In this document: positions 1 to 64,000 of the stretch, piece after piece
Position numbering within the stretch: the first letter of the stretch is position 1
How the letters are laid out: every line of letters begins with the position of its first letter
The notes under the pieces: model-generated
Seen by the model: only the letters and a program-made list of their open reading frames with translations
Databases searched by the model: none
Told to the model about the DNA's origin: nothing
Origin: Marsupella aquatica
Taxonomy: Eukaryota; Plantae; Marchantiophyta
DNA: 64,000 nucleotides
Direction of reading: 5' to 3'
NCBI GenBank assembly: GCA_973895155.1
Contig: OZ316891.1
Span: forward strand, 18,873,048-18,937,047
Translations under genes and position numbers: made by a program

Positions 1-350
1 ATACTTCTATACATAGAGCTTCGCTGCCACCAATTGAATAACATGTGCTTAATGCTAAGGAGCTCATTATGTCGAGTTAAAAAGACTCTTTCAGAAGTAC
101 AATCAAAGCTGTGGATAGGCAAACTGAGCATGAATAAAAGCGCACTAAACCTGAAGATTCAAAGAGGTGAAACAAACCTGAATGCTGATGGAAGGAGCTG
201 AAACAAGCTGCCAAAAAGTAGTTCGAGCTGCTGAAACACATTGATCGAGTTGATATGAGCTTAAAATTGGCTGACACGAGCTGATACAAGCACTCCCAAA
301 AAGCTAGCTGCAATGAACTAGCAAACTAGAAGTGAATACGAGCTGTAAAT

Positions 351-541
351 GCGAGCTGCAATGCGCCAACGAGCTCCTAGTCGAAACGATGGACAACTAC
401 TAAGAGCTGCAACGCGCCGTCAAGCACCTGACCACAACGAACGAGCTGCAATGCGCCAACGAGCTCCTGGTTGAAACGATGGACAACTACTAAGAGCTGC
501 AACGCGCCGACAAGCACCTGACCACAATGAACGAGCTGCAA
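351..541. repeat. ~99-bp tandem duplication
   Basis: Unit cgagctgcaatgcgccaacgagctcct...gcacctgaccacaa occurs twice; short gagctg motifs recur from ~190 onward. Confidence 0.8.
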
Positions 542-2019
542 CGACAAAAATGAAATCCAGGGCAGGAGCGAGAGCGAGAGCGACGAGAGCAGGCGCGCGA
601 AAGTCTAGGGAGCGAGAAACAACAACAATGAACAGTGAACTCGAGACCGCGGGCGCCGACACTAAGGAAGGACTAATTAGGGTATTGTTTTAGCATAACC
701 CTAATAACAGCCTAGCGACAAGAAGGTTCCAGATGATCTCCGTACAGTCCACCATCGACTGAACAAACTATGCAATCGTGAGAAAAAGATTACCGGATTC
801 CTTTTGATTTGCCGTACTAAAGGAGATTTCTATTTGATCGCCAATTTGAAATTTAAACCGGTAATTATGCAACTGCGAAAGATTGTTAGTGGGGACCCCC
901 GGATCCGGATCCGGATCCGTATCTTCACTATATCTGCCAATTCAAATCCAAAATGTGAACGAACGACAACTTTCTCACGATCGTTCCATCACGTAGTGGA
1001 GGCGAATTTCAAAATCATTCCATTTTGGTAGTGGAGACCGTCGGATCCGGATCCGTACTCCACTCTCTATCTTGCCAATTCAAACCCAAACTCTAAACAA
1101 CGTAAAACGATTCTCACGGTCGGGGAGAACCGATATTCAAAATCAATCCTGTACAATGATTCTCACGACTGGAGACTCAACCAATTTTCAAAATCAAAAT
1201 CGAGTCCAGATGAACACATCCTCCATGGAGTCAATAGACTGATCTCATTGCTCACGGATCATTCTTCATTTTCAGTTTCTCCTGACCAGGATACTAGCTG
1301 GGCTCTCAGCGGAGGCTGATCCAAGGCACATTTGAGGTGGAGCAGATTGGATCATTCGACTATTCCTGCCGGAGGCGGAGCTCATTCAAGCAACGCTGGC
1401 GCAGTTCTTGTTGTATCACCTTCAATCTTGGGGAGAGCACATCCGATCAAGCGGGAGAGTTGCGACGAAGCGAGACGACAAACATTTAGAACCTCCATAG
1501 TCTGCCTCATTCATCGAAGCATTCTAGCGGACCAACAAAGAGCGGCTATTCTGAAATCACAGTCTGGTCGAGGATTTTGATCTTGATACGATCAACAAGT
1601 TATCATTCTCTGGTGGTGGGATTCGATCACGATACTCAAGGAAATTGGAGTTCGAAGGAGGAGGCTTAGTTGGCTGGGACGAGGAGGCTACGCTGGAAGG
1701 AAGAGGCTTGGCTAGGAGGAGGGTTTCCGCCAACATCGAAGGGTTGCCGCCAACATTGCTGAGACCACACGCAACTGAATAACTTGTAAGTATCAATCAG
1801 CATTAATTCCGCAATGAAGGAGGAGAGTAGTTGCCTTAAATCACGCATTCAATGCATGAATTGAGTCAATGAAGTTATGGTCCAATTTCTCACTCCAATT
1901 TTGATCAATCCATTTTTCAAGTCCAATACAGAAGCAATGTATCAGAAGTACTAGTAGAGGATCCGAATGAATTCTCTAGTCTAAAATTGTATGGCGTACG
2001 CGTATAGTTGTCCGTACGT

Positions 2020-2985
2020 TTTGCTATTGTTTATTGTAGTCAACGGCCTAGCAAACCGAAATGTAATCGAGGTCCATTTTTCAGATCTTCCTGATCTCAA
2101 CTTGTTAGTAGGATGACCTGTTTTTTGGTTACATATGTAGTTCGTCATGCGCACAGTCGCGTGAACCAATTTATCTCGTGTCTTTTGATATTTGTTTATT
2201 GTAGTCGACAGCCTAGCGAATTGGCCAGCAATCTATTTTAAAACCAACATCTTCGTTTCATCATGCGCACGGTCGCGTTAATATTTTAGAGGTCAGCGAA
2301 AGCTCTGCACTCTTAGACGTAATCGCCCTTTATTTCTCAGATCTTCCTGATCTCAAGTTGTTAGTAGGATGACCTTTTTTTTGGTTACACATGTAGTTCG
2401 TCACGCGCACAGTCGCGTGAACCAATTTATCTTGTGTCTTTTGATATTGTTTATTGTAGTCGACAGCCTAGCGAATTGGCCAGCAATCTATTTTGAAACC
2501 GAGTTCTGCGTTTCATCACGCGACTGGTCGCGTTAATGTTTTAAAGGTCAGCGAAATCTCTGCACTCTTAGACGTAATCGCCCTTTATTTCTCAGATCTT
2601 CCTGATCTCAACTTGTTAGTAGGATGACCTACTTTTTTGGTTACACATGTAGTTCATCACGCGCACAGTCGCGTGAACCAATTTATCTTGATATTGTTTA
2701 TTGTAGTCGACTGCCTAGCGAATTGGCCAGAAATATATTTTAAAACCGAGGTCTTCGTTTCATCATGTGCCCGGTCGCGTTAATGTTTTAGAGGTCAGCG
2801 TAAGCTCTGCACTCTTAGACGTAATCGCCCTTTATTTCTCAGATCTGCCTGATCTCAAGTTGTTAGTAGGATGACCTGTTTTTGGTTACACATGTAGTTC
2901 ATCACGCGCACAGTCGCGTGAACCAATTTATCTCAGGTCTTTTTGATATTGTTTATTGTAGTCGACAGCCTAACGAATTGTCAGT
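2020..2985. repeat. ~255-bp tandem repeat array (~3.7 copies)
   Basis: tcagatcttcctgatctcaa(c/g)ttgttagtaggatgacc recurs at ~2081, 2337, 2592 and 2839; no unique spacers. Confidence 0.9.
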
Positions 2986-3384
2986 CAGAGGAATCTTGAT
3001 TTTTCCTTGATTGCAAAAATGGTTACATCGATCCCGAAGGACTTCGGATGTGGAATCCATATCCACTAGCACTATCCAGGAATTTAAGCTACACAGTATC
3101 TATAACAAGTTCTAACTTGAACTACTCTTGAATCTGTAGTTCTAATCTTCGACTACTCAGAATATTGTTGACTTCGATCGAGTCAGTCATTCCAAGATGA
3201 AGGCATCCACTCATCGGTGTCTGGTGTGGATTCCCTTGAATCCAGAAATTCTTCCTTTGCCCAAGTCCTAACGTCCATAGATTTTCTCGGCTTGCTCTTT
3301 CTGTAATACAAATCAGAATCTTCGTTCATCTCTAATTGCCTTTTCTTCGGTGCGTCCACTTTCTTGGCCTCCTTCTTGACTGTC

Positions 3385-3729
3385 TTAGCATCTACTGCTG
3401 CTTCCCCCGAAATGGATTCGACGCATGCTCGATCTGGCCTTGAACTTGTCCCCCATCGGAACGGATTCCACGAGGGCTTTGCCCTTTAACTTCTCCCTTG
3501 ATGCCATCTTTGTAGTCATCTCTATCGGATTGGTCTCCATCTGATCTTCCATCGACAAATGTGGCGAACAATGTCGTCTCTCACAAAACATTTGACCCGA
3601 TTTAGTCACCGTAAACATTATATTACATTGCTGACACATTCTGTAAGGAGTACCACGAATTCGATACGTTGAACCTTCTAAATCGTCCGTCAAAACATCC
3701 TCATTCTTCGAGCTCAGCGGAGTAGTCAT
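3385..3729 (-). CDS. Small hypothetical ORF with a CxxC...CxxxxC zinc-ribbon-like motif, possibly TE accessory
   Basis: 114-aa ATG ORF containing MCQQC...FCERRHC; no recognised family. Confidence 0.3.
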   Translation of the reverse strand: MTTPLSSKNEDVLTDDLEGSTYRIRGTPYRMCQQCNIMFTVTKSGQMFCERRHCSPHLSMEDQMETNPIEMTTKMASREKLKGKALVESVPMGDKFKARSSMRRIHFGGSSSRC

Positions 3730-4097
3730 CGCCCTTCAAACAAGAGATGCTGACCGAGACTAAGAATTGGAAATGAGAGAGCTGATGTGCGAATAGATTA
3801 TCCAGTAGCCAGAAAGTGGAATGCGTGGGGGAATGAGCAATAGGGATCATCTCAATGCTTTATACTGTTTAGTCTCCACTAGTCATTGTACATAGTGGTT
3901 TCTAGAAGAGGGTGCGCGTTTGACTGGCGCATATTAGAATTGGCGGGAAGTTCAGTTGTCCTCTAATTATGGCTTTAATTTCATGTTTGGCGACCGCCCC
4001 GGGAATACTGATTGCTAGTGAAGTACTGAGATTTCTTATTAAGGTCAGTAGTTACTGACTGTCTGGTGTCCACTCATTGGTAAACTGGTACTGTCCA

Positions 4098-4393
4098 CTC
4101 GGGGGTTTCACTTCCACAAAAATGGCATATCACGTGCGACGAAGTATAGGGTCATTTTATTGGTTCAAAGGGAAGACTTAAGAATTTTCTGAGAAGAACA
4201 ATAGGGTCTTTTAAATCCAATTTTGAGACTTATAAGACATTAGGGTCCTTATAACCAATTTTTTGGAATATTCCAAGAATATTCCAACTTTATAGGGGTT
4301 GAATAAATAAATTTTTTTCTTACATTTTAGGGGGTCCGAGACCTAAAAACGTCGCAGGTGATGGGGAGACATCCATATAGTGAGACCCCCGAG
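4098..4393. mobile_element. 296-bp MITE with 8-bp TSD (hAT-type TSD length), family 1
   Basis: TIR ctcgggggtttcact / agtgagacccccgag; TSD actgtcca at 4090-4097 and 4394-4401. Confidence 0.85.
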
Positions 4394-4714
4394 ACTGTCC
4401 ACTCATTTTTTCTGAGTGGAGTTGAAATGATTGTTCGTAATCGATTGTAGTCGTTCTCATTCACTTGAAATGGCTGACGGACCATGCATAATCTTTACTG
4501 GTATGTGTGATGCCTTTAGATCCGTAATTGTATCTTCCTGTCTCGCGCGCAATCGTATCTTAATTACTTATGAAGTACCAATTACGAGCTAGAGTTTGGG
4601 CCTAGCCTTCTAGCTTCTACGTCGTAGACCCTGTTATCCCTACACCCTCTGACTAAGGTCACGCGACATGCCTTTAGATCCGTAATTGTATCTTCCTGTC
4701 TCATGCGCAATCGT

Positions 4715-5406
4715 CCCTGGGCCCTAAGTGTTACTAATACAGGGAGGACGTGCGAACATTGCAAGGGTGTTTTTAATGTAATGCAAACTAATTTTTATAA
4801 TAGTTTTTAAAGTAGGCAACATCCATGTATATATATTCAGCACAATATTAGTAATAAGGCTCTTATCAAATACATGTCAGATTAATCTTATGCAAGGGTA
4901 CCCAAAATGCCAAGTACACATGTCACTATATGGTTGGCACACATGTCATCACTTTACTTGCGCACATGTTCATATAGTAAATCAGATATTTAATTATTTG
5001 TCGTCATAAGGCAAGTTTGGTTTCGTGGGCTTTAGGAACACTGAGAGGATAGTGCAGCCATGCTTGTCTGTATACTACAGGAAGAACTATAATTCTCTGG
5101 TACTAATTTTGTTTAACTATATAAAATATGTACCCTAAACAAAGGCGTAACATACAAGTCCCCTATGCAAAATAAAGTCTTATCTATTTCAGTATGATAT
5201 TTGCAATTTTAAAAATTCAAGGATGTTTTCAATTCCTTGAAAAATTATATTATAATTTACAAAAGGATAAAATTTAATAGGAAAAGTTAATATTTTTACA
5301 TTAACAAGGGGATTTTTTTTGTGAACAAAAATATTAAGAAGGGGTACATGGGGGGTGTCTGTTCTCAGGGGGGTTCACTTTATATAGTAAGAGTGAGGGC
5401 CCAGGG
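4715..5406. mobile_element. 692-bp non-autonomous DNA transposon with 8-bp TSD
   Basis: TIR ccctgggccct..ttacta / tagtaa..agggcccaggg; TSD gcaatcgt at 4707-4714 and 5407-5414; the duplicated copy at ~4549 shows the empty site gcaatcgtatctta. Confidence 0.85.
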
Positions 5407-5896
5407 GCAATCGTATCTTACTTATGAAGTACCAAGTACGAGCTAGAGTTTGGGCCTAGCCTTCTAGCTTCTACGTCGTAGACCCTGTTATCCCTACACC
5501 CTCTGACTAAGGTCACGCGACTAGTCGCGTGCAGGGCAGTGCATTGACTACATTCTGCCTACTTATTGACGGTTGTGACAGGACAATGCAGTTCACGGAC
5601 GTTTTACTGGCGCTTATTAGCACTACTATCCTTAGTAGTTACTGACTGTCCACTCATTTGTTCTGAGTGGATGTGAAATGATTGATCGTAATCGATTGTG
5701 GTCATTCTCATTCATTTGAAATGACTGACGGACCATGCATAGGCTGTTGCCGGTATGTGTGGTACCTCTAGGGCACGCGACCAGTCGAGTGCAGCGCAGT
5801 GCATTGACTACATTCTGCTTATTGACCGATGTGACAGGACAGTGCAATGAAATTGACGGACGTGACAGGACTGTACGCTTACAATGATATTCTCTG

Positions 5897-8800
5897 ATGT
5901 GCAGGATCATAATTATTATGGTGACATCGACAGTCTGGATCAGGGAAGGCGGACAAGTTATTATAGGCATACGTGAGAAACAGGTTGGAAAAGGTCGCGT
6001 GATAAGGCTTGATCCTTCTAGGGTTTGTCACAATGTTCCTCTTGGGGCGGACAGAGTTCTTCTTCTATTGGAGGAAGTTTTTGACGAGACCATTCTATGC
6101 GAAGATGGCGAACTTTTGAAGGACATGATTGGGGGTTACCTTGTATGGGAAAGGAATCAGCTTTTTCAAGCTCCCATGGAATCGGAGGATGTGTTTGGCA
6201 CTGTTGGTGATGATCAAGATCCAGTCAATCAAAATTCTGATGGGAACAACCATAATGAGAGTCGGTCTGGTGTGGAAGTAGTTTTACCAAAGGCCTTGTG
6301 GATGGGCATGCATGTAAAGGTGGTGGATGAGAACAAGCTGATTTTTGCAGTGGCAACTATACATGTTCTAGATCCTATAGTGAAGCTTGGGGATGTCACC
6401 CTTGGGAATACACATGTGGGAATTTTGATCAACGATTTTGTCGAGGGAGCTACCATAGATCATCTGAAGCATAGAGATTGCTTAAAAGCTTGGTCGATGG
6501 ACCAACTCATTGCCAAGGATGGCAACTTGTTGTCTTTCCACAACATCAGGCAAGCTGTGGGAGGGAACACATCTCCAACAAGTGGCAAGCGGTCCTACGT
6601 CCATAAAAGTAGGAAAAGAAAGAGTCCATCTTCCCAGACATCTAGAAGAGACACATCTTTGGCACGTCAAGATGTGTTGTTGATAAACACTAAGGACTGT
6701 TGTAGTGAACATTGTTGCCAATATTTGGACCGCAACTTGGCTATGGCAATTAGGCAAAAGTGGTGGTCAAATCTTTTGCGGAGCGCAAGGAGGAGGAAAT
6801 CAAGGCTATTAAAAATACAATACACTTGGGTACTGGAGAAAGGATTCTAGCAGTGGAGGGCCAAGTATTGTGCTTGGAGGCATGGAGAATCATTCATTCA
6901 AGAGGAAAGACTCAATTTTATGCCTTGAAGAAGACTGTGATGGCTGGAATGAACATAGGTACCCATGGTAATGCTGGAAAAAGGCGAATGTCCGAGAAAG
7001 TATCTCAAGCGTTCATGTCAATGAAAGAGATTATTGAGGAGGCAGCTGATCATCATCCAGCCAAGTTGAGAACCATGGCAGATAATACAAGGATGGTTTT
7101 GAGGGAATTGCCAACAAATCTTACTTGGGAGAATATTAGAAACAGGGTTAATGTTGTCAACCAGGAGGCTGGTCTTCCTCCAATTTCCCAACCCACCTTG
7201 AGTCATCTACATCAGATGTATTTCAGAGAGTTCTCACGTCACAAAAAGGGCAACAACTTTTCAAAGTGTACAACTTGTAGTGAGTTGCTTCAACGGAAAG
7301 CAAACCTTATAGGAGCTAAGGAAGAGTTAGAGGGCCTAAGGCGTGATGAGGAGGAACATCACCAAGACCACACACAACAAAGAATGTGCTATCATACCTG
7401 GAGATATGAGTCCATCCATCGTCCAAAGGAAGTGTTATGCCTTATTCATGATAAGATGGATCATTCAAAGACAGCTCTCCCAAGAATGCCCTTCAATCCT
7501 AAGCATGTGGATGGTGCCCAAAAGTTCCCAATTACTGTCACTGGTATCCTTACTCATGGTCATGGTCCCAAGGCCATAGCCCAATATCATGTTGGAGTGT
7601 GGCCAGGTGATGTCAACATCACTATTGGGTCAATTGATTCAATACTAAGGATGTTGGAAAACCCAAATCCAATGATCAAATCACTTGTGGAGGGGCCAGA
7701 CTCGACAAGTCTTTTTAAAGACCTCCTTTTTGGGAGAGCAGATATCTTGGAGGCAAGTGTCCTTAGAGCATTTGAGGATGACATTGCCTGCATCTCAAGC
7801 CTAGGTACTTTACTCACAATCCTTTAATTTATTATTATTTAATAATATAAGCTCACACACACTGACACTCTACTTTGTATAGTTGTTGCTCCTCCTAGCC
7901 AAGGTTTCATTAATAGGGTTTAAACCCTAAACCCTAAATTGGGGTTTAGGGTCTGACTAGGGTTTTATTTAAAAGCATTCTGAGATTGTTACATTGTGAT
8001 GCAACACCTGAGGCACCAAAGTTCAGGCCCCTTCCACGAGTATTGAAGCTACAACTGGATAATTGTGCCTCAGACAACAAGAACAGATATATGATGGCTT
8101 ATTTGTCATTGTTGACGGCAAGGGAGGTGTTTGAAGAGGTTCATCTTGGTTTTATGGTGGTTGGGCATACTCATGAGGACGTTGACGGTATGTTCGGGCA
8201 TTTTTCAGAGTCTATGATGCATAACCCCACATACTCATTGCCTGAGTTAATGTCCTTGTTCATGAGAGCAAGGACACCCAATGCAGTCCCACATTTTCTA
8301 CAGGAGGTCCCAGATTTCAAAAACTACTTAGCTCCATTCATGTTGAAGGGCCCTGAGGCATTGGTGGGGCATTTAAAACCCAGGCTGTTTAGGTTCTATG
8401 TTCGTCATGATAGTATGCCATGCTTCCAATACAAAATGAAGTCAACTGATCAGGGATGGTTACCCAAGGAAGGTATTGAAATGTGGTCATGGAAAGATGA
8501 CAAAAGTCCTCACATCCCAATTGGGGTGCCCAAACGGCTACCAATGATGGAGTTGAAAATGTTTCCTGAAGTGCTGACAGGGTTGAAGAAGCATGTGTCA
8601 TTCTTTGAGTTTATTCTAAAGCGAACAAAAGAGGAAGAACCAAAGCGACGTTGGACAACTCTCATCAATTATTGGAATGACATTGTAGATACTCTACAGG
8701 GTGAGCAGGTGCAATATGAACCTGAAGGTGCACACAACTTGGAATACGGGTTTTGGCCTTTATCAATATGGAGAGAGCACGTTCCACCAGAATATCAAAA

Positions 8801-9293
8801 TGTGGCATGTGAGTTGGAGGCAACAGTGGATTATGTGGGACCAGCAAAAGATAAACCTCCTGAGAGTTTTAACCCTAGGGTTGATGTTGTGAAGGGCTGT
8901 TATGTGTTGGTACGGCCGGACGACTCAGACCTGGATGTTTATCCCGTCCATATGGGGTTAGTTGTTACAGATGTGGTAGAAGGACCAGTGAATGAACAAA
9001 ACCTTCTTACTCATGTATGTGGCGTTGAGTGGTTTAGACCATTTATGGCAAAGAAGCAACGTGGTCAATCAGACTGGCAGCCAAGAGAGCGGTGGGCAGA
9101 TTCTTGGGATAAGAAATGGGAACGTGATCCAACTCCAATATACAAGGAAGCTGAGACAATAGATGTTTCCTCTGCCTTGTGGTGTTTCAAAGCACGCAAA
9201 GGACTAGTGACAGGGCTGGTAGGAATTCCAAAGAATGTTGCTGCCAAGGCAAGAGACTATCTCTTGACATGCATAGCAAGTGACAAATCCTAG
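5897..9293 (+). pseudogene. Sola-like (DUF7869-type) DDD transposase, frameshifted, with N-terminal Tnp1/En-Spm-like repeats
   Basis: Motifs LIHDKMD, LQLDNCASDNKN and VVGHTHEDVDGMF plus KCTTC and CCSEHC; frameshift near 6770 (KWWS/KSFAERK); probable intron(s) ~7805-8000. The superfamily call rests on recalled motifs, not on a search. Confidence 0.75.
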
Positions 9294-9384
9294 ACAGTAA
9301 TGAAGCATGTAGTCTAGCATACAGTTTAAAAGGCAACTCAGAATAGTAGTAGCCAGAGAACTCAAGTTTAGACAAGTCTTATCG

Positions 9385-9855
9385 TCTAAGTTAGTTAGTT
9401 GGTTAGTTTATTTAAGATATAATATTAGTTAGTGGGGCCTTAGTTTGGTGATATTAAGGCATGATATTATTGACATTCAAATGAATGTCCAGTAGACATT
9501 GTAATATACAACAATCCTATTAATAAATAATAATTATAGTTACACCTTCAAGTGAACTCAACTTTCAATGATTTCTGATTTTATATGGTTCCATGCCTGA
9601 TTGAGTCAAAGCAATAGAAACTAACTAATTAAAGGGTGATACTATGATTGTAGGTCACGCACCCTGGTGCGTGTCAATCTTTTTTTGTATTCAATCCTAT
9701 AGTAATTAAATAGACAAGTTAGTTAGTTGGTTAGTTTATTTAAGATATAATATTAGTTAGACAATGGGGCCTAAGTTTGGTGATATTAAGGCATGATATT
9801 ATTGACATTCAAATGAATGTCCAGTAGACATTGTAATATACAACAATCCTATTAA
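9385..9855. repeat. ~140-bp direct duplication in the AT-rich 3' region of the Sola-like element
   Basis: aagttagttagttggttagtttatttaagatat...acaacaatcctattaat at ~9388 and ~9716. Confidence 0.75.
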
Positions 9856-11823
9856 TTGTTGTAAATGGTGGTCAATCTTTTTTGTATTCAACCCTATAGT
9901 AATTAAGTAGACAATTGAAACAATGAATGACAGTTTAATTAAGGATTTGTGCATGGATCAAGAGGTACTTGATGTCATTTAGTGATGCATTGTTATAAAG
10001 ATCTTGCAACAAAACATTTGAAGTTTTTGACTATCCCACCAAATGTTAAAGAGGTTGATCATTTATTAACTTATAATATTTAGATAAAATTGGAATTAAT
10101 CTAATATTTCAGTATTCCTTAAATTGGGGTTATTGGGATCATGTCTCCCTGTTAGGCCTTTTTTGCCCTTGGGCACTGTTATATATAATATGCATTTGAA
10201 TGCTATATTTTGTTTCCCCTTTCAAGTTTGTATACCACTTATTCCCTAGTAGTGTGTCGTACTTAGTCCCCTCCGGATATACTTGTCCCTCATTGGGCAC
10301 CCATGCACACAATCCAAGATTGACAAAAAACCTGCAATACATTTGACGGCTATATTTTGTTCTCCCCTTTCGAGTTTGTAAGCACACATGTGAAGAGTTT
10401 TGGCCAGATTGCACATTATAGTAGTTGATAATTAGTGTACAATGCAACTTTTGTTTGTCACTGGTTATTAACTGATTTCCGTGTGTGTCTAAAGTCACAA
10501 GAGTTGTTACGGTCCTGAACCATTGAACTATTGAACAATCCCATGGTTTTCCTTGTCTTTGGGTCAAATTCAGCCACCCCAACTACAGGGCAGGGTTCCG
10601 CCCTCCATGTGTGTTTCGTCCCCATCCTTGTCTCATTATTTCTTGAGTGCCCTTTCTTACCTTCACAGTAGGGGGGATGGATGTGGAACCCTCTTATTCT
10701 TCAATGTGACTACCCCAGGGTAGTAGGGTCTTTTGCTGTTAACCAAGGTTAAGTCACTTAACCCCCAAAACTGACATTTAGTCCAAATACTGGCAAGGGG
10801 TGATCTTTGAGGAAAAAAGGTGACAATCGAATAGAACCAACTTTGTAAATTTAGTACGTATTCTGGAGTATGGGTCACTTTTGGCTTGCTGAGGTCAGTA
10901 TCTGGCGTAGAATAAGGAACGCTTTGTAAAGGGGACAAACCGGGACGGAACCCAAAGCACAATTACTCGAATGTCAGGAGAACTTCCAAATGCGCAAGAC
11001 AGACATTGATGGAGGACCAATTGGTCTAAACTTGGTGCGTTGGCATTGGAATGATCGATATATCTGATGAGGTCGGTTATCTTGGATCCTGGGGGATGAC
11101 TTATTGTAAAGCCAAAGTGGACCTGTCACACTTGATATCAATCGATTGAATATAAGCAATATCAAATCTAAGCAAAGTCTTGGAAGTGATCTCTCAATTC
11201 TCATCGTCTCATTCTCGTAACGTCCCCTTACTTTCAGCATCTTACAATTTACTCCTTCGACAGAGGCTGGCTGAATAAGAGTGGCTATGGTGTCCGCGAT
11301 TTATGTGTGGGTTCATGTGCTGGAGAGATGGGAGAGTGATATAGAGCACAGAGCCCGTCCAAAACAAACTCCTTACATGGTGCTGCAACCATTATGTACA
11401 GCTGTAACAGATAGAAAATTTCACGCAGACAGAGGATCCAAGACACTAAAAGTCTATTATGGGGAAAGCCTATTAAATCATTAGAGCCGTCTATTACGGA
11501 GTCCTAGCATGAGTCCACTTCCGGATGGAGTACAGCTACTAGATGGAGCGGCTGAGGCTAGCTGATCAAAATTTAGGAAACCCCAAATCGCGTTATATAT
11601 CTTCAAATCTTCGTAGCCAGAACTGTCACCGACTCCTTAACTGTCCTTCACTAGTACGTAGCAACATCGAGGGACTCAGGAGGTGCAGTGCCTAAGAACT
11701 CCATTTTGGAACCTGAGCCAGACGAGCTCTGAACCAGCTCGTAGTAGCTAGTTGCAAGGAATGTCTCTCTTCATCTGCCAAGTCTCTTATTAAGCTGGCC
11801 TCCGTTCAAGGAATCCATTTACC

Positions 11824-14201
11824 ATGCCAGGGTTACGGAAGATTCAGCTCTGTCCTCTCGTTCTTTTGGTTGGATTTGCATTACTCTCTCGGTCATCGGT
11901 ATCTGCTGAGTACAACAAGAACCGCAACGAGACGCACTTCTTATCTTGGGTTGAGAAGGTCCGCGAGGAATACGAAGCCTCTCCTACAGTGGATTCTTCT
12001 CTCACAACGACCAGTGTTACAACCACAACAATAACTGTAGACCTCAACAAGAGCGTGGGCAAAGGCAACTTCCATACAGTGCAGACGGCTATAAATTCGA
12101 TTCCGGATGGAAGCTCTTCTCGCTACCTGGTCAAGATTGCGGCCGGCACCTACAAGTAAGCAAAATGTTGATCATCAGACTTCACGGTGTCTCGTCCGTA
12201 GAGTTTGAACCACGACATTGCGTCCGTGACCGAATGGTGAAGAATGTCCAGTACCGAGTGGTGAAAAATTTCCATGGCTCCAAAGTTAGTATTTAGATTT
12301 AGGAGCTGCCCAAATGCCATAGATCGATGATCTACTTTCGGAGAAGATTGCTTCTCCTGATCGTTTCTTAGTGGAGGAGGTTCCTGATTGTTCCTGATCT
12401 CCCCAAATTTCGTCTGTGATTGCTATGATTGTTGATGTTGGGACTCGTTTCTTGCTGCAGGGAGAAGGTGGACATTTCGGCATCGAAAGGTCCCATTACA
12501 CTCCAGGGCGCTGGCATGAGACTGACGAAAATCACATTCAGTCTGGACAATAAGGAAGCTAACGGAACATTGGCCAGCTCATCAGTCAAAGTATCTAGTG
12601 ACAACTTCATAGCCAAAGACATCGCCTTTGCGGTAAAAATCGAGACTCGCACACTTATCGACGTCCTGAGATAATACCATTAACATTGCACTGTCCGAGG
12701 TCTCGGTATCTTCCCTCGGCCATCCATGTCGTTTCCAATTGGCAGCCCATATCTGGCGCCAGCATCCATGGTGACCTACTGGACTTTAACCTTCATTGTG
12801 GGGCACGCCTCTTATTACAATGGCGTATAGATTCGAGGCGAAGGAGCATGTTACTGATGTCACCGATCAAACCTTATGAATGTTGATGAGTGCATTGCCT
12901 ATTCCAAGGACTGGTTGTAGCTCAATCGTCCATGATAAATGTCAAAACTCTTGCCAGCGGTCGATCTGTAGTGGGAGGTTACTTTAGGACTGTCAGCCGA
13001 ACCCACCGTGGAAGCATTGCTTCTCGCCTGTTTCTAGCTCAAATTGACCAATCTCTTTTGCCCACATTAGTCCCATGCTGAATTCCCCGAATTGCTCTCT
13101 ATTGCCCGGCTTTAGTAATACAGCTAGGTTTCAGGCTTCTGTGTCTACTTGGGGCTAGGTCCAATATGCTCAATTCTCGATAGAAACACTATGACTGATC
13201 TCATGAATAAGGGTCCATGACTCTCGTGGGATACTGCAGAACGGCTCCCCATCACCACCACCCGGAGCTGTCGGCAAGCAAGCTGTGGCTTTCATGATCA
13301 ATGGAGACAAGGGGGCTTTCTGGAGAGTAGCATTCCTGGGATACCAAGACACGCTGTACGACAGGAAGGGACGCCATTACTTCAAAGACTGTTTAATTCG
13401 CGGCACCATTGATTTCATCTTCGGAGACGGCCAATCCTACTACGAGGTGATACTTCACCTTAAGCCCCAGCTTTATGTACGTTGCTGCCAATGAACGTGA
13501 TGCTGGTGCTGGAACGATGGCTGAATTGGATTTCTAATTGTAATTTTCACGGTCGCCCTGCAGACTTGCTACTTGGATTTAGTCTCGACTTCATTTGGAT
13601 CCATAACAGCTCAAAAGAGAGCAGAGAAAAGTGACACCTCTGGTTACTCATTTGTGGACTGCGTCGTGAACGGAACTGGGAACAGTTACTTGGGAAGAGC
13701 GTGGGGGGCATACTCAAGAGTCGTGTTCATCCGAACCTACCTGACAGCCGCTATCCGCCCTGAAGGCTGGTACGACTGGGGTATCCCAGCGAGAGAAAAG
13801 TAAGAACCCTAACCTTTATATCCCGCTTTATATGAATCCCCGAGTCGATTTTGATACAATTCGTCGAATGACAGGTTCTAGAAAATCAAGAATATTTCAT
13901 GAATGAAACTGTATTCAAAACGGGTTTCATTTCGATCAGAAACTTCATTTTAATAGCGCAGGATGCAAACGTGATCATAGTTTGTTCCTGGCCATTCGCA
14001 ACAAGTATTGAGTACTAGGAAGAACTTGCTTCGAAAACGTGCAGGACTGTTTTATATGGAGAGTACGAGTGCTACGGACCAGGATCTCAGAGGGCTGGAC
14101 GTGTGCCTTGGTCATACTACCTCACGGATGCTGTTGTTAAACCTTTCTTGACTACCGATTGGATTCAGGGAAAGCTTTGGCTACCGAAAGGCCCCCAGTA
14201 A
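11824..14201 (+). CDS. PME: Pectin methylesterase (CE8) with signal peptide and no PMEI pro-domain
   Basis: Exons 11824-12155, 12461-12632, 13240-13446, 13564-13799, 14045-14201, all GT-AG and phase-consistent. Motifs GxF(H)TVQx[34 protein letters not shown] and [10 protein letters not shown]. Confidence 0.95.
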
Positions 14202-16224
14202 TAGTTGTAGACGTTGATGCCAGTTGCAGGTCGCACAAAATTATGTCAGCATTCATTCTTTTGGCCGAAAAGTATTGTGTATGTCATCGCCACAAGAGGC
14301 GAGAACGGTCGGTCTACAATCATAAGATTGTGGGATGTTATCCGGGCTTCATCTGTAACATATATAATTTCCACATTCGGAAGAAATTCGAATCAAACGC
14401 AGAAATCTGAGCAAATTCAGATTTACCTGAGTTTGTCAGTCACCTCAACAGCATGGCTTCCCTGAAAGTTTTGATTGATTGAATGCAGTTCCACATCGAC
14501 TGTGAGCTCTCAATCCCTTGAGTCGAGAGTACTGCAAACTCAAAAACTGTGATGAGAATGTTGTCTAATTTAGGTGTACCATGTAAATCCTACCGCAGAG
14601 AATCAGCTGGCTCGACCTTGACCACTCCTCCTGTCTAATTGGACGAACGGACTGAACTAAGCGATAAGACTGAGCTAAGTCAATAATAGAGTGCACGCAA
14701 TAGAGTGCATGCAGTAGAGCTCACCTAACATACGGCTCCCTGGGCCCAAGTTTTTCAGTGGTTCATGCATGCCATGGCCTCCTTGTCTGATCAGGAGCCC
14801 TGTGTTCTAATGGAAACACTACCCTCTGAGCCACATCAGAGCATCCGTTCCCCAACCCAGCTGGATTGCGCGCAGGCCGATTAAGACAGGAAGAATGATT
14901 GAACGTGCGATGTTGAAGGCCTCGTCTCAATTTGCACCACGTCGAATTTTCGTGCATTCACACACGAACATTTAGGTTTCCAAGCCTGCATTCAGATTTG
15001 CAATCATTTAATTGCCCGAAGGTAATGTTTGTTGTCAAAGTGAAATTAAATCTAGGTTATGGCGGCGAGACGGGAGGTAACAATGATGACATTTAATCGA
15101 TGTTCTCCTCAATGTTACGATTTTGACGTACTCCATACGTCGCTACTCCAGACGCCACCAATTTCGATCCGATTACCACTTTACCTTTTCCTTTCCCCGT
15201 TCCTTTCCCAGTAACCACGCTCGAGCAAGCAAGACAACTCCTAAAATGGAGAAATCCGGTGCTGGGACTCATGAGTGAGTCACATTGGCTGGCCGTCGTG
15301 ATAACGATAATATCGTTGTCGGCCTAGAAATCAATCAATTGCCAGTTAACCTACATAAAGCTCCTTTCTTGTAGTCTCTTTCAAGGGTACAGCAGTTATT
15401 CTCGACACGCTCTCGTCGTGGGTATTGCATCATGTCTGCCTTCATGAACATGCGAAAATGTCAATTGTCTATTTTAAAAAAACTATCGCAATCCTCATTT
15501 AATGAACTGCAGTACTTCAAACGACGGGGCTACGGGCTCTCCTACCCAACTCGAGCTGAACTCTGTGGGATGTGACAGAACTATATACCAAGGCAGAGTT
15601 TCTGTCGTGCCAAAATGGTTCCGAGTATCATTTTCAAGAGCTCTAATCACGGAGTCGGACACGAGAACCGCCGTGCACAAGCGTACTCTTGGCAGCCATA
15701 ATCAGTACCACAGAATGTCATTGTAATACTGAGTTGATTGGAACATGCAAGTAGACTATGCTGTTGGGAGCAACGTGCATCTGACGAGCCAGGGTCAATA
15801 CTGCGCCATCGCTCGGACCGAAAGTGACTGAATGGCCGGCCCTTGTTGCAATTGTCAAAGGTCATGCCATCCTGCGGACGTTGGAGTTGTGGAGCACTCC
15901 ATCCATTTAATTGAGTCTCAAAGCTGGGTGATAGTTGTGGAGCGATCCATCCAATTAATGAAAAATGCACAATTTCAAATGTTTCTTATGGGAAGCTCCT
16001 AAGTACCAACTAACACATCAAAGATATTAGTCACTAAACAAGAAAGTTAATTTAGTTGTGCACGAAGAACTAAACCTAACTTTTCATGTTTGATGCAAGG
16101 CAAATAAAAATAATTAGATCTAACATTTCAAATAATTATAGAAAAAAGTAAAATAAAATTACCCTTTTGTTGAGAAAATGGAGTTTGGATAGATCACCGT
16201 GTTGGACACTATGCTCCTGTGAAT

Positions 16225-16325
16225 CACATGTGGTGTTCCATGAGAGTTTTGGGTGTATCACATTTTGGTGGTCCATGAGAGTTTTGAGCGTATCACAGTT
16301 TGGTGGTCCATGAGAGTTTTGGGTT
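16225..16325. repeat. 35-bp tandem repeat x3
   Basis: tggtggtccatgagagttttg(g/a)g(t/c)gtatcaca repeated. Confidence 0.7.
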
Positions 16326-16970
16326 TCTAATTTGATGATTTCATTAGTAATAATGTTTAGAGTATCTCAACTTACCCCTCTCCATTTCATCATGAATAAC
16401 TCTACCAAAATGACCCAAAATTCATTGTCTTGTCACTTAGAGAGCAAGTTCACCATAAATGTCCGCTCTTAGTATTCCATACGAGTACTTTGCGACCTTG
16501 TTACATTCAGTACTTTGCGAGTTGGGTAGTCTAAATGGTCGACGGGGCCATGAAGATCGAGACATAGGTGACCATGTATATCTGCTAAGCTCAGTTTTTC
16601 ACATTACAAATTACAAGTCTACACGTAATAGTTCCTGCTTTCATGTCACTCGAGTTTCACACCACCCGAAATGTCTTCAGACAGGCATTCTAATTTTGCC
16701 TCGTCACTAGTAAATCGTTACAGCTGACTATAACTCTCAATGTCATCAGACTGATGACACAGCTGCAGAAAGTTCGGAGGTAATTCCATTCTTGATCTTC
16801 CCTGAGAATATTTGCTTGATAGTGCAGAATGCTTCCAAAACCGTAAAGAATCCAAAAGTAGGTCAGTTTGTCAGTAATAATTCCACCGCTAGACATTTCA
16901 ATCAACAAGAATGCAAAGCATGGAATGGTGAAACAAATTTCATCTAGCAAAAGAAATGGAGCTGATATAC

Positions 16971-19172
16971 CTGATATTCTGATCAATTCACTCCTTTGTT
17001 CGTCTGTCAAATCGCCTTCAAGTTTCAGGATGGCATGAAGACCGTCTGGAACCTTGCCAGCTGCACACAAGCAGAGGTTGTCATTTACTTCACCTCCAAT
17101 TGTCTGACAAAGTCATGTCATTTACCACATTACAGCTAACTTTCGTATAGATCAAGCAAAAAACAAAAGCACAATTTACGTCTACATCGGATCCCCTGAA
17201 TTCAATTACGTCAGGTATATATATGACTGATGAGTAATTGGTGACATCTCAACTACGTCCGAGGAAACTGAAATCGTACAAATGCTGTGGCAAAACAAAT
17301 TTTGTTTTACAGTGTTTGCCCATGACTATTCACAATGCGACAAGGTAGTATAAGATTGAAGGAAATGAAATCAACTGCCCAGTGTACGACTGGTACTTAC
17401 CTGGCCCGTTGATTTCTTGAACCTCCACTTCAATGTGTTTCAGGGGCCAATTCTTTCGGTTTGCATACTGCGCCAAACACAGCAATCCATTTGACTCAAT
17501 TTACTAACGACAAAAGAGAATCTTTCAACTCGCTCTGGTCCGAAGCTGTCAGGATCGAGTTGACATCACCATGTAGGGATGTGCTGCTCCAAGAATTTTT
17601 CATGATACGAAGTCAAATTGATCAAATTACGTTCACCAACAGCCCAGGCTACCAGATTCCTCACCAGGCGGACTGTCATAGATGTGCACAGTGCCAGTGC
17701 CGCATATGCATAGTCTTTAGGCCTGGAATGGTAGCAACAGTCAGATCAAGAATCAGGCCAGTGCTGCTACTGCGCGAAATTCCTCAGATTGTGTAGAATG
17801 ACCTCACCTTATGAGCAAAAATTCGACAACTGAAACCCTCAAGAATTTGTTATGTTTTGGTTTCAATGACACGTACAAGGAAGTTAAAATTATTCAAATC
17901 AAAATGTTTCTATGTGCACTGTTTAATTGGAGGCGTAGCCTGTTCTGATTTTGATGCAAGTAAAGTACCATAGATTCTCCCGGAGGTCTATTTCTAAATC
18001 TATCATTTGCCTACAAGATTTTAAGCTACTGTGTGGACTACTGAATTTCTTGGATCTGAATTTGTCCAACAGTGACTCATACTCCGGCCCAGCTGGATCA
18101 TCAGCTCCCCGATGGAGATACATCAACAAGGATACATTCAACCTGATCTATACTGTGGGTAAGAGCAGAAATCATACTCTGGGGCTGTTCCGTTGGCACC
18201 CCATGGTTCTGCACCAAGATCTCCCTTGAACGTGTGTCCACCAGCTTTGAGGATGTTTATGTAGGGTTGACCACTCTGCCAATAAGGGTCACATACACGA
18301 ATACCACATAAGGAACAATCACGTTTCTCATAATGTCGAATGGTCATAAGTTGGGATACTGTCACAGGAACTCCAACGGCAGTCCCTACCCATCCTGACA
18401 AGCTCAAATCACCTCATCTTACCAACAAATAAACCAAAGAGTGGACTAATCTGAGGACCAGAATGACCAGCATGCAGCAACACAAACTCGTAAGCCCACG
18501 GATGAGAACATATGGACATCCAAACTAATGAAGGCCAAGAATCGACCACACCAAGAATGAACCGGAACCCCTAGTGCAATGCAACGAGTGACAATCATCA
18601 TTGGGGTTTGACACCACTCTGTTTCTCTGCCATGATGGATCCTTGTGCTATACTATTGCAAGAAAGTCAATAAGAATTGTGAATTAGATGTTAATTAGTG
18701 GCCATCTTGCAGCTTTTCAGAGAAAATTGTCTTAAGTCAACTACAGGTCTTCCAACAAAAAACCAACTAAAGAAGACAAGCATTCCAACCAGGCAGAGTA
18801 TTCACATTCTAGGGAGTTAAAAAGAAATGGATTCCATAAACATCATGGACGCATTCTTTTAAAATCTACTTCACTTTGTGAGTTGGCGGGGAGGGTGGGT
18901 AAGGTCGTTAGAAGGAAGCCACTTACCGGATCTTCAGAAGAAGTGGCATTGTGGGAACTGCATCGGACTATAGAACGGGGTTGCACATGTACAACAGGAA
19001 GTCTTGCCCCACCAGTAAGCAGCGGTCCCAGCCCCAATCGCCCTAACATCTTGCCGACTGGACCTCGAGCTAACATTCCACACTTGCTCCCTGAGAATTG
19101 GACAGGGAAATGTGCTGAGGGAGCCCTAGTCAATCGAAGATGTAGCATAGCAATAGCCGCCATTCTCTGCAT
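16971..19172 (-). CDS. OsmC/Ohr-family (YhfA-like) protein with putative organellar transit peptide; last exon not located
   Basis: Phase-consistent GT-AG exons 19172-18927, 18275-18178, 17722-17665, 17467-17401, 17060-16971 give AGGHTFKGDL...GTAPEPKDYAYAALALCTSMTVRLYANRKNWPLKHIEVEV...LKLEGDLTDEQRSELIRIS, matching the OsmC consensus. The N-terminus is R/S/A-rich and poor in acidic residues. Confidence 0.85.
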
Positions 19173-19699
19173 CTTCGCATCAAAAGATCCAAAGCTTTGG
19201 TTTCAACGAACCATTTCGCGTTTTATACGCCGAGTAGGTGTCGTTCATCTCTGATCTTCTAGAAAACAACCTGCTCCATGTACGTTAAACTTTCTCCAGA
19301 ATTCCAACAGCACCGAATAAACCTCGGGACATACGGGCCGTGCTCTCTTCCTTTGTAATCAGTATAGCTGACCCCCTAGTGAACATCGGACATGCCCTCT
19401 CCCTTTGTCATCAGTATAACTAGTCCCCTTTGAAGCGCCTTCTCCCCTTCTAAATATGTGATAAAATTTGCACATCCACGGAATTCTAGGTAGGAGTTCA
19501 TTCCACTGCCCTCGTCTGGAAAACATAAATATTGTGGCATGTTTGTAGTGGATGGACTACATACAATTGGATCGACAAAACTCTGACTAGATTCAACAGA
19601 TCAACAAAACTCCCAATCCTGTTGCCTCCCTTTAGGAGCACTTTACAAAATAGTGGATCTAGATTTTTGTCATGGCTAGTGGGGGTTTAAGCTCATGAG

Positions 19700-20177
19700 T
19701 TGTGACAGAAACCTTGAGCCCATAGAGCATGACTCCATTGGAAAGAACTGTTGCCATACTATGAACCACAACTCCATAGAGAAGAAGCATTTGGCATAAC
19801 AGCCACCAAGACTCTATCAATCATTATTATTAATAACCAAAGTACTAGGCTATACTCTGTTACAAAGCAAGCATGACTTTGTTGGACAAAAATGTTGCCA
19901 AAACGTAAACCACAACTTTACAAGGAAGAAGTTGATGGCACAATGTTGATTGGGCTGGAGCAAGCGACAAAAAGTGAAGGGTGTAAAAACATAAACCTAA
20001 AGTTGATGGCGTGCACAATGTTAATTGGGCTGGAGCGGGTGACAAAATGATAGTCTTAGTTTATGTTCTGGCAAACTCGGGCCAGAGCGGGTAGCAACAT
20101 TGGGGACTGGGACGGGTAGTGTACAGGCCACAGGATGATTGGGGAGCATTAACGCGGTGTAGATTTAACTCACAGTC
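19700..20177. mobile_element. Truncated right end of a Mutator-like foldback family copy
   Basis: Directly similar to ~22930-23400 (gactccattggaaagaa...ggggagcattaa...tgtagatttaa). Confidence 0.65.
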
Positions 20178-20182
20178 ACTCT

Positions 20183-21672
20183 TGTAGCAACCTGACAAAC
20201 ACATAACTACTTAAGGTACAATCTGAAAGAATCTTCCAGCTCAAGATGTAAGGAAGATCTGAAACCCAGGAGCTGATATCTTTGCAAAGCCTGGATTTTC
20301 TGAGCAAAAATCTCAGAGTGCACGGGTCCCTTTCAGGACATTATTCCTATGTGGGTTATATATTATGTTGTTCTTTGGAAGTTATTTATATATATCAAAT
20401 TCCAAAGAACAAAAGGCGCCAAATAGGAAGATAGGATCCAAAAGGTCAGAGTGCCGATAGTTTACCTTGAGGCAGATTTTCCATGGAGGACTTCCATGAC
20501 CAGCTGGTTGCAGATTGGGTCAAGGGTAAAACTTTCTGAAGATCCAATAACCTCTACCACCAAATAGTTTTAATTCACTTGGTCCACCTGCCCTGGCTCC
20601 CCCGGCGAAACTTCCCAAGGATGCTCAAACTCTGCAAGGTGATAAGTATAAACTATGGAATCGCTGAAAAAGCAGAGCAACCCGACAAATACGAGATCAT
20701 TCTATGCCCTGTCTTGCGTGGCTCCGGCTGTTCAGCACTGTAAAAAAGGCTCCTCGCCCGCTCTCTGTGCATCGACGGAGAGCATGGAATGGAATCATGC
20801 TTTTGATAGGATGAAGAAACATATTCTGTTTATTCGGAGATACCACCCGCCGGAGGCCCATAAGGAAGACCTAGAGGAAATCATTGGGAAGACCTAGGGT
20901 AGATCATTGGTTTTTGGAAACCGAAAAGATACATATAAATATATATATATGCTGCGCCCGTAGTGAAGTAGTGAAGTAGTGAAAGAGGGACCAAAGTAAG
21001 TAGAGTTAGTGAGCCGTGTAATGGGCAACTATTTCGCACGGTTCGGAGGGCACACTCTACTCTGGCAGTTAGCTTGGCAGTTAGTGCACGGTGTCACCCA
21101 CCCAAAGTTAATCTGTAGAAATGCTAACCCAAGTCTCAGAGTGAAAATTCCTCGGGTAAATGTCCTGCAGCTGACCATAAAACAGTGGGGAATAGCAGGT
21201 TTGAGATGGTCTAATAAAGGGGAGAAAACAATAAAAGGAAGACCAAAGAGCCTAAATCTGCCCTATCTTCTATGCAATGCATGCCATGCACTATTTCTGT
21301 GTGCAATAGTACCTTTTTCTCTCTCTTTTTCTAACTGCACACCGGACAGTTAGAAATAGTCCCTGCAGACCAAGCAATGGGCCCTGCGGATAGACTGCGA
21401 GAAGGAATGACTCTAGGGCTCCCTCACTACCTCGGGAATGCAAGTTCTGGCCACCAAAGCCCAGGTGAATCTCGAGGTGAATATAACCTTGCCAGAAAAC
21501 AAGTGTCAAAATGGGAGAAGGATCCCAATTAGGTGCCAGGCTACCCAATCAAGAGAAAACAACTAAGGGAAAACCCACAGAAGGTCAAAGAGCCAAAAGG
21601 CCCAAGAGTTCCCAACAACAGCAAAATAACAAAACCTGAACAGTGAGGTGTAATGTGGCAATGTTGCTCTCA
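20183..21672. mobile_element. Possible degenerate solo LTR
   Basis: Begins tgtagcaac and ends gttgctctca, with an (AT)n stretch and LTR-like composition; no convincing TSD. Confidence 0.25.
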
Positions 21673-22244
21673 TCTCTTATCGTCGTTGTTCAAATTTAAG
21701 AGGAGATCCAGGTTAAAATGATGCAGCTGCCTCCATGTAGTATGGCACATCCGGACTTGGACCCTGCAACGCCTCGGCTTGCACCTCGGCCCTGGTCAGC
21801 TTTCTTGCGCCCTCCATCTCAACAACAGTTACTTTGCAGTGAGAACACTCACCCAACCAACATGATGACACATCTACAACCACAATATGAGTGGACCGAC
21901 AACATGGCTGGAAGGACAACGTTTTCTTTGTCTCATCTGCACTTCTTTCCCTTACTTGACCTTTTTGTGCAATTTGGGGGGATGACCTCAATCATGACGA
22001 TTGTGCAGCCCACTGGATTTGGGCTATCACCCAAACACTCTAATAATCAAGTGTCGGCATTGCGGTTGCTGTCACTTGTCTCGCATCCCAGGCCCTCACC
22101 CTCCCAACAACAACACTTTCACAACTTACAGCACAACAAATACCAAAAGAAAAACATTTCCTGCGACAACCACCCAAACAAAACCATGAGACTTCTGCAC
22201 CCACAAACATGATTGCATAATAAATATATCCAAAATGTTAACAC

Positions 22245-22537
22245 CCTAGGGGTCTCACGAATTTTCTAATTATATAGGTGCCCCCATCACCTGTCATTGA
22301 TGTTTTTAAGTCTTGGACCTCTAACTCTACACCTATAAAGTACAAATATCCTTGGAATATTCCAAAAATTTGATAAAAAAACCCTCATGTTCTTACAAGA
22401 CTCAAAATTGAGTTGTAAAGAACCCTTATGTTCTCCAAAGAAATTTTTTAAGTTATCCCTTAGAGCCAATAAAACAACCCTAAGTTGCATTGTCGCACCT
22501 GATGTGTCAATTCTATGGTACTAGTGAAACCCCCAGG
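22245..22537. mobile_element. MITE family 1 copy (degenerate)
   Basis: ctaggggtctcac...ccccatcacctgtc...tagtgaaacccccag, similar to the reverse complement of 4098-4393. Confidence 0.65.
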
Positions 22538-22579
22538 CTGTTTCTCACTTGCAATTTTTTTGTTTTACCTCAACAATTC

Positions 22580-23407
22580 ACCGCGCGTTAAATCTACAAC
22601 AAGTTAATGTTCCCTACTTTTCTTGGGGCCCCATACATTGCCCGTCCCGGTCCCCAATGTTGCTGCCCGCTATGGCCAGAGTTTTCCAAAACATAAACCA
22701 ATACTCTACCATTTTGTTATCCGCCCCTGCACGATCAATTTTGTGCCATTGACTTCAGGTTTATAATCTGGCACCCGTCACTCCCGCCGTCACTTGTTGT
22801 CACCCCCTCCGGCCCAAGTTTGCTAGCTAAGAACATAAACCAAAACTCTATCATTAATCATGATTTACTCTTATCCAAAGTACCAGGCTTTGCCTTAACA
22901 CTTAGACTCTATTATTTACTAAACAGGCATGAATCCATTGGAAAGAAACTGTGTCGCCAAAGCATAAACCAAGACTCCATAGAAAAGAAACATTTAGCAA
23001 AACATTAACCAAGATTATCAATATTGACTCTTAACCAAAGTACTAGGTTGTGCAACACTTAGACTCTGTTACAAAACAAATTTGACTCAGTTGGAAAGAG
23101 GTGTTGTCAGAACATAAACCAAGACTCCACATACAAGGAAGAAGTTGATGACACAAATTAAGTCAATCAGGCCGGAGCAGGCGACAACAAATGAAAGGTG
23201 CCAAAACATAAACCCAAAGTTGATGGCAGAAAGTTGATTGGGCCAGAGCGAGTGACAAAATAGAAGAGTCAGATTGGTTTATGTTCTGGAAAACTTGGGC
23301 GGGAGCGGGCAACAACATTGGGGACTAGGATGGGCAGTGTATGGAGCCCCACAAAAATGGGGGAGCATTAACTTGTTGTAGATTTAATGGCTGGTCAACC
23401 GGGCGGT
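22580..23407. mobile_element. Mutator-like foldback element with 9-bp TSD
   Basis: Long imperfect TIRs (ttaaatctacaacaagttaatg / cattaacttgttgtagatttaa); TSD caacaattc at 22571-22579 and 23408-23416. Confidence 0.8.
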
Positions 23408-23709
23408 CAACAATTCTATGCAACACAGTCACAATAAGGTACTGTTGCACCAATGATTGCATGGATGCAACGGCCACATGGTCATAACAATACTCACCTA
23501 CAATTCTTAAATTAAGTTTTCCTCAACTTCAAATATGTGTGTCATGCGCAACTATTGTCACACCAACAACAACATGGGTGCTTGGCCTCAACAATATCAA
23601 TCAAACACATGAGCTTGTATTTTAAGCATCTTTTGCAATATATATGTCTTTGCTTTTCATAATGATTATTTATTAATCTCTTTTAAGGCATTCACTCCCA
23701 CTAAACTTG

Positions 23710-25186
23710 ACCCTGAGTTAAATCTACATCAACTTAATGTTGTCCAAGATTAGTGGGCCACCGTACGCTGCCCGTCCCTAAGCCCAATGCAGCCTTCCCG
23801 ACCAAAGCAATTAATGTTGGTTTGTGTTCTGGCACTGAGGATGACGGAACCTTTCTGTCCCCGTCCATCTTTTCAAAATCTGGGCGGGAGAGTGCCTAGC
23901 CAACCCTGCAGTCTCCCACTGTTGACCTTGCACTTGTGCTTGACACACACAAAGGATCGCACGAACATTGCCTGCACTCGAAAGTGGCTGCAAGGGATTT
24001 GTTTGGGTTGTAGTGAGGTTATTCTTCACATTTGCTCCCGCATTTGCTTGATGCAGACATCATTGCGCTTGGGAATCTGTCTCATGTTTATAGTGAACTT
24101 ATTCAGTGAACACCTAGGAGTCTTAAACTAGCACATCAAAACTGCTTGCTCAGGTATGCACTCAACATCTCTATCATGTGGGATACTTGATGTGTTTCCG
24201 CAGCTTTTACGGCTGTAGTTCATGTTCTGCTTGAGTTTTGGATGCAGAGTTTAAGGTTACAGTTTATGTTCTGCAAAGTGCTGGAATGAGACTTTTGAGA
24301 TTTTGGATTTCCTGTAGATAATGCCGCCTCGCTCAGTAGTAGTGCAACCTCAGAAAGGGAAGTCTGCGGTTCCACCAAAGGCAGAATGGATCAAAATTCC
24401 CACAGGCCAAAAATCCTGGCACAAAAATCCACGCCCCAATGGTCTCCTGTGGGACAGATTCTTGGCTCTCATCCAATGCTCATTGATGTTGGCCTGTGGG
24501 AATTTGATCCATTCTGCCTACGGTGGAACCGCAGGCTTCCCTTTCCGAGGTTGCACTACTACTGACGAGCGAGGCGGCATTATCTACAGGAAATCCAAAA
24601 TCTCAAAAGTCCCGTTCCAGCACTTTGCAGAACATAAATTGTAACCTTAAACTCTGTATCCAAAACTCAAGCAGAAGATGAACTACAGCCGTAAAAGCTA
24701 CAAAAACACATAAAGTATCCCACACGATAGAGATGTCGAGTGCATACCTGAGCAGGTAGTTTCGATGTGCTGGTTTTGGACTCCTACTGTAGGTGCTCAC
24801 TGAATAAGTTCACTATAAACATGAGACAGATTCCCAAGCGCAATGATGTCTGCATCAAGCAATGTGAAGAATAACCTCACTACAACCCAAACAAATCCCT
24901 TGCAGCCACTTTCGAGTGCAGGCAATGTTCGTGCGCTCCTTTGTGTGTCAAACTCAAGTGCAAGGTCGACAGTGGGAGACCGCGGGGTTGGCTGGGCACT
25001 CTCCCGCCCAGATTTTGAAAAGATGGACGAGGACGGAAATTAAAGGTTCCGTCATCCTCAGTGCCAGAACACAAACTGACATTCATTGCTTTGGTCGGGC
25101 AGGCTGCATTGGGCTTAGGGACGGGCAGCGTACGGTGGCCCACTAATCTTGGACAACATTAAGTTGATGTAGATTTAACTCAGGGT
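23710..25186. mobile_element. 1477-bp Mutator-like foldback (near-perfect palindrome, ~700-bp arms) with 9-bp TSD
   Basis: accctgagttaaatctacatc... mirrored by ...gatgtagatttaactcagggt; arms meet across an ~80-bp spacer at ~24410-24488; TSD ctaaacttg at 23701-23709 and 25187-25195. Confidence 0.93.
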
Positions 25187-26689
25187 CTAAACTTGCACAC
25201 ACAACAACACAACTTGCATGTAAGGATTAATTGCACATTATTTAGTATTTCACATTTTCAAATTCTCTACAAGAACATCTGACACAAAAAGTGTCATTCC
25301 AGGGTCTTAATTGTAACAAAAACAAGTATGGGGGGTCTAAACCGTAACAACCCTTTTATGGGGGTCCATGAAGTAAACTGTTTTTGCTCAGGTTTCCATC
25401 AGCTAGGCTTAATATGCCTCCCTTTCTTTGTCTTGCTTTGATATCTTCTGTGCAATGCATAGGACTGGGCTATTAATTACTATCATACCATATTAAATAG
25501 TCTAACAGAGTAGTTACCACCACCTACCCTAGACATAACCTCATAGAAAGTAGAGTGTGTTTGTTGACTAATTAGTTTAAAGAGGGTTAATCTGACTTAA
25601 AAAAAAATGCTTCACAACAACAAGGCATATTTATAAGAGAAAGGGGATAAATCATCCCCATAATGAAAGCGTCATTAAAAACTATAATAAAAGGTCCCTC
25701 ATTTTTAAAAAGGTCCATTTATGAATTCGCACGGCCAAGAAAAAGTGGGAAGAATAGAAAACAACGATTAGTCACAAAAAAACTGGAGGAACAAAGAAAA
25801 TGGAAAAATAGGAGGGGATCGAGGAGCAAATGGGGGGATCATCGAAGACTCGTTCCCAAATTGCTCATAGATATTCAACCGCAGGTACTCAACGCAAGTC
25901 AACGTCAGGATTGGTTAATTGTATCGTTTCCACAGATTCCTGGATTCTTGGTAAGCTTGTTTTGGCGAGAAAGAGATTTATTCACAATCACTCACAACTA
26001 TCTATGCAAATAGACATGAAAATTGTATAATAATATTTTTTCCACAGATTCCCAGATTTTTTCCTGCTTGTTTGGGGATGGAAGATTTTTTCACAATCAA
26101 CTACTATAATAAGTAATGCCGCCAAAACTCCATCTTCAGCTTACATTTTTGGAATGGTGGGAACAAACGTCAAATGTCAGAATTTAGAATGTTGGGCTTT
26201 TGGGGCATGAGAGTATGAGAATTTAGAAGGAAGAGTATTGGGTTCATTTTGCTTTTCACTGCATTTTGTGCTGAAGGCAAGAAAAGGGGGGGGGGGGGTG
26301 AAGAAATAGGAAAAAATGAAAATCCCAGCATTGTGCAACTGCACCTTGACCCCACAAAAGGGGAGGGGGGGGGGGGGGGGGGCATGCATCGCCTCTCTTG
26401 CCCTCCCTCTCACTTTCCTCAAAAACATTGCTAGAATACAACAATAACAATTTGTTTTACCTAAATAAAATAAAAATGCAAAAGCTAGTACTAAAGGCGA
26501 TTGTTTTTACATTTTTTGTTACTTTCTCTTTATTTGTGTTACCTTTTGGAGAAACAATTGTCCCAATTTTTTTATTGAATTTTGTTTACATTTCTTTCAT
26601 TGGCTTGCTTGCATTTCATTGTCTTGCCTTATCATCTTCACTCCACCCCAACATCTATGTCTCACCTGGGGTCTCACCGTGATGTTACA

Positions 26690-27050
26690 TCTAAACTCGC
26701 CTCAACATTTTTGCCTTGCCTCAACATCTTTGCCTCACCTCAACATTTTTGCCTTGGTTTGACATGGCTGCAACAACTCTATATGGCCGAGATAACACAT
26801 AACATGCCCCCTAGCATGGCTCAACAACTACCCTTGTAAAGCTTAGTATGATCAATTCAACATCTTTGTCTCACCTCAACATTTTTAATTTCTCGCCTCA
26901 CCTCACATCTTTGCCTTGCCTCAAGATTTTATTGCATCTCAACATCTTTTCTTGCCTCAACATCTTTGTTTTGCTTGAACACCATCTTTCTTGCCTACAT
27001 CTTCTTTTTGCCTCACCATCTTTCTTGCCTCAACATCTTTCTTTGCCTCT
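26690..27050. repeat. Degenerate ~18-20-bp minisatellite
   Basis: Recurrent (g)cctcaacatctt(t)tgcctt units. Confidence 0.7.
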
Positions 27051-27568
27051 CGATCTAGACCTAGCCAAGAGGGCCTATTTAAGACTTATTTGCCTTGTTA
27101 GGTATTTCTCTTATTTAGGCCCTGCTAGCTAGGCCCTGCTAGCTAGGTCTAGATTGATATATCAAATTACTTTGTAACCACAGTTAGTGTTCAAGCCCTA
27201 AATAGTCAATTGTGTGGTAAATACACTTAAATGTGCAACTACTATTTATTCTTACTAGCAAGTTTTAGTTAGTGGATGGAATTTACTTAGGCTCATTGTG
27301 GCCTTGGAGACTTGATAATATGGCCAACGGGCTTAAATTTAGTCAAGCTCTCTTCAAGACTGTGTTTAAGGTTTAAATTCCTGAACCTACCCCCTGGTGA
27401 GGTGAATCGCTTATTCATGTGCTGATTACTTGTGCATTGATTTCTATAATTATTTATATGTGCATGTTGTATTATGAGTAATGGTAATTTTATTCAACAT
27501 GCCCTTTCTTGACATTTTTTCTCACCTGAGTGACATCTTATGTGCAAGGCACATGCATAGGGCTAGTC

Positions 27569-27710
27569 GCTCATAAGTATTCTATACTAGTATTTAAGCT
27601 AAAGCTCATAAGTATTCCATACTAGTATTTAAGCTAAAGCTAAAGCTCATAAGTATTCCATACTAGTATTTAAGCTAATTAAAGCAAGTCGCTCATAAGT
27701 ATTCTATGCA
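27569..27710. repeat. ~35-40-bp tandem repeat
   Basis: gctcataagtattc(c/t)atactagtatttaagctaa x3 plus partial copies. Confidence 0.75.
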
Positions 27711-28250
27711 AGTAAAGATCGGGGTAAAGATCAAGACGGGGATCAAGATTGGTTGAGAGTATTTTGTTGCTCAGGCATGGGGCTAGTCGCTCATAAGAAT
27801 TCTATGCAAGGAAAGATCAAGATTGGTTAGGAATATTTTTCACACAGATTCCCAGATTTTTTTGGCTTTCTTGTTTTCAAATATTAATATGCAACCCCAA
27901 TCCCTCTTTGCATCACTTAGTTGTAAGTGATTGTGAATTACATTAAGCTGTGTCGACAAATGGTCATCTTTGTGCGACAAGGTCTAGAGTCTCTGGGCCG
28001 TTCCATGGCTGCAGCAGCTACAGCTACAGTTCAAGCATCGGGCAGACAATTCTAGTTTAGAAAATTGAAGAAAGCCTGTGGGAAAAAATTACAGTAGTTG
28101 ATTGTGAAGCGTGCAGACTGTGCAGATCGAGAATATGAAGCTCTAGCTAGATGGATACACTGTTTTGCAGACCAACGATCTGCGGTGGCACTTCCTTCCA
28201 TGAAATGGAGCTTTTCTCGAAGGACGCAAGCTGCATGACCATGGCAGCAT

Positions 28251-31200
28251 CTAACGGGAATGCTTCTGGACGCGGCTGATCCTTGGTCTTGCAACGACCT
28301 CGAGAGGGTAAAGCTTTTGGGTGGTGAGGTAACCCTCATCTTCAACTAAAGACTTATCATGCTTAGGCAAGGTGCAGTGGAAGTGTTGCAGGTAAGTGGC
28401 GATGAAACTGCAGACCATGGTTGTCGCTTGCAACGCTCCGGCACACCTCCGCCTGCCCAGCCCGAAAGGAATCAGCTCGAAGTTGTTCACTCCCATGTCC
28501 AGTTCTGGAGCATTCATGAATCGGTCCGGAATCCATTCGTCCCATTTTGCCCATCTCGTCTTGTCGTTGTTAATCCCATATATATTGATTAGCACCTGCT
28601 CTTCCAACGACGACAATGACGGTCAGTTCAGCTTCCAGGCTCACGCAAAAAAATGATATTAGTTCGAGTATTGATTATTTGTTAGTTCCAGTTCCATACA
28701 GGTAAATAGTGCACTTGATGAACTTCTCCCACATGGTTGATCACCGTTTCCCATATTTAATGTTAAAGAGATCATGTAGTTCTCGTACTTAAGATTTCTT
28801 TACTTGAACCTTCAATACATATGCATTCATAAAGTGATTAAGATCGGTCAGTTACATCCTTCTCACATGGCGACAATCTGATAATAGGGCATCTCGATAA
28901 GCAGCCATACCAAGACAAGGCTTTCTCATAACTCGCTTATGGGAACTCCCCTGAAGTCCTGGGCTGGGAGACTTTTGGATATCTTAAGGATAGCCAGTAA
29001 GCTCAACACTTAATTAAGAATCCTCACAGTTTTCTTAAGATTTGGGCACAAATCCAGTATTTGAAAATCTGAGATTGACGGTGACTTGACGTGGTGATGG
29101 TTGTTGCATATGAAATGGCGGCTTACCTAGAAGGAATGAAATTAAAGAGCAAATAATTATGTGTTATGAGAGTGAAATGAGACCATAAACCCCTGCCTTC
29201 CAGAGCGGAGCAACGCTGCTTTCCCAAAACCAGAGTTCGAGGTTGAACTTTCCACCATGGCCAAGCTTTGGGACGCCTAATGAAGTTTGATCAGAAACAT
29301 TGTGGACCAACATTTAAATCCTTGAACAAATCTGGTAACTGTAAGAAGTAAGAACAAAACACTAATCGACATCCAGAGTCTCGTGTCCTCCGTTGGTGCG
29401 GACAATTCGGAATCTCGTTATCGCACTTAATCTAACGTGATGAGTTCTATTTGTGTCAAATTTCATGACACGTTCGTGCATTAAGCCTAAAGTCTTGCCT
29501 CGGTCGGCGGGACCCTACTCTGGCTCTTTCAGTGTGAACATCAAATCCAAGACATGATCGATCGAGCCATGATTGACATTGTAGAAGTTTCCTGAGCGCG
29601 AATCCGTTCCATAACGTAACGCGAAAACCCACAACCTACAGGTCAGAATCATTCTGAGAATCGTGGAAAGATAGACGAACCTGCCAGCCCTTTGGGATGT
29701 CGTAGCCCCCAATGGTGATGTCCTCCTCCACCTCGCGCGGTGGCATTAAAACAATCGGACAATGCAATCTCAACGTCTCCTTCAAAATGGCGTCCAGGAA
29801 TGGTAGATTGGGTAAATCGCTTTCCTTCACACTGCGGCTCCCCACGACCTTCTGAATCTCTTGGTACAGCCGATCCTGCGTAAATCAAAGTAACCTGGAT
29901 CAATGAACCTTTCACAACCTTCTTGGTCCTAGGTAGCAACATCATACAGTTGTCAGGAAATCCTAAACAGGCGTCCTGCAGTCAACAGATAAGTCTGGAA
30001 TTCAGCGACTTCCGCAGCCAACGGCCTGCGAATTTTGAATTACAAATGGAACATTTCGAATGGATGGCTGAAATATACACTAAGAGAAATTCCAGAACAA
30101 ATCATTAGATAATTTCACTTGGGTTTAATAGTGATCGTTTAGAATAGCATGAATCAGACTAAATTTTCAGAATTGAAGACGAAACTAATAATGGCTAAAT
30201 CCAAGAAATCAATACAGTTGTGATACAAGGTGGGTGAAACTTAGTAATTAACACTTCTCATCCAACTGCATCGCCAGCTGTACGTGCTATTTAGCTCCCT
30301 AACACGACTGTGCTGGCAACACATGTGCTCCAAGTTCTGTACTAATATTGACGGACACTGACATACATAATAATATGGTTCTACATCTGCGTTGTGGTAA
30401 ATGTCATTAACACTTCAGAAATTCCTCGGAAGGCTACCCCATATTCGGTTCGTTACCCTCCTCAATCTTCATTTGAGTGAATTCAAAATCTCCGCCCCAT
30501 TCCCCATTAAATTCTATATTTACGTCTTAGAAACAGCCAACAGCAATCTGGCATTTCGGACATACCTGAACATCCTGATCCCTCGCAAGCTCATACATGG
30601 CCCATTCTATAGAGACGAGAGAAGTGTCCGAGCCCTCAATGATCGGCTCCCAGGTGAGTAGCTCGAGATTCACACTGTTAAGATCCGTCTCGACTGTCAA
30701 CATATGTTCCAGAAATCCTCCCTTCGGACCCTGCATTCATTGATATCATTCAAGAGCAAAGTTGTTAAGCCCGGACATCCACACGTCGGACCCCATATTG
30801 GTTTTATCATTCAAGAGCACCGTTTGTTAGGTTGCGTCATATCTTTTGCTGCCTGTTTCCTAAACAATTAGAACTGGAAATCTAAGTAGCTCTAGACCAG
30901 AATCTCGAGCAAGCCTCGCGATAAATTAGTGTTTTTAGAGAAAGAGGAAAGTCACCCAGACATCTACATAAGAGCTAAAACATTAAATCCATGAAAACTT
31001 CTAGAGTTCTGTTAATAGAGCTAGCTACTGTTAATACCTTTGACAAAAAACAGTCCTGGCCTGTCTCAATGGTATCGCCCTCGATAGAGTCTTGACGTGT
31101 AACGGCAGTCAAAGCCGGAGAGATTCAACCTTCGACGTACCGCACCTTCTACGTTTTAAACTAGGTATCTAGAGTATTTATTGGAAGATATTGCGTTCAG

Positions 31201-33869
31201 TGGTAAATAATATCGTTCTCGAATGATACTGCTGGGAAGCTAATATAACATTAGATCAAGTCCTGCAGCTATAGCAGGCATGCACATACACCCCACATGG
31301 ATAGATTCTCTGGATCAAGGTGAATCAAGCACAGTAGAAAAGCCGACAGCATCGCTACTGCTCACTCGGACAGCAAGCTTGTGTGGGGAGCAACAGTAGC
31401 GGCTGCTCCGTGTGTACAAACCTGCAACTCGAGATGCCGGCGTTTCTGTTCGATGAGGGCCCGGACCACGAAGGATCGCACTTTTGCAACGTCCACTACT
31501 TTCTTCTCGAAGGCGGGGTTTGGGAGCCAGTTAAGCAACGGTAGAAAATCCCGCCAGTCCACAGTGATGACAGACTTCATGGGATTCACGACCAGATGAT
31601 CAAAAATGTCCCATAGCTCCAAGTTTCCCAACTCCGGCACGTACACACTCTCCGGAACGTAACCCAGGATCTGAAGACAGTTTACGTTACAACGAGCTAA
31701 CAAGAATCAGATGCTTGTCACAACAAACCACAAGAAGGCATCATGTGCATACTATGGTGTCGGCGTAGTTAACATCGAGGAAAGACAAGGAAGTCCTAGT
31801 ATGAGCTAGCAGTTTGGTGAGCTTCATTGGAAGGTACAGGAACTAGGCGGGGAACTAAGACGGCGGATCTGCCAGAGGGCCGGGGAGCACGTTCAAACAC
31901 AGTCTGCAGGGGGTGGAAGGGAAAGTGCTAAAAAATCACTAATAGACGATGTTAAACTGTGCTATTAATGATCAAAACATCAAACTTTCCTTGTTATCGC
32001 TAAAATGCTCAGTTTCCCGCTCCGGGGCAGGCCAAGGTCAGACTGAGAAGTGAAGACAGTCTTGAACAGAACGGGGGTCTAAATGTTTAAAGAGGCAATA
32101 GGAATGATATCAGATACCAATGAAACCTTTTGGCACCCGGGTAGAAAGGAAAAACAGGATTGAAGTAATATATGGTCATGATCAGTCAATTGTAGCAACA
32201 CAAGGCATGAATGAATGATAGCCTGAGATAGAGAACCTGGTGCATCACGAAGTGGAATAAGTAGTGCTTGATAGATTCTCTGACGTTCACCAGGCCAGAT
32301 GATCCGTCTAGTTTCAGAAAGACTCCATCTACAACACTCTCCAGCAATTGCTCGCGAAGGAAACTCATCGATTTCTGCGCAGCAAGTCAACCAATTGCAG
32401 AGATTTTGAACGAAACTCGACGATTGCCTAGATGACGCAGCTACATTATGTACTTACGTTTTCTCTCATGACATGCACTGAATTCAGACCCGACCTACCC
32501 ACAAACTAACCAATTCATGTTCATGACAAATTTATTCCAATGTAAACCTTCCAAGGTACGCTCTTGCTACTTCAACAAGATCAGCACGAGCTCTGGGAGG
32601 TATTTTAACGAGCGAGAAGAAACTTGTCTAGATACTAGATACCAGAAGAGCACAAACCTGGGGAGCGCTTGCCAGAACTCGGCTTGAAAGCAGCTTCTTC
32701 AGCTTGCGGTACTCATCGCCATAATCACTTAGTGCTACGAGATTCTTGTCCTTAGACCAAACTTTCAGATTACTCAGAAGTTTCCTCTTGGACAATTTTT
32801 CGAACTTCGTCACGGCAGCCTTTACATTCATCCATCATGCCACCAAAATTCAGAGGGGTTCATCGAGATAATTCTTAATTCTAAAACTTCCAAGTTTTGA
32901 GCAAATAAGAGGGGAATATTATGCCGTTATTGATCTGCTTTGACTACGTGACTACTAGCTTCATATGGCTTATGATTCATTCTAATTCTAACTTTTTGTG
33001 ACAATTTAACAATTGTTTACCTCCTTAACAAGCTCTGGAGAGGTAATGACGACGTATTTGAAGGGACCGAGGTTGAGCTGAAAAATGGGCCCAAATTTCT
33101 CGGAGAGGTCGGTTATTGTTCGGTGAGGCTTCTGCGATTTCAGCTGCAGCAAGTTTCCAATAAGTGGCAACCCACCCGGCACACCTGTACATCATATTTG
33201 ACGCACAGTGGAGAAAATCGTTTTAGGTGAACGTTTTGCAAGAAAACGCTCACTGTAGAAACAGAAAATAAGTAAATAAATTGCCGATGAACATGCGTTA
33301 GTAATCTCAATTAAAGTAGTAACGAAATTTTCAAAATCGTTCCCTCAAGATCACTCGGAGATTTGTCTAAATTTTAACACTTTCCCTGGAGCCGACTATC
33401 CATTACCGCCCAAGGAGAACGTGCGAAGCCGAGGGATCGAGTCTTCGGTATTCAGGAACAGGGAAAGAAACGGCTATATGAAGACAAAGATCGGAAGATT
33501 CATGACATCAACCAATTTTGGGCTGGACGTATCAGCTAGTGGTCATTCACGTACTGCATAATAAATCATTTACCCCAGGCTGCTATGGACCTAGCTATCG
33601 ACCTACTTTGAACAGATGAACACTTGCCACAACCGACCTGGAGGGTAATGCTTTCGTGTCTTGGAGTATCGACTTCTGAAGAGAGTGGTGAAGCCGCCCA
33701 CCACAAGCACGAGGACCAAGAAGAGAACCGTCAACAAAGAATTCTGCCGCAGCTGCTCTAGCAGCGTCAGAACAATTTGATTCATGGAGCTCTGAGAAGA
33801 CTGATCTGCAGAAGCCGCCAAGTCTCTCGCAGCCTCTCCGTAAATCTGTTCGGAATGGGGCTGTGCCAT
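28251..33869 (-). CDS. CYP701: Cytochrome P450 of the CYP701 family (ent-kaurene oxidase-like)
   Basis: Exons 33869(or 33785)-33638, 33184-33021, 32819-32658, 32374-32237, 31670-31422, 30730-30566, 29875-29681, 28595-28251, all GT-AG. TM anchor and PPG hinge; CYP701-type VTKF..LSKRKL..DKNLVALSDY, VDWRDF and WEPIIEGSDT; KETLR; PFGLGRRRCAGALQA heme motif. Confidence 0.92.
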
Positions 33870-34332
33870 GTCGAGCTGATTGATACGGTCCAAAGCTGAG
33901 CTCTTGATTGATGCGGCCTCACCGACGGGGTATGTTCACAGCGCGTAACGTACATCAGAGTCCTTTGAAGCTCGTCAGCCTGAGCTGGGATGCATCGTCG
34001 ACTAACTTGACATGCTGGGAAAGCCAATCTTTGACAATTCAGGGACCGAGGCCGAAAAGGTGCTTTCGAGCAGCTTCAATTGAGCATTGGATCTCGGCAG
34101 GAGCAGCAGTACCTCTATACAGTCAAGTCATCGTCTAGATCGATCTGCTGCAAGGAGAATATTCTTAACCCTCAATATAAAGGGTATGCCTACATGCTAG
34201 CTGCTTTTATCTACAGTGGCGGTCAACTGATCAAAAATTCCTACTCCACACCTTTCAACGTACACATCGAGCGAATACAAAACTACATTACTTGAGCGGC
34301 TTTTTCAAGGCCCAAAGATTGCCAAGCTCGGT

Positions 34333-34560
34333 TGGCTACAGTAGATCCGAAACCAGACAGGACTAAAGTGCGTCCTGAATCGAATCGAAGGAAAGCGCTC
34401 ATTCGAAGGCTAACAATTGATGCTTCCCTTGTTCACCGGGGGCTACCGACAGTGGCTACAGTAGATCCCAAACAAGACAGGACTAAAGTGTGTACTGAAT
34501 CGAAGGAAAATGCTCATTCGAAGGCTGATAATCGATACTTTCCTTGTCAACGGGGGCTAC
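34333..34560. repeat. ~120-bp tandem duplication upstream of CYP701
   Basis: tggctacagtagatcc...gactaaagtg...gctcattcgaaggct...cgggggctac occurs twice. Confidence 0.75.
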
Positions 34561-34758
34561 AAAAGAAGGGCTAATGAAGCAAGTGTTAGAACTTTCAACA
34601 GCATTGCATTGGACAGGCTGGGAATAGAACTTAGGACGGACCTGCTAGGAATAGAACATAGGACAACCTGCTAGGAATAGGCATAGAACTTAGGACTAGA
34701 ACAACCTGCTAGGAATAGGAATAGAACTTAGGACCTCCTCTGTAATGCGCGATCCTTA

Positions 34759-35094
34759 GGGCTGTCTTGCATGTGCAAGAGTCCTCAAAAAAGCGGCCCT
34801 TACCAGCCCACAAATGTCGGGAAAAAGTGCAAACCAAATCTACCAGGAGTGGGGAGCAGATACACGGGAAAAACGTCCAGAAGTCTGGGTCAAAGACGAC
34901 GTGTTATGTCTACCATTTTGTTTTATTATGATTTGAAGGTTGGGGACCTCAAGGGCCGGAAATTTTCCGGCCCTTGCCCTTGCAACTCCACCAAAGATGG
35001 CGTCAAGACTGCCGAACTGTCGCTTGATTAAAGAAAGGCCACGGGTTCATTTCAGGGCCGGAAACCAAAAGACCTTGTACATGCAAGACGGCCC
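34759..35094. mobile_element. PIF/Harbinger (Tourist-like) MITE
   Basis: TIR gggctgtcttgcatgtgcaag / cttgtacatgcaagacggccc; TTA TSD on both sides; inserted into the tRNA-like part of the TRIM LTR. Confidence 0.85.
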
Positions 35095-35572
35095 TTAATG
35101 CTCTACCATTGAGGGCCCATCATTCCTACATCCATTATCAGTGGAATGATAGTAATGCTTATAGTAATGCTGATAGCAATGCTTACCACTGAGCTACACC
35201 CTAAACCCTAAAGCTACAAGCCCATCATGCCTCGATCCCTTTCCTTTCCAACACCCTGAGTGTGATTCATTTCCAACACCCTCAGCCACACATTTCCAAC
35301 ACCCTACATTTCCAACACCCTCCCTTGAGCCACACTCGCTTCAAGATACATTCATATTTTGAGGGCCATCATGCCTACATCTATTGTCAGTTGAGTGTGG
35401 TTCATTTCCAACATTCTTTCTTGAGCCACATTCCCAACACCCTTTGAGTGTGGTTCATTTCCAACATTCTTTCTTGAGCCACATTCCCAACACCCTCTCT
35501 TGACAGAGCCACATTGGCTTCAAGAGACATTCCTATTTTGGCTCTCATACCATGTTGGAACTTTCAATAGCA

Positions 35573-35647
35573 TGGACTCACTGGCTAGGAATTGAAACTA
35601 GGATCTCCCATGTACATCATAGTGCTCTACCACTGAGCTACAGGCCC
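35573..35647 (-). other. tRNA-derived (pseudo-tRNA) segment with Pol III A and B boxes inside the TRIM LTR
   Basis: GGGCCTGTAGCTCAGTGGTAGAGCAC...ATCCTAGTTTCAATTCCTAG...GTCCA; D-arm and T-arm recognisable, acceptor and anticodon stems degenerate. Confidence 0.75.
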
Positions 35648-35946
35648 ATCATGTCTGCATCCATTACCAGTTCGAGTGTGACTCATTTCCAATTATAGAA
35701 ACAATGAGACGCAAACACAATACATACATGCACCTTCTTGGGAGGGAGTTCTTCCACAGCTTCAAACAAATTTAGAACATCTTTTTTAAATCCCATAACC
35801 CCGCCCGTAACAGAAGTTACACATCATTGAGCATTTTTTAATCTAACTTGTTACCTGTATACTATGAAAAACTGTCTCATGAACCTTGTCAATACATACT
35901 TAGCTGACTGTACAATAAACCTAATCAACCTTTAATTGTGACCTTT

Positions 35947-36300
35947 AGTGGTGGACCTAGTCACCCAGCGTCTCCCCCCCCAATCCCAGTACTCATGCCT
36001 ATTGTAAGTACCCTTGGTGCCCGAATGCCTACACGGAACTCCTTGAGCAAGCCACTTGATGCCCCCGACACCGTTTGTGGGAACTCTCATTTGAAGCAGC
36101 ACTTGCTCCTTAACCTGATAGTCACTCAACGATCTTCACTGCCTGCACAGGTAACCAAACACCTCGATAAGTAACTTGTTATGATCCGAGATCCCCAAGA
36201 CCATTGTCTTGACTCAACCTGAACAGTTGTTAGTAAGTAGGTTAGCAAACAGATTCTCCCATGCCCGCATGGCCTTGCCATATTAAGCCAAAGCCAGAGC
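35947..36300 (-). mobile_element. Diverged 3' fragment of the Gypsy-like LTR family
   Basis: The reverse complement resembles 42521-42739 and ends ggtccaccact. Confidence 0.65.
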
Positions 36301-36303
36301 TAA

Positions 36304-36410
36304 CCTCAGGGGTCTCACTATATGGATCCCTCCCCATCACCTGTGACTTTTTTTAGGCCTCGAACCCCCTAAAATTTAAGAAGAATTTTTTTTAACCCCT
36401 ATAAGGTCTA
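36304..36410. mobile_element. MITE family 1 fragment
   Basis: ctcaggggtctcactatatggat..ccccatcacctg matches the reverse complement of 4320-4393. Confidence 0.7.
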
Positions 36411-36427
36411 AATCTAGGTCTAGAGAT

Positions 36428-36846
36428 CCAGCGCCCTCACCAATCCTAGCACCCTCACCAATCCCACCGCCCTCACCAATCCCAACGCCCTCACCAATCC
36501 CAGCACCCACGCCTAAGTGCCCCTAGGGCCCAAATGCCTCCACGGAATACCTCGAGCAAGCAACCTAGTGCCCCGTGCACCACTATCGGCCCCTCCCATA
36601 TGAAGCCGCACTTGCTCTCCAACATGACCGCTACTCAATGTTCAATCCTCACAGTCTGCACAAGCAACCAAGCATCTCGGTAAGTAACCCTTCAGGACCT
36701 AGATCTCCCAAGTCTAGCATCCTAACTCAAACTCAACAAACATTGACAAGTAGTTCAGCAATAGGTCCTCCCGATGCCATAAGCCAAAACCTGAACCAAC
36801 GCCCACTATTTGTCCAGAACAACTCCTTCCTTGGGCGCAGCCCGGG
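36428..36846 (-). mobile_element. 3' part of an interrupted minus-strand LTR (LTR-B)
   Basis: Reverse complement of 38000-38174 plus 42521-42710; includes 4 tandem 19-bp gccctcaccaatcc units. Confidence 0.85.
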
Positions 36847-38174
36847 TTCCTAGTCGCAAAACTCGACTACCTTAACACTTAGCTCCAACATCGCTGACTT
36901 TGACGCCGAGCTCCCTTATGGTCCAAGCCCGGATAGGCCATCCGGGGAGGACTGAGCATGGGGAGACTTGTGGGCAATGGGAAGTGGCGCTAGCGAAGGC
37001 AAGGCGCCAAGCTGGTGTCACGCACTAGGGACTTAGACTAGCTGAGAGCTAATCAGGTTGAGGGGAAAAAGGGTTGGGCTTGAGGTCGACCGTCCGGAGC
37101 TTCGGACGGACTTTGAGTTTTGAGGGCTTGAGTGAGAGCTCCTCTTCAAGGGCCCAGGGCCAATGGAGTTGATGCCATGGACAACGGACGCTTGGGGAAC
37201 AAGTTATGGCCCAATCCGGGTTTGGCCGGTCGGGGGCCCCTAGCGGCAATGTGATCTGAGGGCCTAAACATGAGCACCGGGTCGGTCCAATCACAACGGG
37301 CTATAGCACTCCGCTTGCGAAAGCCTAACTACGAAGTTATGGGCGTTGCCAGTTGGTGGCACGCCCAAACATGCAGGATAGGGTCCGGGTTGGGGACCAA
37401 AAGTTTGGGGACCAAAGCTGGTCTGAGGGTGGCAGGTCTTAGGGTTTAGGGTTAAGGGTCTCCAGAAGTATATATATATATGAGGGAAGTGGTGTCTCCG
37501 TGGGGGCTAAGGGCGAACCGAAGTTGTGAGCCACGACGGTCGCGACACTAAGGAAAAATGTCAAACGGAAACGACAATAACTTCCCAACGAGAAGTCCGT
37601 TGGGAGACTTCTTGGGTCCGTTGGAAATCTCTCAAGGAGGGCTACATCCTCCTGAGCTTAGCTGAGTCTGGGGGCACTGTAGGTTCTTGAGGTTTGCGGG
37701 TGCTATCTTGCCCGCATGCCAAATCCTGCCGAAACAACAGCCAAGTCGCGTTGAGTCTCTCAAGGGAACTTGCATTGGGGAGGCAAGGCCAAGTAGGTAT
37801 GGAGGTTGATTTCCAAGGACACTTGGCTCCTAGACCATCAATGGGGCGAGAACCAAGAGTTGGTTGCTAGAGTCGAGGTCATTCTGGTCCCGCCGTGTAG
37901 GGACAAGCTTGGGACAAGCTTTAGGACAAGCTACGCTATTTGGGCCATGAGCATGTCCTGGGGGTAGGGCGGTCAGTTGGTGATGGATAGGTACGAGGGG
38001 AAACTCAGGCTGCGCCCAAGGAAGGAGTTGTTCTGGACAAACACTGGGCGTGGGTTTTGGTTCCGGCTTATGGCATCAGGAGGACCTATCGTTGACCTAC
38101 TTGTCAATGTCTATTGAGCTTGAGTTAGGATGCTAGACTTGGGAGATCTAGATCCTGAAGGGTACTTACCGAGG

Positions 38175-41100
38175 TGTGATGGGTACCCCGTCACGGGAAG
38201 TCACACATAACAGGTCGCAGAGGCCTTTGCATTGTTAATAGCCACTGTAAATAAGCCATTTTTTTAATTTTCAAGTTAATTCCATCCTTTCAAGTTGGTG
38301 CTGCCAGGAGGACTTTACTTTATTTTATTCTCTTCTCAGAATTGTTCTAAATGGTCACGGCAACCTAGGGGGGGAAAATAGGTGGCCTTGCCATTTCGCT
38401 TGAACCATTGTCAAGTTCCCCCTATAAGTCCAAGAGGTTAACTTTTCTTTTTGGGGTTAAATGGGTATAACCACAACAAGGGCCAAAAGAAGAGAATGAG
38501 TTCTTTTGAGAGGTTTAAAGTTTTTTGGAGTAAAGGGGCATTGAGGAAAGGGAGTGAAGAAGTCCATAAGGGGCAGCCCCGGTGGGCGCCACCTGGCATC
38601 TCCATAAGGGCAGCCGGGGCGCATGGCGAGAAGGAAGTGGGGGGGATTAAACCCCCTTAGGAGCCCGCGAGTAGGACCAAAACAGGAAGTGGGGGGTTTC
38701 TTTTAAAAGCCCTCCTAAGGAGAGCACAGTCGGGAGGAAGAACATGCCGGGAGGAAGCAGCGGCAAGCCCATAGGGCTGCGTGCCCAGGGCATTTAGGGC
38801 TCCCATGAGTGAGGAGGGCATAGGGCCGCGTGCCCGAGGTGGTTATGGCCCGGCGAGTTGGGCGAGGCGGGGAGCCACCCGCGAGTGGCAGGGAGCATCA
38901 GGGCCTGGGGAGGGCCATGTAAGGGGAGCAGCCGGGACCCCCGCGAGTAAGCCGGGACCATGGCACACCAAAGGCAACGCGCCCTGCATAGGGCCGCGCG
39001 CCATTAAACACGCCCCGCGAGGCAACCGCGAAGAAGGCGCAAAAGGGCCGCGAGGAAGGAAAAGGAGGGGGCAGCCGCGAGGAGGGAATAAGGCACTGGG
39101 GCGCAAGGCAAAAGGAGGTGTCGGGGTGTTTTTTTTGTTTTTTGGTTTTTTTTTCCTTCTTTTCTCCCTCTTTTGCACGATCCTCTCCTTGCCGAAAGCA
39201 AAACTCGAGCTGTCTCCCGACACCTTGCCAAAAGCTCTCTCCACATTCTAATTATTTTTTAAGCTCTCTCTCTCATGGTAGATTGGTGCCAGGACTTGGT
39301 GGTGTGATTCTTCCGGGCATTAGCGGCAGCAGCACGGAGTGGCTTCTGAGGGAATTGAGGGTAATTGATTGATCGGGATACGGGGGCCGTTTCGGGCCAG
39401 GGAATTGACATTGCTACAGGTGACAGGATTTGGTGATTGAGGATTTGATTTCTGGATGCATGGATGCTGGATCAACCGGAGTTTAGTGCGGCAAGCGTTC
39501 AGAGATACAAGGTTGCTTACCGTGACTACGTTGAGACATTGATTGCAAGAGAGAGAGAAGAGAGAGAAGCTACGATGAGTACTGGACTGGCGGCAAGTTC
39601 CGCACCGGTGATTAGGAAGGTTTTCCGTCGAATTTATCCCAAAACCTCCACCAAGGTGATGGAGGATTGTAGGAATATTTTTCAAGCCACCGGGCTCACG
39701 GAGTTCATGAAGGTGGAGATTACAATCCCTTCGGGGAAGAGTTGGAACATTGAGGTCGGGGTGGAGTTACGTACGGAAGGAATCTACTTTGAATGTCTCC
39801 AGCGGGTAGTGCCCCATGTGGAGTTAGCTAAGCTCCTATTTCTGGAGAACCAGCAATTCTCATTCACACCCCGAAACATAAGGGGAGAGCTCACGTTGAC
39901 AATGGTGGCCGGTTGGGTGATTAATCCCACCTCCACTACTTCCATTCCTCTTTCTGCCGTCAAGGATGCTGAGCACAAGGGATTTCTGGCCAAGGTTCAT
40001 CAACGGGTCCTTGGTAACGTGCAATCCGGGATGGTGAATGGAGAGCATTTTGTGGTAGCTATGGACATCAAGAACTATCCAGCCCATGTGTACGAATGGT
40101 GGCACTACGGGTTGAAGAAGCTATTGGACGCCGATTCCGGGAGTGTGAAACCAGGTGGGGCTGTACATTTGATGGGGTCATTTTTGCTAGCCAGAGCAGA
40201 AGGATGGATTATTTCCCCGGGAGAGGAAGACACTGGATCATCCCTTACCATGAAAATCAGGAGTATTGCCACTACCATCTTGGGGAAACTAACGGAGGGA
40301 TCATCGTCGGCGGTTGGTGATGATAATAGAGAGGAAGAAAACCAGGATGAGGACTCCACAATGGAGTGGCTTGAATCACTTGTGGAAGATCCGGAGGAGC
40401 CCCTGGTCTACGACATTCCTGATGTCTACCTGGCAGAGTTACCAGAATTCCGGGAGGGAGTCCATGAGGGACTCAAGCTAGTCCACGCATTGAGAGATTC
40501 TCTCAAGCAGGCCACCGCCAGAGTAGAGACTTTGGAGCAGAGTGCCCTGTCTATGAAGGAGGTGATCAAGGCCAAGGAGGAGGTGATCAAGGCCAAGGAG
40601 GAGGCCATTCATGAGAAGGTTAAACTTCTCCAAGCAGCTCATGTAGAGATCTCCAACTTGAAGGGAGCCTTGTCCTCCAAGGCCAAGGAAGCGAAAGAGG
40701 TTGGAGTATTGAGACAGGCATTGGCCAAAGAGAAGCAAAATTCTGGAGAAGTGGTGGAGTTAAGAGCCCAGTGGGAGCACTACGGAGTCAAATGGTGATC
40801 TTTGAGACAAGGGCTAAGAGGAGTGAGGCCTTGAGTCTGGGGAAACGGAAGAACCCCTGCACACCTAGCTCCACACTTTCCCCGGATTTGGTCTCCAGGG
40901 CCATTGAGATGGTGGTGAAGGAAGTCAGTGGGAAGTATGGACCCCTGTTGGATGCAGCCAAGAAGAGTCAAGAGAAGAGCAAGAGCTTAGAGAAGAAGCT
41001 CAGGGACGTACGTAAATCGTTACGAGAAGCTCAGGTCAACACGGGGACCCCAGGGATGCCACCCCGATCTGTCACCCCTGGGACTCCCATGGCCACCGGG

Positions 41101-42515
41101 CAGGTTTTATCGTTGGAGTTGCGGTCCGGTGAAGAGGCGGCCTTATGGAAGGACACCATTGGTGAGGGGTACATTAAGGCGTGGCAAGCCTTGGCCAATT
41201 TGAGGAAGCAGGGGAGCACTAGCACAAGTAGTACCCCGGTGAAAAAGAAGAGGAGTGAAGTGGCACTCACTCCAGTGGAGAGTGATGAGGAGGCCCACTC
41301 ACGGGGCTCAAGCCAGGGCACCGTGAGTGAAGAGAAGGAGGATTAGAGTGGTCGTACGGACGTGGTTGTACGGCCCCTTGACTTTCCAACTTTTTTGTGT
41401 GAAGAGGAGGAGGATTAGAGTGGTCGTACGGACGTAGTTGTACGGCCCCTTGACTTTCCAGCTTTTTTTTGAGCGGTCACTCATGGGCTTGTTGGAAAGA
41501 GCTCGTGGAACTGATTCCAACAAGAGGCGGCGATCCTCAAACGGAGCCAAGATGAGCAGGTTATGGCCCGGTGAAGTTGTGTTTACGGGATACTGAAACA
41601 GCCATAACTTGGTCGTCCAATGTCCGTTTCAAGAGCGGTTGAGTGCTTCATGATCAGGAGGAGGAGGGCTATCCAGGGGTGAACTCAGAAGTGCAAGTGG
41701 AAGGGCGCCTAGTTTCGGCCATTGTGGGGTTCCTTGCAATTTCACGGTTCACGGAGTAACGTTGGGGCGCCGTCGAAGGCACCATCGGCCCCATTTTTAG
41801 TTTATGGTTTAGAAGCATGTGTGTGTCTCATGGTTTTAGTTTAGGGGTTTCTTAGTGAAGGGTTTAGCGGCGCCGCTAGGGTAAGCCGCCATCGTTGTGG
41901 CCCCGTGAGGGGTGCTTTGGTGTGTTTTCTTGGTATTTAGGGGGAAAGCCCCGGAGTAGTTGGGGGGGAACTTAGTCTAGTGTTGGTGTTAGGGAAGTTA
42001 GCTCATAGCCTGAAGGGGAATTCAAGCCAGAGTAGTGAGGTAGAGGTGTAGCGCTTGCCCTAGTGAGGCAAGAGTTGGGCAGACGGCAGGAGGCTGGGTT
42101 GTCCTTGCAATGTGTTACCACTTTTTGCCAAAAGATATGGATTTGGTTTGATTCCTCAAGTTTTGGTGTGGCGTTATCTTTTTCGGCTCACAATTGTGTT
42201 CTTTCCCAAGAAGTGTCTAAGGAATACTTGCACGGATTGGTCGACTATGTGAGTAGGGGGGGTGGTGACAGCACTCCACCAGCGACCAGTAGGAGTGTGT
42301 GTGTGGCGTAGTCCATGGGACTTGATCAAAAGTAGAGGGGCTAGTCGGTAGACTTGATCAAAAATTACACTTCCAGGAGCGGAATCAAACATACTCATCC
42401 TACATGCAATAGAATCCTAATAGCGTCCCTCCACGTTTCTGTCATACGATAACAAACGATTTTAGTAGGAGGAAACACTTATTTGTTGTGTAAATCGTTT
42501 GATAAGCAGGTGACA
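38175..42515. mobile_element. 4.3-kb TG...CA insertion with 5-bp TSD (probable solo LTR) containing an ORF
   Basis: Starts tgtgat and ends gtgaca; TSD cgagg at 38170-38174 and 42516-42520; the host LTR sequence resumes exactly afterwards. Confidence 0.85.
39464..41346 (+). pseudogene. Retroelement accessory ORF (444 aa + 191 aa, frameshift ~40790) with acidic linker and long coiled coil
   Basis: Two overlapping long ORFs; heptad-rich region (KEVIKAKEEVIKAKEE); no gag or pol motifs. Confidence 0.6.
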
Positions 42516-42741
42516 CGAGGCGCTTGGTTGCTTGTGCAGACAATAAGGGCTGTTGAGTAGCAGTTGTGTTGGAGAGCAAGTGCAGCTTTGTATGGGAGGG
42601 GCCGCTGGTGGTGCAAGGGGCACAAGGTTGCTTTCTCGAGGTATTCTGTGCAGGCATTCGGACACCAGGGGCACTTAGGTGTGGGTGTTGGGATTGGTGA
42701 GGGTGCTGGGTGGCAAGCGGGGTGGCAAGGTCCACTACTTA

Positions 42742-42753
42742 TGGTATCAGAGC
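42742..42753 (+). promoter_or_regulatory. Primer binding site for tRNA-iMet
   Basis: TGGTATCAGAGC directly after the LTR end. Confidence 0.9.
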
Positions 42754-42884
42754 AATTGTTGGTATAGACATTGGGCTAGGGTTGTGCTATGTCGGAATCC
42801 AAAAATCTTAACGGATTTTTGCAAGGACTTAGTGCTTCAACGTGCCCGGCAGGTCGATTACGGGCAGATTTGATTATTGGAGAC

Positions 42885-43682
42885 ATGGCTAAAAACACTC
42901 GATCAAAGAGTGGCAAGCGGGCTCCCCCCGCCAAGGGGAGAGCCAAGTTCAAGAATAACAGAAGGAGGATGGGTCAACTTCCCTAGATGAACGTTACAAC
43001 CAGGACGATGAGGACGTGGCGGCCGAATCGTCGACCACCGCAGCAAACATGTCAACTACAAAGCGTCGTTGACTTAAAGGGAAGGAGGTGGCCAACCCTC
43101 CAGAGGACAGGTTAGGCAATGACGGCTCTAACTCAGATGGAAGCAACGACGGTTCAGAGGCTGAATTGGAGGAAGAGGGTCAGGACCCAAATGAAGAACT
43201 TAACCCAGCCTTAAGAGGGTTGGATGCAAAACCAAAGGATGATGTCAAGCCGGATGTCATCGTGGATAATTTGACCAAGTAGAACCAGGGCAATGCGGGT
43301 GATGCCTCAGCCCCGAGAGGTCAAGGTGCCCACAAGACGTGGGGGTATCACCAAAATCCATAAGTCAGAGAACCTAAGGACAGGCGCCCCACAAAGGAAA
43401 GGCGGTTGGAGGACCGTCCCCATACAACCCGCAAGGGCCCAGCCACTGATGATGGTTTGGGTCCGTTGACTCAAGACCAACGACTCATTTATGAGCAGTT
43501 GGAACACAACAAGGGGGCGAAGATTAAGTACTTACTTAGTTTGGGTAGTCAGAGTGTGACACGTCCCAAGGGGGGAATGGTAGTTGGACAGAATATGTTC
43601 CAAGTGAACCAGCTACCGACTCCTCCAACTTACGATTGGGGCTTATGAGCAAAGTGGACAAAAGTTCCTGAGTTGGCTCACC
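42885..43682 (+). pseudogene. Gag 5' remnant of element A, interrupted by the CACTA
   Basis: Degenerate ORF after the PBS; the reading ...QKFLSWLT joins TMEIH... at 54122. Confidence 0.6.
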
Positions 43683-44491
43683 CACTGGTACATATTTTGG
43701 CTTTTTCCGATGCTCTTCTTTCGGTCGGCAACACTTTCCGATACAGAGAAGATCGGTACTCTCCGGTTGTCCCCGCATCGGGGATTTACCATACATTCTA
43801 CATCGGACACATACTGTCCCATCCTATTAGAATCGAAAATAGTTTCCCATTTAAAAACTATCGGAGCATTTCCCATTCTACCTGCATCGGACAATGAGAC
43901 TGCCGCGACGCAAGAGGCGTCCGATAAATAAAATATCGCATGTTGGTTCCGATGAACTGAGGGACGAAAAATTTCCGATATTTTTGGAATCGGAAATGGG
44001 TTCCGACTTGTGTCCGAACCCATTACAAACGGACATCGTTTCCGATGTGGTAAAGATGGAAAAGTTTCCCGATACCTGTAGTATGGCATATTAGTTCCGT
44101 TTCTTTTAATATTAGAAATATCGGTTTTCAGTAGAGCCGGGGTTTTTTGAGGGTTTTATCATCTTCCTAGCTTCTGATTAAGGCATGTTGTGTTTCTGAT
44201 AGGTTTTTGACTCCATTTCCATTTGAAGTATGTGGGAACTCAACTAGGGTCAACTTGAAATGAATTGGAAGCTTTCATTTCATATGTATTAAAAGCACAA
44301 ATATATAGCCACAGCTAGAGCCTAGAGATTTAAGTGGTATATATAAGTAAAGTAACATGCAACAAAAAAATGGTAATGACAATGTAGATAACATATATAT
44401 GCCGAAAAAATCAATACATGGAGGGAAGTGGTCATTAATTAGGTCTAGCTAGTGCTAGCTACCTAGCTTTTACCATGAAATTCCTAAGTAG

Positions 44492-47400
44492 CTAGTTGTT
44501 CTCATTTTCCAAATCTTCCACAACAACTACATTTGGTTGTTCTTGGACTATGGATCTGGATCGTGGAATGTAAGGCATTACAATGGACCACTCAGGATCA
44601 TCTGGATAAGGGAGATAGAATGCCTGCTCAAGATTATGAGGAAATGCAAAAGGATCTGAGGCCCTCCAATTTGAGCTGATGACAGCCCCTGTCTTCAGTC
44701 GTGTGAAGCCGCAAGCATCCTCTTCACATGTTCGATTGTGGCCAACAAGATTCATCCGAAACCATTTGCACTTCAGCACCACCTCTTCCAATGTTGTATG
44801 CGCATGGTATTTTACAACAAGGATCTCCTCTATCTTTCCATAGTGAGCTATAGTAGAACGGATGGGATTTGTGTCAGATCTGCTACTTACAAAATCCTGG
44901 GTGAACCAACCCATCACCCCACAATCTTGTGTAGCTGCCCTCTTGTCATCAAGTCATTCCACACGAAAGTGTCTCCCCTTGGACCACATGGCAGTCCTGG
45001 TTGTAACTGTAAGTAGAGGTCCATGAACCAAGGTGCGCAACTTATCAGTCACCATTGGGAAGTGTGATACACTCTCCCCAGTAGCCACCAAGGCATCCAC
45101 TTCTAACAACTTCCCCTTCATGTACATGTGAAATTTGGGAAATAAGCGTGGTCGTCGATTATTGTGCTTATCCTCCTCATAAAATGTGGTCCACTCCCCA
45201 ACAATCTCTGGAGAGTTATACAACATGAATGCAGTGAGTTTAGTGTGCTCACTAGGGTCAAGAAGCCGTTCTCCCTTTGCACCTGTCAAACGGTCATCCT
45301 CATAGTCTGCTTCTCTTGATGCCTCATCTATCCACCCCCTTGGAGCATTTGAATCAAGTGTAGCAATAATGTTTGTACAATAAAACATGCTCTCTGCTCC
45401 AAGATGATGCTATGCAATGCTACCTTCCACCCTTGCGCGATTTGAAACATAGGACTTCATCACTCCCATGTACCGCTCTACCCAGTACATCCAACGACAA
45501 TGTACAGGGCCTGCAATACCAACCTCACGCACTAGATGTAGTAGAAAATGAACCTGACCATCAAAAAATGAAGGAGGAAGGGCCCTTTCAAGTTTGCACA
45601 CAACCTCCACTCCAAACACCTCCATTGCTGCAACCTCATCCTCGTTCACCTCCTTTTGACACACCCATCTCAACAACTTACCCAACGACCAAAGGGCATC
45701 ACGAAGATCCTCACTACCCAATCCAATAATAGCAATTGGAATAACATGTTGCAATAAGCGATGATAATCATGGGTCTTCAAGAAAGCTGGCCATTTTGGA
45801 GAGTCAAGTCCACCAAATGCCTTGCGAAGATTGGCACTATACCCTGTAGGAAATCGCATAGACCCTATGCGTTTGCGAAACTCGGTCCGCTCACCTCGTG
45901 TCAAAACCCAAGGAGGATGAATAGTAAGGGGGGCATTATCGGGATCCATAGATGGCCAAAAACCATGAGGGCCATGCATCCCCATCTCTTCACAACTCTC
46001 TCTCCAGTTGTTGTCTTTCTCTCCATATAGGTGGCGAATCAAGGACCTCCCAACATTTCCCTCAATGTGCATAGGGTCAAATAAATGGTTAAGTGGCATC
46101 TCAGCCCAATAAGGCAGTTGTGACAATGCAGACAAACAAGTCATGCCACACCGGGCATATTGCAATGGGTCATCTGGATTAGATACTCTCTCCCATACCT
46201 CTTTCCAATATGCACGATCTTTTGGAATAGGTTGTGGTCGTCTATCTGGTTGGCCATCCTCAGTGTCATATAAAAAGGGGTCTCTCCTCCAATCATGGTC
46301 TGGAGGGAGGTACTTGGTGTGACCAATATACACTATCTTCCTCAAGGTCTTTGACTTTGGCCGCGCTATTCCTTCCAAATCAGGTCCATAAGTTGGGCAA
46401 GCTCGATATCCTGATGTGGTCAGGCCAGAAATATATCCAAACCCTGCATATAAATATATATCCCATGCATAAGTAAATAAGTTTATTAAAAGATATATGT
46501 GCTTCTAGCTAACTCAATACATAACAAAGTATGCTAGGTACGGTTGCCTAGCTATGGGAAGGGATAATTTAACAAAGATTCATACCTGGAAGATCATGTA
46601 TGGTCCACATAAGAATGGCCTTCAACTTAAATTCTCGACGTAAGCCCCCCGTTTGCACTCGACCATCATAGCAATCCACACCACTCCAAAGCTTTTGTAG
46701 CTCCTCAATCAATGGTTGCAAGTACACATCAATTTTTTCACTTGCTTAGGACCAGGGATAATCATGGAAAGGAGAAAATGACCCTTCTTCATGGACATCC
46801 ATGGAGGGATGTTGTAATTAGTAAGGACCACTGGCCATAGTGAATATGGTTGGGCCTTACCTGCTAGTGCAAATGGGCTGATGCCATCCGCTGCCAATCC
46901 TAGGCGAACATGACGTGGGTCAGTTTGGAACTCACCCCATCTCTCCTCCACAAACTTGTTTGCAGGGGAGTCAACCATCATGCGCATGGTGGGTGGTTGT
47001 GAACTCATATCTGAGCGATTTTGGGAATGCCAAACCATATACTCAGCCAACTCAGCACATCTATATTGGTGGCGCAAACGAGGTATAAGAGGAAAGTACC
47101 TCATGACCTTCTGAGGAACTTTTCCCGTCAACATGTCCTCACAATACCTCGGCTTCTCACATGTAGGACATGACGTTGCATCTTTATAAGTGCCTCTAAA
47201 CAGAACGCAATCATTCACGCAAGCATGTATGACTTCGTACTGCAGACCTATGGACTTCAACACCTTCTTTGCCTCTTTCCAAGAGTCTGGCAAGTTGTTT
47301 CCTTCTGGCAAGATACAATCATGCAATGTCCGAAAGAGATCATCAAGAAGTAGGTTGCTTGCTCCATGTCTTTGCTACAAGTTCAACAAAAACATTATTG

Positions 47401-47758
47401 CTGAAAGACGAGACAAGCGTGATCCATCAAATATTCGAGTTTGCGCATGTTGACGTGCTTCCTCCCACTGTTTGGAGGCTGAACTCCTTGAACCTTCTTG
47501 ATGTGGAAGTGGGACCTCAATGTTCTCCCCATCAGCCATGTCATGATCACCATCCTCTATGTCATAGAATTGGTGCATCAAGTCATCCATGGCCCTATCT
47601 TCATCAACTCTTGATTGGGAGGCATCTGGTTCCTGCTCTGGAACATCCGGATCGCCATCTGGTGGTAGAGAGGCATGTCGCCAATCTTCCATGGCCTGCA
47701 CAAGGTGTTGGCGCATAGCTCGTGGTAACACCCCAACATCCGGCTCAACATATGCATT
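44492..47758 (-). pseudogene. CACTA TnpD-type transposase (Transposase_21 / DUF4218 / DUF4216 type), disrupted
   Basis: Motifs IHACVNDC, YFPLIPRL, LGLAADG, WPVVLTNYNIPPW, FDPMHIEGN, KTHDYH, PPSFFD, WMYWVER and HYGKIEEI. Intron 46586-46444; in-frame stops at 47375, 45410 and 44954; frameshift ~46735. Confidence 0.93.
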
Positions 47759-47867
47759 CTATCATACAACGCACAAAACAGATATATACGTTTGAGTTAG
47801 CCCATGGGTTCCTAAAAAAACTACAATATTCTTATATTACTTCAAAAATGGGGAATACACATATGTG

Positions 47868-49171
47868 CTAAGTGTGGCCAGATCGAAAGCCCATCGTGGG
47901 TGCGTTCCATTCATAGTCACAAAACAACTCATCACCCGCCCTAATGGTCCGTATGGCTACTGTCATAACATGATCATCCATATGTGTGACATAGTAAGGC
48001 GGAGTGGGTGGGCCAAAAATCTGAGCCCACTCTACATTAGGCTGGAGTCCACTCCCTCTACCATGTGTACTATTGATGTACCCAGCTATGTTATCTGAAT
48101 GGACAAGGTCCCCATCAATCATCCTACAATGCCAAGGCCTCCTTAGGACCTCATCTGGGTCTGAGTCCATCTGCAATGCATATACCCCCCAAGCTGGATG
48201 TTGGCGCAAGAGGATGTTCCAACTCTCGGATGTATACACAGGCCCAATGTAAGGGAAAAGGTGTTCCCCATCATAGCCATGACGCCAAGGCTTTGGAGGG
48301 ACCTCAATGTCCTCCAAAGCAAATAAGCCTAACCCAACCTCCCCGCCAAGGGTCGATGCCTTCACTATCCATTGTCGACCCCATATATGTACAGGGATGT
48401 CAATGGCTAGGCCACGAGGAATCACAAAACTCTCAGGGTCAAAATCCTTGAAGACACTGATTGCCTTTCCCGTCACATATGACAAGCCCAACCTCCCTTC
48501 AACTTCTATGTACTCCTCCCCTGGTGGAGGCATAACACTCCTTCTAAAGTGCTCATGGGATGGGTCTGTGTCTAGAACTACATGCTGTTGTCGACGTCTA
48601 TGAGAACGTGGTCTTGTGCGTAGAACCCTAGTAGGGGGCGGTGCATCATCCCTACCATGCCCCAACTCTACCACTATGGGTTCATGAACAACATCTGCCT
48701 GAACATGTGCGGGGGTACATGATTTCTCGGGGTCTTCAACTGATGATGCAAGCAACTGTCTAGCACCAGCTAGGAATGCATCATGCCATAGTTGACTAGA
48801 GACCAATGGAGGACGGGCCCTACAACGCACCTATTCAATCATAAACAAACAAAAATTAATACCTGTCTCCTAAAAGGTCTCAAACCAGCCAACTATTATG
48901 ATAGTGTATCATATATAGCGGAGTTCATGTCAAGAAATACCTGGCGAGCTGAATATCCCGGTAAATCACCCTCATGTCGACCATAGTTTTCGATGTGTTC
49001 AATGGACTGCCATGCTTGACGAACCACCAGTCCTTTACATCTAAGACACCAGCATGGAATAGGGCCTAATGGAGGGGGTGCTCGAGGCTGTTGAGGGGGA
49101 GGAGGAATGTCCCCCTCAGAGGAAGACAAGTCAGAGTCGGAATCTGTATCCAAACTCTCAGAAGTCGACAT
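47868..49171 (-). CDS. CACTA-borne SET-domain (lysine methyltransferase-like) protein fused to a transposase-associated zinc-finger exon
   Basis: Exon 49171-48941 (CWCLRC..HIENYG) spliced in phase 0 to exon 48830-47868. SET motifs GLGLFALEDI, YIGPVY, AGYINS..PNVEW and AIRTIRAGDELFCDY; open frame. Confidence 0.8.
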
Positions 49172-50236
49172 TGTCTGCCAATTACACACAAACAAGTCTT
49201 TACCAAAATGCAAGATTGATTCATCACCCTAACTTGAGGTAAACCCAAACAGGAAATATATAGTATGTTAATAATTTGTAGTGTTGGACTTAATTAGTAC
49301 CTGAATGATATCCGCGCTCTACAGTGCCTACTAGGCTCTAAGCCTTAGACTATATGCTAAGGCCAATCCAAAAAAACCTGCACATACAGGCTAGGTGGGG
49401 AAGTTGAAAGATGAGATGACATACATGCAAACCTAAGTAACAAACCAATAATTAATGAAATTAATAAAAATCAATGACGAGTTGGATGTCCAATTATAAA
49501 CTCCCACAAGTAACGCATATATCATGTCAAATATTTCCAATACATTTTGGAGGAGCATATATGTCATACCTTTTGGATGCGCGTACTCTCGCTGTGCATA
49601 ATGCATTGGCAAAAATAAACCCTACTAAGAAAACCAAGGAAAAGCAACGACCCGACCCTCCAAAAACAAAAAATACAAAACTGCACAAAACGGCACTAGA
49701 GTGTTAATTTAATTTGTGACTTCTTATAGTCCCCAAAAGTTGCACCATGCATATAGCATTGCCTCATGGTCAAAATGGGAATCATTTAAAATCAAACTGA
49801 AAATAGATCTGGGTACATACATTCAATGATCATCCATACCCACCAAAAAATAGTGTGCTAGCTTTGTCACGGCAACTGTACGTTGATATGCCCGTTTTGC
49901 GCCGCACACCTAATAAGCCCACAATATAGCATAATTAACCCCCAACTAACATAAAGGGGGTCATTATAGTATACATGGGATCCAAATGCCAAAGTCCAAA
50001 TGCCAAGGTCATGCGATTCACAAACCATCAGAAAATACATTGGGAGGGTTAAGTCCAATACTTTGGAGGAGGGGTCCGATACTAAGTCCGATTGACCTAG
50101 AATCGGAGTTTCCGATGCATAAAGTATCGGACGTTATGCATTTTGGGTTTTTAGGTCACCCGACTAAAGTGCGAGGGCACTCTAGTCGGGAAAAGCATCG
50201 GGAGCATTTCACGATACCTTTGCGGAGCTCGTAGCG

Positions 50237-53200
50237 ATGGAAGGGAATGCGGGAGGGATGGGAGATGGTGCCGGGCCATCAAGCAGCTATGGTGAAGTCA
50301 TGGCTCAATTGTTTAGGGAGAAGGTGGGGCTCTCGCCGGAGATTGCATTGCAGGTAGCTCAGCTCACTCAAGGACTGATCGACAGCTCCCAGAAGGTAGC
50401 CATCACTGATGCAGAAAAAGCTTTCCAAGCCAGACTCGAGGAGGAGAGATTGCAGAGGAAGAGGAAACGTAACACTAGGGAGGACGAGAGAGAGAGGCCA
50501 GTGGAAGCCCTATCACCAAGACAAAAGGAGAAGAGCCTAAGGAGGGAGGCTCGGGCTGCAAAACGACAGAGAATTCAGGAGGAACGAAAGAAGGCAGAGG
50601 ATAGGGCCAAGAGGCCAAAATTGTTTCTGAATGAGGGAGGTGCTCCACTCTCCAGGAGTTATCGTTTGTTTGGGAGTCAAGTTAGGCAGATTGTGAGGTC
50701 TCATTTTGGCCCAATGGACTACTGGGGGAAGAAGAAGCAGGATGAGAGATTTCGAATTCGAGAGCAAATCAAAGAGAAATTTTTGAATGGGTCGTTTGTG
50801 GACGATCGATTCTTAAACAAAAAGATCTCAGTCTCACTTGCAGACATGCGAAAGTACCTGGCTGAATGCAAACTGGATGAGGAAGTGATCAGGAAAGGGG
50901 GAAGCCCAGCTGGTGAGATTCCTGAGAATGCTTGGTGTGCCTGGCTTGAAGAAGAGTTGCAGGTTCGAGCTTGGCAAGCCACACAACGCTGGGAAGCTGA
51001 AATTCAAGCAGCTCAGAAGAAGATTGAACAAGGAGAGATGGTGAATACTGCACCCATGCATCAAGAACTTGAAGAATGGTCAGCAAAATCAGCCCTGCTT
51101 GGAGACCCACCATCCTGGCTAATGAAAGCTCCGCTGAGAGTAACAAAGAGGCCAAAGGTTACTCACAGAATGGGGCAAGGCGGATCACAGCGTCTCAAGG
51201 CCGATTTTGTAAGTGCTCCATTCCCCTCCTCTCCATGCATTCCTTCAGCAGCATTCCTCCTCCCTAATCACCTGAGGCCAATTGACAAATGCCTAACCCT
51301 TCCAAACTCGGGACAGGTCTTTGTATGCCCGTAGGTCGCTCGATCATGCCTTAGTTTTTTTTTGCTTTTGGCATGTAAGGTCCGATTCTAGTCCGATCCT
51401 TTAAGTATCGGATGCAGCATTGGACAATAAAAAAGAATCGGAACTGTCGAGGGTACCGATTCTATTAGTATCGGACATATTCAAATTTTTGAATAGTTTG
51501 TGCATGAACGCCTAAGTGTTCTTATGGGTCTTTGACGGTGAAGGGTTTATATAGGTGTTTAATTAGGCCAGGGTAGGATTGCTATAATTGACCTTAGTAT
51601 TGGGGGTGGCATATGGTTTGGGTGTGTAGGAGAAAGAGCATGGATGACCATTGTTGCCGGCAGAGAGAGAGCTGGCAAAGGAGCATGGTGCTCGGGCGCT
51701 GAAGATTCACATGGACGACATGTTGGCCTCGGTAAGTGCGGATATTAGAATGATTTGAAAGATGGCTTCATGCTGGTACGTATGTTGCGGAATGACATAT
51801 GGATTGGAGATTGTTACTATGTGCAGGATGAGTCAGGGGGTGAGGAGGACTTGGAGAGTGAGGAGGATGGTGAGGGGGAGGAGGATGAGGAGGATGCGGA
51901 GGATGATAGTGCTTCAGAGGGGAGTGTGGCCGAGGCTCCAGTACGAGGTTCTACTGGTGCACGTGGCCGGTCAGGACCCCGAGAGAGTGGACGTCACCAG
52001 TCTGGTCGGGGTGTAGGTGGCTCCACTCGCCGGATGGAGCGTAGAGCAGGTGATATGCCTCCTTCTCGTCAGAGATTAGCCGGTAGGAGTGGACGGAGTG
52101 AGTCCCGGGTTCCAGCCACAGTAGGTCACAACCGAGGGGTTTGTAGTGAGTCTGGAGTTCTAGCCACAGCAGGTGGTCGAGTGAGGACTGGCCCTGGTGT
52201 TGTACCAGGTGGGTCTCGACAACGGGCTGGTGTTCATACTGGTCGTGTCGTTGGCCATTCAGGAGGTTCAGGCCGTAGTGGTGGAGGTGAGTCTCGCCCT
52301 GAGGGGGGTAGTGGTGGAGTTGTTGCACCTCGTCAGTTTAGGGCTGGCCCTGGTAGTGTACCAGTTGGTTCACGACAGTCCGGGGGAGGCCTTGGTGGTC
52401 ATGTGCCCACACCATCTCCTGTTCATAGTGGTGGTGTAGGCATCCAGTCTGGAGGTTCCGGCCATAGTGGTGGAGTTGAGTCTTGTCCTGAGGGGGGTAG
52501 TGGTGGAGTTGCTGCACCTCGTCAGTTTAGGGCTGGCCCTGGTAGTGTACCAGCTGGTTCACGACAGTCCGGGGGAGGCCTTGGTGGTCATGTGCCCACA
52601 CCATCTCCTGTTCATAGTGGTGGTGTAGGCATCCAGTCTGGAGGTTCCGGCCATAGTGGTGGAGTTGAGTCTTGTCCTGAGGGGGGTAGTGGTGGAGTTG
52701 CTACACCTCGTCAGTTTAGGGCTGGCCCTGGTAGTGTACCAGCTGGTTCGCGACAGTCCGGGGGAGGCCTTGGTGGTCATGTGCCGACACCATCTCCTGT
52801 TCATAGTGGTGGTGTAGGCATCCAGTCTGGAGGTTCCGGCCATAGTGGTGGAGGTGAGTCTCGCCCTGAGGGGGGTAGTGGTGGAGTTGCTGCACCTCAT
52901 CAGTTTAGGGCTAGCCCTGGTAGTGTACCAGCTGGTTTGCAACAGTCCGGGTGGGGCCTTGGTGGTCATGTGCCCACACCATATCCTATTCATAGTGGTG
53001 GTGTAGGCACCCAGTCGGGAGGTTCCCGTCATAGTGGTGGAGGTGAGACTCGGCCTGAGGGGGGTAGTGGTGGTGGTGCTGGAGGGGCTTCTTTCCACAC
53101 TTGTGTCGGGGAAGGAGTGCCTTCCCATGGTTCAGGCGCATCTGGAGGTGGGAGAGTACCAGAGATTGCTTCTGCACCTCATCCACATGACGATGGAGGC

Positions 53201-53323
53201 AGATCAGGTAGCCACGACCATGATGTGCTACCTGGTGTGTCAGCGGTAGAGACTCATAGAGCAGAGCAGCCTAGTCGTTCCCGTGTGAAGAAGAGGAAGA
53301 CACGACATAGCTTGTATGGATAG
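50237..53323 (+). pseudogene. CACTA ORF2 / TnpA-like protein (Transposase_24-like HRMGQGG motif) with acidic tract and Gly/Ser repeats
   Basis: Exons ~50237-51208, 51630-51731 (contains one TGA) and 51826-53323; basic NLS-like stretches; oriented divergently from the transposase. Confidence 0.6.
52289..53070 (+). repeat. 189-bp (63-aa) coding tandem repeat x4
   Basis: Unit starts gagtc..cctgag at 52289, 52478, 52667, 52856 and 53045. Confidence 0.92.
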
Positions 53324-54121
53324 TGGACTAGGTAGACATGTATAGATCTAGTACCAGGCTAGCGAGGTGGATAGTTGGAGGGCATTATGTCCATTTGATA
53401 TGCCCAGCCTTTAGCATAGCTGGCACTATGCATGGAGATGTTCTCCATTTTTTGTACTTTTGCCCTCGATATTTCATTTTTGTATATAAGATATAGTTAC
53501 GCCGTGTCATGCCCGGGTTTCAAGGTACATAGTGTGCAATCAAAATTGATAGTCTCTCTTGACTAAATGACCTCTCTAAACCCTAGATAAAACATCAGTT
53601 AAAGAATTAAATTGCACCCCAATTAAACCCCCAATTAGCCCCCCATTTAAAATAGGCCCAATCAAGCTCGCCAAATAGTTTCCGGGTAGATACCGATCCA
53701 TATCCGATGCCACAATCATCGTACTTTTCCATCCCAAACGTATCGCAAAGTTCGATTCTACTATAATCGCAATTTCCGTTCCAAATAACATCGGACATTT
53801 CCGATGTTAAACCCATCGGTCATTTCCATGTCCAGAATATCGGTCTAGCATGGGACGCCTCCACTAACAGAAAATGCGTGAAACAGACATCCGATTATGC
53901 GGGCATCGGACATAGTGTTTCCCGATAGTTTAGGCGACGGAACTCCCAAATGTTTTGGTATCGGTAGTTCCGATTAGTTTCCGATTGTCATTTTCCGATA
54001 AAATTTATATCGGAAATTGCGATTCTTTTGGTATCGGACAGGTGAGATTTCCGCGTCGGATTTCCTGAAGGCGTCCGATCTAAATACAATCGGTAAAATG
54101 CCTCAAAATGTACTAGTGACC

Positions 54122-54610
54122 ACGATGGAGATTCATCCCCAAGCATGCGTTGAGCGATCCAATTGGGCTACCGTAGCTGCTCCTTACCTGAAGGACTATG
54201 CCTTGACTTGGTACAAGTTTTGGAAGAAGTTGTGAGAGGACTCCTCCTTGCCGTTAACTTGGGAAAACCTGGTTGACGGTCTCTGCGCTCATGTCACCAC
54301 TAAGTACCCAAAGTGGCACGCACAAAAATGTGTAACAGAAATTAGCTTCAAGGGTGATATCCAATAGTTCATCACTTATTACCAGAACCAGTTGGCGTGT
54401 ATCCCGGCGGGGCAAAAGACCCTACATATGCACCTTCACAACTTTATAGTGAAGCTCCTGCCATTGCTCAGGGAAAAGTTATAGGAAAAGCGTCATGAGT
54501 TTAGAATGCTTTCTGATCCCTTTGACAAGACCACTACGTTGGTGAATACCTGGCCGGACTTGGCGAAGGTGGGTGGCAAGGGATCTGAGGGGGAAGCTGG
54601 CCGGGAAAGC
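54122..54610 (+). pseudogene. Retrotransposon gag (capsid) remnant of element A
   Basis: WATVAAPYLKDYALTWY...LTWENL...FITYY, typical of Ty3/Gypsy gag, with stops. Confidence 0.75.
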
Positions 54611-54704
54611 AAAAGGTCCGTGCAGGCGTTCGGACACCAGGGGTTCTTAGGCGTGGGTGCTGGGATTGGTGAGGGCGCTAGGTGGCAAGGTTCACCACTT
54701 TCCC

Positions 54705-55819
54705 CCTCGTACCTATCCATCTCCAATTGACCGCCCCTGCCTCCAGGACATGCTCATGGCCCAAATAGCATAGCTCGTCCTAAAGCTTGTCCCAAGCTTG
54801 TCCCTACACGTCGGGACCAGAATGGCCCCGACTTTAACACCAACTCCCGCTTCTCGCCCCACTAATGGCCTAGGGGCCAACTTCCCTTGGAACTCAACCG
54901 CCATGCCTACTCGGCCTTGCCTCCCCAACGCAAGATCCCTTGAGAGACTGAACGCGGCTTGGCTGCTATTTTGGCAAGATTTGGCAAGTGGGCAAGCTAG
55001 CACCCGCAAACCTTGAGAACCTATGGCATCCCTAGACCAAGATGAGCTCAAGAGGATGTAGCCCTCCTCTAGAGCTTTCCAACAAACCCAAGAAGTTCCC
55101 CAACAGACTTCTCGTTGGGAAGTTATTGCCGTTTCCATTTGGCATTTTCCCTTAGTGTTGCGACTGCCGCGGCTCATGACTTTGGCTCGGCCCTAGCCCC
55201 TAGGGAGACACCACTCCCCCCATATATATATTTCTGGAGACCTGCCACCCCCGGACCAACTTTGGTCCCCAAACTTTTGGTCTCCAACCCGGACCCTATT
55301 TCGCTTGTCTGGGCACGCCACCAACTAGCAACGCCCATAACTTCCTAGTTAGGCGTCTGCAAACGGAGTGCTTTAGCCCATTGTGATCGAGCTGACCCAG
55401 TGCTCATGCCTAGGCCCTCAGATCTCATCACTGCTTTGGGACTCTGATTGGCCAAACCCGGATCGGGCCATAACTCGTGCCCCAAACGTCCGTTGCCCAT
55501 GGCGTCAACTCCATTGGCCTTGGGCCCAAGAGGAGCTCTCACTCAAGCCCTCAAAACTCAAAGTCCGTCTGGGGGTCTAGACGGTTGACCTCAAGCCCGG
55601 CCCTTTTTCCCCTCAACCCGACCAGCTCTCAGCTGATCTAAGTCCCTAGTGCGTGACACTAGCTTGGCGCCTTGCCTTCACTAGCGCCACTTCCTAATGC
55701 CCACAAGTGCCATGCTAAGTCCTCCTCGGATGGCCTATCCGGGCTTGGACCATAAGGGAGCTCAGCATTGGAGTCAGCGACGCCGGAGCTAAGTGTTAAG
55801 GTAGTCAAGTTCTGTGACT
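54705..55819 (-). mobile_element. 5' part of interrupted LTR-B
   Basis: Reverse complement of 36852-38000; starts (on the minus strand) agtcacagaacttgactacc. Confidence 0.88.
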
Positions 55820-55849
55820 ATGTTGGTGGAGCTTGGGGGCCTCAATCCA

Positions 55850-56065
55850 AGGGGTGTCTCATATCACGCTCGAAGTTTTGGGGGAATGAACACCCTAAAA
55901 GTTATGTCAATAAAGTTTTTTTAGGAATTTTTGTACCCCTAACTTAATGGAATATTCCAAGAATATTCTCATATTTGATTTTAAAAAACCCTATGATTCT
56001 TATAATTCTCAAAATTGGATTAAAATAACCATAATATTCTTCAACAAAAATTTAAAAGTATTTCA
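55850..56065. mobile_element. MITE family 1 degenerate fragment
   Basis: ggaatattccaagaatatt..ttataa..ctcaaaattggatt, similar to the reverse complement of 4180-4290. Confidence 0.5.
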
Positions 56066-56079
56066 CTAAACCCTATACT

Positions 56080-57884
56080 TATTCGCGCGTGATGGGTCGA
56101 AAGAAAAGAAGTGAGGACTCCGGGTGGTGGAGTTCTGCTTATGGTATTCTTCAAGTGTCAACCGGAGGCAAGGTTGTCGTGAAAGGTAAGTGGCACATAC
56201 AGGATTGTTGGAGGGCAACTTGGTTTGTGACGAAGCAAATATAACCACATCTCAAGATGAGATGGCTCAATTGTGGCATTCCAGAATGGGACACATGAGT
56301 GAAAAAGGGTTGGCAATACTTCGTCAGAAAGAACTTCAATCTTTCTAATTTGGAATCTTCTAAGTTAGATTTTTGTGAACATTGTGTGCTTGGGAAGCAG
56401 CACAGGAGAACCTTTGGTGTTAGAACGCACAATACCAAAGCAATACTTGATTATGTACAGAGTGATGTGTGGGGTCCAGCCCCAACTCCCTCACATTCTA
56501 GAAAACTATACTATGTCACCTTCATTGATGATTACTCAAGGTTTGTGTGGATCACATTTCTACACGATAAGTCTGAAGTCTTCCACGCTTTTAAGGAGTG
56601 GAAAGCCCAAGTTGACTATCACACTATATACAAGGTGATAAATCTGTGATCAGATAACGGCAAGGAGTATAGTTCAAGTGAATTTGAATTGTACTGTGCA
56701 GAGCAGGGGATTACTCGCCATCTCATGACAATTTATACTCCTCAACAGAATGGTGTTTTTGAGCGGCTCAACCAAATACTATTGGAGAGATCAAGAAGTA
56801 TGTTGAGCCAATCGGGTTTATCGCATGAAGGTGGTGGCGCCGTCAATTTCCTTATTTGCTGTCAGATACGTTGAGTATATTTGCAGAGTGACTCACGAGC
56901 ACTCATTCGACTTTTATTGAGACGGCGCACAATCCTTGTGTCTGCTCCCGGCTCTCAAAATTCCTTCTCAAATGCGACCTTGAGGAGCGGCCAATTCTGC
57001 TGAGTGGGTACATCCAACACCATGTACCACTTCAACGCCTCGCCTTTAATCAATCCTTGGAACATCCGCTTTTTGGTGTCATCATCTGCTTCTTCGTTCT
57101 GGGCTTTGTAAAGAAGGGCCAAAGCTGGTCACTGAGATGGGATTGGAGCATGGAAAAATGGCTCTTCGTTGTGACAACCAGAGTGCGTTTCACCTAGCTA
57201 TTAACCAGGTTATGGATAGCAGGGTGAAGCACATTGACACCAGGTACCATTTTATTAGGTAAACAATGTATGATAAAATATTTAAGCTAGTCAAGATTGA
57301 TGGAAAGCTCAACCCGACTGATGCTTTTACCAAAGTGATTCCTTTGGAGAGTTACTCAAGACACCGTGCTACTTTGCAAGTTTTGCATTTGCAGCACTAG
57401 GAGAGTAACTTTACAATATATAATTTTTGTATATGGGTTACTCAATCCTATTATGGCTATGGCTTAATTCTAGTTAACCCTTAGTTAACCTTAGTAAATG
57501 GTTTTTAGGGGGACACCTATGATTTTAGGTGATTGTCTAGAATTTCCCGTTGAGTATCTCATATGGATAACAAAAATTGCAGTCCCCAAGACTAGAGTCA
57601 AGGGGGAGTTTGTTAAGGATTGCTCTTAGTCTTGTGACTCAAAGGTTATAGCAATTAGGTTAACCTCAGTTAGGGACTTAGCTGAGGTTAGGTTAGTCGT
57701 GTGTGACCTTGCATATATGCCAGGGCTAGTGTACGTAAGCCGCTGGTATATAGTGCTTGCTCATTGTAACAAAGCAACTTGAGGAAGAGAGAGAGCATGT
57801 GTGTTTGACTACTCTGAAGTAAAGTTGTTATGTTCGTGTGGACGTAGCCTTGGAGAAGAGGTGAACCACATATGAATTGTGTCA
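56080..57884 (+). mobile_element. Ty1/Copia remnant (GAG-pre-integrase, integrase, RNase H, PPT, 3' LTR)
   Basis: WHSRMGH, CEHCVLGKQ, SDVWGP, FIDDYSR, DNGKEY, PQQNGVFER; RNase H CDNQSA..KHIDTRYHFIR; PPT aagggggag at ~57600; LTR starts tgttaagg at 57611. RT is missing. Confidence 0.9.
56826..57120 (-). pseudogene. Antisense Gypsy-type gag fragment in place of the Copia RT region
   Basis: Minus strand reads DDDTKKRMFQGLIKGEALKWY...QNWPLLKVAFEKEF. Confidence 0.65.
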
Positions 57885-58545
57885 ACTACGGGAGTATGTG
57901 ATGAGTCATGATTGTATCGTCATGAAGGAAGATGTCATAATTCAATGCAATTGACCACAGCCAGTTTGTTAGCTCCTCAAAACTTGAAGCTCTTGTTTTG
58001 GGGGGCATTGTTTCCCACAATGCCTTGTAAACACTTTACTATATACATAATACATCAGGATGAGATTTCAGCACGGGATACCATTAACTTAATGCCCTTT
58101 GGGATTTTTCTCTTTGTAATTGTTGAGTTAAAAGTTCTTCTCTACTTTTATTAAAATTGATACAAACAAGGATTATTACTTAGGCATTTAATCGTATTAA
58201 AGTCAATATTTGTATCATTTTGAAGAATTCCTATATTGTTATCACAACAAGTAAAAATGAAAATCTGATGGGCTTTTTCAGTGTATTAGGGTCGAGCATT
58301 ATGGGCAATAATAACCCCTGAAAACTTGAGCCCAGGGCCCTGGCTAGTTAAATGTGGGGGCATTATAAGTCATGATGCATGTAAACACAAGTGAACATTA
58401 CTAACTTACTAATACATTACTCTGTGGTTAGCACTAGAGAACAGGTATTTGTAATGCAAAACGGCCAGAAATTTATTTGTTACTTAATGCAGTGCCTTGC
58501 TATCCTATGGAAAAAAAACCAATGCCATCTTCAATTTGTCAAAAT

Positions 58546-58798
58546 CTTAGGGGTCTCAGTCACTATATCTATATCTAACCCATAGAAATTTGCCCTTATG
58601 AAGTTTATAGCCTTATTCTTGGAATAAGTCAAAAATTTGATGAAAGGACTATTGTATTTACAAGACTCAAATTGAATTTAAGCAACCATACAGTTATTCC
58701 ACACAAATTTATAAATCTTCCTTTAGAATCATGAAAACTGTCTTATTATTCATTGCACATAATTAATGAGCTAACTTTGAGGAAGTGAAATCCCTAAG
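58546..58798. mobile_element. MITE family 1 relative
   Basis: TIR cttaggggtctca / tgaaatccctaag; near-TSD gtcaaaat / gtcaaatc. Confidence 0.65.
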
Positions 58799-59148
58799 GT
58801 CAAATCGTTGCCCCCCATTGTTGCAATCAAGATAATTGTCAAGCTCATCTACCGGTCTTAGCAACATGAAAGATTCAAATATCCTTTGTTTCAAGATGTG
58901 CTACAATAAGGTGTGCACTTCCTAGATAGATGATCATGAAGATGGTTCAATTGCTTCCATCCGTGAATAGACAAAATAAAACCTCCTAATATTTGATAAC
59001 ATGACATAAGTCAGAAGAATCACTAAGAATACATATATCATCGGGACTCCAAGAATTAAGAGAACCAGTCTCTACCTAGCTACAAGACAACGTTTTGGAT
59101 GTTTGGATTTGAACAGCCTTTGGAGAACAATGGATTTTTGGCTGGAAA

Positions 59149-59391
59149 CTCGGGGGGTCACTTCCATGGAAGTGGCATATCATGTGCGACGAAGTATAGG
59201 GCCATTTAAATGGTTTTGGCGGAAGACTTATTAAGTCTTCTATGGAAATATAAGGTTGTTTAATTGCAAAATGCATACGTGTCATCACATGATTGGTGCC
59301 GTACAACTTTCTAGAAAATGACTTAGGGGGGTCATAAATGACCCAAACCGTCGCACGTGATGTATGACCCTTCATATAGTGACCCCCCCAG
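59149..59391. mobile_element. MITE family 1 relative
   Basis: TIR ctcggggggtcact / agtgacccccccag; TSD gctggaaa / actggaaa; shares atatca(c/t)gtgcgacgaagtataggg with the 4098 copy. Confidence 0.8.
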
Positions 59392-60604
59392 ACTGGAAAG
59401 AACAATGGATTTTTGCCTGGAATTATAGACTATTCTATGTACACCGGCAGCGTACAATTAATCTGTGGACCCCCATGTTATTTTAGAGGCACTTATCTAG
59501 AAATCGAAGCCTAGATGGACCTCCAAATTAAATCGAAGAAAAAAATTCAAAAATGGACAAGCCAATGTTCGACACTTGAAACAGTTGCCAAACTTACCAA
59601 GGGCAACCATAATTAACATCAATCACAAAACCAATTGCAATGTGAATCTAACTGTTTATGTGTGGGTAGCTTAATTGCCCACTTCAACAACATAGTGCTC
59701 GACGGTTTCCTCCACGATAGTGAAGGGATGTTGGATGCACTCAAGTTGCATTGAAAGTAATCATTTTTCAATTCCTACACGCAGATAGATGACAAGAGAG
59801 AAGTCATCGGTGTCATCAAATCACTAACTTTGCATAATTGGTCAAGACAAAAAGTTTCATGGAAACAAATCTCCAATTGTAGAATTCAGAATCGATCAAA
59901 AGCTAGAGAAATTTAGAAACTCATGACCAATTTAGTACTTGATAAATTCTCTCAATGTCACACTCATTGGAAAGCTAGAGAACATTGGAAACTTATAATC
60001 TCCTCAGAACTCAACTAAATCTATCAATGTTAACGTTCATTGAAAAACTAAAGAAATTTTGAAATTCATAATCTTCTTAGTACTCGATAAAATCTGTCAA
60101 TTTTAGGTTCATTCTCATGGAAGGGGGCAACATTTAAGGGGTTGTACAACAAAGATTTCTATTCACGTTAGAGATTATGAAATCACGGGTAAAATATAAT
60201 TTTCAAATTACTTACTCAATTCTTATCTAATGGTGACAATGTTGAGCTTATCAGGACCGTCTCTTCAAGATCTTTCCAATGCCATATTATACGTGAATTT
60301 TCATTATGATTTGACTCAACAATGTCAAATCAAAAATTGCTGCTGAGGAAATTTTATGTTTTGAATAAATATAAATATAAATAAAACTATTATTGGGAGC
60401 AGTTTTACTTCACTCTTTTGTCTTTTGATTTGCAGGTCAATCTCTTTTGCATTCTTTTTTATGGCATGGCATCCCACAGCAAAGTTGCCACAAACACAAA
60501 TACAGAAGTTAATTTTATCCAAAAACAAGTATGTTCCTGTTTGCAACGTGCCATGATGACATGGCGCACTATGGAGCCAGGAAAACAAGGGCAGCTGGAT
60601 TGGG

Positions 60605-60925
60605 GGATTGGGTATAGTAATTTCACATCAAAATATGACATATAGGAGTACACACATCACTCCATGATAAACCTCATTATTATTATTTTAAGTGCACACC
60701 TTATATTAGCACATCTAGCTAGATTGGGTAAATTTCACATCAAAATATGACATATATAGGAGTACACACATCACTCTATGATAAACCTTATTATTCCTTT
60801 AAAAGTGCGCACCTTATATTAGCACATCTAGCTAGATTGGGTAAATTTCATATAGGAGTACACACATCAGTCCATGATACACCTCATTATTCCTTTAAAA
60901 GTGCACACCTCATATTAGCACATCT
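60605..60925. repeat. ~100-115-bp tandem repeat x3
   Basis: atataggagtacacacatca..atgata..cctcattatt..aagtgcacacct.atattagcacatct repeated. Confidence 0.8.
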
Positions 60926-63900
60926 TGATGTGTGATTTTGATGTGTGATTACGGGCACGGAGCTCGATCAATAGATGATTTCTCAGGACTCTCCAAGAGT
61001 TTGAAGCGGGCAGCAATAGTGAGTTCAAGAATCCACTCCAGTAGTAACGACTCAGGGAATATTGTACCCCTGATTGTACCCTGTTGGACAATTTTCAGGC
61101 ACCCCATGAATGATTTTTGACAATATCAAAGAAACAAATGATTCTTGCGCTAGGGTCGCTTCAGTATTGGGTGCGGATGGCTCCGTGGCTCAGACGCCAG
61201 GCCCCTCAGTGCAGCATCAAGGCAAAGTGCTTATGCTCATCAGGAATTCCAGCAGGTAGGACAACTCGGGGAAGGGCTGTCTGTGAGACTTCGTATACTT
61301 GTGGAGGAGAATGAAAGAATCATGTATTCTGGATCGATCCGGACACGTTTCACACCTGGTACGTGGAGTCAATCCTAGAAAGGCCTTTTCAGTGGCGCGA
61401 GCTTGGGGGGAAACTTGTCGCGCGTGTGGAGTGGAAAGGCAATCAGCAGGAACCGGATCTCATCGCACTGTGTGCACTGTACTATATACAGGCTCGAGCT
61501 GAGCCCACCGGTAATTGATGGGAACGAAGAGGAGATTCGAGTGCTGGACAATTAGCGAAACTCTTTCTACAAAGTAATCTGCCATCAGCAGAAGGTCCCT
61601 GACCCTCAATTTTGGCCCGGCCCCAAATCATTTGTGTCGGTTATACAGATACCGTCCTTTGCACATTTGGCTTGTATGATCGGTAAATTGAAAGCTAGCG
61701 CCATGCCATCTGCATCCGTCTGTGTTTGCTGTCGGTGACAAGGACTCGGCTTCCAACATGGGAATTGGGAAGGCATACATGATCAGCATGAAAACCCCAC
61801 GCTCCAGAGTCCAGACCAACACATGCACTTAACTCAATGCAAAGCGTTCGCTATGCAATGACACTCCATGATTGTTTACGTTTTCACACTTTGCCTCCCC
61901 GTTCGACAACAATCATGTCGGAAGATGGCCGGCCGGGCCCTTTGCAAGGCACACAAATTCCCCAAATCCTTAACGCCCTTTTGCATTTACGACACTCTCT
62001 CATGATATGCCCTGTAGTAATAAATATGTGGGCTTCTTGTTATGAACGACAATCCCTCAGGAAAAAGTATTCAGGGTACAAGACATGCACAAGATCTCAA
62101 GTTGGGACTGCAGCCCGTGTGTTGGACAGGTATAATTTGCTAAATTGGTGGGGGCCCACTATGAAAAGGCTCCCTTTTGGGCCCCCCTTTTTGTATGCTG
62201 CCCACTATGAAAAGGCTCCTTTTTGGGGCCCCTTGTTTGTATGCTGGCTATTTGAATGGAATTCATTTGGTTTTGTCGAGGCAAAAAAAAAAGGCTTCTT
62301 GTTGCCGAGAGTTTCCATGAGTACTCGGTGCATGAGGCCTCTCCGCCTGCGCCGTTGCCAATGTTAAATTCTCGTCACCAACGAGCCACGACTGCTGCCG
62401 TGGAATAGAATTCTGGGTTTATCGGTTTGTAACTAAGTGGTTTCAGGGTGAGAAATTATTGTCTGTGCATTTATTGATTGTCCCTCCCTTCCAAACGACC
62501 CTCCCTTGTAACACTTCCGCTGGAACATTGCACCTCGGTCATTCTCCTCAACCATTGCAGTTCAGGTCGGCCACTGCAAGAACACATCAATGAACACTGT
62601 ATTCTGCCCACCGGTGCGGTTTCACATGATCCGAACCAACGACTTGCTCTTTCGCAGGAGCGAAATTGCTCGAAAACATGTGTGATTTCGGGGCTAAATG
62701 ATGGACACGAATTAATGGCATCGCGCGTTTCTTCTCACCAACATCTCCGGGCAGCACACTACGTCTAAGTAGCAAAGACCAATATTGTTGTTAGACGTGA
62801 CTCGGAGGGACATATACTTTGGATTCATTATGAGGAAAGAAGCTAACTCTGAAAGATTCTATATTACAATCCAAGTGCCCCAAAAACAAAGGATGCCCAG
62901 ACATTTTGTATTTTTCTCAAGGGGAAACCGCTTAGGAGCAAGCCGAGCAAGGATGTCTAGCGATTAGCTTACAAGCCTCTAACGCAGTCCAACCATTCCA
63001 TGTAGCCATCTGTGGAGTAGATGGACACAAAAACTTAGTGGATCATCGATGACAGAGAAGTGATCAGTATCGTAGACTTCGCGGTCAGGTTCAGTGTGAA
63101 ATAAACCTGAAGGCATTCATATCTTCAGTTTCACAAATGAACAAATTATACTATACGAGCTTAATCGCAGGGCGTTTCACATTAAGATGTTGTTGCAAAA
63201 ATAATATGTAAATATGTTATTGTATTTAAGATGTTGTTAAATAAAATATATTTAATTAAAATATATGGTTGTTCAAAATATATCTTTAAGTAAAATATGT
63301 TATCGCCCAAAGATGTAGCTTATTAAAAGATATCATTCTGCGGAAGAAGGTCAATGGGTAATAGATGACATTGGCTAAAAGTGTAGCTGGAAAAATATCA
63401 CGGTGCAAAAAATATATTTGTTAGAAAAGATCTCATTGTTTAAAAACAGTGAAAGATATCATGACACAAAGGGAGGCAACAACCACCAATGCACAACAAA
63501 ATGAGAATTGTTTTTTTATCGTTTTTGTCCTTTTTAACCTTAATACCCCGGCTGTATGTGTAGTGCATGTATGTGATACTCTCCCAGATGCTCAGTTTCG
63601 ACGACAAGGATAGCTAAATTGTAAAGCTGACAACTACAAGATGCCAGCAGACAAACGTGCAAGCATAAAAATGTCCTGCAAATCCCCGTGCGAATAAAAC
63701 AAGCAATATGCATTTTTAGAAGCTCAAAGAATTGCAGGGGGGAGGAAATTTGTTTTTTAAAGCACTTTTTCCATAAGATGGTCAACTACAGGAACTGGTT
63801 TTCTCTGCCTGCCCCACTGGAATTGCTACAGTATCGAAGGTAATGAGCTTAGTTTGGAAGTCCCAAAGAGAAAAAGGACCGATTTAGTAAAACTGGGCGA

Positions 63901-64000
63901 AGCAAACGAGGTCCAGCCACGACGAACACCAAACGATAAAGAAGATGCCAAACTGGAACAGATCGAAAGTGACAAAGTGAGAATCAGTGACCAATGTACT

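What the first reader, a model, noticed from the sequence alone, without database searches (positions are those of the whole stretch)
34584..35692. TRIM-like retroelement with a tRNA cassette in its LTR, a possible tRNA analogue of Cassandra
Seen on the minus strand: a short LTR ending TTCCAACA followed directly by a tRNA-iMet PBS (one mismatch), about 50 bp of internal DNA, a PPT and a new TGTTGG LTR start. The middle of the LTR is a sense-oriented tRNA-like sequence with an A box (TAGCTCAGTGG) and a B box (GTTTCAATTCC). Established: Cassandra TRIMs carry 5S rRNA Pol III promoters in their LTRs. Inference: this may be an independent solution using a tRNA type-2 promoter. It could easily be mis-annotated as a SINE or tRNA pseudogene.
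Basis: partly seen in the sequence, partly recalled or inferred. Interest (0 to 1): 0.75.

Follow-up and report, generated by a model that had tools for sequence, protein, structure and literature searches.

The report
Decayed tRNA-bearing mini-retrotransposon in a liverwort
This is a decayed copy of a small, gene-less, multi-copy LTR retrotransposon whose end repeats carry a tRNA look-alike that likely serves as its promoter; the design was published in 2024 as Helenus, and this copy likely lies in a liverwort, which would be a new host group but not a new kind of element.

Summary
The anatomy is real. On the minus strand lie a ~140-bp LTR with a tRNA-like unit (A and B boxes), a directly adjoining iMet PBS, 48 bp of internal DNA with a PPT, and a new LTR start. 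Public contigs show a dispersed multi-copy family whose majority letters restore the B box and PBS. The tRNA part sits in PPT-preceded as well as PBS-followed LTRs, with no poly-A tail in the rows shown. This locus is an old, scrambled three-LTR tandem relic broken by a deletion and a MITE, and has no TSD. The design is published: Helenus (Kojima 2024, PMC10886601), with one plant family, in Selaginella. Neighbouring genes point to a liverwort host; four searches found no liverwort record. An inverted repeat flanks the PPT/LTR junction, as in Copia elements; by eye it is also in 22 of 24 fungal Helenus consensuses read, which supports a Copia helper. Pol III transcription and family TSDs are untested. 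The scan found Helenus before on other DNA (17 notes, at least 8 genomes). Verdict: new member of a known kind.

The parts
35553..35694 (-). LTR 1 (142 bp), the only whole LTR; first two bases decayed (AA for TG), ends TTCCAACA
   Evidence: contigs that end at 35553 with varied flanks (8 in X1, 6 in X3) and contigs joining a TGTTGG start to this LTR
35674..35686 (-). right arm of the inverted repeat that flanks the PPT/LTR junction
   Evidence: 11 of 12 Watson-Crick pairs with the left arm, reached by 0 of 2000 shuffles
35573..35647 (-). tRNA-like unit: A box 35640-35630, B box 35598-35588; D arm and T arm kept, anticodon arm decayed
   Evidence: Rfam tRNA 24.2 bits, E 0.089 over 35641-35584; most contig depth restores the G of GGTTC at 35597; outer limits inferred from the acceptor-like strands
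35541..35552 (-). [quoted passage not shown]
   Evidence: 18 contigs in X1 and 13 in X3 carry the matching letter at 35546
35493..35540 (-). internal domain 1 with polypurine tract (48 bp; left IR arm decayed)
35362..35492 (-). 5' part of LTR 2 with an exact 53-bp tandem duplication across the PPT/LTR junction; breaks off at the start of the tRNA unit
   Evidence: (D4); 42 of 52 ungapped columns identical to the 5' part of LTR 1
35318..35361 (-). internal domain 2 with left IR arm (35338-35326) and PPT; the tRNA unit, LTR 3' end and PBS before it are missing
   Evidence: 39 of 44 ungapped columns identical to internal domain 1; high contig depth
35095..35317 (-). 5' half of LTR 3, scrambled: four TGTTGG starts, two A-box copies (35196-35186 whole; one near 35112-35102 shortened), a short telomere-like run at 35211-35199
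34759..35094 (.). 336-bp MITE with ~21-bp terminal inverted repeats and a TAA duplication, inserted between the A box and B box of LTR 3; high-copy, not part of the TRIM
   Evidence: I3; flanks; depth
34584..34758 (-). 3' half of LTR 3: tandem copies of the B-box/T-arm stretch and a decayed LTR end (TTCTAACA); no PBS follows
   Evidence: D3, D10, D14; 40 of 54 ungapped columns identical to the 3' end of LTR 1

Best explanation
The locus is a decayed, tandemly arranged copy of a multi-copy, non-coding mini LTR retrotransposon of the Helenus type (unit about 340 bp, inferred from contigs), which is likely transcribed by RNA polymerase III from the tRNA-derived A/B boxes in its LTR and likely moved by the proteins of an autonomous Copia element. 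Inferred cycle: Pol III starts at the tRNA-like unit in the 5' LTR and reads through the LTR end, PBS, internal domain, PPT and 3' LTR; there is no run of four T between the A box and the PPT. Host tRNA-iMet primes at the PBS, the PPT primes the second strand, and a Copia integrase inserts the copy. The tRNA part acts as a promoter, not as a tRNA. Shown: anatomy, multi-copy family, cassette in both LTR positions, inverted repeat at the PPT. Inferred: Pol III use (about 65%), Copia helper (about 75%), liverwort host (about 90%). This copy is likely dead: LTR-internal-LTR-internal-LTR, with the middle LTR cut by a deletion and the last broken by local duplications and a MITE.
For: Anatomy. Family: 283 contigs of run X1 and 174 of X3 lie on 35290-35720; summed depth at the LTR 3' end is 2146-2760 against 38 in the flank (X1) and 1156-1502 against 12 (X3), a rough sign of many copies and not a copy number. 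Majority letters restore the B box (35597: 3311 of 3993 depth in X1, 1382 of 1544 in X3) and the PBS (35546: 1119 of 1326, 432 of 519). Among the 15 of 38 joint rows shown, 6 contigs in X1 and 5 in X3 join PPT plus LTR start to the tRNA part, and 7 and 4 join the PPT side of the internal domain to the PBS. Contigs that end at the LTR end go on into unlike flanks (agreement 0.47-0.51). No T4 run from A box to PPT. The inverted repeat matches the position described for Copia elements (PMC2829016). Same layout in Helenus-1_SMo. Host.
Against: No TSD at this locus, and LTR 1 lacks its TG. No TSD could be read for any family copy. The A-box bins are 3-5 times deeper than the LTR end (13854 vs 2760 in X1; 4788 vs 1502 in X3), so real tRNA genes, other subfamilies or a SINE share that stretch; these were not separated. 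The PBS-side joints have only 24-32 letters on their shorter side at 80% likeness, which the tool flags as weak. The tRNA match is below Rfam's gathering score, and this copy's tRNA part folds no better than shuffles (z 0.71). The IR hairpins are not unusually stable either (z -1.0 and -1.6 in the window, -0.2 in L103). The top bit score in the pectinesterase search is an angiosperm protein, though at lower identity (58%). No helper element was identified.
Confidence: 0.87

Rival explanations
1. A tRNA-derived SINE or tRNA pseudogene inserted into an ordinary TRIM LTR at this locus or in a minority of copies, and the family is an ordinary Pol II TRIM.
For: The A-box stretch is 3-5 times deeper than the LTR ends, so tRNA-like sequence exists apart from these LTR ends. 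Kojima proposes SINE insertion as the remote origin of Helenus.
Against: Contigs that leave the alignment after the T arm continue with a variant of the LTR 3' end, not a poly-A tail (13 in X1, 10 in X3 at 35583). PPT-preceded LTRs carry the tRNA part too. LTR 3 at this locus also has A-box and B-box remains. No TSD or A tail around the tRNA part in the window.
Confidence: 0.05
2. The element is a Helenus-type TRIM, but the tRNA part is a passenger: transcription is by Pol II from the LTR 5' part or by read-through, and the boxes persist only because the family is young.
For: No Helenus has been shown to use Pol III (PMC10886601 section 4.1). By eye, most published Helenus LTRs read have a T run just after the tRNA part, which could stop Pol III before the PBS.
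Against: None of the 13 listed letter differences falls in the A box, and the B-box difference restores the consensus, while the anticodon arm, the LTR 5' part and the 3' end vary. The 52-bp 5' part leaves little room for a Pol II promoter (inference). This family has no T4 run in the window copy.
Confidence: 0.25
3. A chance mosaic of unrelated repeats (a tRNA fragment, LTR scraps of a larger element and a MITE), or an assembly artefact.
For: The locus is scrambled, has no TSD, and lies among other high-copy repeats. No listed contig spans the whole stretch.
Against: Exact single-copy contigs cover both outer junctions (35624-35936 and 34490-34720, 0 differences) and internal junctions (35317-35420, 35467-35565). 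Orderly LTR-PBS-internal-PPT-LTR joints occur in runs of two studies. The IR pairs within the family and not across families.
Confidence: 0.03

Closest known systems
Helenus-1_SMo of Selaginella moellendorffii (Helenus, TRIMp3; Kojima 2024, PMC10886601)
   Same: Non-coding TRIM; LTR 120 bp and internal 85 bp there, about 140 and 55-60 bp here. By eye against the published consensus: TGTT..G start, TTCCAACA end, same A box, GGTTC B box, iMet-type PBS directly after the LTR, inverted repeat around the PPT.
   Different: Host is likely a liverwort, not a lycophyte. The LTR 5' part, anticodon arm, internal domain and IR letters differ; five short motifs from this family, the iMet PBS and L103 found no exact match in the supplement (line breaks can hide matches). 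The Selaginella LTR has a T4 run near its end and this copy has none. A 5-bp TSD is reported there and could not be shown here.
Fungal Helenus (Pucciniales families such as LTR-1_PTrit; same paper)
   Same: tRNA-like unit in the 3' half of the LTR; proposed Copia dependence. By eye, an IR of 8 bp or more around the PPT/LTR junction in 22 of the 24 families with both parts in supplement part 1.
   Different: Most use an anticodon-loop primer rather than the iMet 3' end. By eye they carry a T run after the tRNA part, and their LTRs are mostly longer.
Cassandra TRIMs (5S rRNA-bearing)
   Same: TRIM with a Pol III gene-derived unit in each LTR, an iMet PBS, and short tandem arrays of about three LTRs (PMC7215508 passages). 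The only TRIMp3 with validated Pol III transcripts.
   Different: 5S type-1 promoter instead of tRNA type-2 boxes; 565-860 bp against about 340 bp; reported from vascular plants. No 5S match here.
Copia elements with a PPT-flanking inverted repeat (Sireviruses and about half of classic Copia; Bousios 2010, PMC2829016)
   Same: Left arm borders the PPT and right arm lies 10-20 bp inside the 3' LTR; the paper gives an average of 18 bp for classic Copia.
   Different: Those elements encode gag-pol; this one is non-coding with a 12-13 bp arm.

Membership tests
Helenus (TRIMp3) | [quoted passage not shown] | tested here: met
   A box intact; B box GTTTC in this copy, GGTTC in 83-90% of contig depth (definition)
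Helenus (TRIMp3) | Two LTRs, both with the tRNA unit, around a short internal domain | tested here: met
   Family level: joints put the tRNA part behind a PPT in 6 contigs (X1) and 5 (X3), and before a PBS in 18 and 13. At this locus only LTR 1 is whole; LTR 3 keeps box remains.
Helenus (TRIMp3) | PBS directly after the 5' LTR and PPT before the 3' LTR | tested here: met
Helenus (TRIMp3) | Short and non-coding (published range 311-1263 bp) | tested here: met
   Unit about 340 bp from the letters between joints; no Pfam match for the two frames of 90 aa or more nearest the locus
Helenus (TRIMp3) | Dispersed multi-copy family | tested here: met
   283 and 174 contigs laid; varied flanks beyond the LTR end
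Helenus (TRIMp3) | 5-bp target site duplication (plant and fungal families) | tested here: inconclusive
   Absent at this decayed locus (TCTAT vs CTTGC; no exact 4-6-mer over 18 boundary positions). Other copies' two flanks are not printed by the tool, and no genome is held.
Helenus (TRIMp3) | tRNA unit is not a functional tRNA | tested here: met
   No ARAGORN call; Rfam score below gathering, anticodon arm not aligned. Tested for this copy only.
Helenus (TRIMp3) | Transcription by RNA polymerase III from the boxes (expected, not validated for any Helenus) | not testable with these tools
   needs 5' RACE or Pol III ChIP
Cassandra | 5S rRNA-derived sequence in the LTR | tested here: not met
   Rfam scan of 33000-37500 gives no 5S match up to E 10
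tRNA-derived SINE | tRNA head at the 5' end, A-rich or simple-repeat tail, own TSD | tested here: not met
   The tRNA unit lies inside an LTR and runs on into the LTR end and PBS. A separate SINE that shares the A box is not excluded.
Tourist-like MITE (34759-35094) | Short TIRs, TAA/TTA duplication, high copy, non-coding (definition recalled) | tested here: met

The most novel reading that the evidence does not exclude
The liverwort family and Selaginella Helenus-1_SMo descend from one Copia-dependent, Pol III-driven TRIM lineage in the ancestor of land plants. That would make plant Helenus older than Cassandra and lost or overlooked in most plants. The PPT-flanking inverted repeat, kept in position with changed letters in liverwort, lycophyte and fungal families, would be the signal by which these minis are handled by their Copia helper. 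This family's lack of a T-run terminator would make it the simplest system in which to prove Pol III transcription of a Helenus.
Probability: 0.3. Interest if true: 0.55.

Novelty: new member of a known kind. Interest (0 to 1): 0.3.

Why it matters
It would extend Helenus from one lycophyte to liverworts, so tRNA-promoter TRIMs may be an old and under-annotated part of seed-free plant genomes that inflates tRNA-pseudogene and SINE counts. The inverted repeat at the PPT, not mentioned in the Helenus paper's main text (0 hits for 'inverted' and 'hairpin'), is a cheap sequence test of which helper a mini-element depends on. Liverworts are tractable, so the open question of Pol III transcription of Helenus could be tested there. 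The design itself is published, the scan has met it many times, and this copy is a decayed relic.

Tried and rejected
No whole genome is held, so the genome-wide BLAST and TSD survey could not be run. Run search: no RNA holder listed; this says nothing about expression. Metagenome scan for A box-B box-iMet PBS: 0 matches. L103 is a separate Helenus-like family: its LTR 5' part is no closer to the window's than shuffles are (465 of 1000 reach the score), and its 3' end was selected by the pattern. Parent tRNA not assignable: the best A-box matches are tRNA-Lys, Gly and His genes in metagenome loci, and the anticodon arm is decayed. Folding energies of the tRNA part and IR regions are not distinct from shuffles. 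TSD search at the locus was negative. Literature: no liverwort or moss Helenus in four searches and none on a PPT hairpin in TRIMs in one (two papers listed; PMC7215508 passages describe LTR-LTR super-hairpins instead). Repbase and subscription journals were not searchable, and bioRxiv supplements were not seen. The original Cassandra paper (PMC2311327) is not held, so statements on Cassandra come from PMC10886601 and PMC7215508. Earlier scan notes by sequence gave only an unrelated bacterial tRNA array; none for liverwort or this genome. Comparisons with published consensuses were made by eye, not computed.

Full report
OBSERVATION. On the minus strand the window reads: LTR 35694-35553 (first two bases AA for TG; end TTCCAACA), PBS 35552-35541 (11 of 12 matches to the iMet PBS 12-mer, a motif I recalled), 48 bp internal DNA ending in a purine tract, then TGTTGG at 35492. 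The A box is at 35640-35630 and the B box at 35598-35588. The Rfam tRNA model covers 35641-35584 at 24.2 bits (E 0.089; gathering 29) with D and T arms paired. ARAGORN finds no tRNA in the window or in this region at relaxed thresholds. Only 2 sites in the window are within 2 mismatches of the PBS motif, and the composite pattern appears in 0 of 200 simulated windows (pattern written after the fact).

THE LOCUS IS A RELIC. After internal domain 1 comes the 5' part of a second LTR with an exact 53-bp duplication. It breaks off where the tRNA unit starts and joins a second internal domain (35361-35318; 39 of 44 ungapped columns identical to the first). A third LTR follows in pieces: four TGTTGG starts, two A-box copies, a 336-bp MITE with a TAA duplication (35094-34759) between A box and B box, tandem copies of the B-box stretch, and a decayed end at 34584. 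LTR pieces are 74-81% alike. No TSD flanks the whole. I read this as LTR-internal-LTR-internal-LTR, the short tandem form described for Cassandra (PMC7215508, passages) and noted for one Helenus family.

THE FAMILY. No genome is held, so I laid contigs of public runs that hold the stretch: 4 of the 5 listed on 34000-36400 and 2 of them on 35290-35720. The best holders may be the window's own source. In one search, 283 contigs (X1) and 174 (X3) were laid. Summed depth at the LTR 3' end is about 55-125 times that of the flank; the tool warns that this is no copy number. The majority letter restores GGTTC at 35597 (3311 of 3993; 1382 of 1544), which also completes a five-pair T stem, and restores the PBS at 35546 (1119 of 1326; 432 of 519). 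None of the 13 listed differences lies in the A box. Of 38 joint rows 15 are shown. In them 6 contigs (X1) and 5 (X3) join PPT and LTR start to the tRNA part, and 7 and 4 join the PPT side of the internal domain to the PBS, the latter with only 24-32 letters on the shorter side. Two joints share one depth in each run (35, 99, 15), which suggests single contigs with LTR-PBS-internal-PPT-LTR (inference). The letters between joints give an LTR of about 140 bp and an internal domain of 54-58 bp, so a unit of about 340 bp. Eight and six contigs stop at exactly 35553 and run into unlike flanks. Contigs that leave the alignment after the T arm (13 and 10) continue with a variant LTR end, not poly-A. 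Only 12 of 192 loose-end rows are shown. Against a clean picture: the A-box bins are 3-5 times deeper than the LTR end, so tRNA genes, other subfamilies or a SINE share that stretch.

INVERTED REPEAT. The 12-13 bases before the PPT pair with bases about 10-21 of the LTR: 11 of 12 pairs, reached by 0 of 2000 shuffles; the decayed internal domain 1 gives 9 of 12 (103 of 2000). Loose ends at 35307 show the right arm in 9 and 7 contigs. L103, a complete 141+81+141-bp Helenus-like unit from a metagenome (LTRs 134 of 141 identical, no TSD), has the same geometry with other letters (11 of 12; 2 of 2000). Cross-family controls give 8 of 12 (710 and 346 of 2000). By eye the IR is in Helenus-1_SMo and in 22 of the 24 fungal families with both parts in supplement part 1, and is not evident in the first six wasp families with both parts in part 8; I read 2 of 11 parts whole. 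The paper assigns fungal Helenus to Copia and animal Helenus to Gypsy. An IR in this position is described for Sireviruses and about half of classic Copia (PMC2829016, passages). Folding energies are not distinct from shuffles, so a hairpin function is inferred only.

HOST. A pectinesterase exon in the window is 80% and 77% identical to Riccia proteins, 76% and 75% to Marchantia, 61-68% to the named moss and fern proteins; the top bit score is an angiosperm protein at 58% (17 hits). A SET-domain frame has Calypogeia fissa as best hit (58%) and Riccia as the other named species (11 hits). The host is therefore likely a liverwort.

MECHANISM. Inferred from anatomy and from the general LTR cycle as set out in PMC10886601: Pol III starts at the tRNA unit of the 5' LTR, the RNA runs through PBS, internal domain, PPT and 3' LTR, host tRNA-iMet primes reverse transcription, and a Copia helper supplies RT and integrase. 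This copy has no T4 run from A box to PPT, and the two majority changes listed near the LTR end create none; one loose-end consensus (X1, 35583) does show a T4 run, so some copies may have one. By eye most published Helenus LTRs that I read have a T run right after the tRNA part, which would demand leaky termination. No step of transcription or transposition was shown here.

COMPARISON. Kojima 2024 (PMC10886601; I read parts 1-4 of 6 of the text, from abstract to Discussion, and supplement passages plus parts 1 and 8) defines Helenus as TRIMs with tRNA-derived sequence in the LTRs, found in fungi, animals and one plant, Selaginella moellendorffii. This element meets every defining feature I could test; the TSD is inconclusive and Pol III use is untestable here. 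It fails the tests for Cassandra (no 5S) and for a SINE. Four searches found no liverwort or moss record; a 2026 sugar beet preprint mentions Helenus once in passing (passages); PMC10946416, PMC7111516 and PMC6934838 were seen as listings only. Repbase could not be checked. The scan's earlier notes hold 17 Helenus findings in at least 8 other genomes, none for a liverwort; I had reached the Helenus reading before opening them.

VERDICT. Real; a new, likely liverwort, family of a published kind; this copy is decayed. Interest 0.3.

Noticed in passing
L103 (927 bp), minus strand, unit at 301-663 in locus coordinates: Complete Helenus-like TRIM in a metagenome contig: LTRs 141 bp (134 of 141 identical), internal 81 bp, PBS starting TGGTAGC (by eye like some fungal families), PPT-flanking IR, no TSD. 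Different family; host unknown.
   Followed up: partly
window 34759-35094: High-copy 336-bp MITE with TAA duplication and an internal 27-bp palindrome at 34950-34976.
   Followed up: partly
window 34490-34720 and 35624-35936: Runs X1 and X2 hold a second version of both outer junctions with 10 to 23 other letters and gaps: the insertion may be shared by two divergent alleles or paralogues, which would make it old.
   Followed up: no
window 42742-42753 (+), with related stretches at 36481-36638 and 54617-54689: A perfect iMet PBS at the end of another repeat whose last letters are CTTA rather than CA; probably the LTR end of a larger retroelement family.
   Followed up: no
window 44495-48830 (-): CACTA-type transposase pieces (Transposase_21, DUF4218, DUF4216) next to a 319-aa SET-domain frame whose named relatives are from liverworts; possibly a SET gene carried by the transposon.
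   Followed up: partly
window 5888-9293 (+): Three consecutive long frames, two matching DUF7869; looks like a broken transposon gene.
   Followed up: no
window 23709-25187: Long fold-back: nested inverted arms of 68-229 bp, 91-99% complementary.
   Followed up: no
window 11794-13800 (+) and 28254-28622 (-): Host gene exons: a pectinesterase and a cytochrome P450.
   Followed up: partly
window 35199-35211, 7921-7938, 37439-37452: Short plant telomere-like TTTAGGG runs, one inside the scrambled LTR 3; may mark break repair.
   Followed up: no

Follow-up and report, generated by a model that had tools for sequence, protein, structure and literature searches.

A SET exon within the first transposase intron of a bryophyte CACTA element, with one donor likely choosing between two acceptors

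Here, we describe a bryophyte CACTA element of about 10.4 kb whose first transposase intron contains a SET-domain exon, in an arrangement in which one splice donor likely chooses between two acceptors, the nearer opening the SET frame and the farther the transposase frame. The element lies in the window, that is, the whole 64,000-nt stretch of DNA analyzed. An earlier note on this DNA had placed the donor of the first coding exon (exon 1) at 48941 and the two acceptors at 48830 and 47758, all in phase 0, with the SET exon nested in the first transposase intron; these coordinates and phases were borne out by the minus-strand sequence, and the minus-strand order and phases support the nesting. 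Its proposal of alternative splicing fared unevenly: the join from 48941 to 48830 is found in gene models and in a metagenomic locus (L001), whereas the direct join from 48941 to 47758 was made by none of the 24 exon-1 matches. The note had also argued for an integrated system rather than random capture, and the arrangement indeed proved common to a family instead of being a one-off capture.

The element and its genes

The element occupies 43683–54118 (10,436 bp), with a decayed transposase on the minus strand, and comprises the following features (splice points are marked by a slash).

43680–43682, no strand: left target-site duplication, ACC
43683–44150, plus strand: left terminal inverted repeat CACTGGTACATATTTTGG and subterminal TCCGA/TCGGA repeats
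44492–46443, minus strand: last transposase exon, with the C-terminal part of PF02992, DUF4218 and DUF4216; premature stops at 45410–45412 and 44954–44956
46444–46585, minus strand: inferred second transposase intron, phase 1, bounded by CAG/GTATGA and TATGCAG/GG
46586–47758, minus strand: transposase exon 2, from NAYVEPD... to the N-terminal part of PF02992; stop at 47375–47377, frameshift near 46732
47759–47867, minus strand: spacer from SET to transposase, 109 nt, GC 0.32, with the SET 3′ end and a possible poly(A) region (A-rich AATATAAGAAT)
47868–48830, minus strand: SET exon, 320 codons, with its own stop (TAG, 47870–47868) and GxG, GYINS and ELxxDY motifs
48831–48940, minus strand: intron from exon 1 to the near acceptor, 110 nt (111 nt in L001, same phase)
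48941–49171, minus strand: shared coding exon 1, with an acidic and proline-rich start and a CxCxxC-x13-H-x4-G module
50237–53323, plus strand: second gene, head-to-head with the transposase, three inferred exons, one premature stop
53680–54118, minus strand: right end, with subterminal repeats and the terminal inverted repeat CACTAGTACATTTTGAGG
54119–54121, no strand: right target-site duplication, ACC

The 3-bp target-site duplication characteristic of CACTA (En/Spm) elements flanks both ends as ACC, and contigs from four of four runs contained the empty site, in which 43679 is joined to 54120/54121. The inverted repeats begin with CACTG at 43683 (CACTGGTACA) and CACTA at 54118 (CACTAGTACA), and TCCGA/TCGGA repeats number 12 in each end region (about 450–471 nt) compared with 87 across the window. 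Although the copy is decayed, it encodes a transposase of the Tnp2 type expected of En/Spm elements (PF02992, DUF4218, DUF4216). Reads covered 30 of 30 bins of the element, SET included, in all four runs, which came from three organisms; the run contigs used for copy comparison behave as DNA.

The window copy of the transposase carries three premature stops and one frameshift. Base 44956 reads G in 1351 of 1353 depth units in run X1 and in nearly all in the other three runs, so that almost every other copy is free of the stop at 44954–44956, and contigs of three of the four runs contain an extra base behind 46732, with which the frameshift is absent. One contig of X3 and one of X5 have the thirteenth codon of the transposase exon replaced by a stop.

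The second gene, with exons at about 50237–51208, 51630–51731 and 51827–53323, is a TnpA candidate by motif: its KVTHRMGQGG resembles KFTHTAGSRS. A profile test was not significant, its score being reached by 15 of 60 shuffles. No Pfam match, including PF03004, was found for this gene, the atlas was blank for it, and its structural model had a pLDDT of 43. TnpA-like proteins appear restricted to flowering plants in the available portion of bioRxiv 10.64898/2026.08.24.746577; if the second gene is truly TnpA-like, this bryophyte case would extend their range beyond flowering plants. Its last exon contains a 189-bp tandem array (52231–53097, four copies 85–100% alike) that yields Gly/Ser-rich repeats. 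TCCGA/TCGGA words also form internal clusters of five each at 50050–50210, near the start of the second gene, and at 51380–51480, in its first intron, and these are possible self-regulation sites. Contigs of run X1 bridge 49171–49560, 50083–50717 and 50753–51086, and may represent deletion derivatives or divergent subfamilies that share coding parts only.

Several other features were observed around the element. The repeat into which it is inserted has a high read depth and contains long unnamed ORFs (39449–41346), and an inverted pair of about 1.1 kb (36851–37969 and 54735–55820, 84–91% complementary) lies outside the CACTA ends. Two more CACTAGTAC ends are located at 11649 (plus strand) and 22526 (minus strand), with flanking triplets that do not match each other, and no second transposase was found elsewhere in the 64,000-nt window. 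At 56150–56830 on the plus strand is what we take, from its motifs, to be a broken Copia-like integrase remnant.

Exon 1 and its two acceptors

Exon 1 begins with the ATG at 49171 and extends over 231 nt (77 codons) to CAG/GTATTT (48941/48940), closing in phase 0 with a donor that ranks second within 49171–46586 (score 5.66, simple matrix; 46860 scored higher). We conclude that it is a diverged form of the PF13963-type module that opens flowering-plant CACTA transposases, here separated from the transposase by an intron. The earlier note had described exon 1 as a transposase-associated Cys/His module; relatives, spacing and profiles agree with this description, but the Pfam search that it had suggested returned no PF13963 match on the window exon at the curated score. 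PF13963 weakly matches 5 of 19 family rows (best E 0.025, under the curated cut-off) and is the sole family matched by more than one row. The exact CxCxxC-x13-H-x4-G motif was present in only 2 of 848 six-frame ORFs from the window and L001, both of them the exon-1 frames, and the 13/4 spacing of this N-terminal core is shared with 16 of 19 PF13963-bearing transposases. A profile built from PF13963 transposase pieces ranked exon 1 of the window and of L001 first and second among the 848 ORFs (E 0.018 and 0.027), and profile–profile comparison (hhalign) of the exon-1 family with these pieces gave 86.6% (P 4.5e-6; score reached by none of 60 column shuffles), although the profile figure is somewhat flattered because the reference pieces were cut out by the same Cys/His motif. 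The exon-1 search yielded 24 matches, 22 of them real; the other two, P0104 and P0108, were chance matches and were dropped from the counts. An alignment of 19 exon-1 rows shows no substitution at C40, C42, C45, G47 or G64, and H59 is almost as constant.

A non-coding leader exon is suggested by putative splice sites, donor and acceptor, that precede the exon-1 ATG at 49424, 49377 and 49300 on the minus strand, and similar AT-rich stretches bounded by GT and AG lie upstream of exon 1 in L001.

The near acceptor, AATAG/GTG, has its first exon base at 48830 and opens, in phase 0, the stop-free SET frame. The join from exon 1 to SET is well supported by gene models and by L001, whose SET is 48% identical, and the near acceptor is very probably in use. 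All six multi-exon gene models that include exon 1 (P0001, P0103, P0107, P0114, P0115 and P0119, which are automatic predictions) continue into SET-exon sequence: the junction in Calypogeia model P0001 falls at the identical position (...GYSAQQ/VPHRP), and Riccia model P0119 consists of exon 1 and SET followed by a stop, without the transposase. According to the available text of PMC11735767, the Riccia annotation combined transcript and ab initio evidence. In L001, the donor, an intron of 111 nt, the SET acceptor in phase 0 and the stop that closes SET are all kept, and the locus ends with an AG/AAT; a valine (GTn codon) lies at the donor or at most one aligned column away in 17 of 17 unspliced exon-1 relatives. 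Further candidate sites by the near intron are acceptors at 48869 and 48819 and a donor at 48862.

The far acceptor, GATAG/AAT, has its first base at 47758 and opens NAYVEPD... in phase 0, in frame with the downstream PF02992, DUF4218 and DUF4216. Judged from sequence, it is probably used: an acceptor must be paired with a donor, and upstream just one good donor has the right phase, namely the one that closes exon 1, from which we infer the join of exon 1 to the transposase. Simple matrix scoring identified no second good donor between 48830 and 47841. The spacer also holds a CTAAC branch-like word, a TGA TAG in frame just before the far acceptor, and the acceptor AG itself (47760–47759). A stronger-looking acceptor at 47811 was rejected, as the transposase frame read from it runs into the TGA TAG and its AG differs from copy to copy.

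Conservation of both acceptors across family copies, to which the earlier note had pointed as informative, was observed in L001 and in divergent subfamilies. The stretch at 47747–47770 around the far acceptor contains no variant of 5% or more, compared with 18 variable places in the 97 nt upstream (a rough P of 0.007, biased because divergent contigs were placed only where they fit). Divergent subfamilies cease to align at 47765–47770, where five distinct T-rich tails begin, and read depth falls several-fold across the spacer in X1–X3. In one divergent-subfamily contig, 185 letters separate the SET end from the transposase start, compared with 122, and a second contig is similar with a different tail. 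L001 ends with ttcatAG/AAT, 219 nt past its SET stop. The joined product would place the module 215 residues from HAC, compared with 163–172 in 17 other transposases (about 45 longer). In Calypogeia model P0107, the start of the SET exon is followed directly by sequence from within the transposase exon, and none of the 26 long transposase matches begins with exon 1 (P0040 was checked directly; the others are of flowering-plant or other types).

Single-isoform predictors prefer the nearest exon and often mask transposases. This bears on the strongest alternative, in which exon 1 now serves SET only, and the transposase, no longer equipped with its N-terminal module, has a start of its own, at Met 47716 or from a small exon in the SET region. 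The entry of all six multi-exon models into the SET exon, and of none into the far acceptor, favors this reading, yet the habits of such predictors count against it. L001 likewise offers a possible start codon, an ATG three bases after the far AG, within the 6 nt (AAT ATG) that it retains beyond that acceptor. However, the far acceptor is conserved together with 14 indel-free codons between it and Met 47716, the first Met; three out-of-frame ATGs (47757, 47751 and 47739) precede this Met; and the scoring found no second good donor between 48830 and 47841. We consider an independent transposase start improbable.

A still less probable alternative is that SET is an internal exon of one fused zinc-module–SET–transposase protein, in the order seen in SETMAR, at least in some lineages. 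The intron-sized, AT-rich spacer would suit such a fusion, and in Riccia model P0040, which comes from the same annotation of mixed transcript and ab initio evidence (PMC11735767, available text), PF02992 follows immediately on SET (44% over 119 residues, E 9e-21). P0040, however, is missing the Cys module, the half of SET that contains GxG and a portion of the transposase, as expected of a model over a decayed copy; it looks patched, and the other Riccia model, P0119, ends after SET. Moreover, no phase-0 GT lies past the catalytic Tyr in either the window or L001: between this codon and the SET stop, the window has no GT and L001 has one weak phase-2 site. The SET stop is kept in three differently tailed subfamilies, with minus-strand loose ends in X1, X3 and X5 that read MAIRCHPS, MAIRCRPS and WDWG, each followed by a stop; subfamilies with different tails end at most eight codons past the last Trp of SET. 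A single SETMAR-type frame running through SET into the transposase was found in neither the window nor L001, with the one Riccia automatic model to the contrary. No longer SET relative was found among 1812 candidates, a result of little weight since the search missed P0040. The GGT of the AGDEL motif was considered as a shared donor and rejected, being in phase 1 and removing the catalytic Tyr.

The SET product and a proposed mechanism

SET lysine methyltransferases are recognized by GxG, NH(S) and ELxxDY motifs. The SET frame has both the family signature and the fold: it matches PF00856 with an E of 5.4e-7 (30.4 bits, cut-off 22.4), and its predicted structure (mean pLDDT 58.7) matches the MLL1 SET in Foldseek with an E of 8.5e-6 and SET8 with a Z of 9.6 (rmsd 3.4, 127 aligned), the SET8, EZH2, PRDM and Set1 rows being tied within 1 Z. 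Row 24 of this comparison, 3bo5, is the SETMAR SET structure. A sequence search of solved structures gave six matches, none under an E of 0.2.

Fifteen SET relatives were found, down to 33% identity, including Calypogeia fissa (58% over SET) and Riccia sorocarpa, and both liverwort classes are represented among the relatives. Every row that covers a given motif keeps it (16 rows for GxG, 14 for GYINS and 13 for the catalytic Tyr); the His of the NHS motif is replaced by Ser throughout (GYINS), with Asn and Tyr conserved, and the protein is without a cysteine post-SET. Comparison of the window with L001 gave a pN of 0.36 and a pS of 0.75 for SET (204 codons) and a pN of 0.42 and a pS of 0.90 for exon 1 (38 codons), with synonymous sites saturated in both. 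The intact SET part has no lesions in 1.2 kb compared with four in 3.1 kb, which is within chance.

Other SET sequences were also inspected. A more distant SET of the same type (34%) is present at 319–750 of locus L002, in a different upstream exon context, and this locus had no exon-1 or transposase match. L003 (25% to SET) was rejected as a family member, being a generic SET. None of 50 pattern matches in viral contigs was related, and in prokaryote genomes 1 of 49 was, a generic SET at 24%. In the atlas, giant-virus and haptophyte SET clusters are nearest by features, as a lead only.

From these motifs, the SET protein is predicted, with good probability, to be an active lysine methyltransferase, and we slightly favor the prediction that it acts on chromatin. 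Under the least likely alternative, SET travels along as a passenger, having been captured or having lost catalysis, and does no more than draw splicing away from the transposase; the altered NHS motif and a lesion count within chance would allow this, but the motifs persist in relatives as distant as 33% identity, pN lies well below pS, and SET is present in both liverwort classes.

With one donor choosing between two acceptors, the mechanism would most likely operate as follows. A single promoter near 49.2–50.2 kb would drive a pre-mRNA whose first coding exon takes either acceptor. Splicing to the near acceptor would produce a zinc-module–SET protein ending at the SET stop, its message probably being cleaved in the 109-nt spacer or keeping a long 3′ tail, and splicing to the far acceptor would skip SET and produce a zinc-module–transposase protein. 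The near acceptor would be the default, and the same switch would hold transposase output down. The SET product would carry the same module as the transposase and may therefore reach the same place. Our tentative proposal, which takes up the steering idea of the earlier note and is less likely than not, is that the shared module docks SET where the transposase docks, on the element ends or on the product of the second gene; computational docking of the exon-1 module to the N-core of the transposase, run without alignments, gave an uninformative score of 0.02. Once docked, SET would most likely deposit a mark that sustains expression of the element, self-repression being the alternative; we favor the anti-silencing role because Arabidopsis Spm3 TnpA acts in this way in the available portion of bioRxiv 10.64898/2026.08.24.746577. 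The full extension of this scheme is doubtful: that a bryophyte CACTA built, by exon swapping, a self-targeting chromatin writer that marks its own chromatin, perhaps along with neighboring genes, and throttles its transposase, in both liverwort classes.

Relation to known systems

As described in the available portions of PMC13547354 and bioRxiv 10.64898/2026.08.24.746577, maize En/Spm and Arabidopsis EN/SPM3 and EN/SPM7 produce TnpA and TnpD by alternative splicing of one gene, and Spm units show turnover between spliced and split designs. As far as these accounts go, the present element resembles En/Spm in its CACTA ends, 3-bp duplication and Tnp2-type transposase, in the two products predicted from one unit, and in having an accessory product that is proposed to regulate the element epigenetically. 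In En/Spm, however, the alternative product is TnpA, a DNA-binding protein with a tandem HTH that is separated from the transposase, whereas here a foreign enzyme domain lies behind the Cys/His exon of the transposase and the candidate for TnpA is encoded by a gene of its own, placed head-to-head. The parallel with Spm drawn by the earlier note therefore holds for the two predicted products but is otherwise loose, the Spm accessory being a DNA-binding protein. For flowering-plant CACTA transposase introns, the accessible text of PMC4158355 reports no elements inside.

SET cargo has been described in Phytophthora HarbingerS and MuDR, in Helitrons and in the red-algal Plavaka PAG2 (PMC12730594; bioRxiv 10.1101/2025.02.11.637652; available portions). 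Like these, the present element is a DNA transposon that keeps a SET-domain gene, and Plavaka is itself CACTA-related. In these oomycete and red-algal cases, as far as those texts extend, SET is a separate accessory gene (that of PAG2 being joined to an adenine methylase); here, in contrast, it is an exon inside the transposase gene of a land plant and shares the first coding exon. The same sources name VANC of VANDAL elements. VANC is likewise an element-encoded factor proposed to alter the chromatin of its own element; it is not a SET enzyme and has a demonstrated effect, whereas the effect of SET here is predicted.

SET-carrying transposons and Spm alternative splicing are each known. Our literature search, whose scope lay outside Repbase Reports, subscription papers and supplements, where such families may be described, revealed neither a SET-bearing bryophyte CACTA nor any land-plant CACTA with a coding exon shared in this way. 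Many transposons in these lineages carry H3K27me3, according to the available portion of bioRxiv 10.1101/2022.10.24.513474. If the proposed scheme is true, a land-plant element would write histone marks itself, in a form open to direct testing, and the shared exon would offer a way to learn what the orphan PF13963 module does, a significance tempered by the earlier SET cargo in other transposons and by an enzymatic activity that is predicted only.

To our knowledge, the plant anti-silencing factors TnpA and VANC are DNA-binding proteins with no recognized writer activity. SETMAR (Metnase) unites SET and a transposase in one gene, which is domesticated and immobile and in which SET is fused in frame to a transposase of the mariner type; unlike SETMAR, the family described here is multi-copy and mobile, and its SET frame is closed by a stop.

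Follow-up and report, generated by a model that had tools for sequence, protein, structure and literature searches.

A CACTA transposon of the liverwort Marsupella aquatica with a SET-domain exon placed between zinc-finger-like and transposase exons

The stretch of DNA analysed here, 64,000 nucleotides of the liverwort Marsupella aquatica (assembly GCA_973895155.1, contig OZ316891.1, positions 18,873,048 to 18,937,047) and hereafter called the window, contains a CACTA element of 10,436 bp at positions 43683–54118 (Table 1). Its right end is an exact CACTA, its left end, CACTG, carries one mismatch to that motif, and the subterminal motif CCGAT/ATCGG thins out to 0.3 per kb elsewhere in the element. 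When the element is deleted in silico, a gag-like frame runs continuously across the insertion site. Terminal repeats, a 3-bp target-site duplication (ACC on both sides), subterminal repeats in both orientations and a Transposase_21 domain together identify a CACTA/EnSpm element, confirming the first-pass annotation of this DNA, which had described a CACTA bounded by terminal inverted repeats and a target-site duplication.

Table 1. Positions of the element's ends, repeats and predicted genes within the window.
Feature	Position	Strand	Remarks
Left target-site duplication	43680–43682	.	ACC
Left terminal inverted repeat	43683–43708	+	starts CACTG; 20 of 26 bases match other end
Left subterminal repeats	43683–44100	.	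CCGAT/ATCGG, 13 copies
Transposase (TnpD-like) 3′ exon	44492–46443	-	Transposase_21 tail, DUF4218, DUF4216; stops 45410, 44954
Transposase exon	46586–47758	-	Transposase_21, from phase-0 acceptor AG/AAT (AG|AAT); stop 47375, frameshift near 46730
SET exon	47868–48830	-	320 codons and stop; SET core about residues 103–312
Intron	48831–48940	-	110 nt, GT-AG, phase 0, predicted splicing; same join in Calypogeia gene model P0002, matching sites in metagenome loci
Exon 1	48941–49171	-	77 codons: Met, Ser/acidic and Pro-rich tract, C-x-C-x2-C-x13-H zinc-finger-like module
Internal cluster of subterminal motif	50050–50200	.	5 copies, between the two divergent genes
Divergent second gene	50237–53323	+	predicted exons 50237–51208, 51630–51731, 51827–53323; stop in exon 2
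Second internal cluster of subterminal motif	51350–51500		6 copies
Right subterminal repeats	53680–54118	.	CCGAT/ATCGG, 17 copies; contains terminal inverted repeat
Right terminal inverted repeat	54093–54118		ends in CACTA
Right target-site duplication	54119–54121	.	ACC

The element is hosted by retroelement-like sequence, seen as long inverted copies, 84–91% alike, at 36481–38163 versus 42553–42710 and 54617–55820. To its left this region holds two long plus-strand frames of coiled-coil character (449 and 240 codons, 39449–41346), which matched no significant Pfam family; to its right are decayed copia-like integrase/pre-integrase fragments (56299–57400, plus strand) with weak rve and gag_pre-integrs matches. 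Further away, three long plus-strand frames at 5888–9293, two of them matching DUF7869 (E = 1e-36 and 1e-3), probably belong to a further DNA transposon, one whose transposase is of the DDE type. Host genes in the window comprise a pectinesterase exon (11794–12159, plus strand) and cytochrome P450 exons (28251–33935, minus strand), the CACTA nest lying about 10 kb from the latter.

The transposase matched PF02992 (E = 1e-24), DUF4218 (E = 1.5e-24) and, slightly under its cut-off, DUF4216 (E = 1.2e-6). It shows the damage that had been claimed for it, three stops and one frameshift, and the copy in the window is dead as a transposon. The second gene is oriented head-to-head to the SET/transposase unit and likely encodes a TnpA-like factor, a label that we presume from its position and motifs. 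The gene has no Pfam match; its exon 1 gave nothing in Pfam, NCBIfam or PDB that bears on TnpA (Transposase_24 or tandem HTH), and the NCBIfam scan returned zero matches. Within the same gene, a 189-bp tandem repeat at 52184–53097 on the plus strand (about 4–5 units, 85–94% identical) encodes a Gly/Ser/Pro-rich tract; the exon bearing it had no tblastn match in the metagenome loci described below.

The SET exon had been reported as an open 320-codon frame with all four SET motifs in order but without pre- or post-SET cysteine clusters, and this description holds. The minus-strand frame 48830–47868 is open throughout, and along it follow GLGLF (48335–48321), FPYIG (48257–48243), NIAGYINST (48092–48066) with PNVEW (48041–48027), and GDELFCDYEW (47936–47907); the frame ends 14 codons past the catalytic Tyr. 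The Pfam profile search that the first-pass annotation had proposed placed SET (PF00856) above its cut-off of 22.4, at 30.4 bits (E = 5.4e-7). This was the exon’s sole Pfam match: no pre- or post-SET family appeared at E ≤ 1, and the exon contains none of the domains that flank SET in the host SDG classes SUVH/SUVR, ASH, TRX and E(z) (Pre-SET/AWS/CXC, post-SET, SRA). Three details of the earlier description change. The reported substitution of INS for NHS is indeed an altered motif, but its register was wrong, since the Asn is kept and Ser stands at the His position (N-S-T versus N-H-S). The interval given for the gene, ending at 49171, does include the SET exon but also takes in a separate upstream exon of 77 codons (49171–48941), on which the layout hinges. 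Finally, the open frame had been called suggestive but not statistically decisive; at the transposase’s rate of damage, the probability of no disablement is 0.20–0.38, which is no sign of selection on this copy, and the SET frame of this copy is probably open by chance.

On the minus strand, exon 1 is followed by the 110-nt intron and then by the SET exon, which closes with TAG; 109 nt further on, the AG|AAT acceptor at 47758 opens the transposase, and all three junctions are in phase 0. The acceptor itself contains a TAG in the transposase’s reading frame, which makes read-through from the SET exon impossible. From this arrangement we infer that the transposase takes its N-terminus from the exon 1 donor, the nearest upstream phase-0 donor, and exon 1 is likely common to the SET and transposase isoforms. 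A structure model of exon 1 has a hairpin and helix in its Cys/His core (core pLDDT above 90, pTM 0.40); a fold search returned no match, which for so small a domain is uninformative. Exon 1 of the window and of metagenome locus L001 matched nothing in Pfam at E ≤ 10, including Transpos_assoc (PF13963), the transposase-associated domain that its Cys/His spacing resembles, as we take it. A profile of the zinc finger matched 11 of the 196 proteins of the collected set at E < 1e-4, three of the 11 being its seeds. Any DNA-binding or targeting role of exon 1 is one that we infer. Further upstream, acceptor- and donor-like signals at 49300–49378 (minus strand) suggest a possible short non-coding exon, and a similar donor is found upstream of exon 1 in metagenome loci.

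A homolog search with the SET exon yielded 14 proteins among 402 candidates, the best being Calypogeia fissa CAM6082608.1 (67%), a gene model with the same exon 1–SET join, while a search of longer proteins produced one Riccia sorocarpa model with SET and Transposase_21 among 579 candidates. Profile searching of 1.84 billion representatives (a 50%-identity library) recovered 154, 95 and 46 proteins at E ≤ 1e-3, 1e-10 and 1e-30, respectively, the weakest rows including unrelated or generic SET proteins; a search seeded with a distant clade added two more. Organism names were obtained for 13 of 30 looked-up proteins (7 Riccia, 3 Calypogeia, 2 Adiantum nelumboides and 1 Ginkgo). SET-family sequence was joined to Transposase_21 in 3 of 46 scanned proteins, all of them Riccia sorocarpa gene models.

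Genomic context came from a metagenome scan in which 24 loci were confirmed from 148 pattern matches; 23 were used and L024 (distant, 25%) was left out, and L008 and L014, identical over their overlap, may be one insertion. Median identity among the copies is 95%. Where at least 450 bases were available downstream of the SET exon, a same-strand transposase followed in 12 of 13 loci at a spacing of about 150–300 bases, the exception (L018) having its SET exon broken off by other DNA; where at least 2,300 bases were available upstream, the divergent gene was present in six of seven, L017 being without it. These loci also have exon 1 with its Cys/His module and donor, the SET acceptor and the AG|AAT acceptor, at 34–48% protein identity; the window and each of the 17 loci whose sequence was printed have a stop within a few codons of the last SET motif (with a shifted frame in L009). 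The idea of a CACTA with its own SET gene, first put forward from this single copy, thus becomes a family-level layout, seen in the 12 loci and in the Riccia and Calypogeia models.

In a quick unrooted tree of 82 rows (near-duplicates, short matches and host SDG proteins left out), the window adjoins Calypogeia P0002; members linked to a transposase occur here and there throughout the core family. The distant family members (P0151, P0154, P0162, P0166, P0167 and P0142) include two Adiantum nelumboides models, plus Ginkgo Gb_21150, and several of them carry a near-identical C-terminal SET on unrelated N-termini, which suggests many copies. That tree places outside the plant family two closely similar distant SET matches, L024:10001–10315 and L025:5001–5297, which are 24–25% identical to the query and of which one comes from a Saccharibacteria genome. 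Among viral contigs none of 41 pattern matches was confirmed, the best viral folds reaching 12–24% identity, and among prokaryotic genomes one of 43 was (24% identity, E = 4e-5); a viral or prokaryotic origin gains no support from these searches, although a remote one is possible.

The first-pass annotation had also proposed dN/dS across family copies, and simple codon counting between L001 and the L002 family gives 0.29 (bootstrap 0.18–0.48): the SET exon is under purifying selection between subfamilies. Estimates between the window and the metagenome families were dropped, synonymous sites there being saturated (pS 0.71–0.75, pN 0.36–0.38) and leaving no usable value. Among 20 related copies (L001, L015 and L021 left out), the ratio is 0.94 for private changes and 1.3 for shared ones, and 13 of the 20 carry a stop (19 stops in 4,487 codons); related copies decay neutrally after insertion. 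Selection while a lineage is active, followed by neutrality once a copy has inserted, is what a transposon gene shows, in contrast to a gene domesticated by the host. Divergence is quicker in the SET exon than in the transposase (45–50% versus 59% identity), and the identities of the two track each other (rho 0.78), weak evidence in that it comes from 10 non-independent pairs, with sister sequences used for three of five elements. C>T/G>A changes in the copies affect 14.7% of CHG, 10.9% of CG and 2.2% of CHH positions; with such changes mainly at CHG and CG, the copies are likely methylated and not durably protected. A SET role during an active phase may be compatible with methylated copies, which lend no support to lasting self-protection.

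Modelling of residues 103–312, likewise proposed at the outset together with a Foldseek search, gave a confident structure (pLDDT 92.4, pTM 0.88), and the search of PDB returned 390 matches, 268 of them at E ≤ 0.001, with every listed row a SET protein. By VIA structure comparison, Z reached 12.0 (rmsd 3.0 over 126 residues), and Set1, PRC2, SET7/9, SET8 and NSD2 are tied at Z 12.0–11.0 with 17–24% identity, placing H3K4, H3K27, H4K20, H3K36 and SET7/9 enzymes within about 1 Z unit of each other. With the SET subfamilies tied, the direction of any chromatin mark is unreadable from structure, and assignment of a substrate by fold was rejected for want of a subfamily that stands out. A single-sequence PDB search with the SET exon found no SET protein; by profile, the best match among solved structures was Legionella LegAS4 (E = 1.8e-5; Foldseek E = 6e-7).

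The motifs of SET enzymes—GxG, the Asn that binds SAM, and ELxxxY with the catalytic Tyr—are all present. In a 63-sequence alignment, G168 (60/60), Y199 (60/61), Y217 (60/63), N253 (57/63), S254 (62/63), E301 (54/56) and Y306 (52/54) are near-invariant, while Y194 of motif II is Tyr in 43 of 61 sequences and Phe in 17. The usual His of the NH motif, common but not universal among SET methyltransferases, is absent, with Ser in its place in 62 of 63. LegAS4 also lacks this His, having Phe there, and is reported to trimethylate H3K14 in a source that also covers the roles of GxG and the catalytic Tyr (PMC10653858). Loss of the His need not therefore mean a dead enzyme.

Our best explanation, to which as a whole we would give an even chance, is a SET exon set between a zinc-finger exon and the transposase, two splice products and a predicted chromatin-marking methyltransferase that would aid the element. 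One promoter would serve both products through alternative splicing or polyadenylation, which we consider very likely. The zinc-finger exon would be spliced either to the SET exon, giving a zinc finger-SET protein of about 397 residues, or past it to the transposase, giving a zinc finger-transposase. The former would be a SAM-dependent lysine methyltransferase, and we hold it quite probable that this putative enzyme is active. The shared zinc finger would bring the methyltransferase to the places where the transposase goes, and there it would mark chromatin in the element’s favour; that the predicted substrate is a histone or chromatin-bound, and that the modification serves the element’s own expression or mobility, we hold to be a little short of evenly balanced. 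Against a histone mark used for self-licensing stands Arabidopsis Spm, where anti-silencing is attributed to TnpA, with no SET reported (10.64898/2026.08.24.746577). A bolder version strikes us as doubtful: an old land-plant CACTA would encode, as a splice variant of its transposase, a zinc finger-SET histone methyltransferase that writes an activity-keeping mark on the element’s own copies, its SET family lying outside host classes and having distant members in a fern and in Ginkgo.

An active enzyme may instead modify a non-histone protein, such as its own transposase, the TnpA-like factor or a host silencing protein. The domain is a minimal SET, free of pre-SET, post-SET and reader domains, SET7/9 and SET8 are among its tied best folds, the SET and transposase products are likely co-expressed from one unit, and SET proteins are reported to methylate non-histone substrates (PMC10653858). 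Most of the tied structural neighbours nevertheless act on histones, and we regard a non-histone substrate as unlikely.

Should the enzyme write a repressive mark, it could limit its own element or silence host defence genes or rival elements. The close fold matches include structures of PRC2/EZH2 and SUVH, CG/CHG deamination is heavy in related copies, and the family alignment has a small residue (C, A, V or I) two places before the catalytic Tyr, which on the switch rules as we understand them presumably fits multiple methylation. The fold matches do not separate marks, however, and hosts methylate old copies by default, leaving this reading quite improbable.

Very improbable, in our view, is a catalytically weak or dead SET domain that is kept as a binding module with a structural role. 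The exchange of His for Ser, the Phe variants in motif II and the faster divergence of the SET exon would fit it, but hardly any sequence departs from the terminal Tyr or from the Gly and Asn that bind SAM, and LegAS4 is active with the same His missing.

The three Riccia models that join SET-family sequence to Transposase_21, and a donor-like GAA|GTAATA at 47840 in the window copy, could point to a zinc finger-SET-transposase fusion, akin to SETMAR, as the true product of a live element. That donor sits after the SET stop, however, the stop itself is retained in the window and in every printed locus, and the Riccia models are automated, P0097 and P0107 having partial SET domains only, so that a fusion is highly improbable. 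A one-off Pack-CACTA capture of a host SET fragment, decaying neutrally as recent copies do and of a kind frequent in CACTA elements according to PMC8195511, is scarcely credible given the same position (12 of 13 loci), phase and stop among elements with saturated synonymous sites, the dN/dS of 0.29 between subfamilies and the 95 representatives at E ≤ 1e-10 in the 50%-identity library, and the lone decaying capture that the first-pass annotation named as its refuting case is not borne out.

The initial premise that SET cargo is unprecedented was too strong: published accounts describe SET genes in HarbingerS, in MuDR elements of oomycetes, in Helitrons and in the Plavaka elements of red algae. 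Plavaka belongs to the EnSpm/CACTA superfamily, and its red-algal accessory gene PAG2 is reported to carry a SET domain (bioRxiv 10.1101/2025.02.11.637652). There, too, an EnSpm-superfamily DNA transposon stably carries SET, and PAG2 is proposed to modulate transcription; unlike the exon described here, however, PAG2 is depicted as a separate accessory gene combining an N6-adenine methylase with SET, in a three-gene cassette within elements of 17–19 kb. The Marsupella element has a SET-only exon between exon 1 and a plant-type Transposase_21, and its likeness to PAG2 is drawn here from domain content; the N6-adenine methylase PF01555 gave no match in 14 window frames or in the 46 relatives scanned. 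SET genes in HarbingerS and Phytophthora MuDR families (cited in PMC12730594) and Helitron SET captures (mentioned in 10.1101/2025.02.11.637652) are likewise read as putative counter-silencing cargo. Those belong to other superfamilies and hosts, whereas the Marsupella element has CACTA ends, Transposase_21 where a Harbinger-type transposase would stand, a first exon that is likely shared, and a land-plant host.

Maize En/Spm and Arabidopsis Spm3 share with the Marsupella element CACTA ends, a 3-bp duplication, subterminal repeats and Transposase_21, likely two products per unit, and element-encoded epigenetic regulation, a function that is predicted here. SETMAR/Metnase, whose SET domain was found at VIA Z 8.5, also unites SET and transposase in one locus; we take it to be one host gene, domesticated and fused to a mariner transposase, whereas in the Marsupella family the SET exon is closed by a stop and is carried by mobile elements present in many copies. 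In En/Spm, TnpA and TnpD are reported to arise by alternative splicing (PMC8195511, PMC13547354), and TnpA is not known to have such an enzyme domain; the alternative product of the Marsupella element would be a SET protein. Arabidopsis families with separate genes have them head-to-tail (PMC13547354), unlike the head-to-head TnpA candidate here. LegAS4/RomA resembles the Marsupella protein as a compact SET without cysteine clusters and with a similar GN..YIN motif lacking His, but is bacterial, 21–26% identical and reported to depend on ankyrin repeats for activity (PMC10653858); so weak a match says nothing about origin or substrate.

A putative anti-silencing role for the SET exon is plausible. 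VANC of VANDAL (MuDR) offers a parallel as an element-encoded anti-silencing factor, but is not a SET enzyme and has a demonstrated function, whereas the Marsupella SET, for which the role is a possible one, is known from sequence and model. The plant anti-silencing factors VANC and TnpA are reported to act through DNA binding and host demethylases, with TnpA recruiting host DNA demethylases (10.64898/2026.08.24.746577). The literature covered, which lies outside Repbase, subscription journals and supplements (including the Bostrychia curated-element table), yielded no published land-plant CACTA with a SET exon. Transposons with SET genes are known; for the land-plant CACTA lineage, and for the first exon that its products likely share, this literature gave no published description.

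If the proposed reading is true, a lysine methyltransferase encoded by the element itself would write marks directly in the conflict between host and transposon, and a shared first exon would tie that methyltransferase to the transposase. The minimal domain of 210 residues is easy to express and assay, making the function of transposon-borne SET genes testable in tractable bryophytes, and annotations of ‘SET domain-containing protein’ in liverwort genomes include transposon genes.
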